Shown in pieces: positions 1-64,000 of a stretch of DNA of 64,000 nucleotides. Location: IMG/VR virus record IMGVR_UViG_3300027804_000046, positions 32,001 to 96,000 of that record. One strand, given 5' to 3'. Position 1 is the first letter of the stretch; every line of letters starts with the position of its first letter. A model generated the notes under the pieces. The model saw only the letters and a list, made by a program, of their open reading frames with translations. It made no database searches and was not told where the DNA came from. The DNA is from a virus. The position numbers and the translations under genes were made by a program.

Positions 1-389
1 GCGAAGGAACTGTTCTTTACGGCGACAAGACAATGTTGAGTAAACCATCAGCATTTGATCGTATCAACGTTCGCCGTCTCTTCATTGTTCTCGAAAAGGC
101 AATTGCCCGTGCTGCTAAGTACAGCTTGTTTGAGTTCAACGATGAGTTTACACGCGCACAGTTTGTTGCTCTAATTGAACCATACCTACGCGATGTACAG
201 GGTCGTCGTGGTATCTTTGACTTCCGTGTAGTTTGCGACGAAACAAACAATACTCCTGAAGTAATCGACCGTAACGAATTTGTTGGCGACATTTACATCA
301 AGCCAGCTAGAAGCATCAACTTTATCCAGTTGAACTTTATAGCTGTAAGAACTGGTGTAGCCTTCGAAGAAGTTGTTGGCCGCTTCTAA
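1..389 (+). CDS. gp18: Tail sheath protein, C-terminal part (5' end outside window)
   Basis: The frame is open from the window edge (EGTVLYGDKT...). Typical gp18 C-terminus FDRINVRRLF...FEFND..TR...VVCDETNNTP.VIDRNEF...IKPARSINFI.LNF; lies upstream of gp19. Confidence 0.95.
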   Translation, partial: EGTVLYGDKTMLSKPSAFDRINVRRLFIVLEKAIARAAKYSLFEFNDEFTRAQFVALIEPYLRDVQGRRGIFDFRVVCDETNNTPEVIDRNEFVGDIYIKPARSINFIQLNFIAVRTGVAFEEVVGRF

Positions 390-429
390 TCATTGATGCA
401 TAATAAATATTCAAAAGGAGTAAATTAAA

Positions 430-1032
430 ATGGCTTCATTTAACGTACAAGAATTCAGATCACAGATGACAGGTGACGGCGCCCGCCCAAACCTGTTCAA
501 CTGCGAACTACCTTTTCTTGGCAATCTTCTCGGCACAGCAGGTATTAAGTATAACTTCATGTGTCGCGCCGCTCAGTTGCCTGGTTCCACTGTGAACCAG
601 GTACCCGTAAATTATTTTGGTCGTGAACTAAAGTTTGCTGGTAATCGTACATTTACCGAATGGACAGTAACCATCATCAATGACGAAGACTTTGTAATTC
701 GCAATGCCTTCGAACTTTGGATGAGCAGACTTAATTCACACGTTGCCAATCTTCGTTCTGCTAACTATGTAAGCCCATCACAGTATCAGCAAGATGGTCT
801 AGTAACGCAGTTTGGTAAAGCAGATGAAATCCTAAAGGTATATAAGTTTGTTGGTATGTTCCCAATTGATGTTTCACCAATCGAACTAGATTGGGGTGCA
901 AATGATACAATCGAAGAATATGCTGTAACATTTGCTTATCAGTGGTGGGAGTCTGATACAACAGATAGTAATCTATCTAATGGTTCTCCTGGCATTCAAC
1001 CTCGCAGAAGCAATCCTGTAGGTTCTGCTTAA
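430..1032 (+). CDS. gp19: Tail tube protein
   Basis: GARPNLF, CRAAQLPGST, GRELKFAGNRTF.EWTVT, IEEY.VTFAYQWW motifs; AAGGAG RBS; synteny. Confidence 0.95.
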   Translation: MASFNVQEFRSQMTGDGARPNLFNCELPFLGNLLGTAGIKYNFMCRAAQLPGSTVNQVPVNYFGRELKFAGNRTFTEWTVTIINDEDFVIRNAFELWMSRLNSHVANLRSANYVSPSQYQQDGLVTQFGKADEILKVYKFVGMFPIDVSPIELDWGANDTIEEYAVTFAYQWWESDTTDSNLSNGSPGIQPRRSNPVGSA

Positions 1033-1043
1033 TATATAAGAAG

Positions 1044-1072
1044 AGGGGAGAGTTTTTCTCTCCCCTTATCTT
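1044..1072 (+). terminator. Hairpin, probable intrinsic terminator or processing stem after gp19
   Basis: AGGGGAGAG-TTTTT-CTCTCCCCT inverted repeat followed by TATCTT. Confidence 0.55.
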
Positions 1073-1084
1073 CATTGGAGGTAA

Positions 1085-2851
1085 TTGGTGGTACAACTTT
1101 TTGGCTTTGAAATTTCACGTAAAAAAACGAAGCAAGACAATGCTTCTCCAGACGAAACTAATAAAACATTCGCATTACCGCAGAATGACGATGGTGCTGT
1201 AACCATTCAATCAGGTGCTTATTATGGCACCTATGTTGATTTGGACGGTGTAGTCAGAAACGAAATTGAGCTTATTACACGTTATCGTGAAATGTCAATG
1301 CAACCAGAATTGGAAACGGCCATTGATGAAATTGTCAATGAGGCCATTGTTAACACAGCTAAAGATAAAGCTGTGGAAATTAACATGGATGATTTGAAGC
1401 AGCCAGAATCGGTAAAGAAAAAGATTAGAGATGAGTTTGATACTGCTCTAAAGCTGTTAAACTTTGGTAATATGGGTCATGAAACATTCCGTCGTTGGTA
1501 TGTTGACGGTCGCATGTTCTACCATGTTATCATAGATGAAAAGAGATCAGCCGAAGGCATTTTAGAACTCAGGTATATTGATCCTCGTCGTATTCGTAAG
1601 ATCCGCGAAATTCAAAAGACAAAAGATCCTCGTACAACTATTGACGTTATTAGTAAGATTAATGAATACTATCTTTACAATGAACGTGGTATTATTGGCG
1701 CACATTCTAACTTGGGCGCAAAGATTGCCGTAGATGCAATCATTAATGTCAATTCAGGTCTAATGGATAGCAAGAGAGCGATGGTTCTCTCGTATCTGCA
1801 TAAGGCCATCAAACCGCTAAACAACTTGAGAATGATTGAAGATGCGACAGTAATCTATCGTCTCTCTCGCGCGCCCGAGCGCCGCATTTTCTATATCGAT
1901 GTTGGTAACATGCCAACAATCAAGGCTGAACAATATCTAAAAGATATCATGACCAAGTATCGTAACAAGTTAGTTTACGACAGCACGACTGGTGAAATCA
2001 AAGATGACCGTAAGCATCTTTCCATGCTAGAAGATTTCTGGCTTCCTCGTCGTGAAGGCGGTAAAGGCACAGAAATCACAACTCTTCCTGGCGGCCAGAA
2101 TCTTGGCGAATTGGAAGATGTAAAGTATTTTGAACGCAAGTTGTACAAAGCACTTGGTGTTCCTATTGGTCGCTTAGAACAGCAACCAGGTGGCGGCATT
2201 CTAGGTCGCTCAACAGAAATTACTAGAGAAGAACTAAAGTTTTCAAAGTTCATTGACAGACTACGCAATAAGTTTGCTACGCTATTTGATGACATTCTTC
2301 GTGTTCAATTGGTACTCAAGAAAGTTTGTACCGAAGAAGAATGGAAAGAGTTCAAAGAAGATATCTACTATGACTTCAAGAAGGATAACAACTTTGATGA
2401 GTTGAAAGAATCGGAACTTCTTATGAACCGTATTGCCACTCTACAGGCAGTTGATCCATATGTTGGTCGTTATTATTCTATGCAGTGGGTTCGTAAGAAT
2501 ATTCTTATGTTGAATGATGAAGACATTGAAGAAATCAATACTCAGATTGAAGAAGAAAAAGCTGCGGCAACGCCTACAGACGAAAATGGAAATCCAATAC
2601 CAACAGACGACCAAGGTAATCCATTGCAACCTGAAATGCCTGCTGCACCTACTCCAAATATTGTTCCGCCGACTCCACAAGAGGCAATGATGCAGCAATA
2701 TATGGCACAGCAGGGTGTACCGCAAGAACAAATGCCAGTACAAGACGGCACAGGTAAAGATGAAATGGATCCACTAGATATGGGAATGGATGCCGACCGT
2801 GAGCGCAATCGTCGTAGATTTGTCAATGATACTTTGGAGCCAGCCCGTTGA
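1085..2851 (+). CDS. gp20: Portal vertex protein
   Basis: LSYLHKAIK..N.LRMIEDA.VIYRLSRAPERRIFYIDVGN and MLEDFWLPRREGGKGTEITTLPGGQNLGE motifs; Pro/Gln-rich acidic tail. Confidence 0.97.
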   Translation: MVVQLFGFEISRKKTKQDNASPDETNKTFALPQNDDGAVTIQSGAYYGTYVDLDGVVRNEIELITRYREMSMQPELETAIDEIVNEAIVNTAKDKAVEINMDDLKQPESVKKKIRDEFDTALKLLNFGNMGHETFRRWYVDGRMFYHVIIDEKRSAEGILELRYIDPRRIRKIREIQKTKDPRTTIDVISKINEYYLYNERGIIGAHSNLGAKIAVDAIINVNSGLMDSKRAMVLSYLHKAIKPLNNLRMIEDATVIYRLSRAPERRIFYIDVGNMPTIKAEQYLKDIMTKYRNKLVYDSTTGEIKDDRKHLSMLEDFWLPRREGGKGTEITTLPGGQNLGELEDVKYFERKLYKALGVPIGRLEQQPGGGILGRSTEITREELKFSKFIDRLRNKFATLFDDILRVQLVLKKVCTEEEWKEFKEDIYYDFKKDNNFDELKESELLMNRIATLQAVDPYVGRYYSMQWVRKNILMLNDEDIEEINTQIEEEKAAATPTDENGNPIPTDDQGNPLQPEMPAAPTPNIVPPTPQEAMMQQYMAQQGVPQEQMPVQDGTGKDEMDPLDMGMDADRERNRRRFVNDTLEPAR

Positions 2852-3771
2852 AGAGATTTAACGAATACTTAGAAGAAAGTTTAGCCGCAGAGGTTAAATC
2901 AGAACCTAAGACAGCCGCTTCAATGGAAGCCAGAAAACTTGGCTTGACTTATATGGGATTTGGTCGTTATGCAAATAGCAAGGGAGAAGTTGCTTACGTT
3001 GTAGATAATGACAGACTAGTTCCTTATAAAAGTCGTATAGAAGTTCAAGCCTCGTATTCCAAATCTCTATCACCTTCTCAGGGATTTGCAACTTTTGGCG
3101 CGCCGAAGAAAAAAGACGAAACTAGTTTTTACGCTAAGACTTTAAATGGTCGTGAAAAGGAAGACAAGAAGATTACTTCTACCAAAGAAAAAGAAGCGTT
3201 AAAAGTAAATAAAGAACTTTACAACTTTTACAACGCTGGAATGTTTGATGACAATGAACTGAGTGCTATAGGTTATTATACTGCTGACGGGTATGAATAC
3301 ATCAACAGATTTTTGTATATGGGTCACGAACCAGATATGTCAGATGATGAAGCGAGTCAATTGGAAAACTATGTAGATAACATAGACTCAGCCTTTGAGA
3401 ACACAGAAGCACCATTTGACTATACGGTTTACACAGGTCTGAGCGAAAGATATAGGCCAGAGAAAATAAAACCTGGCTCAGATTATATCTTTAGAGGATA
3501 TATTTCTACATCTCTAAGTTATGATGTTGCTATAAGCAGTTTTACAGAAGGTAATGATGCACCTGTAGTATTGCAGATAGAGGTTAAAAAGGGACAGAGA
3601 TCAATTTATACCGATGCAATTTCATCAAATCCTGGTGAATTAGAAACATTATTACCAAGAGGTTCAAGAGTAAAAGTTATTTCAGGACCCCATCAATTAG
3701 ATGTCACTGTTGTTAGCAATAAAGTCTATGGAATAATCAATTTATTCCACTGCGAGTTAATAGAAGAATAA
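2848..3771 (+). CDS. ADP-ribosyltransferase (VIP2/Alt-like fold) with N-terminal capsid-targeting-like peptide
   Basis: YT.DGY..INRFL, VYTG (normally VYRG), GYISTSLS and ELE.LLPRG motifs. The N-terminus MKRFNEYLEE resembles T4 internal-protein capsid targeting sequences. Confidence 0.75.
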   Translation: MKRFNEYLEESLAAEVKSEPKTAASMEARKLGLTYMGFGRYANSKGEVAYVVDNDRLVPYKSRIEVQASYSKSLSPSQGFATFGAPKKKDETSFYAKTLNGREKEDKKITSTKEKEALKVNKELYNFYNAGMFDDNELSAIGYYTADGYEYINRFLYMGHEPDMSDDEASQLENYVDNIDSAFENTEAPFDYTVYTGLSERYRPEKIKPGSDYIFRGYISTSLSYDVAISSFTEGNDAPVVLQIEVKKGQRSIYTDAISSNPGELETLLPRGSRVKVISGPHQLDVTVVSNKVYGIINLFHCELIEE

Positions 3772-3800
3772 ATATAAGAACTGGTTAGGAGTCAAACAAA

Positions 3801-3956
3801 ATGTCAGTAAACAAAGCATTAGATAGTGTTCTAGCAAATAACCTAGACGAAATGCGTAATCATTTTTCCAACGCTCTTTCTACAAAGGCTGTAGAGAAGT
3901 TGGAAGAACGCAAGTCTGTTATTGCTCAGAACTACTTTGGTAAGACAAAGGAATAA
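3801..3956 (+). CDS. Small prohead core protein (gp67-like), 51 aa, not in ORF track
   Basis: My translation is MSVNKALDSVLANNLDEMRNHFSNALSTKAVEKLEERKSVIAQNYFGKTKE; AGGAG RBS; position between portal and gp68/gp21. Confidence 0.65.
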   Translation: MSVNKALDSVLANNLDEMRNHFSNALSTKAVEKLEERKSVIAQNYFGKTKE

Positions 3957-3962
3957 TACATC

Positions 3963-5804
3963 ATGAAAAGCATCAAAGACCTAAGAGAACAATACAATCT
4001 CATTACGGAAAAAGAAGAAGCGGAAACTAAAAAGTTAGCCGCTCTTGTTCGTGCTGGTCTGTTTGATGCTAAGAAATTAACTTCACTAAAACGCGCTCTT
4101 GATAAGCCAGTCGATAAGATGACTGCACAGGAAAAGCGTATGCTTCTCAACTTGCTTGATGCTCTTATGTCTGAGGTTCTTTCTAATCAACCTGTTTATC
4201 AGAAAGTTAAGCAGAATGTGATGAAGGAATCTGTTGTAGTTGACACAAAAGATTATCTCACAAAGATGGATCCTAGAGTCAAGAGATATGGTTACTCTCA
4301 AAAAGAAACACCATCTGTTCTTCTATTGAAGCGTAAGGCTATTCGTGTATTTCCTGATGGTCAAAAAGTTGCATTGTATTATGCACAGGCTATCGACAAG
4401 TATGTTTCTATTCCATTCAGCGAGATTGGAATTAATGAAACTTGGTTAGGCGATATCGTTAGAGGTGTTGTGAGAAACGTTGTTGGTGGTAATGATTCTA
4501 ATTCATCTGCTAAGAAAGATGAAGATGAAATTTCAAAAGAGTTGAAGCCACTGGAAAGAGAAAAAGCCAAGTTAAACGTTTCTTCGGATCTTAAAGATAA
4601 GCCATACACAACTGGCGTCGAAGCAAGAAGACAGAAGTATGAACGCGATGCAAACATGGCTATGGCCAAAGGTGTGAGAGAAAGCTTTAGAAGCAATCTT
4701 CAAACTTTGAATGAAGATGATATTGATTCTTGGGAAAGTAGAGTGTTTGGTATTACAGGACACCAGTTTACTCCATATGGAGGTGGTGCTTTTGGTGGCG
4801 CAGTTAGAGTAAAACCTTTAGGTGGAAGCGCAGCTACAGCAACAAAAATTAAACCATCTGGTCCACCAAAAAGATTTGTTCCAAAAAGAAAAGATCCTGC
4901 GGAAACTCCAGATAGACGAAGAAGAGATGATGGTCCTTCTCCAAGAGGTCCAGGCAGATACGAACCATCTCCAAGAAAGCCTTCTGGTCCGCCAACAAGA
5001 AAGCCAGTTGAGCAACCAAAACCTCAGAAGCCAGTAGAACAACCAAAACCTGTTGAACAGCCAAAACCATCTCGTTTTAATCCTCCAGAAGTTAAACCTG
5101 ATGTTAAACAACCTTTAAAACCAACTACACCGGCAAATGTGCCTGAAATAAAGCCCGATAAAAAAACTTCTCCTAATAGAGAAGCGCCTGCATATAAACC
5201 AAAACCAGCTGCCAGACCTGAGTTTCCTGGAAAGTTGCCTGCTGCAAAACCAGGTAATAAACCAGATGTTGCTCCAACTCAAGAACCATCTTCACAACCT
5301 TCTCCTTTAAAGAAACCTGAAAATCAACCTTGGAAAGATGCTGAAAAGTGGGCAAAGACACAAGATCAACCAGCAAATAAACCTGCTAAGAATGAAAAAG
5401 ATGCAAAAAAGCGTGAATCAAAAGATACAAAGCCGCCAAAACCACCAAGAAAGCCGTTTAAGTTGCCAGCGTTAGCTGTTGATGTAGGTGCTAAAGAATT
5501 AACATCTTTGACGCCAGGTCTAAAGCTGGCTATATCTGGTCCGAAAAGAGAAGGTGATGCAGATGCAATACGTTCTAGATTGGCTTCTTATGAACGTAGA
5601 GCATGGCAAGCCCAGGCTGCTATGACAGAATCCGTTGAGATTAATCTGAATGGAAACCGATTTGTGCTAAATAATGAAGAAGCAAATAAAGTTATTTCGC
5701 TCTATGAGTCCCTTAATACCAAGAACAAGCAAAAGATGATTAAGATGATGAATGAGAGCGAAGAACAGTTAAACAAGATAGTATCATTCGCAGTAAGGCA
5801 GTAG
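3963..5804 (+). CDS. Large head-associated protein with Pro/Lys-rich low-complexity centre
   Basis: 613 aa ORF inside the head cluster. Several hydrophobic-X-E motifs resemble gp21 cleavage sites; KPVEQPKP repeats. Confidence 0.6.
   Translation: MKSIKDLREQYNLITEKEEAETKKLAALVRAGLFDAKKLTSLKRALDKPVDKMTAQEKRMLLNLLDALMSEVLSNQPVYQKVKQNVMKESVVVDTKDYLTKMDPRVKRYGYSQKETPSVLLLKRKAIRVFPDGQKVALYYAQAIDKYVSIPFSEIGINETWLGDIVRGVVRNVVGGNDSNSSAKKDEDEISKELKPLEREKAKLNVSSDLKDKPYTTGVEARRQKYERDANMAMAKGVRESFRSNLQTLNEDDIDSWESRVFGITGHQFTPYGGGAFGGAVRVKPLGGSAATATKIKPSGPPKRFVPKRKDPAETPDRRRRDDGPSPRGPGRYEPSPRKPSGPPTRKPVEQPKPQKPVEQPKPVEQPKPSRFNPPEVKPDVKQPLKPTTPANVPEIKPDKKTSPNREAPAYKPKPAARPEFPGKLPAAKPGNKPDVAPTQEPSSQPSPLKKPENQPWKDAEKWAKTQDQPANKPAKNEKDAKKRESKDTKPPKPPRKPFKLPALAVDVGAKELTSLTPGLKLAISGPKREGDADAIRSRLASYERRAWQAQAAMTESVEINLNGNRFVLNNEEANKVISLYESLNTKNKQKMIKMMNESEEQLNKIVSFAVRQ
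5002..5069 (+). repeat. Imperfect coding tandem repeat (KPVEQPKP x3)
   Basis: AAGCCAGTTGAGCAACCAAAACCT / AAGCCAGTAGAACAACCAAAACCT / GTTGAACAGCCAAAACCA. Confidence 0.7.
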
Positions 5805-5805
5805 T

Positions 5806-6309
5806 ATGGCAAACGTATTAAAAGGTCAAAGAATTATTGATGGAAATAAAAGGTCACTAATCAAGTATGTGTTCCTTTCTGATGGCACCGCTGTGGCCAA
5901 TTCTACTCTCGTAGATGTATCTTCACTTGCATTTGCGTTGAATACGAATGGTTACATCATGTCATCCAATGTCGATCCAAAGTCAAGCTACAGAACAACA
6001 ATCAAGCGCATCTTTGGTAATGCAAAGGTCAACAGTTATATCACTATACAGTGGGCAGGCACATCAAATGCTGAAATCGTAACCATTGGTTCAGGTTCAT
6101 TTGATTATGACTTCCAAAGCATGGGTGATGGTGCAATCATTCCTATGGAAAGCGATGCAACAACTGGCGACATTCTATTGTCAATCAATAACAATAAGAA
6201 CAATGATGCCTTTACATTGTTCATCGATCTAAGAAAGAACAACGAAGACTTTGATGCTGGTCAGACCGCAGATCCATATGCATTCAATAAGAAGGGTCCG
6301 TTTCCATGA
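5806..6309 (+). CDS. Conserved-type hypothetical virion protein
   Basis: 167 aa beta-rich ORF within the head gene cluster, tightly coupled to its neighbours. Confidence 0.6.
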   Translation: MANVLKGQRIIDGNKRSLIKYVFLSDGTAVANSTLVDVSSLAFALNTNGYIMSSNVDPKSSYRTTIKRIFGNAKVNSYITIQWAGTSNAEIVTIGSGSFDYDFQSMGDGAIIPMESDATTGDILLSINNNKNNDAFTLFIDLRKNNEDFDAGQTADPYAFNKKGPFP

Positions 6310-6935
6310 TTAAGTTAGTCAATTCAATTGTAAATAGAGATTTCGTTTCTGCTGATTCTATTCTTGAAGAAACAGTTGAATTGATTATGGCTAAAAAGTT
6401 GGAAGAAGCCAAGAAGATGACTGCCGCTAAGATGACCGAGCAAGGTCTAGATAAGCCATCTTGGAATTTACAGCAAAGAGGTCTAGTCGAAGATGATGTA
6501 GAAAGCGGCGAAGAAAGTTCTATGGCTCGTTCGGAATTGAATGCCATTACAAAAGATGCTAAAAACATCATATCAAAAATTAAAGGCAACAAAGAACTAG
6601 AAGCCTGGACTCAATCAAAGATTACAAAAGCCGCAGACTATCTAAACTCTGTTGCTGATTATATGAGCGAAGAAGAAAAAGAAAAACTAGACGAAGCCCG
6701 TATCAAGATTATCAAGGCTCGTATTCGTGGCGGCAAAATCCAGCGCCGCAAGAAAGTATCTAATGTTGCTGGCATGACTTTGCGTGGTGGTAAGTTACAG
6801 CGTATGTCTCCTGCTGAACGCCGTCGTAGAAAGATGGGTGCCAGAAGAGCAAAGATTAAGCGTAAGTCTAAAATGAACCGCGCATTGATGAAGCGCCAGA
6901 GATCACTAAGAAAGAGGAAGGCTTTAGGGCTATGA
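6306..6935 (+). CDS. gp68: Prohead core protein (gp68-like basic C-terminus)
   Basis: Very basic C-terminus RIRGGKIQRRKK...RMSPAERRRRKMGARRAKIKRK...RSLRKRKALGL; directly upstream of gp21. Confidence 0.7.
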   Translation: MIKLVNSIVNRDFVSADSILEETVELIMAKKLEEAKKMTAAKMTEQGLDKPSWNLQQRGLVEDDVESGEESSMARSELNAITKDAKNIISKIKGNKELEAWTQSKITKAADYLNSVADYMSEEEKEKLDEARIKIIKARIRGGKIQRRKKVSNVAGMTLRGGKLQRMSPAERRRRKMGARRAKIKRKSKMNRALMKRQRSLRKRKALGL

Positions 6936-7582
6936 AACTCATTAAAGAAGAAGTAAGTCACGTTAATTTTTTAACGGAAATGAACGAAAAGACTGGTCAG
7001 AAAGAGATGTTCATCGAAGGCATCTTCATGCAAGCCGAAACAAAGAATCGCAACGGTCGTGTATATCCATTTGACGTTCTAAACAAGGAAGTAGAGCGTT
7101 ATAATAGAGAATATGTAAACAAGAACCGTGCGTTTGGTGAGTTAGGTCATCCTGATTCTCCAACTATTAATTTGGATCGTGTATCACACATGATTACCAA
7201 GCTCTATCCAGATGGCAATAATATCATGGGTAAAGCAAAGATTATGGATACTCCTAACGGAAAGATTGTGAAGAGTTTACTAGACGGCGGTGCTAGTTTG
7301 GGTGTGTCAACCAGAGGCGTAGGGTCTCTAAAGCCACACAACGGATATCAACTTGTTCAGGACGATTTTCATTTGGCTACAGCGGCCGATATCGTTGCTG
7401 ATCCATCTGCTCCAAATGCTTTTGTACAAGGCATTATGGAAAACGCAGAGTGGGTTCTAACGGACACAGGTTGGAAAGAAGTGCAATTTGAGATGGCTAA
7501 AAAGCAAATCAAAGAAGCATCTAAAAATGAAATTGAGGCAGTAGCACTACGTCTCTTTGAAAACTTTATCTCTAAACTTTAA
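6932..7582 (+). CDS. gp21: Prohead protease
   Basis: IEGIFMQAE.KNRNGRVYP, GELGHP, LGVSTRG.GSL and DIVADPSAPNAFV motifs. Confidence 0.97.
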   Translation: MKLIKEEVSHVNFLTEMNEKTGQKEMFIEGIFMQAETKNRNGRVYPFDVLNKEVERYNREYVNKNRAFGELGHPDSPTINLDRVSHMITKLYPDGNNIMGKAKIMDTPNGKIVKSLLDGGASLGVSTRGVGSLKPHNGYQLVQDDFHLATAADIVADPSAPNAFVQGIMENAEWVLTDTGWKEVQFEMAKKQIKEASKNEIEAVALRLFENFISKL

Positions 7583-7587
7583 AGAAT

Positions 7588-7595
7588 TATAAATA
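7588..7595 (+). promoter_or_regulatory. T4-type late promoter
   Basis: Exact TATAAATA upstream of the gp22 RBS. Confidence 0.75.
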
Positions 7596-7618
7596 ATACG
7601 AAAAAGGAGTATTCTCAT

Positions 7619-8896
7619 ATGGGTAAGTCATTAACAGAAGTGGCAAAGTCAATCTTGATGAACGAATCTAATGATTCGGCACCAGATCGTGATGCCAAGT
7701 CTTCAAATCCAAACAAGGCCACTCTAAAGCCAGGTGGCGGCGCAAAGGGCGGCGTTGAGCCAAGTCCAATGAGCAATGACGCTACAATGGTTGCAGATGC
7801 ACCAAAGAAGCCAGGCGAAGGCGATAATGTCGGCGCCAAGGCTGCTACAATGAAGCAGGACACATCTCAGGCTTCACCTTCACGTAAGGGCGCAGTTCCA
7901 GCTATGCCCGCTCAGAAGGAAGTAATGGAAGAAGACCTAGAACTAGAAGATGAAGTTCTAGAGGAAGCCAAGCACGAAGAAAAGGAAGACGAAAAAGAAG
8001 AGAAAGAAGAAATGGATGAAAACGTCGAAATGACGGAAGAACTCCAAGCCTTCATCGACCAGATGATTGAAGAAGGCGCTTCCGAAGAAGAGATCGTTGC
8101 TGCAATCGAAGAAAACTTTGAATTTGTTTCAGAAGAAGCAGAAGAAGTTCCTTACTATGACTACGAAGTAGACATGAACGAACACGTAGAGGCTCTATTT
8201 GCTGGCGAAGACCTATCAGAGGAATTTAAGCAAAAGGCCGTAACAATTTTCGAGGCTGCTGTTAAAGCTAAGATGCAGTCTGAAATTGCTCGTCTAGAAG
8301 AAGCATATGCTGCTACTCTAGAAGAGGAAGTAAATACAATTAAGGAAGAGTTGTCATCTAATGTTGATGACTATCTAAACTATGTGGTTGAGCAGTGGGT
8401 GTCTGACAACGAAGTGGCTATCGAAGCCGGTCTTCGTACAGAACTAACAGAAGACTTCATTTCTGGCCTACGTCAGCTATTTGCTGAGAACTACATTGAT
8501 ATTCCAGAAGACAAGATTTCAGTTGTTGAAGAACTTGGTAACAAGGTTGAAGAACTTGAGTCCAAGCTAAATGAAGAAATTGAACGTAATGTTGAATTGA
8601 CAAAGGTTCTATCTGAGAGTTATAAGAACGAAGTTATGCACGCCATGACTGAAGGTCTAACAACAACTCAGGCTGAGAAGCTAAAGCAGCTTTCAGAGAA
8701 CGTTGAATTTGTAGATGCTTCTTCATATGCAAAGAAGATTCAGACATTGCGCGAAAGCTATTTCCCAACATCAGTAAATGCTCAGACCGAACTTGATACA
8801 ATTGTACCAGGTACAGAAGGTCAGACAATGATTTCTGAGGAAAATACACCAATGAACAAGTACGTTCGCGCACTTGGTAAATCACTTCCTAAGTAA
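7619..8896 (+). CDS. gp22: Prohead core scaffold protein
   Basis: Acidic coiled coil; LSEEFKQKA.TIFEAAV, VDDYLNYVVEQW and F..GLRQLF.ENYIDIPE motifs; between gp21 and gp23. Confidence 0.93.
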   Translation: MGKSLTEVAKSILMNESNDSAPDRDAKSSNPNKATLKPGGGAKGGVEPSPMSNDATMVADAPKKPGEGDNVGAKAATMKQDTSQASPSRKGAVPAMPAQKEVMEEDLELEDEVLEEAKHEEKEDEKEEKEEMDENVEMTEELQAFIDQMIEEGASEEEIVAAIEENFEFVSEEAEEVPYYDYEVDMNEHVEALFAGEDLSEEFKQKAVTIFEAAVKAKMQSEIARLEEAYAATLEEEVNTIKEELSSNVDDYLNYVVEQWVSDNEVAIEAGLRTELTEDFISGLRQLFAENYIDIPEDKISVVEELGNKVEELESKLNEEIERNVELTKVLSESYKNEVMHAMTEGLTTTQAEKLKQLSENVEFVDASSYAKKIQTLRESYFPTSVNAQTELDTIVPGTEGQTMISEENTPMNKYVRALGKSLPK

Positions 8897-8942
8897 TGGA
8901 AAACAATAAATAATACTAAGATATCTCAAAAGGAGAAATTAA

Positions 8943-10253
8943 ATGTATCTTACAGAACAATTAGAACAGAAGTGGTCTCCAGTATTGGACCACGAAGGTG
9001 CAGGAAAGATTAAGGACTCTTACCGTCGTGCTGTTACAGCCATCATTCTTGAGAACCAGGAAAAGGCTATGGCAGAAGAAGGCCGTCAGCTTAACGAATC
9101 CGCTCCAACAAACGCAACTGGTACATATGTTCAGAACTATGACCCAATTCTTATTTCTTTGGTTCGTCGTTCTCTACCAAAGTTGATTGCTTATGACGTT
9201 TGCGGCGTTCAGCCAATGACAGGTCCAACAGGACTTATCTTCGCTATGCGTTCAAAGTATGACAATCAGAACGGTACAGAAGCTTTCTTCAACGAAGCTA
9301 ATACTCGCTTCTCATCTTCTAACAAGGCTGGCGACACTGTTGGTGGTTCACTACAGACAGGTACAAACCCAGTTTCAAACGTTCTAGACTCTTCACTATT
9401 TACAACTGCTAACGGTATGTCAACTGCTAGAGCAGAAGCCCTTGGTGACTCAGGTTCAAACCTATTCGCTGAAATGGCTTTCTCAATTGAGAAGGTAACT
9501 GTAACAGCCCGCTCACGCGCTCTAAAGGCTGAGTACACAATGGAATTGGCTCAGGATCTTAAGGCTGTTCACGGTCTTGACGCTGAGACAGAACTTGCAA
9601 ACATTCTGTCTACAGAAATCCTAGCTGAAATCAACCGTGAAGTCATTCGTACAATCTACGAACAGGCTGTAGTTGGTGCTGCTTACGGTACAACAACTTC
9701 TGGTACATTCGATCTTGACACAGACTCAAACGGCCGTTGGTCAGTTGAAAAGTTCAAGGGTCTTGTATTCCAGATTGAGCGTGAATGCAACGCAATTGCT
9801 AAGGCAACTCGTCGTGGTAAGGGTAATACCCTAATCCTATCTTCTGACGTTGCTTCTGCTCTTGCAATGGCTGGCGTTCTTGACTACACACCTGCTCTAC
9901 AGGCTAACCTAGAAGTTGACGATACAGGCAACACATTCGCTGGTGTTATGCACGGCCGTGTGAAGGTCTATATCGACCCATACTTCGGCGGTTCTTCAAA
10001 TGGCGACGAACTAGTTCTAGTTGGTTATAAGGGTACTTCTCCTTATGACGCAGGCTTGTTCTACTGCCCATACGTTCCTCTCCAGATGGTTCGCGCTATC
10101 GGTCAGGATACATTCCAGCCAAAGATCGGCTTCAAGACACGTTACGGCATGGTAGCAAACCCATTCGCTCAGGGTACAACTGCTGGTCTTGGCGTTCTTA
10201 CAGCCCGTACAAACAACTACTATCGTATCTTCCGCGTTCGCAACCTTATGTAA
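8943..10253 (+). CDS. gp23: Major capsid protein
   Basis: YDPILISLVRR, GVQPMTGPTGLIFAMR, SRALKAEYT.ELAQDLKAVHGLDAE.EL and FQPKIGFKTRYG motifs. Confidence 0.99.
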   Translation: MYLTEQLEQKWSPVLDHEGAGKIKDSYRRAVTAIILENQEKAMAEEGRQLNESAPTNATGTYVQNYDPILISLVRRSLPKLIAYDVCGVQPMTGPTGLIFAMRSKYDNQNGTEAFFNEANTRFSSSNKAGDTVGGSLQTGTNPVSNVLDSSLFTTANGMSTARAEALGDSGSNLFAEMAFSIEKVTVTARSRALKAEYTMELAQDLKAVHGLDAETELANILSTEILAEINREVIRTIYEQAVVGAAYGTTTSGTFDLDTDSNGRWSVEKFKGLVFQIERECNAIAKATRRGKGNTLILSSDVASALAMAGVLDYTPALQANLEVDDTGNTFAGVMHGRVKVYIDPYFGGSSNGDELVLVGYKGTSPYDAGLFYCPYVPLQMVRAIGQDTFQPKIGFKTRYGMVANPFAQGTTAGLGVLTARTNNYYRIFRVRNLM

Positions 10254-10284
10254 TCATAAGATTGTCGGGGCAAGACAGAGATTG

Positions 10285-10313
10285 GGGCAGCAGAAATGCT
10301 GCCCTTTTCTTTT
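10285..10313 (+). terminator. Intrinsic terminator after gp23
   Basis: GGGCAGCA-GAAA-TGCTGCCC followed by TTTTCTTTT. Confidence 0.9.
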
Positions 10314-10320
10314 ATAAATA
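10313..10320 (+). promoter_or_regulatory. T4-type late promoter
   Basis: Exact TATAAATA before gp3. Confidence 0.75.
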
Positions 10321-10336
10321 GTACAGAGGTACTTCA

Positions 10337-10855
10337 ATGTCAACAGAATCATTTCTAACTACTATACCAGACAATACTAGTTTTCTACAGACAACTAGAT
10401 ATACATTTGTCATTCCCAATCTTCCCTTTGCAAAATATTTTTGCCAGAGTATTAATCTTCCTGGAGTCTCATCTAGTGAAATTGAAGTACCTACTCCTTT
10501 CTCAAATACTTTCCGTCATCCAACAAAGATGTCTTTTGAACCATTTACAATTTCATTCTTGATTGACGAAGACTTGAGAGTTTGGGAAGAAACATACAAG
10601 TGGATTGTTTCACTCACAAGACCCGAAAGTGCTAAACAATACATCAAATACAATGATAGAGACGCATCTCCATATCAAGACGGAATGTTGACTGTGAATA
10701 CCAATGCCAATATTCCTAACATTCGTATCAAGTTCAAAAACGTTTTTCCTGTCAGTCTTGGCGGCATTCAGTTCGGTACAACAAATTCAGCCGATACGAC
10801 TCCTACAGCCGATCTAACATTCAGATACGATATCTTCAATTTTGAAAGATTGTAG
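10337..10855 (+). CDS. gp3: Tail tube terminator / tail completion protein
   Basis: YFCQSINLPGVS, F.IDED...W.E.Y.W, F.NVFPVSLGGIQF motifs; follows gp23 as in marine T4-like phages. Confidence 0.85.
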   Translation: MSTESFLTTIPDNTSFLQTTRYTFVIPNLPFAKYFCQSINLPGVSSSEIEVPTPFSNTFRHPTKMSFEPFTISFLIDEDLRVWEETYKWIVSLTRPESAKQYIKYNDRDASPYQDGMLTVNTNANIPNIRIKFKNVFPVSLGGIQFGTTNSADTTPTADLTFRYDIFNFERL

Positions 10856-10884
10856 TTGACTTTTACCTAAAAACGTAGTATAGT
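10856..10884 (+). promoter_or_regulatory. Sigma70-type promoter for uvsY
   Basis: TTGACT-N17-TATAGT. Confidence 0.65.
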
Positions 10885-10912
10885 AATATACATTTTTTGT
10901 GATGGAGAAACT

Positions 10913-11362
10913 ATGAAACCGCCAGTGAGTATTGACGTTCTAATGGAAGAGTGGGTAAAAGATGCAGGCTATGATGAGACTGAACCTCAGAAAGCAATGG
11001 CTAACATACCAAAACTTCATGCGAAGTATTTGCGTATCATGACACATCACAATCTCCTTGTCAAGAAGTTCTTAGCAGAATATAACTCACGGCGTAAGAT
11101 AAAGTGGGAATACTATTCTGGTGATTTGAATAATCCAGAAGATTTAGAGAAGTACGGACTAGAACCAATGATGAAGAAGGTGCTTCGCGCAGATTTGCAG
11201 CATTATCTTGATTCTGATACTGAACTAAATAACATACTACTAAAGAAAGTTATGCATGAAGAAATTGTTGAGTTCTGCAAAAACGTTCTGAAAGAATTGA
11301 ACAATAGAACTTGGCAATTGAAGGAGTACATGGCGTGGGAAAGGTTCATTGGTGGAAGTTGA
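10913..11362 (+). CDS. uvsY: Recombination mediator UvsY
   Basis: IPKLHAKYL, KWEYYSG, LNNRTWQLK...W.RF..G motifs; synteny gp3-uvsY-uvsW. Confidence 0.9.
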   Translation: MKPPVSIDVLMEEWVKDAGYDETEPQKAMANIPKLHAKYLRIMTHHNLLVKKFLAEYNSRRKIKWEYYSGDLNNPEDLEKYGLEPMMKKVLRADLQHYLDSDTELNNILLKKVMHEEIVEFCKNVLKELNNRTWQLKEYMAWERFIGGS

Positions 11363-11699
11363 TTTGTTTATAGAGGATCTTCGTAACTGGATGGCAACTC
11401 ATCCTATTACCGAAGACGATCTAATGACTGCATCTAACAAGGATCATAAGACGGGCAATAAGAACCCGTTCTATGGTTTGAAGCACACCGAGGAATGGAA
11501 ACAAGCCGCGCGTGAGAGAATGATGGGAAACAAGCGAACCGCTGGCTATACATATAAGCGTGAGCATGTTGAACAGAGGGCAGCATCTAGAAGCAGACCT
11601 GTTACCATTCGTGGTGTGACTTACAGTTCAGGTCGTGCGGCAGCGAAAGCACTGGGTGTCAGTCCTTCTACCATTGTGCAATGGAAAAAGAATGGATAA
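11349..11699 (+). mobile_element. Homing-endonuclease-type DNA-binding module (NUMOD3 + NUMOD1/HTH) with no visible nuclease domain
   Basis: G.KNPFYG.KHTEE.K (NUMOD3) and PV.I.GV.Y.S...AAKALGVSPSTI (NUMOD1-like HTH); no GIY-YIG or HNH motif. Confidence 0.65.
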
Positions 11700-13170
11700 T
11701 AGAGTTGAAATACTCAATGTGAATGAAGCTTACGTGACTATTTTATGTGATGATGATATATCATATGAACTTAGAGAAGCTTTCACATTTACGGTACCAG
11801 GACACCAGTTTACGCCTCAATATAAGGCTAGATTATGGGATGGCCGCATAAGATTGTTTGATGTAAGAAACAAACAACTATATCGCGGACTTGTACCTTA
11901 TGTTGCTAAGTTTTGTGAAGAACGAAACTACGAATGGGAATATGAAAACGAAAGTTATGATGAGGAATTTTCTTTAGCAGAGGCTAACGAATTTGTAGAT
12001 AAAATAAGGCCGAAACATGCTCCAAGAGATTATCAGTTGGATGCATTCGTTCATGCTATTCGTACACGAAGGACTTTACTACTTAGCCCCACTGCAAGTG
12101 GTAAGTCTCTTATTATTTATCTTTTGGCTCGTTTTCTATCACATAGAGGATTGAAAAAAGGCTTGATAGTCGTTCCGACGATATCACTAGTAGAACAACT
12201 AACGTCGGACTTCAAAGATTATAGTGCTACGAATGATTGGAATGTTGATGATAACATACACAAAATCTATCAGGGTCAGGAAAAAGATACAAACAAGTTC
12301 CTGACAATTTCAACTTGGCAATCTATTTACCAGATGCCCAAGAAGTGGTTCGCACAATTTGATTTTGTTATCGGCGATGAAGCACATCAGTTCAAGGCCA
12401 AGTCTCTTACAGATATTATGACAGGACTAACAAATGCAAAATACAGAATTGGCACTACAGGAACTCTTGATGGAACAAAAACACACAGACTTGTTCTTGA
12501 AGGACTATTCGGATCAGTTCGCAAGGTCATTACTACCAAAGAACTCATGGACGCTAAACACTTGGCTGAGTTCCAAATCAAGTGCCTTCTTCTTCGACAT
12601 AGTGAGTCTATCTGTCAGGCTGCGAAAGGATTTACTTATCAGCAGGAAATTGAATACTTGGTCCTTAACGATGGACGGAACAAGTTCATATCTAACCTCG
12701 CGGTTTCCTTATCTGGTAACACACTCGTCCTCTACCAGTACGTTGACAAGCATGGACGGATACTCCACGATCAAATTAATAAGAGAGTTGGAGCTGACAG
12801 AAAGGTATTTTTCGTAAGTGGAGATACAGACGTTGAAATCAGAGAAGAAATCAGACACATTGTTGAAAAAGAAACTAATGCGATTATTGTTGCTAGTTTT
12901 GGCACTTTCAGCACTGGCATCAATATTAGAAACCTGCATAACATTATATTTGCTTCTCCGTCTAAGTCTCGGATAAGAAATCTACAGTCCATTGGACGTG
13001 GATTACGTACTAGTGAAACGAAAGATTCCGCTCAGTTATTTGATATCGCAGATGACATGAGATATAAGAAACATGAGAATTACACTCTAAAACATTTTGC
13101 AGAAAGAATAAAGTTATATACCGAAGAAAAGTTCTCTTTCAAGGTATATAAGATTGAATTGAAAGGATAA
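11692..13170 (+). CDS. uvsW: DNA helicase UvsW
   Basis: WDGRIRLF, PRDYQ, SPTASGKS, DEAH, GTTGTL and LQSIGRGLR motifs. The start is probably ATG at 11692 rather than the GTG at 11635. Confidence 0.95.
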   Translation: MDNRVEILNVNEAYVTILCDDDISYELREAFTFTVPGHQFTPQYKARLWDGRIRLFDVRNKQLYRGLVPYVAKFCEERNYEWEYENESYDEEFSLAEANEFVDKIRPKHAPRDYQLDAFVHAIRTRRTLLLSPTASGKSLIIYLLARFLSHRGLKKGLIVVPTISLVEQLTSDFKDYSATNDWNVDDNIHKIYQGQEKDTNKFLTISTWQSIYQMPKKWFAQFDFVIGDEAHQFKAKSLTDIMTGLTNAKYRIGTTGTLDGTKTHRLVLEGLFGSVRKVITTKELMDAKHLAEFQIKCLLLRHSESICQAAKGFTYQQEIEYLVLNDGRNKFISNLAVSLSGNTLVLYQYVDKHGRILHDQINKRVGADRKVFFVSGDTDVEIREEIRHIVEKETNAIIVASFGTFSTGINIRNLHNIIFASPSKSRIRNLQSIGRGLRTSETKDSAQLFDIADDMRYKKHENYTLKHFAERIKLYTEEKFSFKVYKIELKG

Positions 13171-13173
13171 GTC

Positions 13174-13671
13174 ATGGCTCAAGAAGTATATCATATAAGA
13201 CTGAACTCGGGCGAGGACTTGATATCAGAAGTAGCATGGCCTAAACCTAAAGAAGGACATGAAACTCATATTGTTCTAAAGAACCCGATGAAGATTGTAT
13301 GTATACCTTCCAGTAAACCAGGATTCGTTTCTTTATCTTTGATGCAATGGGTATTTGCTAAGATTTCTTCTGAGCAGGAATTTAATATCTACAGCAGAGA
13401 CATTCTTACCATGTCTAAACCAAATGAAAGTCTAAAAGACTATTACTTTGACACGGTAAAACATTTCTCTAGTCAGTTCAAATCCAATTCGATATATGAG
13501 GAAGATACAACTACAGAGGAATTTCTTGAAGAACTGGAAAGAGAAATAGATGCTGTAGTCAAGTCTGATAAGGTAGTAGAAGAAAGCAACGAAGATATGG
13601 ACAATCTGAGAGATGTGGTAAATGAATTTCTTAGGTCTCTATCTTCCAACAACAGAGGAACATTACACTAA
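13174..13671 (+). CDS. Conserved T4-like hypothetical protein (Sm-like N-terminus)
   Basis: I.L.SGEDLI..V...L.NPM motif; acidic tail ending TLH; usual position between uvsW and gp55. Confidence 0.6.
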   Translation: MAQEVYHIRLNSGEDLISEVAWPKPKEGHETHIVLKNPMKIVCIPSSKPGFVSLSLMQWVFAKISSEQEFNIYSRDILTMSKPNESLKDYYFDTVKHFSSQFKSNSIYEEDTTTEEFLEELEREIDAVVKSDKVVEESNEDMDNLRDVVNEFLRSLSSNNRGTLH

Positions 13672-13934
13672 TGGCAAATGAAATAGTTGTAGAATTAGAT
13701 GAAACTAATGACTTTGGATTTAGTTTTCATGATGAGGAAGAGATTGTTACATCTTCTGGTGTAACAGATGAGGTAGACTTATTGAAGAATAGACTGAGGC
13801 TTTTAAGGAAGACTTATTTGCCTTTGCTTCAACATCTAGCAAAAGATCCTGATAAGCCTATGATTAAGTGGCCTAACAGGAAAGAGATACTTGATAAGCA
13901 AATCAAGAAGATGATTGAACTAACAGAAGTATAA
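13671..13934 (+). CDS. Hypothetical protein
   Basis: 87 aa, DFGFSF...LPLL..L.KDPDK..I.WPNR; coupled to upstream stop. Confidence 0.6.
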   Translation: MANEIVVELDETNDFGFSFHDEEEIVTSSGVTDEVDLLKNRLRLLRKTYLPLLQHLAKDPDKPMIKWPNRKEILDKQIKKMIELTEV

Positions 13935-13966
13935 TTAAAGTTATTCATATCATCGATGGCATAGCC

Positions 13967-13995
13967 AATATACACATCTGTCAACCCTTTGTCAA
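13967..13995 (-). promoter_or_regulatory. Antisense sigma70-type promoter upstream of gp55
   Basis: The minus strand reads TTGACA-N17-TATATT. Confidence 0.5.
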
Positions 13996-14006
13996 GAGAA
14001 AAGTGC

Positions 14007-14588
14007 ATGAGCAAACAAAATAAAGTACATTATGTAGACAATCAAAAGTTCTATCAGGAAATATTAGAACACAAAAGAAAAGTAGCAGAGGCCAGAGAAA
14101 AAGGTCTTGAAGAACCAAGGCTCTCTAACTATATTGGTGAGTGTATATGGAAGATTGCAAACAAACTATCTTGTAAGCCTTGTTTCCTAAACTACTCTTA
14201 TAGAGATGAAATGATTTCCGATGCAATAGAGAACTGCATATTGTATTTCAACGATTATGATCCAAACAGAGGATCCAATCCGTTCGCATACTTTACTCAG
14301 GTAATATACTTTGCATTCCTGAGACGAATAAACAAAGAAGAAAAGAATAGGTATATCATATACAAGAATTTCCAAGAGACGGTCATAAACAATGGACATG
14401 CAGCACATCTGGTAGATGGTGATGATAATCACTTGCTTTCTGTCAACTTATATGATAATATAAACGACTTCATGGAAAGATTTGAGAAGAAAGAAGCAGT
14501 AAAGAAAGAGAAACGAAAGATTGCCAAAGAAGGTTTAATCAAGTTTTACGAGGAAGAAAATGAACAACGAAGTACCGTTTCAAATTGA
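14007..14588 (+). CDS. gp55: Late-transcription sigma factor
   Basis: HYVDN..F, YIGEC..KIA..L, Y.YRDEMISDAIENC, NPFAYFTQ..YFAFLRRI.KE.K motifs. Confidence 0.95.
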   Translation: MSKQNKVHYVDNQKFYQEILEHKRKVAEAREKGLEEPRLSNYIGECIWKIANKLSCKPCFLNYSYRDEMISDAIENCILYFNDYDPNRGSNPFAYFTQVIYFAFLRRINKEEKNRYIIYKNFQETVINNGHAAHLVDGDDNHLLSVNLYDNINDFMERFEKKEAVKKEKRKIAKEGLIKFYEEENEQRSTVSN

Positions 14589-14745
14589 GCATCTGATTAC
14601 CAATCTGTTAAATCAGAAAGAGAATGTCTATATCAGACAGAACTATCGTGCAAGACTGGAATCAATCAGAGATGCTATTGACAAGTCTCTCAGAAAGTAC
14701 GATAATGAACTTTACACATCTAACAATCGGAAGAAAAGAGCGTAA
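14560..14745 (+). CDS. Hypothetical protein
   Basis: 61 aa ORF bridging gp55 and gp47, with GAGG RBS. Confidence 0.55.
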   Translation: MNNEVPFQIEHLITNLLNQKENVYIRQNYRARLESIRDAIDKSLRKYDNELYTSNNRKKRA

Positions 14746-15824
14746 TGTCTAAAGTTCTTATATTGACGGACACTCACTGGGGCGTCAGAAATGACTCCCC
14801 AGTTTTTCTAGATTATTTCAAGAGGAGCGTAGATGAGTTTCTTATCCCATTCATCAAAGCCAATGATGTGCGCCATATTATACATCTTGGCGATCTCGTT
14901 GATCGTCGGAAATATATTAATGTACTCACCCACTCTCGGCTTAGAGCAGATTTTCTGGAGCCAGTTAGTGCTTTGTGTTCTTTACATATTATTGCTGGTA
15001 ATCACGACGAATACTTCAAAGACACCTACACAGTAAATGCTCTAGATGAGTTCGTCGGCAATAGATATCCAAACATCAAGACATACTCTACTCCTACCAC
15101 GATTGAGATTTATGGTACTGAGTTCTTTCTTTTGCCGTGGATTACCAAAGCAAATGAAAAGCAGAGTTATGAAGCAATAGAGAACACTAAGTCTGCTATT
15201 TGTTGCGGTCATCTAGAACTAGATGGCTTTGAAATGCAGAAAGGATTGTTGTCTGACCATGGATGGAATCATCAAGTTTTTAAGCGATTTGATAGTGTGT
15301 TTACTGGCCATTATCACCACCGTAGCAGTCGGGATAATGTTCATTACATCGGTGCTTTGTGTGAGCATATATGGTCTGATTATAATGATCCTCGCGGCTT
15401 CATTACGTTTGATACACAAACCCGTGCTGTTGAGTTTCATCGTAATCCTTTCCGCATCTTCCATATGGTGGCTTATGATGATGTAAAGAATCCAGATATT
15501 CTTGAGAAGATTAATGCTACAGACTATTCCAAGTATAAAGATTGCTATGTCAAGGTTGTTTGTGTAAACAAAACCAATCCATATGCGTTTGATGTGCTGC
15601 TGGACAAGTTGTACAAAGAACAAGCGGCTGACATTTCCATTGTTGAAGATATCAACTCATTCACAGATAATAACTCGGAAGATTTGGTAGATGAGGCACA
15701 AGACACACTTACCATTCTTGACAACTATATAAGCGGTTTAACGCTTCCTATTGAATCGGACAAAATGAAACACTATATGAGAGAAATATATTCTGAGGCG
15801 CTATCTTTGGAAAATATAGAATAA
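14745..15824 (+). CDS. gp47: Recombination endonuclease subunit (Mre11/SbcD-like)
   Basis: TDTHWG, HLGDLVDRRK, GNHD, GHLEL.GF and GHYH motifs. Confidence 0.95.
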   Translation: MSKVLILTDTHWGVRNDSPVFLDYFKRSVDEFLIPFIKANDVRHIIHLGDLVDRRKYINVLTHSRLRADFLEPVSALCSLHIIAGNHDEYFKDTYTVNALDEFVGNRYPNIKTYSTPTTIEIYGTEFFLLPWITKANEKQSYEAIENTKSAICCGHLELDGFEMQKGLLSDHGWNHQVFKRFDSVFTGHYHHRSSRDNVHYIGALCEHIWSDYNDPRGFITFDTQTRAVEFHRNPFRIFHMVAYDDVKNPDILEKINATDYSKYKDCYVKVVCVNKTNPYAFDVLLDKLYKEQAADISIVEDINSFTDNNSEDLVDEAQDTLTILDNYISGLTLPIESDKMKHYMREIYSEALSLENIE

Positions 15825-15890
15825 CTAAATAGATGTGGATCGCCAAGCTACCAACTTGCACCCACTCTAACGCTATAAGGGAGCGCCAGC
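15825..15890 (+). promoter_or_regulatory. Late-promoter-like element plus two hairpins, one enclosing the RBS, upstream of the HNH gene
   Basis: CTAAATA; AGA.GTGG...CCAC.TCT stem; CGCT-ATAAGGG-AGCG stem containing the SD. Confidence 0.45.
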
Positions 15891-16364
15891 ATGTCTATTT
15901 ATCACAAGCACCACATTATTCCAAAACATATGGGAGGAACAGATGATCCTTCTAATCTTGTAGAAGTTACCGTAAAGCAACATGCTTTACTACACAAACA
16001 ACTATGGGAAGATTTAGGTTATTGGCAAGATTATGCTGCTTGGCAAGGACTTTCTAATATGATGGGCAGAGAAGAAATAATACGATTTTTAACAACAGGC
16101 GAAAGACATCATCAATATGGTAAACCAAGACCTGATGAAGTGAAAGCGAAGATAAGTTCCAGAAGAAGAGGACAATCTCTTGCTTCTTGGACAGAAGAAA
16201 GACGAAAGAAAACTGTTGCTTCCTTGAAAGGAAAAAGACCTTGCAAAGCTACAATGGAAGCAGCTAGAAAAGCAGCTATCGGTTCTAAAAGAACGGAAGA
16301 AACAAAACAAAAAATGAGAGAAGCACAAAAAAATCGTAGACTTCGTGAAAAAGGTGTGATATAA
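15891..16364 (+). mobile_element. Free-standing HNH homing endonuclease with NUMOD3 repeats
   Basis: HKHHIIPKHMGGTDDPSNLV..T...HA..H motif; NUMOD3-like repeats (RPDEVKAKIS, RTEETKQKM); inserted between gp47 and gp46. Confidence 0.85.
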
Positions 16365-16594
16365 TGACCGAGATAGATAAAGACTGGTCAAAGAAGTGTT
16401 CCGTTGTGTTACAGAATGAAGTATTACCTAGAGCAAAGAAACTTGGAATAACTCTTGATGAGTTTGCTGATGCCAGTGCGCTTAGTGTTTTAGCTAGACT
16501 TGAGTATGAAGGTATTATAACTAGAAGAACACTTAGAGAAATTCTTGATGAAAGAGTGAAGATTATACAGAATGATAAACTTCGAACTGATTAG
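16364..16594 (+). CDS. Hypothetical protein
   Basis: 76 aa ORF coupled to the HNH stop and overlapping the gp46 start. Confidence 0.5.
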   Translation: MTEIDKDWSKKCSVVLQNEVLPRAKKLGITLDEFADASALSVLARLEYEGIITRRTLREILDERVKIIQNDKLRTD

Positions 16595-18287
16595 ATGGAA
16601 AAATCTGCTGTCAACTGGTAATGCTTGGACAGAGATTGAACTAAACGCAAATAAGACAAACTTGATAGTAGGCGCAAACGGACATGGTAAGTCAACCATT
16701 CTTGATGCGCTCACTTTTGTTTTGTTTGGTAAGCCATTCCGCAAGATCAATAAGCCCATGCTTGTCAATAGCGTGAATGGTAAAGATTGTTTGGTTGAAA
16801 TTATATTCAAGGCATATGGCAAAGATTACAAGATTGTTCGTGGTATTAAGCCAAACATCTTTGAGATTTGGGTAGATGGTACTCTACTCAATCAGGACTC
16901 AGCATCAAGAGACTATCAGGAATATCTTGAAAAGTTTATTCTCAAGATGAATATGAAATCTTTCTGTCAGATTGTCATTCTTGGTTCAGCATCATTCACT
17001 CCGTTCATGCAGTTGACTCCTGCTGACCGTCGAACAATTATTGAAGACTTGCTTGATATCCAAATCTTCTCCGTGATGAACTTGCTGGTAAAGCAACGCG
17101 CTCAAGAGAATAAAGAAAAGTTGGAAAACACGCGAGTTGTCATGCGCTCGACAACCGAGAAGAAAGATTATATTGAGAAGACATTGGTCAGTTTGAGACA
17201 GACTAACGATGATAGACTGGCTGAACTTGAAAAGCAGTATCAAGACCTTGCACAACAAAAGAAAGATATAATTTCTGATGTTGAGAAGATTGTCGCAGAG
17301 AAGAAGCAACTGCAAGATGATGTTAATGACCTATCTGAAATAAAAAAGCAGTTTCACGATACCGTAAAACTTTATACTCAGTTTGATACAGAAGCAAAGC
17401 GGTTGGATGCTGAAAAAGAAATGTTGAAAACTACCGATAACTGCCCGACTTGTAAGCAAACAATTGAGAAGTCGTTCAAGTCTCAGCGTGTATTGGATCT
17501 TGGTAATACAATTAGCGGTCTAGTTGTTCAAGCCACAACAACAGAAGGCCAATCTAACATTTTACTTGCTGAGATTAGCAATAAAGAAAACCAAGTCAAG
17601 CGCATTCAGGCTATCTCTGCTGACATTTCAGCTAAGAAGCAAACGATGATGCATCTTGTTTCTACGATGAACGATATAGAAGATTCCATCGACAAGATTA
17701 AGAATGCTGACAAACTAGTTCAGAACAGCGAAGAAGATTTGCTAAAGACTGTTGGCGAGATAGAAAGAATCGAAGGAGTCATCAAGTTTCAGATGACAGA
17801 GAGAGTTATGATTGATACTGCTTCTGCGCTACTGAAAGATGGTGGAATCAAGACGAAGATTATCAAGCAATATATTCCAATCATCAATAAGTTGGTCAAC
17901 AAGTATCTTGACAGAATGGGCTTCTTTGTCAACTTCAACATCGATGAAAACTTCAACGAGGTAATAAAGTCTCGGTATCGTGATGAGTTTGCTTATGCCA
18001 ATTTCTCAGAAGGTGAGAAGACACGAATCGATTTGGCTTTGATGTTTACTTGGCGTTCCATTGCCAAGATGAAGAATAGTGTCAACACCAACTTGCTCAT
18101 TCTGGACGAAATTCTAGATGGAAGTCTAGATGCAAATGGAACAGATGAGTTTCTGAAAATCATAAAGACATTGACAGACGATACAAATACATATATAATC
18201 TCACACAAGACTGACACTATTGCCGATAAGTTTGACAAGACATATAGATTTGAGAAGATTAGAAACTTTAGCAGGTTGATGACATGA
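16572..18287 (+). CDS. gp46: Recombination ATPase subunit (Rad50/SbcC-like)
   Basis: G.NG.GKST Walker A, CPTC zinc hook, FSEGEK signature, LILDE Walker B. Confidence 0.96.
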   Translation: MINFELIRWKNLLSTGNAWTEIELNANKTNLIVGANGHGKSTILDALTFVLFGKPFRKINKPMLVNSVNGKDCLVEIIFKAYGKDYKIVRGIKPNIFEIWVDGTLLNQDSASRDYQEYLEKFILKMNMKSFCQIVILGSASFTPFMQLTPADRRTIIEDLLDIQIFSVMNLLVKQRAQENKEKLENTRVVMRSTTEKKDYIEKTLVSLRQTNDDRLAELEKQYQDLAQQKKDIISDVEKIVAEKKQLQDDVNDLSEIKKQFHDTVKLYTQFDTEAKRLDAEKEMLKTTDNCPTCKQTIEKSFKSQRVLDLGNTISGLVVQATTTEGQSNILLAEISNKENQVKRIQAISADISAKKQTMMHLVSTMNDIEDSIDKIKNADKLVQNSEEDLLKTVGEIERIEGVIKFQMTERVMIDTASALLKDGGIKTKIIKQYIPIINKLVNKYLDRMGFFVNFNIDENFNEVIKSRYRDEFAYANFSEGEKTRIDLALMFTWRSIAKMKNSVNTNLLILDEILDGSLDANGTDEFLKIIKTLTDDTNTYIISHKTDTIADKFDKTYRFEKIRNFSRLMT

Positions 18288-18466
18288 CAGAAAAAGGTTT
18301 GTATGAAGGAGGACGAAGACGCGGCAAATTTAATTATGGTAAAAAGATTGACCGCCATAAGCAATGGGAACTTGAAAAACGCGATCAAGACCATGAAAGA
18401 ATGGTTAGAGATTTTTTTGCAGAGAGAGCCAGAAATAGAAAGAGAAACGGAAAGAATAAGAGATGA
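18284..18466 (+). CDS. Hypothetical basic protein
   Basis: 60 aa; ATGA overlaps with both neighbours. Confidence 0.45.
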   Translation: MTEKGLYEGGRRRGKFNYGKKIDRHKQWELEKRDQDHERMVRDFFAERARNRKRNGKNKR

Positions 18467-18798
18467 CAGTAAAAGAATCCGCAGAATACGATAACTTCCT
18501 AGGCAAGAAAGAAGAAACCGCGAAAGAACAAACTCTCGCCGAATTTCTTGGCATGGAAGAAACTGATGAGAATGAGAGAGAAAAACTTTGGGTAGGAATG
18601 CCTGAGTTTGAACAGAAAGATAATCCACCGTTCAAGACACTATATCTTCATTTCCGTAATAAGCAAGACTTTGATGAGTTCCGCACAAAGTATGCACAAG
18701 TGGATGACGAACAGACTATTACAGATAAGACCAAGAGTATGTGGTATCCACATCTTGACAAGGACGAAAACTCTTTGAAGCGTTGGTTTGAAGAATGA
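18463..18798 (+). CDS. Hypothetical protein coupled to the TAGT-like glycosyltransferase
   Basis: W.GMPEF.Q......L.LHFR...D...F...IT.KTKS.WYP; overlaps the start of the downstream gene. Confidence 0.6.
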   Translation: MTVKESAEYDNFLGKKEETAKEQTLAEFLGMEETDENEREKLWVGMPEFEQKDNPPFKTLYLHFRNKQDFDEFRTKYAQVDDEQTITDKTKSMWYPHLDKDENSLKRWFEE

Positions 18799-19769
18799 CG
18801 AATCCGACACATCCCGTTTATATCATCTCGAAAGGTAGACATGATACAATGTATACCTCGCGCTCACTTGCGCGTATGAAGATTCCACATTACATTGCAA
18901 TTGAACCACAGGATGAAAAACTCTATGATGAAGCGTTGGATAACTTTGGCATTCGTGACTATGTTACCCTTCTTGTGGCTCCTTTTTCTAACCATGGTGA
19001 CGGCCCTGGTCGCGCAAGAAACTGGTGTTGGGATCACTCTATCTCAATAGGTGCAGAGAAGCATTGGGTATGTGATGATAACATCTCCGATTTCTATCGT
19101 CTACACAAGAACCAACGCATTCGTGTGGAATCTGGTGTAATCTTCAAGGCCGCAGAAGATTTTGTTGACAGATTTGAAAATGTTCCTATCTCAGGCTTTC
19201 AGTATAGGTTCTTTATTGCACCTAATCAGGCTTATCCACCTTTCAGTATTAACACTCGTATCTATTCCACTCTGCTTATCTCTAATGATTGTAAGCATCG
19301 TTGGCGCGGTCGTTACAACGAAGATACCGATATCTGTCTTCGCGTATTGAAAGATGGCGATTGTACAATTCAGTTCAATGCATTTCTGCAAGGCAAGTCT
19401 GCTACTCAAACTGTGAAGGGCGGCAATACAGCAGAGTTCTATCATGCAGAAGGTGAACTAGACAAGAGCAAGTGGCGTGATGGACAATTGAATGCAACAG
19501 GCACAATCAATAAGTCTCAGATGCTAGTTGACATGCATCCTGATGTTGCTCGGATGGTGTGGCGATATGGTCGTTGGCATCATTATGTGGATTATTTGCC
19601 GTTTCAAAAGCCAGAGCGAGAATTGAATCCAGAACAGTTACAGATTAGGCGAAACATCGGACTTGGTCCAGATGACAATCGGCTGAGACTGAAATCTGGA
19701 GTTGATTTATCAACCTTACCTAAGGTCAACAATTACGGTATGGTTCTCAAAAAGATATCAAAGACTTAG
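18795..19769 (+). CDS. GREB1/TET-associated-type glycosyltransferase (candidate DNA base glycosyltransferase)
   Basis: YIISKGR, GPGRARNWCW, HWVCDDNI, IYSTLLI, WRGRYNEDTD..LR.LKDG and KGGNT motifs typical of this family. Confidence 0.7.
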   Translation: MTNPTHPVYIISKGRHDTMYTSRSLARMKIPHYIAIEPQDEKLYDEALDNFGIRDYVTLLVAPFSNHGDGPGRARNWCWDHSISIGAEKHWVCDDNISDFYRLHKNQRIRVESGVIFKAAEDFVDRFENVPISGFQYRFFIAPNQAYPPFSINTRIYSTLLISNDCKHRWRGRYNEDTDICLRVLKDGDCTIQFNAFLQGKSATQTVKGGNTAEFYHAEGELDKSKWRDGQLNATGTINKSQMLVDMHPDVARMVWRYGRWHHYVDYLPFQKPERELNPEQLQIRRNIGLGPDDNRLRLKSGVDLSTLPKVNNYGMVLKKISKT

Positions 19770-19795
19770 CCGAACTCAATAAAATCAAGCACTTA
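19756..19795 (+). promoter_or_regulatory. Two IHF-consensus sites
   Basis: TATCAA-AGAC-TTA (19756-19768) and AATCAA-GCAC-TTA (19783-19795), both matching WATCAANNNNTTR. Confidence 0.55.
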
Positions 19796-19805
19796 GCCAT
19801 CAGCT

Positions 19806-19871
19806 ATGCGTCCTAAGCATGGCTGGTATGCATTTTGATCTCTTGTAAATCCGACTTGCCATCCCCATCTA
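19806..19871 (+). promoter_or_regulatory. Composite early promoter copy 1: LysR-type box + sigma32-like core
   Basis: ATGC-N7-GCAT-N7-ATGC, 10 nt, then CTTGTA-N15-CCCCATCTA. 25 nt (19851-19875) are identical to 58703-58727. Confidence 0.65.
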
Positions 19872-19895
19872 TAGTATATGACAACGGAGAACACT

Positions 19896-20054
19896 ATGAC
19901 CAAGATCCTGCTCAAGATTGAAGAATATCTTGCTTATAGCACCATCTATCAGACTTTCATTTCTCCGCTTTTCGCTCTTAAATTGCAGATCCGTCTTCAC
20001 AAGATGTTTCCGAAGACGTTTGCTCATACGCCGACCAATCAATATTGTGATTGA
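19896..20054 (+). CDS. Small hypothetical protein (52 aa), not in ORF track
   Basis: GGAGA RBS; MTKILLKIEEYLAYSTIYQTFISPLFALKLQIRLHKMFPKTFAHTPTNQYCD. Confidence 0.5.
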   Translation: MTKILLKIEEYLAYSTIYQTFISPLFALKLQIRLHKMFPKTFAHTPTNQYCD

Positions 20055-20079
20055 CAAGCGCCGCAAATCCATCTATTCT
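20051..20079 (+). promoter_or_regulatory. Sigma70-type promoter
   Basis: TTGACA-N17-TATTCT upstream of the VWA gene. Confidence 0.65.
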
Positions 20080-20102
20080 ATGTCCATAATAACGAGGACA
20101 CT

Positions 20103-22328
20103 ATGGAAGTAACACATAATCATAATGCCAAGTCCCAGCTAGCCAAGTTGCTGGCTACGGAAAACATTACTGTTCAGCATAGTGCTTCGGCCAAGACCGC
20201 GTGGTTTGATGTTGAGAAGCGGGTACTCATGCTTCCCGTCTGGCGCGAAATGTCCAACGACCTGTATGACCTTCTGGTGGTGCATGAAGTCGGTCATGCT
20301 CTTGATACTCCGACTGAGGGCTGGACTGATGCTATCGCTGACATTGCCAAGCGTATCGCTGGTTCTACTTCCAATCGTGCTATTCTGGCCGTCAAGGGCT
20401 TTCTGAACGTGATTGAAGACGCCCGTATTGACAAGCGCCAGAAGCGCCGTTTCCCTGGTGCTCGGCGCAACTATGTCAAGGGCTATGCCGAACTAATCGA
20501 CCGCGATTTCTTTGGTACTAAAACCAAAGACGTAAATTCCATGTCCTTTATTGACCGCTTGAACATTTACTGTAAGGGTGGTTCAATGCTCGGCATCAAG
20601 TTCACTGCCGAAGAAAAGTCCCTCCTCGCTAAGGTTGAAGCCGCTGAAACTTTCGATGAGGTTCTAGCCCTCACGGAAGAAATCTTCCGCTGGTCTAAGG
20701 AAAAGCAAGAAGAGCAGCAGCAGGACATTGAAGACTTCCGTGCAAAGTCCGTTAAAACTGACGGCGATGACGGCGATGATTCCGAGTATGAATACGGCGA
20801 TGATGAAGCCGAAGATGAACAGGAAAATGGTTCGTCTGGCTCATCTTCATATGATGATGAGGCCGAAGATGAGGAAGAAGATGGCGATGACGCCGAAGCT
20901 TCCGAAACTGGCGATGCCGCTGGTGAAAAAGATGATGACGATCCGCTGAATGTTGGTTCTCAGCGTGAAGATGATATTCCTGAGTCCGAGACTGAAAAGG
21001 CTTGGCAGGAACGTCAGAATGACCTTGTAATCAACTCGAACGAAGAATATATCTATGCTAAGATTCCGCGTCCTATCAACTATGATAGTGTCGTGAATGA
21101 TTACAAGATTGTTCTGGCCGATCAGCGTGAATGTATTGTTCGTATTGCAAGTCAAGAATGGCTCAAGGAAATTCGTGCTGAACTTCAAAAGTTCAAGTCG
21201 GACGAGGCCGCAACTCTTTCCTTCATGGTCAAGGAATTTGAAATGCGGAAGTCGGCTGATGAATACGCTCGGACTTCGGTGTCTAAGACTGGTGTGATTG
21301 ATACTAACAAGTTGCATTCATACAAGTATAATGATGACCTGTTCCGTCGTATCACTTCCGTTGCGACTGGTAAGAACCACGGCTTTGTCATGTTCATTGA
21401 CTGGTCTGGTTCGATGGATGTCCACCTTAAGAAGACGGTCAAGCAATTGCTTTCGCTGACCATGTTCTGTAAGCGGGCTCAGATCCCGTTTGAGGTATAC
21501 TCATTCCGTTCTGCAAATTCTTATGATCATGAAGCTGGTCGTATTCCTTCACATAATCGTCTGTTCACGTACAATCAGAATGAGTTGGACTTTGACAACT
21601 TTATTGCTCGGAACCTTTTGTCTTCACGGATGAATGTGGCCGAGTTCAATGACGCAATGTTCCATCTCTATGTCATGGCTTGTGGTGGTCACCTTACGTG
21701 TGACGGGTTGTCTTCCACTCCGCTGAATGAATGTATCGGTACGGCTGATTTGATTGTCAATCGGTTCAAGGCTCGGTCTAAGGTTCAGATTGTCAATACA
21801 ATCTTCCTGACTGACGGCGAGTCCGATCCGATCAGTGACATTCATGGTGTTCCCTCTTACGGTAGAAATCGGAAGTTCATTCTTCAAGATGAAATTACCA
21901 AGAAGAACCATGACATTCGTGGTGACAAGAATAGCTATAGCCGCTATTCTCCTTATACCGACAACAGAGTGATGACAACTCTCTTGCTGCGGATACTCAA
22001 GGAACGTACTGGCTGCAATCTGCTCGGCTTCTATATCTCTTCTTATGGCTTTGAAAGCATGTATCGCCAGTTCTACGGTGAATATGGCGAAACTTATAAG
22101 AAGTGCCAGACCGACTGGAAAACTAACGGATTCTTCGGTGTGACAACTGCTGGATATGATGAATATTATATCCTCAATCCGAAGTCCTTGAATGTGTCTT
22201 CTGGAAATCTTAACGTAAACTCCGATATGACCAAGCGCAAGATTGCTTCGGAATTTATCAAGTTTTCGGAAAAGAAGGCTGTATCTCGCGTTCTACTCAC
22301 TCGGTTTGTCAAGCGAATTGCCGCTTGA
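20103..22328 (+). CDS. HEXXH metallopeptidase-like + VWA domain protein (CobT-like partner of CobS)
   Basis: LAKLLATEN, HEVGHAL.TP, NVIEDARI, acidic linker, MIDAS DWSGSM and FLTDGES. Confidence 0.85.
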   Translation: MEVTHNHNAKSQLAKLLATENITVQHSASAKTAWFDVEKRVLMLPVWREMSNDLYDLLVVHEVGHALDTPTEGWTDAIADIAKRIAGSTSNRAILAVKGFLNVIEDARIDKRQKRRFPGARRNYVKGYAELIDRDFFGTKTKDVNSMSFIDRLNIYCKGGSMLGIKFTAEEKSLLAKVEAAETFDEVLALTEEIFRWSKEKQEEQQQDIEDFRAKSVKTDGDDGDDSEYEYGDDEAEDEQENGSSGSSSYDDEAEDEEEDGDDAEASETGDAAGEKDDDDPLNVGSQREDDIPESETEKAWQERQNDLVINSNEEYIYAKIPRPINYDSVVNDYKIVLADQRECIVRIASQEWLKEIRAELQKFKSDEAATLSFMVKEFEMRKSADEYARTSVSKTGVIDTNKLHSYKYNDDLFRRITSVATGKNHGFVMFIDWSGSMDVHLKKTVKQLLSLTMFCKRAQIPFEVYSFRSANSYDHEAGRIPSHNRLFTYNQNELDFDNFIARNLLSSRMNVAEFNDAMFHLYVMACGGHLTCDGLSSTPLNECIGTADLIVNRFKARSKVQIVNTIFLTDGESDPISDIHGVPSYGRNRKFILQDEITKKNHDIRGDKNSYSRYSPYTDNRVMTTLLLRILKERTGCNLLGFYISSYGFESMYRQFYGEYGETYKKCQTDWKTNGFFGVTTAGYDEYYILNPKSLNVSSGNLNVNSDMTKRKIASEFIKFSEKKAVSRVLLTRFVKRIAA

Positions 22329-22352
22329 CAAATCATTCCTACCTGCTATAAT
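22325..22352 (+). promoter_or_regulatory. Sigma70-type promoter
   Basis: TTGACA-N16-TATAAT with TGn extension. Confidence 0.65.
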
Positions 22353-22392
22353 ATACACATAATCGAAACACACACAAAGGAAAGTTCCTAAT

Positions 22393-23616
22393 ATGGCTAA
22401 GCGCCCCGTTGATAAGACCCCGTTCCTGAATGCTGTTAAGACCGAACTTGGTAATGTTAACACCATTACCCGCGCCGAAGTGTTCGCAATCATGGAAAAG
22501 TACGGTCTTAAGGATCCGCTGTGGTTGACCAAGAATGACGCCGTTCGCGTCGGTCGTGGTGTCTATTCTCTGGATGATGTTGATATGACCAATGCAAAGC
22601 CTGCTGCAAAGATTGCCAAGTCTAAGCCGATCAAGGCTGCTGATATCGCTTCGGCTGTTCCTGTTGCTCAGGTCACGGAAGTGGCTAATCACGCCGACAT
22701 GGCGATGGCTCTTCACGCCTCGTCCGATACCATCTCTCTGGTGCCTGACAAGGCTAAGGGTTATGTCCCGTTCGGTCACTTCCCTGATGTCCGTATGATT
22801 ATCAAGTCTGGTAAGTTCTATCCGACTTACATCACTGGTCTGTCTGGCAACGGTAAGACCATGATGATTGAGCAGATTGCGGCTCAGGAAAAGCGTGAAC
22901 TGGTTCGTGCTAACATCACTAAGGAAACTGACGAGGACGACCTGATCGGCGGCTTCCGTCTCATCGACGGCAAGACTGTCTGGCAGAACGGCCCTGTTAT
23001 CGTGGCCATGGAACGCGGTGCAATCCTGTTGCTTGACGAAGTGGATCTTGGTGACGCCAAGCTTATGTGTCTCCAGCCTGTCCTCGAGGGCAAGCCGATC
23101 TATCTCAAGAAGATCAATCGGGTTGTGACGCCTGCTCCTGGCTTTAACATCCTTGCTACGGCTAACACCAAGGGTAAGGGTTCGGACGATGGTCGCTTCA
23201 TCGGTACCAACGTCATGAACGAAGCCTTCCTTGAGCGTTTCTCCATCACGTTTGAGCAGGAATATCCGCCGCTCAAGACCGAAGCAAAGATCCTGAACAA
23301 TGTTCTCGGTGCCTCTGGCATTGAAGACAAGGACTTTGCAGACAAGCTGGTCAACTGGGCCGACATGATCCGCAAAGCGTTCTATGATGGTGCGGTCTCC
23401 GATATCATCTCCACTCGCCGTCTGGTTCATATCTGCGAAGCCTACGCCATCTTCGGCCGTGACCGTGAGAAGGCAATCAAACTTTGTCTGAACCGCTTTG
23501 ATGTGGACACTAAGGGCGGCTTCTGGGACCTTTACGCCAAGCTGGACGAAACTGTTGCACCGAAGCCGACTGAAACTGTCACGGCTGTCAATCTTGATGA
23601 AGAGGTACCGTTTTAA
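22393..23616 (+). CDS. cobS: CobS/MoxR-family AAA+ ATPase
   Basis: GLSGNGKT Walker A, ETDEDDLIGG, LLLDEVD, ATANTKGKG, NEAFLERF and ISTRRL motifs. Confidence 0.9.
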   Translation: MAKRPVDKTPFLNAVKTELGNVNTITRAEVFAIMEKYGLKDPLWLTKNDAVRVGRGVYSLDDVDMTNAKPAAKIAKSKPIKAADIASAVPVAQVTEVANHADMAMALHASSDTISLVPDKAKGYVPFGHFPDVRMIIKSGKFYPTYITGLSGNGKTMMIEQIAAQEKRELVRANITKETDEDDLIGGFRLIDGKTVWQNGPVIVAMERGAILLLDEVDLGDAKLMCLQPVLEGKPIYLKKINRVVTPAPGFNILATANTKGKGSDDGRFIGTNVMNEAFLERFSITFEQEYPPLKTEAKILNNVLGASGIEDKDFADKLVNWADMIRKAFYDGAVSDIISTRRLVHICEAYAIFGRDREKAIKLCLNRFDVDTKGGFWDLYAKLDETVAPKPTETVTAVNLDEEVPF

Positions 23617-23619
23617 TGC

Positions 23620-23648
23620 TTGACAAGGCAGTTAATGCCTGCTACAAT
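23620..23648 (+). promoter_or_regulatory. Sigma70-type promoter
   Basis: TTGACA-N17-TACAAT with TGn extension. Confidence 0.65.
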
Positions 23649-23727
23649 AATCGAACAATGGCAAAGAGTCACACATTGTCCGATTATCTTAAACCAAGTG
23701 ACTCATTTTTACTATGGAGTGTATTGA

Positions 23728-23940
23728 ATGTCTCATCTTTCTCGCGTTGCCAAGGTTCTTCGCCGTAACAGCAAGGGCGCTGGTATTACAGCTGGTCGTG
23801 TAGCCCAGCTGGCTGGTCTGTCCAAGGACGCTGTTTACAAGCGCGTCTATGACCTTCGCACCTTGGAAGGCAAGACCATCTACAGCAACTATCGTACTGT
23901 GAATGGTCAGCGCAAGATGTTTTATCGTTTTGCTGCCTAA
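23728..23940 (+). CDS. Small winged-HTH-like DNA-binding protein
   Basis: GITAGRVAQLAGLSKDAVYKRVYDLR helix-turn-helix pattern; basic; GGAG RBS. Confidence 0.6.
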   Translation: MSHLSRVAKVLRRNSKGAGITAGRVAQLAGLSKDAVYKRVYDLRTLEGKTIYSNYRTVNGQRKMFYRFAA

Positions 23941-23955
23941 TCTTTAACGATTCTC

Positions 23956-23996
23956 AGAGGGATGGATACTATATACTAGTGTCCTTCCCTCTTTTT
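23956..23996 (+). terminator. Intrinsic terminator
   Basis: AGAGGGATGGATACTA / TAGTGTCCTTCCCTCT imperfect stem followed by a T run. Confidence 0.65.
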
Positions 23997-24012
23997 ATTA
24001 TGGAGTTTTCTA

Positions 24013-24906
24013 ATGCAGTTACAGGTTAAAGTTGAAGATTTAAGAAAAGCAAAGTTGTTCGTTGCCACGCCAATGTATGGTGGGCAGTGTCACGGAATGT
24101 ATTCAAAGGCTGCATTAGATTTGCAGGGCCTGTGTATGCAATACGGAATTGATATTCGCTTTTCTTTTCTGTTTAATGAATCTCTCATCACACGCGCACG
24201 TAATTATCTTGTAGATGAATTTTTACGTTCCGATTTTACTCATCTACTCTTTCTCGACTCCGACATCTGCTTTGATCCGCAGGATGTTCTAGCCCTCATT
24301 GCACTGGATAAGGATGTAATTGGTGCTCCGTATCCAAAGAAGTCTATCAACTGGCGCAATGTTGCTCTTGCTCTTACCAAGAACCCAACCATGAATGCTG
24401 GAGAATTAGATACACTTACTGGTGACTATGTGTTCAATCCAGTTCCTGGCACAAAATCATTCCGTGTTTCTGAGCCTCTTGAGGTTATGGAAATCGGTAC
24501 TGGTTATATGTTGATCAAGCGTCATGTGTTTGACAAGTTCAAGGAAGCATATCCAAACTTGACATACAAGCCAGATCACGTTGGTCAGGCTCACTTCGAT
24601 GGCTCAAGGTATATTCATGCATACTTTGATACTGTCATTGATCGTGGTGATCCCTTCGATAAGGTCCATCAAATGATGGAAGCCGCAGCGAAAGGCGAAA
24701 ACGTTCAAGAGAAGGCCAAAGAACTTCTCGAAAAGGAAGTCAACTCGTCTCATCGCTATCTGTCAGAAGACTATATGTTCTGTCAGTATTGGCGCAAGAT
24801 AGGCGGCTCAATCTGGTTGTGTCCGTGGATGAGAACTACGCATATGGGAACTTATGCGTTCAATGGTAACATGGTCAAGATTGCGGAACTAACAGGGAAT
24901 CTATAA
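24013..24906 (+). CDS. GT-A-fold glycosyltransferase-like protein
   Basis: ATPMYGG, ESLITRARN, THLLFLDSDI (DxD), GTGYMLIKR and YLSEDYMFC motifs. Confidence 0.7.
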   Translation: MQLQVKVEDLRKAKLFVATPMYGGQCHGMYSKAALDLQGLCMQYGIDIRFSFLFNESLITRARNYLVDEFLRSDFTHLLFLDSDICFDPQDVLALIALDKDVIGAPYPKKSINWRNVALALTKNPTMNAGELDTLTGDYVFNPVPGTKSFRVSEPLEVMEIGTGYMLIKRHVFDKFKEAYPNLTYKPDHVGQAHFDGSRYIHAYFDTVIDRGDPFDKVHQMMEAAAKGENVQEKAKELLEKEVNSSHRYLSEDYMFCQYWRKIGGSIWLCPWMRTTHMGTYAFNGNMVKIAELTGNL

Positions 24907-24907
24907 C

Positions 24908-25567
24908 ATGCTAATTGGTATTGTAGGATTTATCGGCTCAGGTAAAGGCACCGTTGCTGATATTCTTGTGAACAAGCATAACTTTACAAAACTGTCCTTT
25001 GCTGATACAGTAAAGGACGCTACAGCGGCCATCTTCGGATGGCCGCGACATCTTTTAGAAGGTGATACTGATGAGAGCCGAGCATTTCGTGAGGCAACTG
25101 ACGATTGGTGGTCAGAGAAGATGGGCTACAATTTCTCTCCTCGCATGGCTCTTCAGATGATGGGTACCGAGGCTGGTCGTGAAGTATTCCATCCAGATAT
25201 TTGGATTCATTCACTTGAACGTAAGATGGACATGTATCCAAACGTAGTCATTGCTGACGTTCGTTTCCCTAATGAGATTGCATTCATTCAGTCTAAGGGC
25301 GGCTTTGTCATTCGCGTAAAGCGTGGTCCTGATCCTGATTGGTATGATCTTGCTCATGCTGCTAACAATATCAGTTTTGCACATAATCCAGAAGCACAAG
25401 AAGAAATGGAAAAAACTGGTATTCATTATTCAGAATGGGCATGGATTGGTTCTATAATGGATCATGAATTGCACAATACTGGAACTATCTCCTCACTTGA
25501 AGGAGATATTGAACACATGAAAAAGGTCTTTACAGGGCCTCAAAAGCCTGATACAATAGCAGCGTAA
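24908..25567 (+). CDS. gp1: Deoxynucleoside monophosphate kinase
   Basis: G..GSGKGT P-loop, SFAD.VKD, PR..LQ..GTE.GR, DVRFPNE and H.SE motifs. Confidence 0.9.
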   Translation: MLIGIVGFIGSGKGTVADILVNKHNFTKLSFADTVKDATAAIFGWPRHLLEGDTDESRAFREATDDWWSEKMGYNFSPRMALQMMGTEAGREVFHPDIWIHSLERKMDMYPNVVIADVRFPNEIAFIQSKGGFVIRVKRGPDPDWYDLAHAANNISFAHNPEAQEEMEKTGIHYSEWAWIGSIMDHELHNTGTISSLEGDIEHMKKVFTGPQKPDTIAA

Positions 25568-25593
25568 TCCAAAAACAAATCGGAGTTTATATT

Positions 25594-26247
25594 ATGAAGT
25601 TGAGTGAAAACACCCTGAGTGTATTGAAGAACTTTTCGTCTATCAATTCTGGAATTGTCCTTCAAAAAGGAAATCTACAGAAGACTATCTCTCCCGAAAA
25701 GTCCATTCTGGTCGAAGCGGAAGTTGAAGATGTTCTGCCCGAACAGTTTGGCATCTATGACTTGAACCAGTTTCTTGGTAACATCTCTACACTGAACAAT
25801 CCAGACTTGACGTTTACTGACAACGCGGTTCTCATGAATGATGGTGATATCAAGTTCAACTATTATTCTTGTTCTACCAATCTCATCGTTTCTCCTCCCG
25901 ACAAGGAGTTGAAGTTGAAGCAGGTTGATGTAAGTTTCTCTCTTACAAACGCCATTCTTACCAAGTTGCTGCGTCTGGCTGCAATGAACAATCTCACACA
26001 TCTTTCCGTTGTCGGTAAGAACGGCGAGATTCGTTTGCAGACGCATGAGAAAGCCAACGACACTTCTAATCACGCATCGTTCAAGTTGAATGATTATAAT
26101 GGTGAAGATTTCTCGGCATCGTTCAAGGTTGAAAACATCAAGTTGATTCCTGGTGACTATGATGTGGAAATTCAGCTTGGAGCATTCGCTAAGTTTGTAT
26201 CTAAGTCTGGCAAGATCAAGTATTTCATCGCACTGGAGAGCAAGTAA
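25594..26247 (+). CDS. gp45: Sliding clamp
   Basis: MKLS..T...LKNFSSIN, FGIYDLNQFL, FKVENIK.IPGDY.V and Y.IALE motifs. Confidence 0.95.
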   Translation: MKLSENTLSVLKNFSSINSGIVLQKGNLQKTISPEKSILVEAEVEDVLPEQFGIYDLNQFLGNISTLNNPDLTFTDNAVLMNDGDIKFNYYSCSTNLIVSPPDKELKLKQVDVSFSLTNAILTKLLRLAAMNNLTHLSVVGKNGEIRLQTHEKANDTSNHASFKLNDYNGEDFSASFKVENIKLIPGDYDVEIQLGAFAKFVSKSGKIKYFIALESK

Positions 26248-26531
26248 TGGCTGGCATGGGACACAATCAGAACTTTGTTAGTATCAATTCTCTGACGGAA
26301 TCTCAGAAGAAGGAACTCAAGGAAGCAATTCAGCAATTGAATGATAGCATGACGCGAGTTGCTGCTGAGAGAGACTTTCAGAAGGATAGTGTCAACTCCA
26401 TTTCAGACAAGACTGGTGTTGACAAGAAGATCATCCGCCGCATGGCTAAGGTCTACTTCAAGGCTAACTATTCTCAGGAACAGGAAGAGAATAGGAACTT
26501 TGAAGAGTTCTATGATGGAGTCATGAAGTAG
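26247..26531 (+). CDS. dsDNA-binding protein (T4 DsbA / GapR-like)
   Basis: Helical 94 aa protein, ..S.TRV.AERD..K.....I.....VDKKIIRRMAK.Y.K; N-terminal GMGHN. Confidence 0.65.
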   Translation: MAGMGHNQNFVSINSLTESQKKELKEAIQQLNDSMTRVAAERDFQKDSVNSISDKTGVDKKIIRRMAKVYFKANYSQEQEENRNFEEFYDGVMK

Positions 26532-26779
26532 TGAAAAAGGACGTAACAGTTCAACGCATGGTAGAACTCATGGAGCCTATTGACAGGCAGATCATGATGT
26601 GCGATAATGTTGAAGATGTTCTAATGTTGGCATCTAACATGATGGTAACGTCTAAGAGCATCTTCGTGCAAAATCTTGGCGGTATTGGCGCTAAAGAACT
26701 TCTTCAAAGAATGGTGAATGAAATTGACGAACGAATCCTTCCTGTGGGTAGAGAAGTACCGCCCAACCTCGGTCAGTGA
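26531..26779 (+). CDS. Hypothetical protein
   Basis: 82 aa; GTG start coupled to the upstream stop. Confidence 0.5.
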   Translation: MKKDVTVQRMVELMEPIDRQIMMCDNVEDVLMLASNMMVTSKSIFVQNLGGIGAKELLQRMVNEIDERILPVGREVPPNLGQ

Positions 26780-27665
26780 TTGTATTCTTCCTGATCGGCT
26801 AAAGAAGCCGTTTCAGGAATACGTTGACCGTAAAGAAATACCAAATCTCATGCTCACCGGTTCAGCGGGTGTAGGTAAAACTACAATCGCCAAAGCTATG
26901 TGTGATGAGATTGGCATCAATCATCTTTACATCAATGCTTCCGAAAATCGTGGTATTGATATGTTGCGAACAACCATTCGCAATTATGCTTCCACTGTTT
27001 CACTGACTGGTGGCACTAAGGTAATCATTCTAGACGAGGCCGACTATCTTACACCAGAAGCACAGGCCGCGATGCGTGGTGCAATTGAAGAGTTTGCTGC
27101 TAACTGTACATTCATCTTCACTTGCAACTTCAAGGCTCGTTTGATTGACGCTCTACATTCTCGCTGTTCTGTAATTGATTTCGCTCTCAAGGCTGATGAA
27201 AAGCCGAAGATGGCAATGCAATTGATGAAGCGAATGGAGAACATTCTTACCGAAGAAAGTGTCAAGTATGACAAGGCAGTCCTTGCAAAAATCATTGAAA
27301 AGTATTTTCCTGATTATCGCCGTACTCTTAATGAGTTGCAGCGTTTCAGCAGCAGTGGCAACTTGGATGCTGGTATTGTATCTCAACTTTCTGACGTAAG
27401 AAAGATTGTCGATCTAGTAAACTCTCTGAAAGAAAAGAACTTTGGAGAAATGCGTAAGTGGTGTGTAGCCAATTCTGATATTGAGCCTGCACGTATCTAT
27501 CGCAAGATTTATGATGGTCTGTATGAGTACATGAAGCCGCATAGTATTCCACAAGCAGTTGTGACTATCGGCAAGTATCAGTATCAGGCAGCATTTGTGG
27601 CAGATCAAGAGATTAATTTGGTTGCTTGTCTAACGGAACTTATGGTGGAATGTGAATATGTCTAA
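26718..27665 (+). CDS. gp44: Clamp loader large subunit
   Basis: LWVEKYRP, G.AGVGKTT, IILDEAD, LHSRC and YFPDYRR.LNELQ motifs. Confidence 0.96.
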   Translation: MKLTNESFLWVEKYRPTSVSDCILPDRLKKPFQEYVDRKEIPNLMLTGSAGVGKTTIAKAMCDEIGINHLYINASENRGIDMLRTTIRNYASTVSLTGGTKVIILDEADYLTPEAQAAMRGAIEEFAANCTFIFTCNFKARLIDALHSRCSVIDFALKADEKPKMAMQLMKRMENILTEESVKYDKAVLAKIIEKYFPDYRRTLNELQRFSSSGNLDAGIVSQLSDVRKIVDLVNSLKEKNFGEMRKWCVANSDIEPARIYRKIYDGLYEYMKPHSIPQAVVTIGKYQYQAAFVADQEINLVACLTELMVECEYV

Positions 27666-28320
27666 GTCTGATAATCTGAGAAAAACTCAGGAACAGTTTG
27701 GTGGCGGAAGATCAATGTTTAATCCTGCTGCAAAACAGCACGAAGTAAATGTTTTAGATACAGCGTATGAAGTTCTTTGTGAATTAAACAGGAAATACAA
27801 AGATTGCTTCATTCTTGAGAAAAAGTTATCAAAAAGAGAAATTGCACTATCTCTCGGCCATAAAACTTATCGAAGTCACGGAAAAAATTCTTTTGTGAAA
27901 CCTGACGGCGGCATCATTTACTACGTAAAAGGTAATAAGAAGTATCCTGTTTTGATTACCGAAGCAAAGAAACAGGGCACGAATGATATACGTGCCACTG
28001 AAGGTAAAGCGAAGCAAGGCAAAGGTAATGCCATTGAAAGAGCATATAAGAATCATAAAGAGTTAGAATTGTACTGTAAAAACTTGCCTGTTTTTCCTTA
28101 TGTTATTTTTGCATATGGTTGTGACTTTGAAGATGGCTCTTCTATCAATGATAGACTTGATGCTATGACCGAATATCTTCCGAGAAATAAAATCTATACA
28201 GGAACCAAAAATAGAATCGTCAATCTTTTTGTTAGACCGAACCCATTTACAAAAAATGAAATGTATGATATCATGTTAGAGGTTGCCCAAAAATCTATTA
28301 GGGAGTTAAAAAACGTATGA
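27652..28320 (+). CDS. EcoRI-family type II restriction endonuclease
   Basis: KPDGG...EAK.QG (PD-(D/E)xK) plus GNAIER..KN and FPYV.F..G.DF, matching the EcoRI motif order. Confidence 0.8.
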   Translation: MNMSKSDNLRKTQEQFGGGRSMFNPAAKQHEVNVLDTAYEVLCELNRKYKDCFILEKKLSKREIALSLGHKTYRSHGKNSFVKPDGGIIYYVKGNKKYPVLITEAKKQGTNDIRATEGKAKQGKGNAIERAYKNHKELELYCKNLPVFPYVIFAYGCDFEDGSSINDRLDAMTEYLPRNKIYTGTKNRIVNLFVRPNPFTKNEMYDIMLEVAQKSIRELKNV

Positions 28321-28907
28321 CAAAAAATAAAGGAAAAAACTTTAGCGCGAACAATACTGGAAAACGCAAAAAGTCCGATTTCTATGAAACGCCATATTCC
28401 TTAACAAGACATTTATTGAACGTTGAAGACTTTGATTCTGACAAGATTGTATGTGAGCCCGCTTGCGGCGATGGCGCAATAGTACGGGTTCTAGAAGATA
28501 AATGGCCGTCAAATAGAGTGATAGCTTATGATGCTGATATAGATTTTCTAAAAGATACCAGACAATACGACTACATCATCACAAATCCTCCTTTCTCTCT
28601 AGCTTTTGAATTTGTACAACAGTCAAAAAAACTTGCAAAGAGTAAGTTTGCTCTTCTTCTACCTTTATCATACTTACACGGTAAGAAAAGATATGACAAT
28701 ATATATACAGATAAGCGTTATCCTTTAAAAAAGATATATGTGTTCACACGATATCCAATGTTGGGAGAAAAATTGAGAGAAGATGGCAAGTATAATACCG
28801 GAATGATGGTATATGCTTGGTACATCTTCGAAAAAGAATATAATGGTAGTCCAATTATAGACTGGATTGATAACAACATGGATGTTCTTTCCAAAAAGGA
28901 TATATGA
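28317..28907 (+). CDS. DNA amino-methyltransferase (N6-adenine type)
   Basis: DFYETP, EPACGDGAI (SAM motif I) and ITNPPF (motif IV); overlaps the nuclease stop. Confidence 0.85.
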   Translation: MTKNKGKNFSANNTGKRKKSDFYETPYSLTRHLLNVEDFDSDKIVCEPACGDGAIVRVLEDKWPSNRVIAYDADIDFLKDTRQYDYIITNPPFSLAFEFVQQSKKLAKSKFALLLPLSYLHGKKRYDNIYTDKRYPLKKIYVFTRYPMLGEKLREDGKYNTGMMVYAWYIFEKEYNGSPIIDWIDNNMDVLSKKDI

Positions 28908-29332
28908 TGGCCGATCTTTTCAAAGATATCATACCTTCTATTCAGCAGACCAAGAAGATAGTTATAACACCAGAAAACGAGCGGGACTATGTCCCGTTCG
29001 TCGTTAACCGTTCTATATCCTTTCATCTGGATATGGTGATGCCTGCTAACCAGATGAATCTCCAACCCTCGACCGATAGTCTTCTACAATACCACTATTT
29101 GCTAAATACTGTAAGGGCGTATAAGCGTCCTTTTCAAAAATGGCAAAAGCGTGAGATTATAGAGAATTTGGAGGCGGTTAAAGAGTATTTTGGCTACTCA
29201 AATGAGAAGGCCAAAGAAGCCCTTACCATCTTGTCTAACGCGCAAATCGAAGAGATTAAAAAGAGTTTAAATAAAGGTGGTTTGAATGTTAGACATAAAA
29301 GAACTAGTGGAGGTAACGCTACCAAATCCTGA
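28904..29332 (+). CDS. gp62: Clamp loader small subunit
   Basis: Y.PFVVNR..S, AN.MN, KEYFGYSNEKAKEAL.IL and KGG motifs; upstream of regA. Confidence 0.9.
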   Translation: MMADLFKDIIPSIQQTKKIVITPENERDYVPFVVNRSISFHLDMVMPANQMNLQPSTDSLLQYHYLLNTVRAYKRPFQKWQKREIIENLEAVKEYFGYSNEKAKEALTILSNAQIEEIKKSLNKGGLNVRHKRTSGGNATKS

Positions 29333-29690
29333 TAACTTTCTAAAGGTTCGTGAGACCCTTTCGCGTATAGGTGTAGCCTCTAAGAAAGACAAGACCCTGT
29401 ATCAATCATGTCACATATTACATAAGCAGGGCAGATATTATATAGTACATTTTAAGCAGTTATTTTTATTAGACGGGAAGCAGTCAGACTTTACAGAGGA
29501 TGACCGCGCCCGTCTTAATACTATTGCCAACCTGCTTCATGAGTGGGAATTGGTCAATCTGGTAAGTGAGCAAAAGAGTGCTGAACCTGTATCTCCACTA
29601 TCTCAGATTAAGATTATTTCACACAAAGAAAAGAATGATTGGAATCTCGTTGCTAAATACAATATAGGCAAGAAGCGCAAGGAAGAATAA
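29286..29690 (+). CDS. regA: Translational repressor RegA
   Basis: FLKVRETLSRIGVAS, LYQSCHILHKQGRYYIVHFK.LF.LDG and W.L..KY.IG motifs. Confidence 0.97.
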   Translation: MLDIKELVEVTLPNPDNFLKVRETLSRIGVASKKDKTLYQSCHILHKQGRYYIVHFKQLFLLDGKQSDFTEDDRARLNTIANLLHEWELVNLVSEQKSAEPVSPLSQIKIISHKEKNDWNLVAKYNIGKKRKEE

Positions 29691-29691
29691 T

Positions 29692-31008
29692 ATGGCACAG
29701 TTCCGTAAAGATACGCACAAGTATCTACCTCAAGAGACTACAATTTTTGAAGTGATGATGCTTGCCGATCAATACGGCAATCTTGTTGGCCCTGCTAATC
29801 CGTCTGGTATGTCTGTAGACGCATTTGGTCGTTCTAGAGTTTCTATGCCATTAACCCTATTCGATTCATCTCATAGATATAGAGATAACGGACTTTGGGT
29901 GCAATCTAATAGTTCTGGTACCACAATTACATTCTCTCCTAACGAAGGTCTAATCAATCTTTCTATTGGTACAACTAGCAGCCAAGAAATTATCCGTGAG
30001 ACAACCAAAGTCTTCTCATATCAGCCAGGCAAATCATTACAGGTGATGAATACATTTGTAATGGCTAATGCTCAGTTAAATCTGACACAGCGCGTTGGTT
30101 ATTACGGATCAAACAATGGCATCTATCTGGAACAGGCTAACGGCGATATCTACTTTGTAGAAAGAACATTATCATCTGGTGTAATGACTGAGAATAGAGT
30201 TGCACAAGCAGATTGGAATATAGACACACTTCTAGGTGCAGTAGAGGGAAGTCCGTCTCAGAGAACTTTAGACTTGACTAAAGCACAAATTCTCTTTACA
30301 GATATTGAATGGCTTGGTCTTGGTTCTGTTCGTTGTGGTTTTGTGATTGACGGCCAACTCATTCACTGTCATTCTTTTCATCATGCTAATCGTATTGCAT
30401 CAACATATATGACCACAGCATCTCTGCCTCTGAGATACGAGATTAAGAACGTCGGCTCGACTGGCAACTCAAGCACATTGAAGCAAGTATGTTCCACTGT
30501 CATCTCAGAAGGCGGATATGAACTCAGAGGATTCCAACAGGCTATCGGTACAACTATAACAGCACCCAGAGACTTGCCTGTTGCTGGCACAGATTACGTT
30601 GTCGCATCAATACGATTGAAAGAGTCTAGAAAAGATGCTATAATTATTCTTACTGCACTGTCAGTAATGGGTATTGGTAATAACGGTAAGTTTTTATGGA
30701 AAGTCATTCGTAACGGAACATTATCTAATACCACGTTTACATCTGCTGGTACAGATTCGTCTGTTGAATATAATATGGTAGCAAACAATGTTGTAACTGG
30801 TGGCGTAGTAATGGCTCAAGGATATATGGCATCAGATACTCAGAGTGCCGTACCAACCGATATTCTAAAAGAAGCACTATTTAAGTTCCAGTTAGAAAGA
30901 GATGCCTTGAACGGCACAGCTGGTTATCCTTTAACTCTTACAGTTGCAGGAGCAACTGATGGCTTGGACGTTCATGGATCAATGGACTGGGAAGAAATTT
31001 CAAGATAA
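29692..31008 (+). CDS. Putative virion structural protein (beta-rich)
   Basis: DAFGR.RVS.P.TLFDS, F.YQPGKS, D.EWLG.G.VR.GF and YMTTASLP.RYEI motifs seen in large phage proteins. Confidence 0.55.
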   Translation: MAQFRKDTHKYLPQETTIFEVMMLADQYGNLVGPANPSGMSVDAFGRSRVSMPLTLFDSSHRYRDNGLWVQSNSSGTTITFSPNEGLINLSIGTTSSQEIIRETTKVFSYQPGKSLQVMNTFVMANAQLNLTQRVGYYGSNNGIYLEQANGDIYFVERTLSSGVMTENRVAQADWNIDTLLGAVEGSPSQRTLDLTKAQILFTDIEWLGLGSVRCGFVIDGQLIHCHSFHHANRIASTYMTTASLPLRYEIKNVGSTGNSSTLKQVCSTVISEGGYELRGFQQAIGTTITAPRDLPVAGTDYVVASIRLKESRKDAIIILTALSVMGIGNNGKFLWKVIRNGTLSNTTFTSAGTDSSVEYNMVANNVVTGGVVMAQGYMASDTQSAVPTDILKEALFKFQLERDALNGTAGYPLTLTVAGATDGLDVHGSMDWEEISR

Positions 31009-31028
31009 TTATGACAATGGAGTATACT

Positions 31029-31601
31029 ATGAAAAGATTGAACGTATATAAGACTGATCCAAATATTACATTACCTAAGTTTGCCACAAAGCAATCAGCC
31101 TGTTTTGACTTATCATTTCAGGCTGAAGGTAAGTCGCTCTATCACGGCTATAACAAGACGAATGCGCCTTTTACTCGACCACTATCGACAGGTTCAATTC
31201 GTATCATGCCAGGCGACAGAGTGTTAGTGCCAACAGGACTCATCTTTGACATTCCTGCAGGACACTCTTTACGCATTCATCCTCGTTCTGGTCTATCTTA
31301 CAAGCAGGGTCTTGTTCTAGCCAATCTAGAAGCCGTCATCGATTCAGATTACATCGAAGAAACATTTATCATTCTGACTAATCAGTCCGATGTCGACCAG
31401 ACGATTTATCACGGCGACCGTATTGCTCAGGCCGAGTTGATAAAGAGTGAAGAATATGTGTTATGGGAAATCTTTGATGCACCAACACAGAAGACAGACC
31501 GCGTGGGTGGTCTAGGTTCAACTGGTGTAGCAGTTCTCAATTCAGAAGATATCAAGACGCCAGAAAAGCGTGGTAGAGGAAGACCAAAGAAGGTAGCATA
31601 A
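31029..31601 (+). CDS. dut: dUTPase
   Basis: ACFDL, VPTGL, PRSGLS, VIDSDY, GDRIAQ and R.GGLGSTG motifs. Confidence 0.93.
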   Translation: MKRLNVYKTDPNITLPKFATKQSACFDLSFQAEGKSLYHGYNKTNAPFTRPLSTGSIRIMPGDRVLVPTGLIFDIPAGHSLRIHPRSGLSYKQGLVLANLEAVIDSDYIEETFIILTNQSDVDQTIYHGDRIAQAELIKSEEYVLWEIFDAPTQKTDRVGGLGSTGVAVLNSEDIKTPEKRGRGRPKKVA

Positions 31602-31954
31602 TGCCGGCAATAGCAAGAAAAGCAGGAAATGATGATGTAGCCAGTCCAGATGGAAATCCTGGACCACCTTGCGCTCCAGGAAAAGTGATATGTAGTACTC
31701 CGTCAACTCAAAAAACTGATGCGGGTTCATCTGATGTTTTTATTATGGGCATAGGTGTTGTAAGAGAAGGTGATGCAATGATACCACATCCTGCTCCCGT
31801 ATGTGGTTGTGCTCCTCATGCTCCTACACTTAGCACATTTTCCTCAAGAGTATACGCTAACGGAAAAAGAATTGGTAGAGTAGGCGATGCTTATGATGGA
31901 CATGTTATAAGCACAGGTGCGCCAACAGTCTCAGATGGAAGCGCACAAGCCTAA
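31601..31954 (+). CDS. PAAR spike-tip protein (gp5.4-like)
   Basis: MPAIAR, GSSDVF, VVREGD...H, R.GD and GA.TV motifs; Cys/His ligands. Confidence 0.85.
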   Translation: MPAIARKAGNDDVASPDGNPGPPCAPGKVICSTPSTQKTDAGSSDVFIMGIGVVREGDAMIPHPAPVCGCAPHAPTLSTFSSRVYANGKRIGRVGDAYDGHVISTGAPTVSDGSAQA

Positions 31955-31961
31955 AAAATAC

Positions 31962-31990
31962 TTGACATTTGAATTGAAATGTGTTATATA
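31962..31990 (+). promoter_or_regulatory. Sigma70-type promoter for hsp20
   Basis: CTTGACA-N17-TATATA. Confidence 0.55.
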
Positions 31991-31996
31991 TACTAT

Positions 31997-32084
31997 CGTG
32001 AGGATAATGTAATGCGTACCTCACACAGTCTTGCCGAAAGGAAGACTAAAACATAACTAACTTGCTAAACAGGAGTTAAACATG
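31997..32084 (+). promoter_or_regulatory. ROSE-like RNA thermometer in the hsp20 5' UTR
   Basis: Two 5' hairpins, then TAACTTGCT-AAAC-AGGAGTTA (32058-32078), in which UUGCU pairs with the SD leaving a bulged G. Confidence 0.65.
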
Positions 32085-32567
32085 AACAAGTTACTTTTCG
32101 ATCCTTTTTCTTTTCCCAAGCAGTTCAATACCACTGTAGGCTTTGAGCCAATTCTCAAGCGTCTTGCTGAGATGGCTGAAACTATGCCAAAGATGCAGAC
32201 TTATCCTCCATACAACATCAAGAAGGTTGATGAAAACAAGTATGTGATTGAGTTGGCCGTGGCAGGTTTTGGTCGTCAAGACCTTGAACTTGAATTGCAG
32301 GACGGCACTCTCACAGTAAAGGGATCTGTCAATTCAGAAGATGGCGATTATCTCTATAAGGGAATCGCTGAACGTGCCTTCACTCGCCAGTTCACACTTG
32401 CTGATACCGTTGAAGTGAAGAATGCAGACCTAATCAATGGCATGTTGAAGATTTGGCTTGAACGCTTCATTCCAGAAGAAAAGAAGCCGAAGAAAATCAA
32501 CATCGGTGAATCTGAAACTGAATCATCTACAAAGCAGTTTCTAACTGAAAAGTATGGCGACAAGTAA
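32082..32567 (+). CDS. Small heat-shock protein Hsp20 (IbpA-like)
   Basis: YPPYNI, Y.IELAVAGF, YLYKGIA.R.F.R.FTL, L.NG.L.I.L and PEEKKP..I.I motifs. Confidence 0.95.
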   Translation: MNKLLFDPFSFPKQFNTTVGFEPILKRLAEMAETMPKMQTYPPYNIKKVDENKYVIELAVAGFGRQDLELELQDGTLTVKGSVNSEDGDYLYKGIAERAFTRQFTLADTVEVKNADLINGMLKIWLERFIPEEKKPKKINIGESETESSTKQFLTEKYGDK

Positions 32568-32716
32568 TGATGTCGTTTCTAAAGAGACTTTTCAGTAATA
32601 AATCTGAGCAGCAAAGGATGCACGACTATCTAAGTCAGGCTACTGATACTGCTCATCTAGAAGTTCTTCAACGTGAATGGGATCGCATGTCTTATGCAGA
32701 TAGGAAACAATGGTGA
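32567..32716 (+). CDS. Small protein, DUF3563-like (49 aa), not in ORF track
   Basis: MMSFLKRLFSNKSEQQRMHDYLSQATDTAHLEVLQREWDR...; YL.QATD...LE...R..D pattern. Confidence 0.55.
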   Translation: MMSFLKRLFSNKSEQQRMHDYLSQATDTAHLEVLQREWDRMSYADRKQW

Positions 32717-32771
32717 TGTATCCTTACACGAACGAAGAATCTGACTGGCTATCTGGCCGGTAACGCTACAT

Positions 32772-32800
32772 ACTGAGGGAGAATTAACTCCCTCAGTTTT
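32772..32800 (+). terminator. Terminator-like hairpin immediately upstream of the pstS RBS
   Basis: ACTGAGGGAG-AATTAA-CTCCCTCAGT followed by TTT. Confidence 0.6.
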
Positions 32801-32815
32801 ATTATGGAGAAATGT

Positions 32816-33778
32816 ATGAAGAAATTAGTGTTTGCTGCTGTTGCTCTTGGTTTGATTGTTGCACCAGCACTTGCCGCCCGCGATACAATTCGTATCGTTG
32901 GCTCATCTACTGTATATCCTTTCACGACTATCGTAGCAGAACAGTTTGGCAAGAAGACTGACTTGCCCACTCCTATCGTTGAATCGACAGGAACTGGTGG
33001 CGGTATCAAGATGTTTTGCGAAGGCGCTGGTGAAGACACGCCCGATGCAGTGAATGCTTCTCGCCCTATCAAGGAATCTGAACTTGAAACATGTAAGGCT
33101 AACGGCGTAACTGTAACCGAGTTGAAGATTGGTTATGACGCTATTGTTCTTGCTATGGCAAAAGAACGTGCTGACATGGCTTTGACCACGAAGCAGATTT
33201 ACAACGCATTGGCCAAGTATGTCATTGTTGAAGGTCAGTTCGTAGATAATCCAGTCAAGACTTGGAGCGATTTAGATCCAAGTTTGCCAAACGAAAAGAT
33301 TGAAGTTCTTGGTCCGCCTCCTACTTCTGGAACACGCGACTCTTTCGTAGAACTTGTTCTTGAGCGTGAATGTAAGTCTGCTATCAAGGAAGCAGGATTG
33401 ACTGTAACACCTGATGATGAAAAGAAGTATTGTAAGTCTGTTCGTGAAGACGGTGCATATGTCGAGGCTGGCGAGAATGATAATCTAATCGTTCAGAAAC
33501 TTCAAGCAAATTCAGCAGCACTTGGAATCTTCGGTTTTTCTTTCCTTGAAGAAAACGCATCTACACTCAAGGGTGCCACAATCAATGGTGTTGTTCCTGA
33601 ATATGACACAATCAAGCAGGGCGATTACGCAATCTCTCGTCCATTGTTTGTGTATTTCAAGAACGAACACTTTGAACTTGTTCCAGACTTAAAGAAGTTT
33701 ATGGAAGAATACCAGAGTGGAGACGCCATCGGTGAAGATGGATATCTGATAGAGAAGGGTCTAATCTCTCTAGAATAA
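32816..33778 (+). CDS. pstS: Phosphate ABC transporter substrate-binding protein PstS (alphaproteobacterial type)
   Basis: Signal peptide, then ARD.IRIVGSSTVYPF, ESTGTGGG, NASR.IK, GPPPTSGTRD, EAGENDNLIVQKL and Y.ISRPLF.Y motifs. Confidence 0.93.
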   Translation: MKKLVFAAVALGLIVAPALAARDTIRIVGSSTVYPFTTIVAEQFGKKTDLPTPIVESTGTGGGIKMFCEGAGEDTPDAVNASRPIKESELETCKANGVTVTELKIGYDAIVLAMAKERADMALTTKQIYNALAKYVIVEGQFVDNPVKTWSDLDPSLPNEKIEVLGPPPTSGTRDSFVELVLERECKSAIKEAGLTVTPDDEKKYCKSVREDGAYVEAGENDNLIVQKLQANSAALGIFGFSFLEENASTLKGATINGVVPEYDTIKQGDYAISRPLFVYFKNEHFELVPDLKKFMEEYQSGDAIGEDGYLIEKGLISLE

Positions 33779-33779
33779 T

Positions 33780-33808
33780 TTGACAATACAGGAGAGATGC
33801 TATATAAT
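33780..33808 (+). promoter_or_regulatory. Consensus sigma70 promoter driving the glycosylation island
   Basis: TTGACA-N17-TATAAT; the -10 lies inside an inverted repeat AGGAGAGATGCTA/TAGTGTCTCTCCT. Confidence 0.75.
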
Positions 33809-33837
33809 AGTGTCTCTCCTTTCATTATGGATATAAC

Positions 33838-34575
33838 ATGAAACTCGTTATTGAAAAGTCTGTAGTTGTAATCACACCAACGATTGGTTCTGAAAAACTG
33901 AAAGATGCCATTACTTCTGTTCAAAATCAGACATATGGCAATATTGTACATCTTCTTGTCATAGATGGTAAAGAACATTTCAACGATACTTCAAAACACA
34001 TACATGAATCTATTGCTAATAAGATTCAACTTCTACAGTTACCCTATAATACAGGTGCAAATGGCTTCTACGGTCATCGTATATATTCTGGTATTCCTCA
34101 TCTTCTCAATGCTGATTACATTTTCTTCCTTGATGAAGACAATTGGTATGAGCCAGACCATGTTTCTTCACTTGTAGAAGTGCTTGATCGCGGCAACGAC
34201 TTTGCTTATTCATTCCGTAAGATTTTCAATCCAGATAAGTCTTATGTTGCAGATGATAACTGTGAAGCACTTGGCAAGTGGCCAATCTACTTCTCTCATA
34301 ACGATCCACAGTATCTAGTTGATACATCTTCATTCGCATTCAAGCGTGAGTTTTTAGAAAAGACTTGTCATCTCTGGCATTCTGGTTGGGGCGGCGACCG
34401 TAGATATTTCTATAGTGTGCTGCCGATGAATCCTAAGTGGGACACCAACTACAAGCACACTCTTTGCTATCGTCTCGACGGTAATCCTGGCTCTGTAGAT
34501 GCAGACTTCTTTATCAAGGGCAATGCTGAACAACTGAAACATTATAATGGAGAACTACCATGGCTAAAGACCTAA
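33838..34575 (+). CDS. Glycosyltransferase family 2
   Basis: VITPT, AI.SV.NQTY, LVIDG and YIFFLDEDNWY motifs. Confidence 0.85.
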   Translation: MKLVIEKSVVVITPTIGSEKLKDAITSVQNQTYGNIVHLLVIDGKEHFNDTSKHIHESIANKIQLLQLPYNTGANGFYGHRIYSGIPHLLNADYIFFLDEDNWYEPDHVSSLVEVLDRGNDFAYSFRKIFNPDKSYVADDNCEALGKWPIYFSHNDPQYLVDTSSFAFKREFLEKTCHLWHSGWGGDRRYFYSVLPMNPKWDTNYKHTLCYRLDGNPGSVDADFFIKGNAEQLKHYNGELPWLKT

Positions 34576-35450
34576 TCATTGGCGGAGCCTCTGGCTATAA
34601 GTATGATGATATCAAGTATTGGATCAACTCAATCAAGAAGTCTGGTTTTGAAGGTGATATTGTTCTTGTAGCAACAAATATGAAGATCGAAGAACTTGCA
34701 AAAGTTTCTGAAAAGGGTGTGAACATTCTCGCATACGGTCAGAAGGATGCAGATGGTAACTATTCATCTAATAGTCAGATGCCTCCGCACGTAGAGCGTT
34801 TCTTTCATATCTGGAATTATCTGAACACAACTAAAGAAAAATATGATTTTGTTATTACAACAGACGTTCGTGACGTTGTGTTTCAGAAAAATCCGTCAGA
34901 CTTTCTTACACAGGATGACTTCATTGGATTTGTTGCAGCAGGTGAAGGTCTTGCTTATAAAGATGAACCATGGGGCAATAACAACTATTTACAAGCATTT
35001 GGTCCATTCTTTCATAATCTCATAAAAGACAAAGAGATTTATAATGTAGGTGTGATGGCAGGAAAATACGACCTTGTTCGTGATATGATGTTGATGATTC
35101 TACAGTTGAGTGTCAATCGTCCTATTCCCATCGTTGATCAGGCTGTTTACAACTTCATTCTGAATACTGACGTTTTCAAGAACCAAACTGAGTTCTTCGG
35201 CAATGGTTCAGGTTGGGCATGTAATCTTGGCACAACTCTTGCAGCCATTCAATCTGGTGCTGGTGATATTGGTCAGAGAAACGATCCATCTACACAAATC
35301 ATGTATCAGACAAAGTATCTGGCTGATCAGCCTGTTATCGGCGAAGATGGTACAGTTTATAATGCTTATGAAATGCCATTCTATATTGTTCATCAGTATG
35401 ATAGAGTTGCAGGTCTAGTAGAAAAGATTAGAGCAAAGTATAATGACTAA
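34560..35450 (+). CDS. GT-A-type sugar transferase-like protein
   Basis: RFF, TTDVRDVVFQKNP, N.GV..G, DQAVYN and IVHQYDR motifs. Confidence 0.7.
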   Translation: MAKDLIIGGASGYKYDDIKYWINSIKKSGFEGDIVLVATNMKIEELAKVSEKGVNILAYGQKDADGNYSSNSQMPPHVERFFHIWNYLNTTKEKYDFVITTDVRDVVFQKNPSDFLTQDDFIGFVAAGEGLAYKDEPWGNNNYLQAFGPFFHNLIKDKEIYNVGVMAGKYDLVRDMMLMILQLSVNRPIPIVDQAVYNFILNTDVFKNQTEFFGNGSGWACNLGTTLAAIQSGAGDIGQRNDPSTQIMYQTKYLADQPVIGEDGTVYNAYEMPFYIVHQYDRVAGLVEKIRAKYND

Positions 35451-36324
35451 GCCGAAGCTTAAACTTGGATTTACAGACTACTACAACACGCTTGATGATT
35501 TCTTCATGAGTGTATTGTCTATGTCTTTTGACATAGAACGCGATGATGCTAATCCAGACTATCTAATCTTTTGCGACGAAACATTTGGTCAGAATAATAA
35601 GAACTTTGATCCAAACAAAGTAGTCAAGATATTCTTCACTGGTGAAAACAGACGCCCATGGAACTATGTTGCTCATCATGCGATTTCGTTTGACCATATG
35701 GACGGAAGTCAGTTCTATCGTCTGCCACTCTATGTACTGGACAATTGGGTGCAGACAAAGAATGGTGTACCTGATATGCTCAGTTATGATTCTTTGAACT
35801 TGAAGCCTGTAAAGTATGAAGAAAAAGAATGGTTTTGTGGATTTGTTGCGGGCAATGGCGCATCTGAGTACCGTAACAAGATGTTTCATATGTTGAATGA
35901 ATACAAGCCAGTCATGTCTGGTGGTCCATTATTCAATAACATTGGTGGTGTTCTTCCGCGTGATGTGATGTCTAAGATTAACTTCTTTCGTAAGTGTCGT
36001 TTCTCACTATGCTTTGAGAATAGTTCTTATCCTGGTTATTGTACCGAAAAGATTATGCACGGCTTTATTGCAAGAACAGTACCAATCTATTGGGGTTCAC
36101 CAACTGTTACTATGGACTTTCAAGAAGGATCTTTTATATCTCGTCACGATTTTGTTAGTGACAATGAGTTTATCGATACAATCATAAAAGTGGATCAGGA
36201 TAAACATACATGGGAAGTTATGGCAAACACTCTTCCTTTGCCTTATGTCCATGATAAGTTTTGGGATCTCAAACGATTTAATCTTTGGTTCTTAGAGAAC
36301 GTGTATAAAGGAGTTCGCTCATGA
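35443..36324 (+). CDS. GT10 alpha-1,3/4-fucosyltransferase-like
   Basis: PDYLIF, IFFTGEN, YRLPLY, FCGFV, K..F....RFSLCFENS...GY.TEKI and VPIYWG (GT10 signature). Confidence 0.9.
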   Translation: MTKPKLKLGFTDYYNTLDDFFMSVLSMSFDIERDDANPDYLIFCDETFGQNNKNFDPNKVVKIFFTGENRRPWNYVAHHAISFDHMDGSQFYRLPLYVLDNWVQTKNGVPDMLSYDSLNLKPVKYEEKEWFCGFVAGNGASEYRNKMFHMLNEYKPVMSGGPLFNNIGGVLPRDVMSKINFFRKCRFSLCFENSSYPGYCTEKIMHGFIARTVPIYWGSPTVTMDFQEGSFISRHDFVSDNEFIDTIIKVDQDKHTWEVMANTLPLPYVHDKFWDLKRFNLWFLENVYKGVRS

Positions 36325-37025
36325 AGATTGCAGTCTGCATTTCAGGTCAGCCTCGCTCTTATGAGAAAGGCTATGAGTATATGAAACATAATTTGTTAAA
36401 TCACTACAATTGTGATATATTCATTCACACTTGGCACAACAAAGTCTACAAGTCTAAAGATGTGATTAACTTGTATAAACCAGTGGAATCTTTGGTAGAA
36501 AATCCTTTATCAAGATCATTCTATGACAACAAGTATACTAATACACCAAATGCTGCTGGATGGCCACCACACGCAACTGTGTCCATGTTCTATTCTGTTT
36601 TTCAATCTTTGCTTCTTAAAACAAAATACGAATTGATATTTGACAAGTATGATTGGGTTGTAAAAACAAGATTTGACTATGCTATCAATGGTGTTATTCC
36701 ATTCAGTCAGTTAGACAAGAACAATCTTTATATTCCAAACTGTAGAATGGTACCAACTCATGATTTTGGCAACGACCAGTTTGCTTTTGGCAGCAACAAA
36801 GTCATGACAGAATATATGTCTACATATTTGCACATGGATCAATATTACAATAACGGTGAACCCATGATTGGTGAAAATATGTTGAGTGCTAATCTCAAGA
36901 GAGCGGGACTTGTTGGACAAAGACTGACATATGTGAACATGAACAATCCATTTCCACCAGGCAAATATAACGCAACGCCGCACTCACTCATTCGTGATGA
37001 CATGGAACTATGGAAAAACTCATAA
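36321..37025 (+). CDS. Glycosyltransferase-like hypothetical protein
   Basis: KIAVCISGQPR, DIFIHTW, SMFYS, YD.VVKTRFD and NDQFAFG motifs. Confidence 0.65.
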   Translation: MKIAVCISGQPRSYEKGYEYMKHNLLNHYNCDIFIHTWHNKVYKSKDVINLYKPVESLVENPLSRSFYDNKYTNTPNAAGWPPHATVSMFYSVFQSLLLKTKYELIFDKYDWVVKTRFDYAINGVIPFSQLDKNNLYIPNCRMVPTHDFGNDQFAFGSNKVMTEYMSTYLHMDQYYNNGEPMIGENMLSANLKRAGLVGQRLTYVNMNNPFPPGKYNATPHSLIRDDMELWKNS

Positions 37026-37750
37026 AGACACTCAAGGGTCATTCTGGCTCAGTTGTATCTTTACTGCAAGACAACCAAAAGATATTCGTTCGTAAGGTTG
37101 GTAATGTAGAACGCAATCACGAAAGATTATCTGCGCTTGTTGGCTATATCGATGTTCCTAGAATCTACAGTTATGATGGCACAACTCTCGACATGGAATA
37201 CATTTATGGACTAGATATGCAAAATTATCTGATCAATAATCCAATAAGAGATTTGAGTGACTTTCTTATTCGTACCATAGAATTATTCGCATCGAAAAGT
37301 ATTGACAAAGACTACACTCCAGTATATAATCACATGCTATCGTGGATAGAAGACGGAATGTTTCCTTTCACAAAGAACGAATTGATAGAAAGACTGCCGA
37401 AAGTTCTGCCGTGTTCTCAGTATCATGGTGACATGACTTTAGAAAACGTCATCTGCTCTACAGAAGGAAGATTTTATTTTATTGATGCTGTCACTTTGCA
37501 ATATGATTCGTGGGTGTTTGACATAGCAAAGTTGAGACAAGATTTGGAATGCAAGTGGTTTTTACGGCGTGATCCTATCATGCTGGATGTGAAACTGCTA
37601 AACATTCAAGATAATATACTAAAACGATTCCCGATTGCGAACAACGATTATCTACTGATACTCATGATGCTTCGCGTCTATTTACATTGTGATAAAAATA
37701 CTCTAGAATATAACTTCATCGTGAAGGAGATAAACAGATTATGGAAGTGA
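37010..37750 (+). CDS. APH/choline-kinase-like phosphotransferase
   Basis: GHSG, MEYI.G, HGDMTLEN, FIDA and DIAKLRQDL motifs. Confidence 0.75.
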   Translation: MEKLIKTLKGHSGSVVSLLQDNQKIFVRKVGNVERNHERLSALVGYIDVPRIYSYDGTTLDMEYIYGLDMQNYLINNPIRDLSDFLIRTIELFASKSIDKDYTPVYNHMLSWIEDGMFPFTKNELIERLPKVLPCSQYHGDMTLENVICSTEGRFYFIDAVTLQYDSWVFDIAKLRQDLECKWFLRRDPIMLDVKLLNIQDNILKRFPIANNDYLLILMMLRVYLHCDKNTLEYNFIVKEINRLWK

Positions 37751-38790
37751 TTGTACCAGCCGCTGGTCTTTCTACCAGATTTCCAAATGTAAAGCCGAAG
37801 TATCTACATTTCGGATATGATAACAAGATGATGCTTGTGAAAGCCGTAGAGCCTTTCATCGGTAAACACGACATCACCGTTGTCATTCTACAAGATCATA
37901 TTGATAAGTATAATGCTTTTGAATTTGTGAGAAATGAACTTCCTGAGGCCAATATCGTTACTGTATATAAACCCACGCGCGGACCAGCCGAGACTGTTCG
38001 TATTGCTTTGAAAAACATTCAATACTCAAAAGGTCTTAGTTATCCACCTAAAGATTTTTCTTTTCTGGTGAAAGATTGCGACTCGTTTTTTTCTCATGAA
38101 ATTCTTCCGCAGAACTATGTCTGCGTGTCAAACATAGCAGATCACGAAACTCTCCAGAAGATTTCTTCAAAGAGTTTCGTGAAGTACAACAATCAGAATA
38201 TTGTTACCGATATCATTGAGAAGAAAGTCGTATCTGATACGTTTTGTGTCGGCGCATACAAGTTCAACTCGGCTAACTATTATCTGGACATCTATGATAG
38301 AATACAGAATAGAGAAGGCGAATTATTTGTTTCACACATCATTCAAGACATGCTTGGCAGTGACCAAATCTTCGTGAAGAATGAAGTTTCAAACTATGTC
38401 GATGTGGGTACAGCAGAAGATTGGCACAAGTATAATGACATGCCTGTTATCTTCTGTGATATTGATGGCACTCTAATCAAGGCTCAGTCTCGTTATGGTT
38501 TTTATACATATAACGATCCGCCTGTTGTTCTAGAAGAAAATCGTAACAGAGTGAAAGAGTATCATGACAAGGGTTGTCAGATTATCTTTACGACTGCACG
38601 ACCGCATACTTATCGTGAGCAAACAAACAAGATGCTTAGTCTTCTCGGATTCAAAAACTTTGATTTGATAACAGGACTAAATAACAGCGCAAGAATTTTG
38701 ATTAACGACTACAATAAGTCTAATCCGTATCCACGTGCGCGGGCGATAAACATCCAACGTGATAGTGATAACTTGAAGGATTTTCTATGA
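37741..38790 (+). CDS. Sugar nucleotidyltransferase fused to a HAD phosphatase domain
   Basis: N-terminal [10 protein letters not shown]...KP and T.GPAETV; C-terminal [15 protein letters not shown] and LIND. Confidence 0.8.
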
Positions 38791-39794
38791 GATTTGTGGC
38801 ATTAATTACAGGTATTACAGGGCAAGATGGTTCTTATCTGGCCGAACTTTTGTTAGAAAAAGGATATGAAGTACATGGAATCATCAGACGTTCTTCTTCT
38901 ATTAATACTGATCGTATCGACCATATTTATCCTCGCATTACTCTTCACTACGGAGATTTGACGGATAGTTCTTCACTTATTCGTCTTATTCAGCAAATCA
39001 AGCCGACAGAGATTTATAATCTGGCCGCACAATCTCATGTGAAGGTATCGTTTGAGATTCCTGAATACACTGGTCAAGTTGATGCTCTTGGCACACTTCG
39101 CATTCTTGAGGCTGTGCGTCTGCTTGGCATGGAAAAAGATGTTCGCATTTATCAAGCATCGACATCTGAACTTTATGGTCTTGTGCAAGAAACTCCGCAG
39201 ACAGAAAAGACACCGTTCTATCCTCGCTCACCATACGGCGTTGCTAAACTCTACGGCTTCTGGATTGTAAAGAATTATCGTGAAGCATATGGTATGCACT
39301 GTTCATCTGGTATTCTATTCAATCACGAAAGCCCTCGACGCGGTGAAACATTCGTGACAAGGAAGATTGTACAAGGGCTTTCTCGTATCAGCACTGGCTA
39401 TCAATCATCACTAACACTTGGTAACCTAAATGCAAAGCGAGATTGGGGTCATGCGAAAGACTTCGTTGAGGCCATGTGGCTCATGCTCCAGCAAGACAAG
39501 CCAGATGACTATGTGATTGCTACTGGTGAGCAGTATTCAGTTCGTCAATTTGTAGAGACAGCAGCGCCTTACTTCGGAATGAATATCAAGTGGCATGGTG
39601 AAGGTGTTGATGAAGTTGGTTATGATGAAAGATACAAGTCAACTCCAATTATTCGTGTGAGTGAAAAGTATTTCAGACCAGCGGAAGTAGAAACATTACT
39701 TGGTGATTCCAGCAAGGCTCGTAGAGTTCTTGGTTGGAAACCAAAGTTTACATTTGAAAAACTTGTAGAGGATATGTGTATCAATGGACAATAA
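38787..39794 (+). CDS. gmd: GDP-mannose 4,6-dehydratase
   Basis: [52 protein letters not shown] and [16 protein letters not shown] motifs. Confidence 0.97.
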
Positions 39795-40719
39795 TAGTAG
39801 CATCTATATTGCAGGTCATAAAGGTCTTGTAGGTTCTGCGCTCATTCGTCAGTTGCAGGCACAAGGTTACAAGAAAATCATCACAAGTGATATAGATTTG
39901 CGTGATCAAAAGCTTGTACAACATTTCTTCAATGATTACGAGCCTGAGTATGTGTTTCTTGCGGCTGCAAAGGTTGGTGGTATTGGCTTCAATAAGTCTT
40001 TCCCTGCTGACTTTATGTATGACAACTTGATGATTCAGACCAATGTTATCAGTAACGCAGAGCAGTATGGTTGCAGAAAGCTAATGTTTTTAGGCACAGC
40101 ATGTATCTATCCAAAACATGCACCTGTGCCGATCAAAGAAGAATACTTAATGACTGGTCCGCTAGAAGAAACTAACATTGGTTATGCTCTAGCGAAGATT
40201 GCCGGTCTTACCATGTGCCAGAAGTATACTGAGCAGTATGGTATGCAAACTGTTTCCGTCATGCCAAATAATCTTTATGGCATTTTCGATAACTTTAGAC
40301 TGAATGAGTGTCATGTTATTCCTGCATTCATCAATCGATTTATCGACGCGAAAGAAAGAGGTTTGTCTAGTGTAGTATGCTTTGGTGACGGCAGTCCTAC
40401 GCGAGAATTTCTTTTTGCCGATGATTTGGCTGACGGACTAATTTTCCTAATGAAGAACTATAATGATCCAAAGCCAATCAACATTGGACCAAATCGTGAG
40501 GTGTCAATTCGTTACCTATCAGAGTTGATTGCATCTCTTGTTGGATATGAAGGCACTATAATTTGGGACACTGCACAGCCAAATGGCACACCGCGCCGCG
40601 CACTAGATACTAGCAAGATGGATGCACTTGGTTGGAAAGCCAAGACTTCACTTGAAGATGGATTGAAAATGACAATTGATTGGTTCTTAGAGAATAGGAA
40701 AACATATGACCGCGTATAA
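39784..40719 (+). CDS. fcl: GDP-L-fucose synthase / GDP-colitose synthase (Fcl/ColC family)
   Basis: [45 protein letters not shown] and GDGSP.REFL motifs. Confidence 0.9.
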
Positions 40720-41884
40720 ATGGCCATTGATGAAGGACACACTGACTTGGTGCGACAGATGGAACTTGGCCAAGTTCGTGATGACTACAGACAAGTTCAC
40801 TCAAGGCAAAAAGGTCGAAGAGTTTGAGAATGCTTGGTCAGAATGGCTTGGTGTTAAGTATTCTTTGTTTGTAACGTCTGGCAGCACAGCAAACTTCTTG
40901 TTGCTTGATGCTGTCAAAGAATTATACTTCAAGAATAAGAAGAAGGTCAAGGTTCTCGTACCCGCGTGTACATGGGTAACGAATATCAATCCTGTTATGC
41001 AACTTGGCATGGAACCAATCTTTTGCGATATCAATCTAGATAATTATAGTTTTGATTTAGACAATGCTGCGGAGATTGCAAAGAAGCATAAGATTGATAT
41101 TGTGTTCACGACACATTTGCTTGGACTTCCTGCTCCTACTTTTTCTCTTAGATCCATATTTCCAAAAGCAATCATGTTAGAAGATGTTTGCGAAAGTCAT
41201 GGTGTAAAAGATATATTTGGTCATAAAGTTGGTTCAAGGTCAAACGGTTCTACATTCAGTTTCTACTTTGGTCATCATATGTCTACAGTTGAAGGCGGCA
41301 TGGTTTGTACCAACAACCTTGCTCTATATGATTTAATGCGTATGAAGCGTTCACATGGCATGTCTCGCGTATCGATGATTTCTGAGTCGTATGCAGAAAA
41401 GCATCCTGATATTGATCCACAGTTTCTATTTGTAACTGCTGGATATAACTTCCGCAATACAGAACTCGGCGCTGTTCTTGGTCTATCACAGTTGAAGAAA
41501 CTTGATGGCTTTATTGATCAACGTAGAAAGAACTATGCAAAGTTTATTAATATTATGCTTATAGACGGTAGAGACAAGTTTTATGTGCCTGGTGGCGGAT
41601 ATATTGAAGAAGGTAATAGTTCATTTTGTTTTCCGTTGATCGCAAAAACGCCATACATTAAAGATCAAGTGATTAGACGATTGAAAATGAACTTCATCGA
41701 ATATCGTCCTGTTGTTGGCGGTAACTTGCTTCGTCAACCTTACATGAAAGGCCATAGCATCGCATGTAAAGATGGACCATACAACGCTGATATCGTCCAT
41801 GAGAATGGCATCTATATAGGTAATAACCAATTCGTTGGTGATAGAGAACTAAAGATACTTGAAGATATTATTAGGAGTTTGTGA
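40706..41884 (+). CDS. colD: PLP-dependent GDP-4-keto-6-deoxymannose 3-dehydratase (ColD-like, DegT family)
   Basis: SGSTAN, EDVCESHG and FSFYFGHHMSTVEGG with His at the usual Schiff-base Lys position; RSHG, GYNFR; YIGN. Confidence 0.75.
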   Translation: MTAYKWPLMKDTLTWCDRWNLAKFVMTTDKFTQGKKVEEFENAWSEWLGVKYSLFVTSGSTANFLLLDAVKELYFKNKKKVKVLVPACTWVTNINPVMQLGMEPIFCDINLDNYSFDLDNAAEIAKKHKIDIVFTTHLLGLPAPTFSLRSIFPKAIMLEDVCESHGVKDIFGHKVGSRSNGSTFSFYFGHHMSTVEGGMVCTNNLALYDLMRMKRSHGMSRVSMISESYAEKHPDIDPQFLFVTAGYNFRNTELGAVLGLSQLKKLDGFIDQRRKNYAKFINIMLIDGRDKFYVPGGGYIEEGNSSFCFPLIAKTPYIKDQVIRRLKMNFIEYRPVVGGNLLRQPYMKGHSIACKDGPYNADIVHENGIYIGNNQFVGDRELKILEDIIRSL

Positions 41885-42249
41885 TGAATAACAATAAGAT
41901 TGTCTCTGAAATGTTGGATATGATTTTGAAGGAGCATGTGTATGACATTCTCAGTCGTCAGTGTTTAACTTTTAATCCACCTCCCGATTACGCTGCATCT
42001 GATAGTATTGGTGAAGTCCTAGAGAAGCTGGCCATTCTTCACATTCGCACATGGCATCTTGAAGATGCCATGCAGGCCGCAAAGTCTGATGAAGAACTGG
42101 CTGATCTAAAGCGCAAAGTCGATATCTGTTTCAAGGTCAAACGTCCTAAGTTGGTTGCTGCATTAAACGCCATGATTGATGATGCTATCGTTCGCAATAA
42201 ATCTCTGCGTGAAGAATCGGTAAAGCTTTATAAGGGCGTCAAAGAGTGA
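41881..42249 (+). CDS. Helical protein, DUF4254-like
   Basis: SIGEVLEKLAILHIRTWHLED...R..L...L motif, common in polysaccharide loci. Confidence 0.55.
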   Translation: MMNNNKIVSEMLDMILKEHVYDILSRQCLTFNPPPDYAASDSIGEVLEKLAILHIRTWHLEDAMQAAKSDEELADLKRKVDICFKVKRPKLVAALNAMIDDAIVRNKSLREESVKLYKGVKE

Positions 42250-43115
42250 CCAAGCTTTGTTTCTTCAACTTCTATCATAATGGTGATTTGTTTCATAGCA
42301 AGCCATTTGTTCGTGAAGTCATCAAGCATCTTGGCAAAGAGAAAGTCATGTATGCACACAACAAAGACCCTCGCGCAATCGAAGACTTAGGATTGCCACA
42401 TGTTCGTCTTGAAGGCATATCAGATAAGGTAAAGATATTCAGACCAAAAGATCCAGATATTCTGTTTGTGAATACTTGGATCGGTTCTTACTTTGACAAG
42501 TATACTGGTGAATGCACACTCAACTTCAACATGAAGATGTGGGCAGATATCTATGAAGATATCAATACGACATTCAAGAAAAAGATGAAGCTTGGTCCAG
42601 TGGAAAACTATTTGCCGTATGTTGATTACAGCAAGTATAATCTAGCTAATGCTCGTTCTTTTATTGACAGCGAACCAAGACCGAAGATATTGTTCTGCAA
42701 TGGACCAGCTATGTCTGGTCAGTGTCAATATAATGGTGACATGAGAGAGATAATTGGACCCCTCGCAGCACAGCATGAGAACAAGGTATTTCTTACAACT
42801 CATAAGCTAGATAATATCTGGTCAAATGTCATGTACACTGGAGATATCATTCAGTCTGATAGATGTGATCTAAACGAGATTGCATATCTTTCTAAGTTTT
42901 GCAGCCTCATCATTGGCAAGAACTCTGGTCCATTCTGCTATGCTTCTACTGGTGAAAACTTGAATGATCCTAACAAGACGTTCTATGCATTCGGTCATCA
43001 GGAATCAGATTGCTTCACGATGGGTATTCCAAAGAAGTCAAACTATATATTTGAGAAGTATGAAAGTCCAGGACAGCTTTATGCTTCAATCAGAAATCTA
43101 GTAGAGAAGGCATGA
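42246..43115 (+). CDS. Hypothetical protein, possible GT-B glycosyltransferase
   Basis: HNGD..., LNEIAYLS..C..IIG..SGP (GT9-like C-terminus). Confidence 0.5.
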   Translation: MTKLCFFNFYHNGDLFHSKPFVREVIKHLGKEKVMYAHNKDPRAIEDLGLPHVRLEGISDKVKIFRPKDPDILFVNTWIGSYFDKYTGECTLNFNMKMWADIYEDINTTFKKKMKLGPVENYLPYVDYSKYNLANARSFIDSEPRPKILFCNGPAMSGQCQYNGDMREIIGPLAAQHENKVFLTTHKLDNIWSNVMYTGDIIQSDRCDLNEIAYLSKFCSLIIGKNSGPFCYASTGENLNDPNKTFYAFGHQESDCFTMGIPKKSNYIFEKYESPGQLYASIRNLVEKA

Positions 43116-43318
43116 CAAACTCAATCTGTACAAAGGTATGTGAATATGACAGTGAAGGATCATATAGAAGCGACGAAGAGAAAACTTGCCGAGGCTGCGG
43201 CCGCACGGCGTCAGAAATTACGGAATGGTTCTACGCGACCAGAGAACGCAAAGTCGAAATTGCCAAAGCAGCAAGGGCGCGGACAAAAGCCAAACGTGAG
43301 GCCGACAGGCAGGGGTAG
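43112..43318 (+). CDS. DUF1289-like small Cys-rich protein
   Basis: C..VC....C.GCGRT..EI..W pattern. Confidence 0.7.
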   Translation: MTNSICTKVCEYDSEGSYRSDEEKTCRGCGRTASEITEWFYATRERKVEIAKAARARTKAKREADRQG

Positions 43319-43321
43319 ATA

Positions 43322-44314
43322 ATGAATAAAGTGCCCATAAGAGTTATTAGACGCGAAAACTATGATGTCGAAAGATATCACAATACGTGGTTTAACCTAT
43401 TTTTGAATCGTTTATCAAATGATTTTGATGTTGAATACTTAAATTGTCAAGAAGATGTCGTTTTCATTAGAGAGTTCTTTTATGGAGAAGAAAAAGGATA
43501 TCCAATATCTGATGTTGATATGATTTTGGAAAACAAACTGAACGGTGAAATTTGTTGCATATCGTTTACTGAATACTTCAATTCTTCTATTGTACATTAC
43601 ATGAAAAATCCAAGATTCAAGTCAATGATACTTGTGCATTTTAACTATCATCATTTATACTACTGGACAAAAAGAGATGATGTTGAGAACAAAATGAATA
43701 AGGTAAAACCTTGGATTTTTCCAGTTTATAATGAGTTTGATGTTGATCGTTATCGTGTTCTAAGAGATAATTCGGATCTAAGTGAAAAACTGTTTTTTAA
43801 AGGTTCGGGACTGGATAGCTACAGAATTGCCGTAAGATACCTATGTGAACAGAACATTATAGATTCATCAACGCACTCTCTAGATGACTATTTGCAAATC
43901 ATGGCAAAAAGTAAGATAGCTTTAGGCTACTATCAAGACTTAGATAAGTACGTTACACCTTTTGACTATCCTGGCGAATTTTGTTACAGAGATATGGAAT
44001 ATATTTCTATAGGTGTACCATTCATTCGGATTGAATATAGAGATAGTATCTTTAACGGTCTTTATCCTAACTATCATTACATTTCAATAAATCGAGAAGT
44101 TGCTTATAGTGCATTTGAGAATTATGGAAATGAAGGCGTAGCAAAACTCATAAGGGATAAGTATGAAGAAGTAAAAGACGATAGATATTTGTTGGACTTT
44201 ATTTCAAAGAACCAACGAGAATATTACGATAACTATGTAAGATGGCCAAATTCTGCAATTCTCGCATACAAACAACTTGGCTTGAACGATTGGTTAGATA
44301 TGGAGAAGAAGTAG
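43322..44314 (+). CDS. Hypothetical glycosyltransferase-like protein
   Basis: Y...MAKSKIAL...GEFCYRDMEY...GVP..R motif of GT-B-like C-terminal domains; very AT-rich. Confidence 0.5.
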   Translation: MNKVPIRVIRRENYDVERYHNTWFNLFLNRLSNDFDVEYLNCQEDVVFIREFFYGEEKGYPISDVDMILENKLNGEICCISFTEYFNSSIVHYMKNPRFKSMILVHFNYHHLYYWTKRDDVENKMNKVKPWIFPVYNEFDVDRYRVLRDNSDLSEKLFFKGSGLDSYRIAVRYLCEQNIIDSSTHSLDDYLQIMAKSKIALGYYQDLDKYVTPFDYPGEFCYRDMEYISIGVPFIRIEYRDSIFNGLYPNYHYISINREVAYSAFENYGNEGVAKLIRDKYEEVKDDRYLLDFISKNQREYYDNYVRWPNSAILAYKQLGLNDWLDMEKK

Positions 44315-44315
44315 A

Positions 44316-44921
44316 ATGTCAGAAATCACAGGTCATACAGAGTATAAAAATTTAACCTCACAGCAACATAAAAATTTTTATGGTGTTTTTGAAAAGTTTA
44401 TCAGTGATATTAAACCAGAAAGAATACTTGAAATAGGAACCGCAGGTGGTGGCACAACTCTTGCACTAAACGATATCATGTTAAGCATGAATAAAACAAA
44501 TCGAATAAGAAGTTATGAGGTTAACGATAGTCCGTATTACAAAAAACTATATTCTGCTGGAATTGATCTTCGTATAGAAAACATTTTCAATCATGAATAT
44601 AACAAGTTAAGAAATGATACCAAAGAAAATGTTGTAGAATACATTCAGCGGCCAGGCACAACGTTAATTCTATGTGATGGTGGTCATAAGATTGGTGAGT
44701 TCAATGAACTATCAAGATATCTTAAAGTTGGTGACTATATAATGGCACATGATTATGCTGAGTCTCAAGAATATTTTTATGCTAACATAAAAAATAAGAT
44801 TTGGGATTGGTGTGAAATAACCGAAGAACACATCAAAGAAGCATCAGAAATGTATAATCTCAAAAGATACATGGCAGAAGAATTTCAGTCTATTGTTTGG
44901 GTGTGTAAAGTTAAAGAATAA
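44316..44921 (+). CDS. Class I SAM-dependent methyltransferase
   Basis: ILEIGTAGGG, LCDGGH and LKVGDYI.AHD motifs. Confidence 0.8.
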   Translation: MSEITGHTEYKNLTSQQHKNFYGVFEKFISDIKPERILEIGTAGGGTTLALNDIMLSMNKTNRIRSYEVNDSPYYKKLYSAGIDLRIENIFNHEYNKLRNDTKENVVEYIQRPGTTLILCDGGHKIGEFNELSRYLKVGDYIMAHDYAESQEYFYANIKNKIWDWCEITEEHIKEASEMYNLKRYMAEEFQSIVWVCKVKE

Positions 44922-44936
44922 TTTTTGAGGTAGATA

Positions 44937-45635
44937 ATGACAGACATTAAAACATTTGGACTTTTTCCTGTGCCTGTTAGTATGGCAAACTTCGGTGAAG
45001 ATTCTAAAGAATTGAATGAGAGTTTGATTGCAGATATTTTTTCTGAACAAGCAATGAACCCTATTCCTGCAGGCAGATCAGCCATAGATGGATGGCAGTC
45101 TGATGGAAACATGGATGAAAAATATGAGAGTTTTGCCATTCTTCGTGAGAATATCAAGACTATAATATACTCATTATTACCAAGTTATGGATTTGCTTAT
45201 GATGGTTCATATGATGATATCTTTGACTGCGGTATGCTATGGGCAAATACATTAACACAACACTCGGCATATCATATACCACATATTCATGGAACAGGTG
45301 AGACACTATTCTCAGGTGTATATTATCCCACATCTGGACTAACATCACAACATGAAGACTATTATCCAGAGGAAGATTATAGTGATGTAGAAATACGAGC
45401 ATCCTCTGTTCCTGAATCTGGCGATCTTTTCCTGTTTGATCCTGCTGCTGCACAAAAACGCCAAGTTATTCCTGCGTTTGTTCAAAGATATCCATATTAT
45501 GGTTCAGAGATTTGCATTCGTCCAAAGAAGGCACATCTCATTATCTTTCCTAACTATCTAACTCATATGGTTGCGCCAATAAGACTAAACGGTTTTTGCA
45601 GATTGAGCATTTCATTTAGTCTGAGAAAGAAATGA
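44937..45635 (+). CDS. 2OG-Fe(II) oxygenase-like protein (TIGR02466-type)
   Basis: LFP.PV, GWQS, WAN, H.PH.H, SGVYY, LIIFP.YL.H.V and R.SISF motifs. Confidence 0.8.
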   Translation: MTDIKTFGLFPVPVSMANFGEDSKELNESLIADIFSEQAMNPIPAGRSAIDGWQSDGNMDEKYESFAILRENIKTIIYSLLPSYGFAYDGSYDDIFDCGMLWANTLTQHSAYHIPHIHGTGETLFSGVYYPTSGLTSQHEDYYPEEDYSDVEIRASSVPESGDLFLFDPAAAQKRQVIPAFVQRYPYYGSEICIRPKKAHLIIFPNYLTHMVAPIRLNGFCRLSISFSLRKK

Positions 45636-47323
45636 ACGACTTCACATTAGTTACTGGTCTATGGGATATTAAAAGAGGTGATCTAACAGATTTTAATCGT
45701 TCGTTTGATCATTACTTGGAAAACTTTGACAGGTTGTTATCATTAGATTTCAACATGTGCGTATATGTTCCTAATGAACTTAGAAGATTTGTTGACATGC
45801 GAAGACTGTCGGCAAATACTAAAATCTATATCAAAGAACTGGAAGAGTTTCGACAGAACTTTGAGTTTTTCAAAACAACTAATGAAATAAGAATAAAAGA
45901 GTCCTGGTACAGCAGAGCAGAGTGGCTAAGAAACTCTCCTCAAGCTAAACTTGAATACTACAATCCTATCGTAATGTCTAAGTATTTTATGATTCATGAC
46001 TGTTCTATTTTTAATCCATTCAATACAAACTATTTCTTTTGGATCGATGGCGGACTAACTAATACAGTAGACTTAGGACAGTTAAGAAATCTTTCAACGA
46101 TAAAAGAGTATGTTAAGTCTGTCAATGACAAACTATTGTTTTTATCTTATCCTTATGAGAACGAAAATGAAGTTCACGGATTTGAGAGTTCTAAGTTTGC
46201 AGAATATTGCGGTGTAGAGAAAACGACATATGTTTGTCGTGGTGGTTTTTTTGGTGGACATAAAGATAAGATAAAGAGGTTCAATGGTGAATATTATACC
46301 ATAATGAGAGAAACACTTTCTTCTGGCTATATGGGAACAGAAGAAAACTTTAATACCATCTTATCATATAAACACCCAGAAGAAATACACAACTTTAAAC
46401 TGGACTCTAGCGGTCTAGTATATCCATTTTTTGAACATCTATCAACTATCAAGAAAGAGTCGAGATCCAATTCTGATCTTATTCCATGGGACAAGCATAA
46501 GCAGATTGAAGATATAAAAACATCTCTGTATGTTTTGACTTTTAATAGTCCAGAACAGTTTAAGACTTTGATAGAGACTTATGAAAAGAATGATCCATTG
46601 TTCTTGACAAAGACGCGCAAGATACTGATTGATAACTCAACAAACAAAACAACATATTCAACATACAACGAATTGTGTAGAAAATATGGATTTGAACATA
46701 TAAAGAAAGAAGAAAATCTTGGTATATGTGGAGCAAGACAATATGTTGCTGAACACTTCAATGAGAGCGACTCGGAATATTATATCTTCTTAGAAGATGA
46801 TATGAACCTTGGTGATAAAACAGAAGAACTATGTGTATCAGGATATAAGAAGTGGATAGATGATCTATATTACAAATCTCTTGCAATCATACACAAAAAC
46901 AAGTATGATTATTTGAAATTGTCGTATAGTGAATTTTACGGAAACAATACTACTCAATGGGCATGGTATAACGTTCCGCAGAATGTAAGAGAAGAATATT
47001 TTCCAGATAAAAGTAGTTTACCAGAACAAGGATTAGATTCTGACGCGCCAAAGACGGAAATCTTTCGAGAGAAGAGATATAAAGACTTGAAGTATCTTGA
47101 GGGTAATTTTCACTACTGTAACTGGCCACTTTGGTTTTCCAAAGAAGGTAATCAGAAAGTATTCCTTGATATAAAGTGGGAAAGACCCTACGAACAAACA
47201 TGGATGAGTAATGTTTTCCAAATGCAAAAGCAAGGAAAGATAAAGTGTGCAACATTGGAATTAAGTCCAATATTCCATCATCGATTTGATTTTTATGCTG
47301 ATGAGGAACGAAAAGAGTCTTGA
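45632..47323 (+). CDS. HtrL/YibB (WlaTC)-like domain fused to a GT2-like domain
   Basis: TLVTGLWDI.R, YNP..MSK, NPFNT.YFFWIDGG and GGFFGG in the N-terminal half; LIDNS, N.GI.GARQ and YIFLEDD in the C-terminal half. Confidence 0.7.
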   Translation: MNDFTLVTGLWDIKRGDLTDFNRSFDHYLENFDRLLSLDFNMCVYVPNELRRFVDMRRLSANTKIYIKELEEFRQNFEFFKTTNEIRIKESWYSRAEWLRNSPQAKLEYYNPIVMSKYFMIHDCSIFNPFNTNYFFWIDGGLTNTVDLGQLRNLSTIKEYVKSVNDKLLFLSYPYENENEVHGFESSKFAEYCGVEKTTYVCRGGFFGGHKDKIKRFNGEYYTIMRETLSSGYMGTEENFNTILSYKHPEEIHNFKLDSSGLVYPFFEHLSTIKKESRSNSDLIPWDKHKQIEDIKTSLYVLTFNSPEQFKTLIETYEKNDPLFLTKTRKILIDNSTNKTTYSTYNELCRKYGFEHIKKEENLGICGARQYVAEHFNESDSEYYIFLEDDMNLGDKTEELCVSGYKKWIDDLYYKSLAIIHKNKYDYLKLSYSEFYGNNTTQWAWYNVPQNVREEYFPDKSSLPEQGLDSDAPKTEIFREKRYKDLKYLEGNFHYCNWPLWFSKEGNQKVFLDIKWERPYEQTWMSNVFQMQKQGKIKCATLELSPIFHHRFDFYADEERKES

Positions 47324-47347
47324 CAACTTGGCTGGATATGCTAATAT
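47320..47347 (+). promoter_or_regulatory. Sigma70-type promoter
   Basis: TTGACA-N16-TAATAT with TGn extension. Confidence 0.55.
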
Positions 47348-47379
47348 GTCCATACTAACAAACACACAGAGGAACACAA

Positions 47380-47610
47380 ATGCCTACTTTTGAACAAACG
47401 GTTTATGTTGATGTAGATGCCGATGATTTTGATGATGACGATCTGATTGACGAACTAGAAAGACGCGGTTATACTGTTACTAAAGATCCTGCCGCAGATG
47501 CTTGTTTCGTTGATGTTGCTTGGCATATTGAACGTGGAAATTTAAAGGAAGCGTTGATCCTTCTTGAACGTGAATTGCCTGAACTAAAGGGTATCTCTAG
47601 ACTGAACTAA
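47380..47610 (+). CDS. Hypothetical acidic protein
   Basis: GAGG RBS; DFDDDDLIDELERRGY. Confidence 0.6.
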   Translation: MPTFEQTVYVDVDADDFDDDDLIDELERRGYTVTKDPAADACFVDVAWHIERGNLKEALILLERELPELKGISRLN

Positions 47611-47621
47611 ATACAAACAAT

Positions 47622-47695
47622 GCGGGGTTGGTATATGGGTTGTGCCCTAGCCTTCCAAGCTAGTGAAACGAGTTCGAATCTCGTACTCCGCTCCA
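47622..47695 (+). tRNA. tRNA-Gly (TCC)
   Basis: Acceptor GCGGGGT/ACTCCGC, anticodon arm CTAGC-CTTCCAA-GCTAG, TTCGAAT T-loop, encoded CCA. Confidence 0.92.
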
Positions 47696-47715
47696 ATTTT
47701 ATAATGAGGTGATAC

Positions 47716-47955
47716 ATGCTTTGGCTTATCGTTTTGAATACCATGATGAATGACGGCACTCTCTACACCGACATTCGCACTCCAAACAAACCAGAATTTA
47801 ACAATGAACAGTCTTGCAAGGAAGCAGGACAAATTCTTGTTGATCAGTTGCAACTTGAAGTCGGCACAAACGCTGGTCGCACATACTACATCTGCAAGGC
47901 AATTCCATTTGAGGACATTACGGCAGCCATCGGTAAGGGTGGAAGCGGCACCTGA
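47716..47955 (+). CDS. Hypothetical small protein
   Basis: GAGGT RBS; 79 aa with two Cys. Confidence 0.55.
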   Translation: MLWLIVLNTMMNDGTLYTDIRTPNKPEFNNEQSCKEAGQILVDQLQLEVGTNAGRTYYICKAIPFEDITAAIGKGGSGT

Positions 47956-47967
47956 TTTGACATTTAA

Positions 47968-48723
47968 ATGAAGAAAAAGGTTAAACACTACAACTCGATT
48001 TTCATATCAGACATTCACTTGGGTAGTGAGGGTTCACAGGCTGATATTGTCAATTCTTTTTTAAAGTATCATTCATGTGATAATCTTTTTCTTGTCGGCG
48101 ACATCATAGACGGTTGGAAGTTAAGAAAGCGAGTATATTGGCCACAGTCACACTCGCTCGTTATTCGCCAGATAATCAATAAGCAAAGACACGGTTCTAA
48201 CGTTGTTTATCTGACAGGCAATCATGATGAGTTTTTAAGAGATTGGACCGATATCTCAATTGATATTGAGTCTATTGAAATTAAAGACATGCACGACTAT
48301 CAAGCATTGAACGGTAAAAGATATTTGATTGTTCATGGTGATTTGTTTGATGGTGTGCATAAGGTAGCAAAATGGTTGAGTTACCTAGGCGATAATGCAT
48401 ATACTGTCCTTTTGAAGTTGAATCATTACTACAACAAACTAAGACACTTATTTGGATTTGGATACTGGAGTTTATCTGCGTATCTTAAATCTAATGTAAA
48501 AGGTGCTGTCAATTTCATTTTTGATTTTGAAAGCACTCTTTCCGATTATTGCAAATCTCAAGGATATGATGGTGTTATTTGCGGTCATATACATACTGCT
48601 GTAATTAAGCAAATCAATGGAGTCGAATATATGAACTCTGGTGATTGGGTTGAAAGTTGTACAGCACTTGTAGAAAATATGGACGGATCTTGGGAGATTG
48701 TTAATTGGACTTCAAAAGAATAG
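47968..48723 (+). CDS. plcP: PlcP-like Mn-dependent phospholipase C (LpxH-like metallophosphoesterase)
   Basis: FISDIHLG, LVGDIIDGW.L....YWPQSH, GNHDEFLR, HGDLFD, GYWSLSAYLK..VK.AVNFI.DFE, GVICGHIH and N.GDWVESCTA motifs; followed by a GT4 as in bacterial plcP-agt loci. Confidence 0.8.
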   Translation: MKKKVKHYNSIFISDIHLGSEGSQADIVNSFLKYHSCDNLFLVGDIIDGWKLRKRVYWPQSHSLVIRQIINKQRHGSNVVYLTGNHDEFLRDWTDISIDIESIEIKDMHDYQALNGKRYLIVHGDLFDGVHKVAKWLSYLGDNAYTVLLKLNHYYNKLRHLFGFGYWSLSAYLKSNVKGAVNFIFDFESTLSDYCKSQGYDGVICGHIHTAVIKQINGVEYMNSGDWVESCTALVENMDGSWEIVNWTSKE

Positions 48724-49709
48724 TTATCGTAACCGATGCTTGGGAACCACAAGTCAGTGGTGTTGTCACTACACTCAAGAAAATGGTAGAGTTTGCTAAG
48801 AAAGATGGATACGATATCGTTGTTATTCATCCTGGCTTGTTTAAGAGTAAATTTTACTTTAAAGTTTATCCTGAAATACCATTTACTATTCCTTTTGGAT
48901 TGTCTAAGCATCTCAAATATAAAACAGATACAGTTTATCATATCGCAACTGAAGGACCATTAGGTCTTGCCGCTGCATTTATTTTAACGTTCAAGAATAG
49001 AAGATATACTACATCTTATCATACAGACTGGTCAAAACTTATGAAAGATGTGGGCGGTATTCCTGAATGGATTACCAGGGCTTACATTAAGTGGTTTCAT
49101 AGAAAACGTAAAGTCTTTTGTCCCACTGAAACAATCAAACGGTTTATGATTGACAATAAAATTGGTCGCAGACAGATTATCTGGCCAAGAGGTGTTGATC
49201 CAGAAATCTTTACGCCTAGAATAAAAGCATCTCTAAAAGGTACTAAAATTCTACTCTCTGTTGGCCGTATATCAAAAGAAAAAAATCTAGATGCTTTTTG
49301 CCAGTTGCCGAACAAATATAAAAAGATTGTTGTTGGTGATGGTCCATACAAAGAAGAACTAGAAAGAAAATATCCTGATGTAATCTTTGTCGGTTATAAG
49401 TTTGGCGCAGAACTTGCAAACTATTATAGACAAGCAGATTGTTTTGTCTTTACCAGCAAAGCAGACACGTTTGGTGTTGTTATGATTGAGGCTATGTATT
49501 GTGGAACTCCTGTTGCTGCATATCCTGTTCAAGGTCCAATCGATGTGGTTGATAACAAGCACACAGGAATTTTAGATGAAAGTTTAGAGACGGCAATTAA
49601 AAAGTGCTTGACACTATCAAGAAAAAAGTGTAGTATTACAGCCAGAAATAGTTGGTCTTGGGACACCGTTTGGTATACATTTGTGAACAACTTGGAAAAA
49701 GATAAATGA
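48705..49709 (+). CDS. agt: GT4 glycosyltransferase, Agt-like diacylglycerol glycosyltransferase
   Basis: IVTDAW.PQV.GVV.TL, HIATEGPLG, TTSYHT, VGR.SKEKNL.AF, DTFG.VM.EA..CGTPVAAYPV.GP.DV motifs. Confidence 0.75.
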   Translation: MDFKRIVIVTDAWEPQVSGVVTTLKKMVEFAKKDGYDIVVIHPGLFKSKFYFKVYPEIPFTIPFGLSKHLKYKTDTVYHIATEGPLGLAAAFILTFKNRRYTTSYHTDWSKLMKDVGGIPEWITRAYIKWFHRKRKVFCPTETIKRFMIDNKIGRRQIIWPRGVDPEIFTPRIKASLKGTKILLSVGRISKEKNLDAFCQLPNKYKKIVVGDGPYKEELERKYPDVIFVGYKFGAELANYYRQADCFVFTSKADTFGVVMIEAMYCGTPVAAYPVQGPIDVVDNKHTGILDESLETAIKKCLTLSRKKCSITARNSWSWDTVWYTFVNNLEKDK

Positions 49710-49870
49710 AACACATCGAAGTAAGTGATTTCATAGAACATGAAGATGGTTCTGCTACCATTACTATCACAATGGATTACGAAATTATTCTCTTCTTTGC
49801 GAAGAAGTCCCTTCTTGCAACTTTAATTGAAGCGGCTAACGAGGCAAAAGAAGATGAAAGTCAAGATTAG
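49706..49870 (+). CDS. Small hypothetical protein (54 aa), not in ORF track
   Basis: MKHIEVSDFIEHEDGSATIT...; ATGA overlap with the agt stop. Confidence 0.5.
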   Translation: MKHIEVSDFIEHEDGSATITITMDYEIILFFAKKSLLATLIEAANEAKEDESQD

Positions 49871-50444
49871 TAAATATCCTACAGACAGATTGATATGTAG
49901 GATTCATGACCGTTACATGAACAAGAAGTACGGTCACGTTTGGCCTCATCCTTCAACACCAACTAAGATTGAAAACTTCTTAGAGTTGATTGAAGGAATC
50001 ATTCAGTCGTTCTATGACGTAACGATTAATCCTATCATCAGACATCGTAAGCGAAAGATTAGTGTTCGTATTGATGATTGGGATACCTGGAGTGCTGATG
50101 TTACTCTAGCCTACATCATTCATCCTATTCTTCTAAAGATTAAAGAAGGTAAGTTTGGCACTCCATACACCTATCGTGAAGATGCGCCCGATGATGTTAT
50201 CTATGATGATCGCACCGAAGATGATGATTGGGATCGACCCTTTAACGCAATGCGCTGGCATTATATTCTTGATGAGATGATTTTTGCCTTTGAGAAAATC
50301 AAAGACGGAGAATGGGACTTAGAAATCTACGAGAGACATAATGGTTGGACTACCGAAGCCCTTGAGGAGCGTGATGAAATTCAAAAGCGTATTAACAACG
50401 GGCTTCGTCTCTTTGCTAAATATTATCAGAGTTTGTGGACATAA
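49854..50444 (+). CDS. Conserved-type phage hypothetical protein
   Basis: MKVKISKY...VRID.WDTWS.D.TLA.II.P.L...W.YILDEMIFAFE...RI.NGLRLF.KYY..LW. Confidence 0.65.
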   Translation: MKVKISKYPTDRLICRIHDRYMNKKYGHVWPHPSTPTKIENFLELIEGIIQSFYDVTINPIIRHRKRKISVRIDDWDTWSADVTLAYIIHPILLKIKEGKFGTPYTYREDAPDDVIYDDRTEDDDWDRPFNAMRWHYILDEMIFAFEKIKDGEWDLEIYERHNGWTTEALEERDEIQKRINNGLRLFAKYYQSLWT

Positions 50445-50446
50445 AA

Positions 50447-50662
50447 ATGGCATGTAATTCGTGTAGCAATAATGATAGTTCGAACTCTCTCTTCCTGAAA
50501 GAGGGATCTTTCTATATTCTTGGACAATACGGCTCACGATATGACATGGAACTTTATGCTCTCAAAAGAGCCACATATTCTATCGGTGATATTTGTGATG
50601 ATTGTGTGAGACAACTAATCAATGAAGGCGTTGCACAAAAAATACAGGACGGAGTTTGGTGA
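50447..50662 (+). CDS. Hypothetical Cys-containing protein
   Basis: CxxC ... YGS.YD ... ICDDC. Confidence 0.55.
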   Translation: MACNSCSNNDSSNSLFLKEGSFYILGQYGSRYDMELYALKRATYSIGDICDDCVRQLINEGVAQKIQDGVW

Positions 50663-50826
50663 TGTTAGGATGGAAGTACAACGAAAGTATTCTCAGAACC
50701 TATATGACTGAACACGCAGAAGACATGGGCAGATTTTGGGCTGAGATATATAAGAATACGCCTAGTTTTTATGAGAACTTTATGCGAGGATTTCTAGAGG
50801 AACTAAACAAACCCAAGAAGGAATAG
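50662..50826 (+). CDS. Small hypothetical protein (54 aa)
   Basis: GGAG RBS; TGATG coupling. Confidence 0.4.
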   Translation: MLGWKYNESILRTYMTEHAEDMGRFWAEIYKNTPSFYENFMRGFLEELNKPKKE

Positions 50827-50830
50827 CAAA

Positions 50831-51031
50831 ATGGCATATCAAACTATTTCCGAAGAGATTATCCGACAAGCAGCAGAGATTATGGGCCCAGATAGCAACT
50901 TTCATGTTGCTTTAAAATGGGGTGAAGAGTATAGACAAGCGGGCATGAACCCTGTATACTATACAGACGATTCTGAAAAGATGGTATTTGTTACTACAGA
51001 AGAAAAGATGAACGGCACTAAGTTTAATTAA
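50831..51031 (+). CDS. Hypothetical protein
   Basis: 66 aa ORF with AAGGA RBS. Confidence 0.5.
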   Translation: MAYQTISEEIIRQAAEIMGPDSNFHVALKWGEEYRQAGMNPVYYTDDSEKMVFVTTEEKMNGTKFN

Positions 51032-51046
51032 GATTGGAGTTTTATA

Positions 51047-51229
51047 ATGAATATTCTTGAGACGCAATGGAAGCAGCGAACACACGATAGCAAGTGGGAA
51101 AAACTTGCTAAGGTTATGGACTACGAAAACAAGTATGTCTATAAGAGCGAGTCGGGTTCTAATCTGACTTACATTCCTACCAAGTGGATGACAGTCGGTG
51201 TGTTTGATTATGTAGGAGAACTAGAATAA
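51047..51229 (+). CDS. Hypothetical protein
   Basis: 60 aa ORF with GGAG RBS. Confidence 0.5.
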   Translation: MNILETQWKQRTHDSKWEKLAKVMDYENKYVYKSESGSNLTYIPTKWMTVGVFDYVGELE

Positions 51230-51543
51230 TGGCTGCGAATGTGAAGATACTCAAGTTAATTACTGGTGAGGAACTGCTTGGTGAAATGCTACCAGGTGGA
51301 CCCTCAGTTTGTGAAATCAAAAACCCTGTTCGTATCGTTGTGATGCCCAACAAGATGGATCCTAAGACTCCAAATGTTGGCTTTGCTCCTTGGGCAGAAT
51401 TTAGTGACCAGAAAACTTTTATTATTGACAAGTCTCATGTATTGTGTATAATAGAGCCAATTAAAGAGTTCGTCAATCAATACAATTCCATGTTTGGCGG
51501 ACTTGTTCTTCCGACTTCCAATTTGATTAAGCCAGGAGCATAA
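51229..51543 (+). CDS. Conserved T4-like hypothetical protein upstream of gp43
   Basis: KILKLITGEELLG, KNP, GFAPW and NQYNSMFG motifs. Confidence 0.7.
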   Translation: MAANVKILKLITGEELLGEMLPGGPSVCEIKNPVRIVVMPNKMDPKTPNVGFAPWAEFSDQKTFIIDKSHVLCIIEPIKEFVNQYNSMFGGLVLPTSNLIKPGA

Positions 51544-54104
51544 TGTCCGACAACTTTTACACTAACGTTCAAGTGTATGGTTCCAGAATACTTTATAGAG
51601 GCATAGAAAACGGTAGGAAAGTAAGACGCAAGATAGATTACTTTCCTACTTTTTTTGTTCCCTCAAAAGAACCAACGGACTGGACAACCATTCATGGCAA
51701 GTATGTTTCTGAGTTGAAGCCCGGAAACATTCGTGAGGCTAGAGACTTTCTCAAGATGTATGAGGAAGTTGAAGGCTTTATTGTCTATGGCAATAACAGA
51801 TATGAATATGCTTTCATCGCAGAAACTTTCCCGAATGATGTTGATTGGGATATCTCTAAAATCAATGTGACAAACATCGATATCGAGGTCGGCTCAGAGA
51901 ATGGTTTTCCTGAACCGTCTCTGGCCAATGAACCAATTACAGCCATCACGTTCAAGAACAATCAAGGCAAGTTTATCGTATTTGGCTGCGGTAAGTTTAA
52001 CAACACCCGTGATGATGTCCAGTATATTCATTGTCGTGATGAGATTGACCTTATCAAGAGATTTATTGATGAGTGGTCTGGCGACTATCCTGATATCATC
52101 ACTGGTTGGAATGTAGAACGGTTCGATATCGTCTATCTCGTCAATCGCTTTCGCAAGTTGATGGGTGAAGAGTTTGCTAACAGACTATCACCTTGGAATG
52201 TTATCAATGAAGGCAAGACTACAAACAAGTTGGGTCAAGTAGAAACAATCTATCGCATTCTTGGCATCGCCACACTTGATTATATTGCCATGTATCGCAA
52301 GTTTGCTCCTGGTGGTCAGTCTCAGGAATCTTATTCACTCAACAATATTGCCAATGTAGAACTTGGCGAAAAGAAGTTGTCGTATGAAGAATATGGCAAT
52401 CTGCACAATCTCTACAAAGAGAACTATCAAAAGTTTATTGAGTATAACATCAAAGACGTTGAACTTGTTGACAAGATTGATGACAAGTTGAAACTCATTG
52501 AACTTGCTCTTACTCTTGCATACGACAGCAAAACTAATCCAGACGATTCCTTCTCACAGGTTCGTATGTGGGATGCTATCGTTTATAATCATCTTCGCAA
52601 GAAGAATATGGTTGTGGATCCTATTGTCAAGCACAGTAAAGATTCCGCATACGAAGGCGCACATGTGAAAGAACCTGTGCCTGGTCTGTATAAGTGGGTC
52701 GCATCATTCGACTTGAACAGTCTGTATCCACACTTAATTATGCAGTACAACATTTCGCCTGACACAATCATTGAACCAGAAGATTACACTCCTGGTCTGA
52801 GAATGTATGTGAAAGACAATCACTTTGAGGTTGATGAGTTTCTTGACCAAATAAACAACAACAATCAACTCAAGTATGAAAACGTGACTGTGACACCAAA
52901 CGGACATTTCTATCGTCGCACGAAGCAGGGTTTCTTGCCTGAGATTATGGAAACAATGTATAATGACCGCAGCGCATATAAGAAGAAGACTATTGCTGCC
53001 AAGAAAGAACTAGAGAAAGAAACTGATCCAGAAAAGAGAATTGAAATCGAAAAGCGTGTAGCACGATTCAATAATCTCCAGTTGGCTAAGAAGGTTTCTC
53101 TAAACTCTGCTTACGGCGCTCTCGGTAATCAATACTTCCGATACTTCGACGTTCGACAGGCCTCAGGCATCACGACTGCTGGTCAGTTGTCCATTCGTTG
53201 GATCGAAAAGAAACTAAATGAATATATGAACAAAATTCTAAAGACGGACAAAGAAGACTATGTTATCGCCTCGGATACGGATAGCATTTACCTCTGTCTT
53301 GATAAACTGGTCAGCAAGACTATTATTGAGCAGAGTCCAAATGCTACAACAAAACAAATTATCGCATTCATGGATAAGGTCTGCGAAAATAAAATTCAAC
53401 CGTTTATTGACTCTGCTTATGCTGAACTTGCTGAATATATTAATGCCTACGAACAAAAGATGCAAATGAAGCGTGAGGCTCTGGCCGACAAGGGTATCTG
53501 GACAGCCAAGAAGCGTTACATTCTGAATGTATACAATAACGAAGGTGTTGAATACGCAAAGCCCAAGCCGAAAGTCATGGGTCTTGAGATGATCAAGTCT
53601 TCCACTCCTGCATACTGCCGCAAGATTATGTGGGAAGCAATCGACATTGTTCTCAACAAGACTGAGAATGATTTGATTGGCATGATTGAAACATGGCGTC
53701 AAGAGTTTAGACATCAGAATATTTCAGACATTGCGTTTCCTCGTGGTGTAAATGGACTTGATAAGTTTGCTGACGCCAAGGCTATCTTTGGTAAGGGTTG
53801 CCCAATTCATGTGCGCGGTTCTTTGCTATATAACGATTTAATCAAGCGCAAGAAGTTGGACAAGACATATCAGGCAATCAAAGAGGGTGAGAAGATTAAG
53901 TTCATCTATCTCAAAGAGCCAAACACCATTCAGTCTAATGTCATCTCGTTTCCAACAATTGTGCCAAAAGAACTTGACATTGAGAAGTATATCGACTATG
54001 ATTTGCAGTTTGACAAATCTTTTCTAGAGCCATTGAAGATTATTCTTGATAGCATTGACTGGAAGACTGAACATGTATCTTCGCTTGAAGATTTCTTCAA
54101 CTAA
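51543..54104 (+). CDS. gp43: Family B DNA polymerase
   Basis: Exo DIE; SFDLNSLYPHLI.QYNISP, K..LNSAYGA.GN, ASDTDS and KKRY motifs; PIP-like SLEDFF C-terminus; uninterrupted. Confidence 0.98.
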   Translation: MSDNFYTNVQVYGSRILYRGIENGRKVRRKIDYFPTFFVPSKEPTDWTTIHGKYVSELKPGNIREARDFLKMYEEVEGFIVYGNNRYEYAFIAETFPNDVDWDISKINVTNIDIEVGSENGFPEPSLANEPITAITFKNNQGKFIVFGCGKFNNTRDDVQYIHCRDEIDLIKRFIDEWSGDYPDIITGWNVERFDIVYLVNRFRKLMGEEFANRLSPWNVINEGKTTNKLGQVETIYRILGIATLDYIAMYRKFAPGGQSQESYSLNNIANVELGEKKLSYEEYGNLHNLYKENYQKFIEYNIKDVELVDKIDDKLKLIELALTLAYDSKTNPDDSFSQVRMWDAIVYNHLRKKNMVVDPIVKHSKDSAYEGAHVKEPVPGLYKWVASFDLNSLYPHLIMQYNISPDTIIEPEDYTPGLRMYVKDNHFEVDEFLDQINNNNQLKYENVTVTPNGHFYRRTKQGFLPEIMETMYNDRSAYKKKTIAAKKELEKETDPEKRIEIEKRVARFNNLQLAKKVSLNSAYGALGNQYFRYFDVRQASGITTAGQLSIRWIEKKLNEYMNKILKTDKEDYVIASDTDSIYLCLDKLVSKTIIEQSPNATTKQIIAFMDKVCENKIQPFIDSAYAELAEYINAYEQKMQMKREALADKGIWTAKKRYILNVYNNEGVEYAKPKPKVMGLEMIKSSTPAYCRKIMWEAIDIVLNKTENDLIGMIETWRQEFRHQNISDIAFPRGVNGLDKFADAKAIFGKGCPIHVRGSLLYNDLIKRKKLDKTYQAIKEGEKIKFIYLKEPNTIQSNVISFPTIVPKELDIEKYIDYDLQFDKSFLEPLKIILDSIDWKTEHVSSLEDFFN

Positions 54105-54109
54105 ATATA

Positions 54110-54910
54110 TTGATGCAATCACGTATCCTCACAATTCTTGTGTTCATCACAGGAATCGCAATATCTGCTGTAGCCGCTTATTATAGTATAATCGGTCTTA
54201 CATCCATCTTTGCTGGAGCATTCTGGCCTATTATCATCATGGGTTCAGTATTGGAAGTCGGCAAACTTGTAGCAACATCTTGGCTATACAATAACTGGAA
54301 ACAAGCGCCGTTTCTAATCAAGACTTATCTGTTTGCTGCTATCGGTGTATTGATGCTCATTACAAGCATGGGCATCTTTGGCTTTCTTTCCAAAGCACAC
54401 ATTGAACAACAGTTGCAACTCAATACTGGTGTGACAGAACAAGTTGAAATACTGAATAGCGAAATCACTCTGCAACAGGAACGCATCGCAGACTTAGACA
54501 AACAGATAAAAGTGATAGACGATTCAATCAATAAGATGATTGAAAAGGGACAAACAAAATCTTCTCTAGCCGCAGCAAAGCAACAGAAAGAAACTCGCCA
54601 AGCTTTAGTCGATGAAAAGAAAACAGAAACAGATAAACTATCACAAATGAAATCTCAGCGCATAAAGTTGGAATCTGAGTTCAAGAAAATAGAAGCAGAA
54701 GTCGGACCAATCAAGTATGTTGCCGAACTAATTTACGGCTCATCCGATCAAGAAATAGTTGACAAAGCCATCAGATTTGTTATAATGCTGCTCATATTCG
54801 TGTTTGATCCGTTGGCAATATTACTTCTGTTAGCCTTCAATATATCCGCAGCACAGAATAGACGAATTGAATTTTTAGATATGGAAGAATTAGAGAATGA
54901 CAAAAGATGA
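54110..54910 (+). CDS. Membrane protein with coiled coil
   Basis: Three N-terminal TM segments (AAYYSI.GL, LEVGKLV, ITSMGIFGFLS), a coiled coil, EVGPIKY and a C-terminal TM FDPLA. Confidence 0.7.
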   Translation: MMQSRILTILVFITGIAISAVAAYYSIIGLTSIFAGAFWPIIIMGSVLEVGKLVATSWLYNNWKQAPFLIKTYLFAAIGVLMLITSMGIFGFLSKAHIEQQLQLNTGVTEQVEILNSEITLQQERIADLDKQIKVIDDSINKMIEKGQTKSSLAAAKQQKETRQALVDEKKTETDKLSQMKSQRIKLESEFKKIEAEVGPIKYVAELIYGSSDQEIVDKAIRFVIMLLIFVFDPLAILLLLAFNISAAQNRRIEFLDMEELENDKR

Positions 54911-55286
54911 TTATGACGATTTTCATAAAGTGTTGGAAGACATTGTAGCATCAAGGAAGTATCTTGATGGTGCATCTAGACCTTGGGGTCGCTGGTATGT
55001 CCTAGATGTGGATCAGGGATTCAAGGTAAAGAAACTGGAAATTCTACCAGATCAGGCTATCTCACTACAGTATCACATCCATCGTACAGAAACCTGGACG
55101 ATTGTTCAAGGCGAAGGCAAAGTGATTGTTGATGGTAATGTGTTTTCTGTCAAGAAGGGCGACACGTTCTTTGTGCCAAGACAGGGCATTCACAAAATCA
55201 CAAATACACATCTCAAGGAAATTTTAATTGCAATTGAGGTGCAAATCGGCGAAATTTGCAGAGAGGACGATATCGTTCGCTGCTAA
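54897..55286 (+). CDS. Cupin, mannose-6-phosphate isomerase type II C-terminal-like
   Basis: RPWG, VKKL.I.P...ISLQYH.HR.E.W, H.I.N, IEVQ.G...EDDIVR motifs. Confidence 0.85.
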   Translation: MTKDDYDDFHKVLEDIVASRKYLDGASRPWGRWYVLDVDQGFKVKKLEILPDQAISLQYHIHRTETWTIVQGEGKVIVDGNVFSVKKGDTFFVPRQGIHKITNTHLKEILIAIEVQIGEICREDDIVRC

Positions 55287-55337
55287 ATACAGCGTCACGG
55301 AGAATCGTGACGTTCAACATAATATAGGAGAATCTAT

Positions 55338-56390
55338 ATGTCAAACATGTTTACTTCCTTACTCAAGGAGATTGATAATGAATATGCGGGAATTGCAGAC
55401 GAAGGTATCGAAGCTGGTGATGTCACTGGGTTCATTGGTACTGGCTCTTATAGTCTCAATGCTCTACTTAGCGGTAGCATTTACGGTGGCTTACCTGCAA
55501 ACAAGGTCACAGCACTCGCAGGTGAACCCTCAACCGGCAAGACCTTTTACACAATCAACATTGTCAGACAATTCCTCAGAGACAATAAAGATGGATTCGT
55601 CTTCTACTTTGAATCAGAATCCGCTATATCTAAGCAAATGCTTTCAGACAGAAACGTTGACACAAAGCGAGTTGCAGTTGTGCCAGTCGCAACTATCCAA
55701 GAATTTAGAACTCAAGCCGTAAAAATCCTCGACAAGTATATCGAAGACAAAGAGAAGAAGGATCGCCCGCCGATGCTCTTTGTTCTAGATTCACTCGGCA
55801 ATCTTTCTACAGACAAAGAGATGGCCGACATTGCAGACGGCAAAGACACACGCGACATGACACGCGCACAACTTGTTCGTGGTGCATTCCGTGTTCTTAC
55901 ACTCAAGCTTGGTAAGGCTAAAGTACCGCTCATCGTGACCAATCACGTTTATGATGTAGTTGGTTCGTATGTTCCGACCAAGAAGATGGGTGGCGGTTCT
56001 GGTCTTGAGTATGCTGCATCGACCATTCTGTTTCTGTCAAAGAAGAAAGACAAGGACAAGGACGGTAGCGTATCTGGTGCAATCATCACGGCCAATCTCA
56101 AGAAGGCTCGTCTGACGATTGAGAACAAGAAGGTCGAAACTCTGCTTGACTATTCTTACGGACTTGATCCATACTACGGTCTTATTGATTTGGCTGAAAA
56201 GTTTGGTATCATGAAGAAGGTAGCAAACAAGTATGAAATGCCAGATGGCTCTAAGGCTTTCGAGTCTGTCATTCAATTAAATCCAGAAAAGTATTTTACA
56301 AAGGACATCATGGACAAAATTGATGAAGCATGTAAGAATGAGTTTCTTTATGGTAAGTCCAATGTCACAGATACGGAGGAATCTGAATGA
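55338..56390 (+). CDS. uvsX: RecA-like recombinase UvsX
   Basis: TGSY.LNAL.SG, AGEPSTGKTF, DSLGNL, DMTRA, TNH.Y and MGGGSG..YAAS motifs. Confidence 0.95.
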   Translation: MSNMFTSLLKEIDNEYAGIADEGIEAGDVTGFIGTGSYSLNALLSGSIYGGLPANKVTALAGEPSTGKTFYTINIVRQFLRDNKDGFVFYFESESAISKQMLSDRNVDTKRVAVVPVATIQEFRTQAVKILDKYIEDKEKKDRPPMLFVLDSLGNLSTDKEMADIADGKDTRDMTRAQLVRGAFRVLTLKLGKAKVPLIVTNHVYDVVGSYVPTKKMGGGSGLEYAASTILFLSKKKDKDKDGSVSGAIITANLKKARLTIENKKVETLLDYSYGLDPYYGLIDLAEKFGIMKKVANKYEMPDGSKAFESVIQLNPEKYFTKDIMDKIDEACKNEFLYGKSNVTDTEESE

Positions 56391-56746
56391 TTTTAGGTAC
56401 AGATTTCCGATTCAGTAATGTCTATAATACGGACACAACTGCTATTCAGTTATTGACAGAAGCATACAAAGATGTTATATTTCGTTTTACGAACGTAGGC
56501 ATTCGTGAAAATCCAGAAGATGGAAATGCCACTCTTCGGTTCTCTTACGAAATACTTTCATCAGGTAAGTTCAAAGAAGAGTTGCTGCGTAAGGATAAGT
56601 ATTTCGAACAGCATCTTGGTTTGATATTGAATACTTTAATCATAGACATTGCGGAGTTAGATGGTGCAGATAGAGAAAGTTATATTGAAGAATCTGGTGA
56701 AGAACGAATCGTTCACGCGAAGGGTTCTGCCATTTCTCAAGAGTGA
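56387..56746 (+). CDS. Hypothetical protein (position of T4 gp40)
   Basis: 119 aa ORF between uvsX and gp41. Confidence 0.5.
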   Translation: MILGTDFRFSNVYNTDTTAIQLLTEAYKDVIFRFTNVGIRENPEDGNATLRFSYEILSSGKFKEELLRKDKYFEQHLGLILNTLIIDIAELDGADRESYIEESGEERIVHAKGSAISQE

Positions 56747-58031
56747 ATACTTCACGAACGAAGTTGAACGTAACATCTTCAACGAAATTCGTGACTTCAC
56801 TATCAAGTATAACAATCTACCTACCACAGACGCATTGCTGATTGAAGTTGATTCGCTTCGCGGATTGACAGCAGACCAGGCCAGAGACGCATCTACTCTC
56901 ATCAAAGACCTCAACGCTGATGAAGTCGATACAAATGCAGACTGGCTTCTTGACAGCACCGAAAAGTTCTGTCAAGAGAAAGCAATCTATAATGCAATCA
57001 TGCAGTCTATCGAAATCATGAACAACAAGGGTGGCACTCTCACAAAGGGTGCCATCCCTGACCTATTGACACAAGCACTTGCTGTCACTTTTGATCCAAA
57101 TGTCGGTCATGATTATCTTGAAGACTTTGAAGAACGATTCGAATACTATCATCGTGTCGAACACAAGATTCCTTTTGACCTAGATTTCTTCAACAAGATT
57201 ACCAAGAATGGTTTCAGTCGTAAGACACTCAACATCTTTTTGGCTGGTACTGGTGTCGGTAAGTCTCTGACTATGTGTCATATTGCAGCCGCTTGTTTGG
57301 CTCAAGGCAAGAATGTGTTGTATATCACTCTTGAGTTGGCCGAAGAAGAAGTTGCAAAGCGTATTGACGCAAATCTCATGAACATTACGATTGATGACTT
57401 GCTTCAACTTCCTCGTGATTTGTATTTGAAGAAAGCTTCCGTTCTCAAGAACAAGGCACAGGGAAAACTTATCGTCAAGGAATATCCAACCGCAGCGGCC
57501 TCTACTCTACATTTCAAGGCATTGCTGAATGAGTTGCACTTGAAGAAGTCGTTCAAGCCAGATATCATCTTTGTTGACTATCTCAATATATGTGCATCTT
57601 CACGCATCAAGCCTGGCGGTAATGTAAACAGTTACACATACATCAAGTCTATCGCAGAAGAGTTGCGCGGTCTTGCTGTAGAGTTTGAAGTGCCAGTTGT
57701 TTCGGCCACTCAGACAAACAGAACTGGCTTTACAAGTTCAGACGTTGGTCTTGAAGATACTTCCGAATCGTTTGGTCTTCCTGCTACTGCTGACTTTATG
57801 GCAGCCTTGATTTCTACCGAGCAACTACAAGAACTAAATCAGATAATGGTAAAGCAGTTGAAGAACCGATATTCTGATCCGACTCAGAACAAGAGATTTG
57901 TTATCGGTATCGACAAAGCAAAGATGAAGTTGTATGATGTAGAACAATCCGCTCAGATAGATATTGTTGATAGTGGTCAAGTTCCACAGACAAATAGTTC
58001 AAAAGATAAGTTCAAAAGTCTAAAGGTGTGA
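56661..58031 (+). CDS. gp41: Replicative DnaB-like helicase
   Basis: AGTGVGKSL, YITLE, KEYPT, VDYLNIC, SATQT.R, SESFGLP.TAD and KQLKNRY motifs. Confidence 0.96.
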   Translation: MVQIEKVILKNLVKNESFTRRVLPFLKSEYFTNEVERNIFNEIRDFTIKYNNLPTTDALLIEVDSLRGLTADQARDASTLIKDLNADEVDTNADWLLDSTEKFCQEKAIYNAIMQSIEIMNNKGGTLTKGAIPDLLTQALAVTFDPNVGHDYLEDFEERFEYYHRVEHKIPFDLDFFNKITKNGFSRKTLNIFLAGTGVGKSLTMCHIAAACLAQGKNVLYITLELAEEEVAKRIDANLMNITIDDLLQLPRDLYLKKASVLKNKAQGKLIVKEYPTAAASTLHFKALLNELHLKKSFKPDIIFVDYLNICASSRIKPGGNVNSYTYIKSIAEELRGLAVEFEVPVVSATQTNRTGFTSSDVGLEDTSESFGLPATADFMAALISTEQLQELNQIMVKQLKNRYSDPTQNKRFVIGIDKAKMKLYDVEQSAQIDIVDSGQVPQTNSSKDKFKSLKV

Positions 58032-58032
58032 C

Positions 58033-58275
58033 ATGACAAGCGACAAGATAGAACTAAGGCAAAAGTTCAAAGAAGTAAGCACGGATGATCCCAAGGAGAT
58101 GACCGACGAAGACTTTGAGATTATATGGGCAAAAGAGTGTATGTTATTTTATGGTCGGATATTGACTGGAGAAAAACGACACTATTGTCCTGAGTGGGAC
58201 TTTATGCCGATAGACGAAACTTGTGAATTTGAATTTGAAGCCTGCAACTGCTATCTGGAGAAAAAGAATGGATAA
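58033..58275 (+). CDS. Hypothetical protein
   Basis: 80 aa; HYCPEWD...C.C. Confidence 0.5.
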   Translation: MTSDKIELRQKFKEVSTDDPKEMTDEDFEIIWAKECMLFYGRILTGEKRHYCPEWDFMPIDETCEFEFEACNCYLEKKNG

Positions 58276-58504
58276 CTACTACGTTCTGCCACTTGAAGTC
58301 AATTCCGATTTCATCTGGTGCGTCATGGAAAACAAGACCGAGCAACTGATTAAGGCTTTTGAGTTCGAGGAAGATGCATTAGACTATGCTAATTTTCTGG
58401 AATCAGGCGGTGCCTTTGACGGATTCACTCCGACGTTTGTACTACGGGAAGTTGTATTCGCACGGAATGTCAACGCCGACTTCTCCGACTTCATTTCTGC
58501 TTAA
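58268..58504 (+). CDS. Hypothetical protein
   Basis: E..TEQ.I..F.FEEDA......L..GGAFDGFTP.F motif. Confidence 0.6.
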   Translation: MDNYYVLPLEVNSDFIWCVMENKTEQLIKAFEFEEDALDYANFLESGGAFDGFTPTFVLREVVFARNVNADFSDFISA

Positions 58505-58616
58505 AACTCGGTAGGAATGGGCTGGAAAAGCGACTGACCAGCGGGTAGTACGGATATATCTGGCTGGATCCACCCGCTCCAGCCCTCTCCTCCTGCGTCT
58601 GGACCGACCTCAATAA

Positions 58617-58653
58617 AATCAATCACTTAGCCGAACGACAAATCAAGCACTTA
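58617..58653 (+). promoter_or_regulatory. Two IHF-consensus sites
   Basis: AATCAA-TCAC-TTA (58617-58629) and AATCAA-GCAC-TTA (58641-58653). Confidence 0.55.
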
Positions 58654-58657
58654 GCCC

Positions 58658-58723
58658 ATGCTCTGGATGCATAGCAGGTATGCAAAAGGAACCCTTGAAA
58701 AACCGACTTGCCATCCCCATCTA
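58658..58723 (+). promoter_or_regulatory. Composite early promoter copy 2: LysR-type box + sigma32-like core
   Basis: ATGC-N7-GCAT-N7-ATGC, 10 nt, then CTTGAA-N15-CCCCATCTA. Confidence 0.7.
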
Positions 58724-58759
58724 TAGTGTATGAGACGATCCAACGACTATCAGCCAGAC

Positions 58760-58825
58760 ATGCGTTCCGTGCATAGCAGGGTTGCGTTTGCTGCTCTTGA
58801 TAATCTGATCGACCGACACTATATT
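58760..58825 (+). promoter_or_regulatory. Composite promoter copy 3: LysR-type box + sigma70 core
   Basis: ATGC-N7-GCAT-N7-TTGC, 10 nt, then cTTGATA-N17-TATATT. Confidence 0.6.
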
Positions 58826-58849
58826 ATGAGTATGAGAAAGAGAGAGCCG

Positions 58850-59038
58850 ATGACCTTTGATGAAGCCGTTGAGATTGTGAAGAACTATACTGGTTGCGGT
58901 AACCTTCTACTCGACGGTCTTGAGCAGATCAAGCATGAAATGCAGCAGGAAGACGCCGATGACTGGCTTAGCCAGCGTGAGAAAGCAGCTTATCGCCTCA
59001 TCTGCGCCAAAATGCGTCCCCTCTTCTTTGGAGAATAA
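58850..59038 (+). CDS. Hypothetical early protein
   Basis: Likely start MTFDEAVEIV, downstream of promoter copy 3. Confidence 0.55.
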   Translation: MTFDEAVEIVKNYTGCGNLLLDGLEQIKHEMQQEDADDWLSQREKAAYRLICAKMRPLFFGE

Positions 59039-59039
59039 C

Positions 59040-59465
59040 ATGACCCTTGCTGAATACCTTGCCGCCCTCAATGCTGAAAAGCTGGCTTGGATCGCCGAAG
59101 ATCCAGACAATCGTTGGACGGGTCTCTATGTCGAGGAACTTGATTTCTGGACCGAGATGGGTGTTACCACCGTGCGTGACTTCAAGCGTTACGAAAACGA
59201 AACCTTGTTCTGGGAAATGTATAAGGAAGTAGTTGGTTTCCGTCCGCGTCATATCGACGTAAAGTCAATGTCGGATGCTGAACTGGAAGATTATCTGGAT
59301 TACCTCGGTAAGCAGATGGCAGCCCAGATCGCCGCTGACGCTGAGTGGCAAAAGCAGGAAGAAGAATATCGCCTTGAAGAAGAGGCAAAGCGGGCCGCGT
59401 GGCTTGCTGAACAGCCTGAGACCATTGACTATGTGGCTCACAACTATCAGGAAGGTTGGCTCTAA
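59040..59465 (+). CDS. Hypothetical early protein
   Basis: GGAG RBS; MTLAEYL...W..EDP.NRW...YKEV.G.RPR motif. Confidence 0.65.
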   Translation: MTLAEYLAALNAEKLAWIAEDPDNRWTGLYVEELDFWTEMGVTTVRDFKRYENETLFWEMYKEVVGFRPRHIDVKSMSDAELEDYLDYLGKQMAAQIAADAEWQKQEEEYRLEEEAKRAAWLAEQPETIDYVAHNYQEGWL

Positions 59466-59662
59466 TGTTTAAGCGTTTCATTAGTTGGTTCAAGATCCGT
59501 TTCATCTTTTCGGACCAGCAACTAATGGATGCCGTCGATATGGTCGACCGTGTTGATCCTAATCTGCTCAATGATGAAAATCTTTGGCAACAAGCCCAGA
59601 GTGCGCGGATCTATATCATCAGAGAATTGATCCGTCGCGGTCACTATGAATACATCATATAA
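59465..59662 (+). CDS. Hypothetical protein
   Basis: TAATG coupling to the upstream gene. Confidence 0.5.
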   Translation: MFKRFISWFKIRFIFSDQQLMDAVDMVDRVDPNLLNDENLWQQAQSARIYIIRELIRRGHYEYII

Positions 59663-59675
59663 TAAGGATTTAGGA

Positions 59676-59822
59676 ATGCTTAGATTTCTGCTCGGTATGG
59701 TTCTCGGCGCTTCGGCCACGACTGGACTTGGACTCCAGATGGTTATGGGTGCAATCGGTCTCGGTCTTATGGCTTGGGGCTTCTATGTGATGTATATGAA
59801 CGGAGAGTTAATGAGTGACTAA
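59676..59822 (+). CDS. Small membrane protein (48 aa), not in ORF track
   Basis: MLRFLLGMVLGASATTGLGLQMVMGAIGLGLMAWGFYVMYM...; AAGGA RBS. Confidence 0.5.
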   Translation: MLRFLLGMVLGASATTGLGLQMVMGAIGLGLMAWGFYVMYMNGELMSD

Positions 59823-60030
59823 CACCTGCCTGCATTTCGTTGGTTTCAAGGATGAGAGATATCTGGCTGCCGTGCGTTTGTTCGGGCAGCCAGATTTCAT
59901 TCATCCTGGTTGGGATCTCCGTGCTTTTCGTGAGATTGCACCAGGCGATACGGTTGTGTTTGCAAATGGCGATCATACACAGGCGCCGCGTAATAAGTCT
60001 TACAGTGACATAAAGGAACCCAATGTTTAG
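59815..60030 (+). CDS. Hypothetical protein
   Basis: HFVGF...Y..AVR.FG.PDFIH..WD.RA..EI..GD.VVFA motif. Confidence 0.6.
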   Translation: MTNTCLHFVGFKDERYLAAVRLFGQPDFIHPGWDLRAFREIAPGDTVVFANGDHTQAPRNKSYSDIKEPNV

Positions 60031-60298
60031 AGTGCAAAAGGAAGAATATCATACTGGTTTTCAAATGATCTTTGAAAATGGTTGGACGGTATCGGTTCAG
60101 TTCGGTCGTGGAAACTATTGTAAGAATCGTTCCATGAAATTTGTTGGACAAGAACCTGTTTACAAATCGCCCGATGCCGAGGTTGCTGCATGGGATGAGA
60201 ACGGTGTGTGGTATCGGTTTGATGAGGGCGATTCCGTGAAGGGCTGGTGCAAGCCTGACGAGGTCGCCGACTTCATCGCTAAGGTAAAGGCATTCTAA
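60023..60298 (+). CDS. Hypothetical protein
   Basis: GF...FENGWTVSVQFG.GNYC...AEVA.W...V.GW motif. Confidence 0.6.
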   Translation: MFRVQKEEYHTGFQMIFENGWTVSVQFGRGNYCKNRSMKFVGQEPVYKSPDAEVAAWDENGVWYRFDEGDSVKGWCKPDEVADFIAKVKAF

Positions 60299-60834
60299 TG
60301 AAAATCAACATTCGCGGTAAGACTTCGGCCATGTGTAAGGCCGAAATCAAGTTTGCTACAATCTTCTTTGCTCAGTATATCATGAGCAAGAGACTGCTAG
60401 AAAATATTCAGGTCGATATCTGCTTTGAGAAACAAGGCAAGTATGCACAGGGTCATTGTTTTTCTTATGATGATGGTCCGCGCCCGCGAATGTTTGAAAT
60501 CGGTATCAATTCAAAACTGTCCCGATACAAGATGCTGCAATGCCTCGCGCATGAGATTGTCCATATGAAGCAATATGCGAAAGGCGAGTTGCGACACGAA
60601 CTAATCACAGCCAAGTGGCAGGGCAAGACCTACAAGATTACCAATTCTTTCGAGGACTATCTAAACTGGCCTTGGGAAATTGAAGCGTATGGTCGCGACC
60701 GTTCGCTATATCTGCTCTATTCTTGTGTCCTGAAACAGGAAAAGATTAAGTTCAAGCACGGGTATCCTTATATTCGTGGAAAACGTCTGACAAAAAAGAT
60801 GTTGACATCCTTCAAGACAACTGCTAAGATTTGA
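60298..60834 (+). CDS. Zincin-like (HEXXH) protein
   Basis: LAHEIVHMKQY and Y...PWEIEAY motifs. Confidence 0.7.
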   Translation: MKINIRGKTSAMCKAEIKFATIFFAQYIMSKRLLENIQVDICFEKQGKYAQGHCFSYDDGPRPRMFEIGINSKLSRYKMLQCLAHEIVHMKQYAKGELRHELITAKWQGKTYKITNSFEDYLNWPWEIEAYGRDRSLYLLYSCVLKQEKIKFKHGYPYIRGKRLTKKMLTSFKTTAKI

Positions 60835-61067
60835 CCATGATGACAAATGATTGGAAACCGAACGTTGGCGATCTGCTGCATGTCCGTACTGAATATAAGT
60901 ATGGTTGTCGGCATGACATTCTCATCAAGAGTGGAAGGGTAGTGAAAAGTGAGCGATACGATCCAAAAAATACTTTTCGTCTATACACTGGCAATCCTCA
61001 GTATCCCGTTTCTATCATCGCATTGGAACGAGTCACTGGTGTTAAGATTCGCAAAGGTGCAGCATAA
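60831..61067 (+). CDS. Hypothetical protein
   Basis: 78 aa; preceded by TTGACA-N17-TAAGAT at 60802-60830. Confidence 0.5.
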   Translation: MTMMTNDWKPNVGDLLHVRTEYKYGCRHDILIKSGRVVKSERYDPKNTFRLYTGNPQYPVSIIALERVTGVKIRKGAA

Positions 61068-61255
61068 TGGTTAGGTCATATGAAGTAGATTTTTCTGTAG
61101 TTGACAACCGCGTCGGCTTCATGCTATATTGCTTTGAAGAAGATGATTGCATCTGGGAACAGTTTTTCCTGGACAGCGATGATGCACACAAGACTGGTCA
61201 TCGTTTTCTTGATGGCTGTTACATCAGAGGCTTTCCTGTTGATCAGGTAGCATAA
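61067..61255 (+). CDS. Hypothetical protein
   Basis: 62 aa; TAATG coupling. Confidence 0.5.
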   Translation: MVRSYEVDFSVVDNRVGFMLYCFEEDDCIWEQFFLDSDDAHKTGHRFLDGCYIRGFPVDQVA

Positions 61256-61267
61256 ATAAAGTTCAAT

Positions 61268-61344
61268 GGCTCCGTAACTCAACTGGATAGAGTGTCAGAC
61301 TTCTAATCTGAATGCTGGGGGTTCAAGTCCCTCCGGAGTCGCCA
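61268..61344 (+). tRNA. tRNA-Arg (TCT)
   Basis: Acceptor GGCTCCG/CGGAGTC, anticodon arm TCAGA-CTTCTAA-TCTGA, TTCAAGT T-loop, CCA. Confidence 0.92.
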
Positions 61345-61368
61345 ATTAAAGTATAATGGAGAAAGTGA

Positions 61369-61635
61369 ATGTCCGCACCAAAGACTAAATCTGCTTACAC
61401 CTCAAAGGGTGAGCGTGAAGCAAATCGACAGATTTCTAAGGCCATCAAGCGTGATCGGTCTGCTATTGTAAAGTGGACAATCTTACAGAAGGCTTGGTTG
61501 AAGGGTAAGAATCCTTGGTTGTCTGTTCCAAATGAGAACACGGCCGATACTCGCGCACGGTTCGTTCGCGTCCGCGCAGATACATATTGGGGTGATCCTC
61601 GCAAGGGATTCATTCACGGGTCAAGCAAGGACTAA
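61369..61635 (+). CDS. Hypothetical basic protein
   Basis: YTSKGER...AW.KGKNPWL..PN.N motif; GGAG RBS. Confidence 0.6.
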   Translation: MSAPKTKSAYTSKGEREANRQISKAIKRDRSAIVKWTILQKAWLKGKNPWLSVPNENTADTRARFVRVRADTYWGDPRKGFIHGSSKD

Positions 61636-61641
61636 AATAAA

Positions 61642-61717
61642 GCCCCTTTAGCCCAGCGGTAGAGGCAGAGGACTTAAAATCCTTCAAGGGTCAGTTCGAA
61701 TCTGACAAGGGGCACCA
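61642..61717 (+). tRNA. tRNA-Leu (TAA), short variable loop
   Basis: Acceptor GCCCCTT/AAGGGGC, GAGGA-CTTAAAA-TCCTT, 5-nt variable region, GTCAG-TTCGAAT-CTGAC, A73, CCA. Confidence 0.85.
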
Positions 61718-61721
61718 ACTC

Positions 61722-61797
61722 GCGCCTGTAGCATAGCGGTTAATGCTGACGGCTCATAACCGTCCGATCCTCAGTTCGAATCTGAGCGGGCGCACCA
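61722..61797 (+). tRNA. tRNA with CAT anticodon (Ile2 more likely than Met)
   Basis: Acceptor GCGCCTG/CGGGCGC with C4 and C5, GACGG-CTCATAA-CCGTC, CCA; lacks the initiator GGG/CCC anticodon stem. Confidence 0.85.
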
Positions 61798-61813
61798 AAA
61801 CAAAGGAAGTAAA

Positions 61814-62089
61814 ATGAAAACGCCAAAGACTAAAGCGAATGATACAGTCAAGGAAGTTCCTCTAAAAATTAAAGAAGAGAAGATTGATCCTGTTGTTGTT
61901 GTTTCTGAATATGTGTCAACAGACAAGACACTCAAAGCAGTCATAAAGCAAAATCGTCTAACATCTTTGTATGAGATCGACTTCTACAAAGACAAGAAGA
62001 TTGTCGCAACGGAATCATATGCGTTCCATACTCGCAGATATCACGAAGATGCTGCTGAGAATTATGTGAACGGCATTAAAAAGCTTTGA
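61814..62089 (+). CDS. Hypothetical protein
   Basis: AAGGA RBS; H...Y.EDAAENYV.G motif. Confidence 0.6.
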   Translation: MKTPKTKANDTVKEVPLKIKEEKIDPVVVVSEYVSTDKTLKAVIKQNRLTSLYEIDFYKDKKIVATESYAFHTRRYHEDAAENYVNGIKKL

Positions 62090-62094
62090 TATAA

Positions 62095-62186
62095 CGGCGT
62101 GGGTGTTGGTACACGGGAGGGCCTTATAATCCCTTTAGCACTAGATGAGTGTTCTTGACTTGGTTCGAATCCAAGCACGCCGACCA
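62095..62186 (+). tRNA. Atypical tRNA, TAT anticodon (Ile), long variable arm and reduced D-arm
   Basis: Acceptor CGGCGTG/CACGCCG + A + CCA; CTTGG-TTCGAAT-CCAAG T-arm; GAGGGc-CTTATAA-tCCCTT; variable stem AGCACT/AGTGTT. Confidence 0.7.
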
Positions 62187-62199
62187 AATTTGAGGTAAC

Positions 62200-63279
62200 A
62201 TGAAACCTACTTATCTTGATTGTCTTATGCACAATCATTATTACAAAGATGACTTTAATTATAAAGAGGGCTGGGGCACACCTAAAGAAGAGTGTGATGA
62301 AGGTCTGTTGAACGACATTTGCGATTATTTCTTTCGTAGAATGGAAAGAGAGAATATAGTCAATGGTGCAGAGTCAATAACATGGGGACCAATCATTGAA
62401 ACCCATAAAGAATATGCTATGGCTCTTATCAATAAAGACATACCAAAAGTTCATAATACATTAAAAAACTTATGTAATTCTCCCTTAACTAGAGGCATCT
62501 TTGGTGGAGATTTGTTGTATGAGTTCTATAAGAAGAACAAGCACGACAGAGCAATGTATGTTTTTGGTGTATTCGACAAACTTCTGTCTATATGTGAAGC
62601 TAATGGTCTAATTCCATGCTTCAATCCAGAAGACCATGAATATATAAAGATTGCATACCAAAAGCCAGAACATTTTCTAGACTTGCTTGCCAAGCACTAC
62701 AAGTTTGATATATCTGCTCCGAAATATGCTGGTGGCAATCTTGGAATAAACACAGACTTTGGACTTTATAATCAGCGTGATATGTTTGCATTGTATATCG
62801 CATTGAATGTAGTAAACAAATGTCAAGATAAAAACTTGAGAATATGTGAGATTGGTGGAGGTGCAGGACATCTGGCATTCTATTTGCATAGACTAGGATT
62901 TAGAAATCTGACTATCGTGGATCTTCCTACAGTATCTACTGTTCAGATGTATTTTCTAGGCACAAACTTGTGTCGATACAATGGAATAAATTTTATGTGT
63001 ACCGAAGATTTCGATGGCAACTACGACTTGATTATCAATGCCGATAGTTTCATTGAAATGAATAGAGAGTCGGCCAGTCGATATTTGAACCTGATTAAAG
63101 AAAACGGCAGACATCTGATTTCACTAAATCAAGAAACTGGACCTCATCAATTTGGTGAAGCAGGATTTAGAGTTTGTGACATAACAGATATGCCAAGAAC
63201 AACTAGGCATATGTCATGGATTCGTAAGGGTTGGGTCTATGAGGAGTATCTAGGAAATAAAGCGAGAGTGACGGAATAG
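62200..63279 (+). CDS. Putative sugar O-methyltransferase (class I SAM-dependent)
   Basis: ICEIGGGAG.LA, IVDLP and DLIINADSF.EM motifs. Confidence 0.7.
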   Translation: MKPTYLDCLMHNHYYKDDFNYKEGWGTPKEECDEGLLNDICDYFFRRMERENIVNGAESITWGPIIETHKEYAMALINKDIPKVHNTLKNLCNSPLTRGIFGGDLLYEFYKKNKHDRAMYVFGVFDKLLSICEANGLIPCFNPEDHEYIKIAYQKPEHFLDLLAKHYKFDISAPKYAGGNLGINTDFGLYNQRDMFALYIALNVVNKCQDKNLRICEIGGGAGHLAFYLHRLGFRNLTIVDLPTVSTVQMYFLGTNLCRYNGINFMCTEDFDGNYDLIINADSFIEMNRESASRYLNLIKENGRHLISLNQETGPHQFGEAGFRVCDITDMPRTTRHMSWIRKGWVYEEYLGNKARVTE

Positions 63280-63338
63280 GTATACGTATCAGTCTCAAAA
63301 ACTGAGTTTTGTGGGTTCGAGTCCCACCTTTCGCACCA
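63262..63338 (+). tRNA. tRNA-Leu (CAA), short variable loop
   Basis: Acceptor GCGAGAG/CTTTCGC, TCAGT-CTCAAAA-ACTGA, 5-nt variable region, GTGGG-TTCGAGT-CCCAC, A73, CCA. Confidence 0.85.
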
Positions 63339-63347
63339 AACAACAAA

Positions 63348-63521
63348 ATGACATATTGGGAAATATACTACGGTAAATGTAAAGAGAAACCGAATGGATC
63401 TCCAGAATGTCATGCTTATTGTAAATTATGTAATGGTCTTAATTGGAAACCACTAGGACCAAAAACTTACGAAGAACTGCTAAATTTTCACAGGACACTT
63501 GACAAATTGACTTCCTTGTGA
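63348..63521 (+). CDS. Small Cys-rich hypothetical protein
   Basis: The start is probably ATG at 63348, after the tRNA; C..YC.LC. Confidence 0.4.
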   Translation: MTYWEIYYGKCKEKPNGSPECHAYCKLCNGLNWKPLGPKTYEELLNFHRTLDKLTSL

Positions 63522-63529
63522 TATAAATA
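63499..63529 (+). promoter_or_regulatory. Overlapping sigma70 and late promoter
   Basis: TTGACA-N17-TATAAA with TGn; the -10 is also an exact TATAAATA. Confidence 0.65.
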
Positions 63530-63554
63530 GAATACAGAGTTAGAAAGAACGGAA

Positions 63555-63638
63555 ATGAAATCGCATTATTGCCCAATTACGAATAATCAATTTGAAGGTC
63601 GCCCAGCATGGGCAGACGCGAGGGGTTCTATGCTTTAA
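63555..63638 (+). CDS. Putative 27-aa leader peptide
   Basis: MKSHYCPITNNQFEGRPAWADARGSML; its last codons contain GGGGTTCTA, complementary to the terminator 5' arm. Confidence 0.55.
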   Translation: MKSHYCPITNNQFEGRPAWADARGSML

Positions 63639-63663
63639 GTCTTACGGATAGACTTAGTTTCTT

Positions 63664-63701
63664 AGAACCCCGAAGCCAAAAGTTTCGGGGTTCTTCTTTT
63701 T
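63664..63701 (+). terminator. Intrinsic terminator / attenuator
   Basis: AGAACCCCGAAGC-CAAAA-GTTTCGGGGTTCT followed by TCTTTTT. Confidence 0.85.
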
Positions 63702-63706
63702 GAGTT

Positions 63707-63772
63707 ATGCGTCTAGAACATAGCAGTTATGCAAAAATAAAAGTTGACTTCCTGGTTCTGAACTGCTATATT
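63707..63772 (+). promoter_or_regulatory. Composite promoter copy 4: LysR-type box + sigma70 core
   Basis: ATGC-N7-ACAT-N7-ATGC, 10 nt, then gTTGACT-N17-TATATT (TGn extended). Confidence 0.65.
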
Positions 63773-63779
63773 GTGTTTG

Positions 63780-64000
63780 TAAGTTGATTGAAAGAGTTTC
63801 CTAGCTGCGGGATAAGCAGCACCGCTGATTAACATTGTTAAGTTCCTTTTTCCTAGTGATATCAAAAACTAGGCGTACCGAATGACGAGACATCGGTGAG
63901 ATTACTACGATTCGGCGTAGCCTCACATTCTATTATCACAGACACATGGTGCTGTTCCTTAAGTTGGGTAAGAATGCTTCGGCAAATCGTCATCATGTGT
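63780..64000 (+). ncRNA. Structured non-coding leader/RNA with hairpin + boxA-like element (runs off window)
   Basis: No ORF in the track; GCTGC/GCAGC hairpin, then CGCTGATTAACATTGT; further stems CCTAGT/ACTAGG, ACCGA/TCGGT, CTACG/CGTAG and ACACATGGTG/CATCATGTGT. Confidence 0.45.

Follow-up and report, generated by a model that had tools for sequence, protein, structure and literature searches.

The window analysed here, a stretch of 64,000 nucleotides corresponding to bases 32001–96000 of a 136,549-base IMG/VR virus record (CheckV completeness 81%), contains two overlapping genes that are likely to be the plcP-agt operon of bacterial lipid renovation in a copy carried by a phage, by which membrane phosphorus would be freed for phage DNA. 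The reading rests on several observations: the families to which the two products belong, catalytic residues that are intact, an arrangement like that of an operon, the purifying selection seen among phage copies and a presence/absence polymorphism among close relatives. A preliminary description had reported an overlapping metallophosphoesterase and GT4 pair at positions 47968–49709, and both open reading frames were found there, with all of the quoted motifs present in the translations.

The DNA surrounding plcP-agt is that of a phage. A T4-type DNA polymerase, a RecA/UvsX-like protein and a DnaB-type helicase are encoded in the window, together with a gp45 clamp, a gp44 clamp loader and a dNMP kinase, and the carrier is an uncultured T4-like phage of lytic type. 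Megablast of window positions 47000–52000 against cultured phages gave no match. Neither psbA nor the genes for ribosomal protein S21 and peptide deformylase were found in the 81% complete phage record; the latter two are listed among the core markers of pelagimyophages (PMC7029224). Asp/Arg hydroxylase was absent as well, but the control for it gave no match anywhere, so this absence carries no weight. The marine SAR11/roseobacter setting first suggested for the pair did not hold, as the metagenome runs containing DNA of the window phage are mostly from freshwater or estuaries. The position of the pair is a low-GC flexible region adjoining a large surface-glycan gene cluster of 13.5 kb, which lies upstream and includes genes for a GT2, a GT10 fucosyltransferase, a GDP-mannose dehydratase, an epimerase and a DegT aminotransferase, among others.

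The first gene, plcP (47968–48723, + strand), starts with ATG and encodes a PlcP-family metallophosphoesterase of 251 residues, a predicted phospholipase C. The protein matched the Pfam families Metallophos (2.5e-11) and Metallophos_2, and its translation contains DIHLG, GDIIDGW..YWPQSH, GNHDEFLR, GYWSLSAYLK, GHIH and GDWVESCTA. In an alignment of 16 sequences D15xH17, G44D45, G84NHD87, H123 and G206HxH209 were invariant, and all five metal/catalytic motifs of the calcineurin-like metallophosphoesterases are intact in the window protein. It is 52–53% identical to the plcP products of L033 and L044, two loci of the Burkholderia cepacia complex, a clade whose PlcP orthologues are reported to be >84% identical to BCAL2364 (PMC13691135). 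The link to the characterised reference proteins (SMc00171, MED193_17359, PB7211_983/960, PA3219/3218 and BCAL2364/5) is indirect, by way of orthologues defined by their operons and of residue lists from the literature. Hydrolysis of phospholipids (PC, PE, PG) to diacylglycerol and a phospho-head group is predicted for the window PlcP, the activity being inferred.

The second gene, agt (48705–49709, + strand), starts with TTG and encodes a predicted UDP-sugar:diacylglycerol glycosyltransferase of 334 residues, a GT4 of the Agt/GTcp clade. It overlaps plcP by 19 nt, and a Shine-Dalgarno-like GGGAGA (48692–48697, + strand) lies inside the plcP 3′ end, 7 nt before the TTG. Both the TTG start and the 19-nt overlap are kept in the two close kin copies (L083 and L084), and agt is predicted to be translationally coupled to plcP, its expression being inferred. 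The translation contains IVTDAWEPQVSGVVTTL, HIATEGPLG and GTPVAAYPVQGP. Pfam gave Glyco_transf_4 at residues 17–167 (1.6e-12), Glycos_transf_1 at residues 175–290 (4.7e-23) and Glyco_trans_1_4, and the two Rossmann-like domains of the GT4 architecture are present.

The earlier assignment of this GT4 to the Agt type was borne out by comparison with bacterial genomes. Its best match in five out of five genomes was the plcP-adjacent GT4, with scores of 204–232 bits, while non-Agt-type paralogues reached at most 91 bits; one genome (G003) had an additional Agt-type gene, which scored 223 bits. An Agt model gave the window protein 337 bits, where other GT4s from these genomes reached 49–247 bits, and other paralogues split away in the GT4 tree at 99% support. 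The catalytic His-Asp dyad is formed by H106 and D254. Asp occupies the acidic position in 58 of the 62 bacterial GT4s linked to plcP; Glu, the usual GT4 residue, occupies it in all six of the other GT4 paralogues. The UDP-sugar motifs are GRISKEKN (187–194) and FTSKADTFG (249–257), where the GTcp-type motifs are GRVAxEKN and FPSxTDTFG (PMC8231724). GTcp itself (WP_008545403.1, from 'Candidatus Pelagibacter sp.' HTCC7211) is also 334 residues long with Asp in the dyad, and shares with the window Agt the Gly-rich motif, the Arg/Lys/Thr-Phe-Gly/Glu donor-site residues and the diacylglycerol-site His, Arg and Trp (PMC8231724). Every donor-site residue targeted by mutation in GTcp is conserved in the window Agt, where G19, G84, G87, R188, K193, T255, F256, G257 and E262 are kept. 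The diacylglycerol site, described as His104, Thr162, Arg163 and Trp320 of GTcp, with Thr162 reported as crucial to activity (PMC8231724), is kept at three of four positions, H106, R162 and W319. The equivalent of Thr162 is Pro161 in the window Agt and in L083, and 52 of the 62 bacterial homologues have Ser or Thr there. The GTcp residue numbers were placed by motif context, without alignment to the GTcp sequence. On the evidence of its sequence the second gene product belongs to the Agt/GTcp clade, and its predicted activity, which is inferred, is the glycosylation of diacylglycerol with a UDP-sugar to give MGlc-DAG or GlcA-DAG.

Bacterial plcP-agt operons contain the same two families as the phage pair, in the same order, on the same strand and closely spaced, with the catalytic motifs intact in both. 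Published examples are Phaeobacter MED193_17359, Pelagibacter HTCC7211 PB7211_983/PB7211_960, B. cenocepacia BCAL2364-BCAL2365-dagK and P. aeruginosa PlcP with Agt1/Agt2 (PMC4796936, PMC13691135, PMC9804370). The plcP-agt-dagK operon has been characterised in B. cenocepacia (PMC13691135), and an agt immediately downstream is the type-2 plcP gene context of Sebastian et al. (PMC4796936). A GT4 was located within 500 nt downstream of plcP on the same strand in 61 of 80 bacterial loci, and the loci with the plcP-agt order include those of the Burkholderia cepacia-complex. The window proteins are 46–55% (PlcP) and 36–43% (Agt) identical to the operon copies in 80 named bacterial loci. The phage pair differs from the bacterial operon in being a 1.75-kb, AT-rich cassette of a lytic-type T4-like phage, with a 19-nt overlap and a TTG start for agt, and in having no detected dagK and no detected E. 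coli-type Pho box. The ORF that follows agt in one Burkholderia locus (L037) had no Pfam match, leaving dagK as third operon gene unconfirmed there.

The pair is a flexible cassette, since a near-identical sister phage lacks exactly positions 47952–49702, and its absence there makes the cassette dispensable. The sister phage record (G407) has a polymerase 99% identical to that of the window phage, and flanks of 95–97% identity. BLASTN of window positions 36000–58000 against this record aligned the flank 45639–47951 at 78.8% and the flank 49703–57091 at 97.1%, the two flanks abutting at subject positions 12595 and 12597, and the indel of two genes coincides exactly with gene borders. A small upstream ORF (47716–47955, + strand; 79 residues, no family) lies outside the cassette because it is kept in the sister phage, where it is followed directly by the small downstream ORF (49706–49870, + strand; 54 residues, MKHIEV...). 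The 8-nt direct repeat TAAATGAA, a stop/start junction motif, is present at both cassette boundaries, with a left copy at 47965–47972 and a right copy at 49703–49710 (both + strand), the right copy covering both the stop codon of agt and the ATG with which the following gene begins. The empty site of the sister phage contains a single copy. The repeat was found five times in the window, and is therefore a common gene-junction word. Records of 15 polymerase relatives (11–76% complete) contained the pair in one case and plcP alone in another.

The pair is also present, again in a phage context, on two viral contigs from different samples, at 88–90% and 85–88% identity, and in one of these the pair lies upstream of a 72% identical polymerase. 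Comparison of the kin copies gave pS values of 0.53–0.80, near saturation, pN values of 0.056–0.079 and, where computable, dN/dS values of 0.02–0.08, a substitution pattern that indicates strong purifying selection on the pair within phages.

Phage production is limited by phosphorus, because phage particles are rich in DNA. Under the proposed mechanism PlcP, an LpxH-like enzyme with a helical lipid-binding insert, would remove the phospho-head group of glycerophospholipids of the host, so that diacylglycerol stays behind in the membrane; Agt would use a UDP-sugar to attach hexose or glucuronic acid to this diacylglycerol. The product would be a phosphorus-free glycolipid, and the bilayer would stay intact. 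The head groups released in the phosphate-starved infected cell may then be processed by host phosphatases to provide phosphorus for phage DNA, with the phage PstS acting alongside. The predicted product of PlcP is a phospho-head group and not free phosphate, and no phage phosphatase was identified for that step. The substrates, products, expression, timing and benefit in this scheme are all inferred. The phage probably frees host membrane phosphorus during infection, the gain of phosphate again being inferred. The pstS gene (32804–33778, + strand) encodes a periplasmic phosphate-binding protein (PBP_like_2, 157.5 bits). The preliminary description had placed this gene at 32816, which is the second in-frame ATG of the ORF, and had linked it to the pair by a common selective pressure; the gene is present, but the link to the cassette is only thematic. 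The cassette-less sister phage has pstS at 97% identity, and pstS was not seen in the available part of the record of a cassette-bearing relative (G418); the distribution of pstS among relatives is independent of that of the cassette.

This independent inheritance leaves room for membrane remodelling by the pair to serve some purpose unrelated to the supply of phosphorus, such as phage exclusion or receptor display, late membrane stabilisation, or phospholipid dismantling in which Agt would only detoxify diacylglycerol. We regard such a purpose as unlikely. It would be compatible with the result of a Pho-box scan, in which six matches to an E. coli-type consensus (up to three mismatches) were found in the window compared to 8.6 expected, with none upstream of plcP or pstS. 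Only this consensus was used. Phosphate-responsive control of plcP or pstS is not supported by the scan. The large surface-glycan cluster that adjoins the cassette in the low-GC flexible region also favours a non-phosphorus purpose. In the pelagimyophage study, glycosyltransferases of phages are taken to modify the surface and thereby prevent co-infection (PMC7029224), and in P. aeruginosa lipid remodelling alters membrane proteins usable as phage receptors (PMC9804370). However, the sister phage has kept the glycan cluster although the cassette is missing, so that the two are separate modules. In every characterised bacterium named in the sources cited, the remodelling is a phosphate-starvation response (PMC4796936, PMC8231724, PMC9804370, PMC13691135). 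Further evidence against a non-phosphorus purpose is that the window phage also carries pstS, and that in Pelagibacter phage Mosig the gene of the PlcP homologue and that of a phosphate ABC-transporter (pstS-like) lie back to back.

The DNA upstream of plcP in the window, L083 and L084 could not be aligned, so no shared promoter was recognised. Sigma-70-like sites were not more frequent than in shuffled sequences (14 compared to 9.0, sd 3.2). Near-identical contigs from RNA libraries (three runs, compared over window positions 47300–50500) span only 47373–47802, a segment with small ORFs and a tRNA-Gly; the pieces that cover plcP-agt are short and have 18–19 differences per 130–150 nt, and derive from relatives. 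As these data are assembled contigs with possible DNA carry-over, no conclusion on transcription was drawn.

It is very improbable that the first gene encodes a true LpxH which, with a lipopolysaccharide GT4 and the upstream sugar genes, alters lipid A or O-antigen, even though database names point that way. JGI homologues are named 'UDP-2,3-diacylglucosamine pyrophosphatase LpxH', the protein atlas gives only LpxH-type names, the same label occurs in the Mosig and S-SRM01 records (for Mosig_00120, 'putative UDP-2,3-diacylglucosamine hydrolase'), and 'lpxH' is filed under LPS biosynthesis in virus surveys. The 13.5-kb glycan cluster upstream could be read in the same way. The structural comparison also led to LpxH. 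The AlphaFold model of the window PlcP (pLDDT 79.9) has an LpxH-like fold with a helical insert at residues 124–197, a lid region modelled with less confidence (pLDDT 55–73), and the first 24 of the matches listed by Foldseek were LpxH structures (E 1.6e-11, TM 0.53–0.57). The likeness to LpxH (PDB 6pib, 5k8k, 5b49 and others) covers the calcineurin-like core, the helical insert between motifs IV and V and a lipid substrate. The identity in these structural alignments is only 15–19%, a PDB LpxH chain matched the window protein by sequence with no better than E = 0.82, and the phage pair has no lipid A gene context, with no other lpx gene among the scanned neighbours. The modelled fold fits an enzyme that handles lipids but belongs to another sequence family.

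The sequence comparisons largely refuted a true LpxH as a candidate for the first gene, in agreement with the initial assignment to PlcP. The window protein scored 33.7 bits on the NCBIfam LpxH equivalog (NF003743), missing its cut-off of 134 by 100 bits, and 374 bits on a PlcP model built from 62 bacterial PlcPs with an adjacent Agt (operon-defined), on which four true LpxH proteins scored 19–36 bits. In four of five bacterial genomes a true LpxH (218–333 bits) coexists with a paralogue below the cut-off (38–57 bits), the latter at a plcP-like locus; Caulobacter has only this paralogue. LpxH split off at 100% support in both FastTree (177 rows) and IQ-TREE (51 rows) analyses, with the window protein on the PlcP side. 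The partner GT4 has the dyad Asp and is of the Agt type that accompanies plcP, and the cassette was gained or lost independently of the glycan cluster. By these comparisons the first gene product is to be classed as PlcP-type and not LpxH.

The preliminary description had allowed for a host chimera, and it is hardly credible that the pair is a bacterial fragment mis-assembled onto phage DNA or a decaying, functionless passenger: the cassette differs in composition (GC 35–36% compared to 40% for the whole window; GC3 28–33% compared to 44% for the polymerase gene) and is missing from the sister phage, but the neighbouring DNA at 44–50 kb of the window is equally low in GC (34–36%), phage genes lie on both sides, the two kin contigs are independent viral assemblies, contigs from a DNA run that may be the source sample bridge both junctions (47669–48010 and 49080–49763), the indel is clean at the gene borders, and both frames are intact and under constraint across kin.

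Aquatic T4-like phages carry the phosphate-stress auxiliary genes pstS, phoA and phoH, and in cyanophages the presence of pstS is said to track phosphorus scarcity. To our knowledge the known phage phosphate genes all act on uptake from outside the cell. The presence of phoH was noted in S-SRM01 (PMC8557907). The plcP-agt cassette resembles the phage phosphate-stress genes in being host-derived, in its proposed response to phosphorus scarcity, in its flexible region and in its variability among close relatives, but it differs in forming a two-enzyme pathway that would act on an internal store, the membrane lipid, and not on uptake. If viral conversion of phospholipid to glycolipid is true, it is a different phosphorus route, drawing on an internal host store. 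We offer only tentatively, and short of an even expectation, the wider proposal that lipid mining is a widespread overlooked viral strategy in which a mobile plcP(-agt) module tracks phosphorus scarcity among near-identical aquatic phages. Were this so, some of what virus surveys count as 'lpxH' would be lipid renovation by viruses, some of the environmental PlcP taken as a marker of bacterial phosphorus stress would possibly be viral too, and infected cells would move the lipid pools of lakes and oceans away from phospholipid and towards glycolipid. Because viral PlcP is common and filed as lpxH, counts under viral 'LPS biosynthesis' and certain interpretations of environmental PlcP abundance may need revision.

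The preliminary description knew of no report of the pair as a standard phage auxiliary module. No paper describing PlcP or plcP-agt in a virus was found in a literature search that excluded supplementary tables, but the pair is not rare in phage contigs. PlcP relatives are encoded by at least 530 IMG/VR stretches, and a survey of viral contigs for the pair, as proposed in the preliminary description, gave the Agt arrangement in 26 of 80 viral PlcP loci; 40 of the 80 were without Agt within the available flank. New here is the observation of cassette-plus and cassette-minus sister phages, which makes the plcP-agt pair a flexible phage module and provides a natural experiment. The closest homologue in a cultured phage is Mosig_00120 of Mosig EXVC030M (MT647606.1), with 49.6% identity and 353 bits on the PlcP model. 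The Mosig locus has no Agt-type GT4, its PlcP groups with Hyphomonas-like bacterial copies and not with the window clade, and lipid, LpxH or diacylglucosamine are not mentioned in the Mosig genome announcement and isolation paper. Viral PlcPs form at least three supported groups within one clade (95% support), in which Campylobacterota and Hyphomonas-like rows are found as well; the branching order of these groups is unresolved, and neither a single nor a multiple acquisition is claimed. The nearest homologues outside the kin (P0012, P0015 and P0023) are on contigs of 481–523 kb, which may be cellular or giant-phage, and a metagenome contig scan with P0015 returned one locus at 46%, which was uninformative. 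A homologue was present in 143 of 401 alphaproteobacterial genomes (a tally that includes one unpublished genome, G245, on which nothing else here depends), none of more than 53% identity. The acidic position of the Agt dyad varies among viruses, being Asp in 16 and Glu in 19 of 35 viral copies.

The plcP gene was located on the forward strand at 47968–48723, as an ORF of 251 amino acids with an ATG start and the Pfam domains Metallophos and Metallophos_2. The agt gene follows on the same strand at 48705–49709, as an ORF of 334 amino acids with a TTG start and the domains Glyco_transf_4 and Glycos_transf_1. The two ORFs share 19 nt, and a GGGAGA site is positioned upstream of the agt TTG at 48692–48697. 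The preliminary description had read these genes as a phosphorus-scavenging pair of PlcP and Agt, and all of the motifs that it quoted were found in the two translations.

Homologues of the plcP product are usually labelled in databases as LpxH, the lipid A enzyme, and the predicted structure resembles that of LpxH. The AlphaFold model (pLDDT 79.9, pTM 0.82) contains a helical insert at residues 124–197, and the first 24 matches listed by Foldseek were all LpxH, with TM values of 0.53–0.57 and identities of 15–19%. By sequence, a solved LpxH gave a bare match (E = 0.82), and the protein scored 33.7 bits on the NCBIfam LpxH equivalog, for which the cut-off is 134. The LpxH model was also run on five bacterial genomes, each with a close homologue of the window PlcP. 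Four of these contained a true LpxH (218–333 bits) and a separate paralogue below the cut-off (38–57 bits), while Caulobacter contained the paralogue only; the position of the paralogue was exactly the locus retrieved with the window PlcP. A PlcP model constructed from 62 bacterial homologues with an Agt-type gene downstream gave scores of 374 bits for the window protein, 353 for the homologue from the phage Mosig and 19–36 for the four true LpxH proteins. The five metallophosphoesterase motifs were invariant in the alignment of PlcP homologues, and in both the FastTree tree (177 rows) and the IQ-TREE tree (51 rows, LG+C20, SH-aLRT) the longest branch, with a support of 100%, separated LpxH from the other sequences. 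Because of the combined results of the models, paralogue test, trees, motifs and Foldseek search, the plcP product is predicted to have an LpxH-like fold suited to a lipid substrate and is assigned on sequence grounds to the PlcP family of the literature, not to LpxH.

The product of agt was compared with GTcp, a characterised SAR11 enzyme of 334 amino acids. According to the available part of the report by Wei et al. (PMC8231724), GTcp has a His104-Asp256 dyad, in which Asp replaces the Glu usual in GT4 enzymes, and the motifs GRVAxEKN and FPSxTDTFG. Its donor site consists of Gly16, Gly82, Gly85, Arg190, Lys195, Thr257, Phe258, Gly259 and Glu264, and its diacylglycerol site of His104, Thr162, Arg163 and Trp320. 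The window Agt is of equal size (334 amino acids), has the dyad H106 and D254 and the motifs GRISKEKN and FTSKADTFG, and retains G19, G84, G87, R188, K193, T255, F256, G257, E262, R162 and W319. The sole departure is Pro161 at the position of Thr162; of 62 bacterial copies, 52 carry Ser or Thr there, and the Pro is shared by L083, a viral contig with a related pair. At the dyad column Asp was present in 58 of 62 plcP-linked bacterial GT4s, while six other paralogues of the GT4 family, taken from those genomes, all had Glu. The top match of the window GT4 was the plcP-adjacent gene in five of five bacterial genomes (204–232 bits); one of these has a second full Agt-type copy (223 bits), and all remaining GT4s scored 91 bits or less. 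The paralogues separated in the GT4 tree at 99% support, and an Agt model scored 337 bits on the window GT4. Both assignments of the preliminary description were therefore upheld, PlcP rather than LpxH by the HMM comparison and the trees, and Agt by the dyad and motif residues, the plcP-adjacent best matches, the tree split and the model score.

The same gene order is frequent in bacteria. Eighty named loci were retrieved with the PlcP alignment at 46–55% identity, from Alpha-, Beta- and Gammaproteobacteria and Campylobacterota. An Agt-type gene was present on the same strand no more than 500 nt downstream in 61 of them and elsewhere in one; 15 had none within the flank examined, and three ended too early to tell. 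In the accessible sections of Sebastian et al. (PMC4796936), plcP with an Agt-type gene downstream constitutes the 'type 2' neighbourhood, and the roles of PlcP and Agt were proved genetically. Species of the Burkholderia cepacia complex were among the 80 loci; the plcP-agt-dagK operon of this complex was characterised in B. cenocepacia, with a reported conservation of more than 84% PlcP identity (PMC13691135, available in part).

The IMG/VR source record, of which the window covers bases 32001–96000, has 136,549 bases and is 81% complete as measured by CheckV. It encodes a set of T4-type replication genes, comprising a gp43-like polymerase (51543–54104), a RecA/UvsX-like protein, a DnaB-type helicase, a gp45 clamp, a gp44 clamp loader and a dNMP kinase, together with six tRNA genes, including a tRNA-Gly (47622–47695) just upstream of the pair. 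Among cultured phages, the polymerase is closest to those of T4-like Synechococcus phages, with an identity of only 50–52%. Abutting the polymerase gene on its upstream side is a gene (51229–51543) whose product has an Sm-like domain (PF16243, 35.4 bits). The gp44 clamp-loader gene is followed immediately, at 27652–28907, by a gene for an EcoRI-family restriction endonuclease (PF02963, 72 bits) and by a short N6-methylase-like ORF, which together look like a phage-borne restriction-modification pair within a replication operon. A TET-associated glycosyltransferase (PF20691, 149.8 bits) at 18795–19769 suggests that the phage glycosylates hydroxymethylated bases of its own DNA.

Fifteen records of polymerase relatives, each 11–76% complete, were searched for the pair. 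It was found in one, G418, the record of L083, and plcP alone was found in another (G416, 54%). The sister phage record G407, with a polymerase 99% identical to that of the window, has neither gene. Comparison of G407 with window positions 36000–58000 gave 94.9% identity over the colinear block 36000–43321, 78.8% over 45639–47951 and 97.1% over 49703–57091. In G407 the second and third of these blocks lie end to end, at subject positions 12595 and 12597, and the missing stretch, 47952–49702, is exactly plcP-agt. At this empty site the upstream 79-residue ORF directly joins the downstream MKHIEV ORF via a single TAAATGAA, an 8-mer that occurs in the window at both cassette borders (47965–47972 and 49703–49710). 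Because this 8-mer is a common stop/start junction word with five copies in the window, the border repeat is at most microhomology.

A 13.5 kb glycan gene cluster (33838–47323) lies between pstS and the cassette and encodes a GT2, a GT10 fucosyltransferase, a HAD-type hydrolase, a GDP-mannose 4,6-dehydratase, an epimerase, a DegT aminotransferase, a CmcI-type methyltransferase, a 2OG-Fe(II) oxygenase and an HtrL/YibB-GT2 protein. Since G407 keeps this cluster without the cassette, the cassette GT4 is not one of its members. Within the cluster, 43322–45638 is replaced or strongly diverged in G407, the only match being at 68.5% over 44363–44909. The pstS gene is 97% identical in G407 and is also present in G408 and G412, all three of which lack the cassette in the parts available; it was not found in the available parts of G418, which carries the cassette, and G416, which carries plcP alone. 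The distribution of pstS is independent of that of the cassette.

Database proteins near the window PlcP numbered 11 (72–90% identity) and those near Agt 23 (66–94%); for several pairs of these proteins the longest contig is of equal length, which hints that the members of such a pair lie together on one contig. A survey of viral contigs for the pair, as proposed in the preliminary description, revealed at least 530 IMG/VR stretches encoding a PlcP relative (530 of 600 among the pattern matches listed). In the best 80 of these at least 530 loci, Agt was adjacent in 26, located 0.5–3 kb downstream in nine and absent from the flank examined in 40, with five cut short; the flanks of 35 of the best 80 matched at least one other large window ORF. 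The pair is also encoded by L083, a 110-kb contig (90% identity for PlcP and 88% for Agt), and by L084 (88% and 85%); in both, the overlap and the TTG start are conserved, and in L083 the pair is located upstream of a 72% identical polymerase. Comparison of the window, L083 and L084 gave pS values of 0.53–0.80, near saturation, pN values of 0.056–0.079 and, where computable, dN/dS of 0.02–0.08; the polymerase pN between the window and L083 was 0.18. Because pN and dN/dS are low despite near-saturated pS, both genes are inferred to have been maintained functional in phages over a long time.

More distant copies were also observed. The PlcP homologue of the cultured SAR11 phage Mosig (MT647606.1, 4894–6729) bears the annotation UDP-2,3-diacylglucosamine hydrolase; its gene is divergent from a phosphate ABC-transporter (pstS-like) gene and has no Agt nearby. 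The freshwater Synechococcus phage S-SRM01 (MW015081.1, 3995–4699) has a lone homologue of 34% identity, labelled UDP-2,3-diacylglucosamine diphosphatase, located next to homing endonucleases and the pieces of a split psbA. Contigs of great length, possibly from giant phages or from cells, carry homologues as well (loci L113, L149 and L158, on contigs of 202–332 kb; proteins P0012, P0015 and P0023, on contigs of 481–523 kb), and such contigs are the source of the closest relatives that the window PlcP has outside its kin (62–64% identity).

In the proposed mechanism, PlcP would cleave PE, PG or PC in the infected cell to diacylglycerol and a phospho-head group, a sugar would be added to this diacylglycerol by the coupled Agt, and host phosphatases would free phosphate from the head group; the membrane phosphorus so released, together with PstS-mediated uptake, could then supply phage DNA synthesis. 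The observations on the pair itself are confined to the families of the two proteins, their intact residues, the arrangement of the genes, selection and the indel, and its chemistry and benefit to the phage are inferred by analogy with the bacterial pathway. No description of a virus-encoded PlcP or lipid-renovation pair was found in the open-access literature, excluding supplements. Phage-encoded PlcP is absent from the phage, viral and PlcP passages of PMC9804370, PMC9457565, PMC6030836 and PMC4796936, and the available portions of two virus surveys (PMC10653327, PMC9611531) place 'lpxH' in the LPS biosynthesis category and do not comment on it. The PlcP-homologue gene is unmentioned in the accessible part of the pelagimyophage paper (PMC7029224), in the Mosig papers and in the S-SRM01 paper (PMC8557907).

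Seventeen runs from 10 studies each contained 58% or more of the words sampled from 47300–50500. Six of the studies were of freshwater, a reservoir, an estuary and ballast water accounted for one each, and one was unlabelled; the source sample is possibly among them. The marine SAR11/roseobacter frame of the preliminary description thus held for the biochemistry and is probably wrong for the habitat. In the 136,549-base record, at its 81% completeness, psbA and the genes for ribosomal protein S21 and peptide deformylase were not found.

A scan of the window gave no E. coli-type Pho box near plcP or pstS, and the window, L083 and L084 have different sequences ahead of the cassette. Since plcP starts only 12 nt past the preceding ORF, its transcription is probably by read-through from upstream. 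The best sigma-70-like candidate was TTGACA-16-TAATAT at 47320–47347, and such sites were not enriched. The stretch that ends just before the pstS start (32766–32803) contains a hairpin with a perfect stem of 9 bp (CTGAGGGAG / CTCCCTCAG) and then a T-run, so that pstS would require its own promoter or read-through. Within 47300–50500, contigs from RNA libraries gave good coverage only at 47373–47802, which they matched with 0–5 differences in three runs from three studies, DNA carry-over being possible; this segment contains a 76-residue acidic ORF, the tRNA-Gly and the start of the 79-residue ORF.
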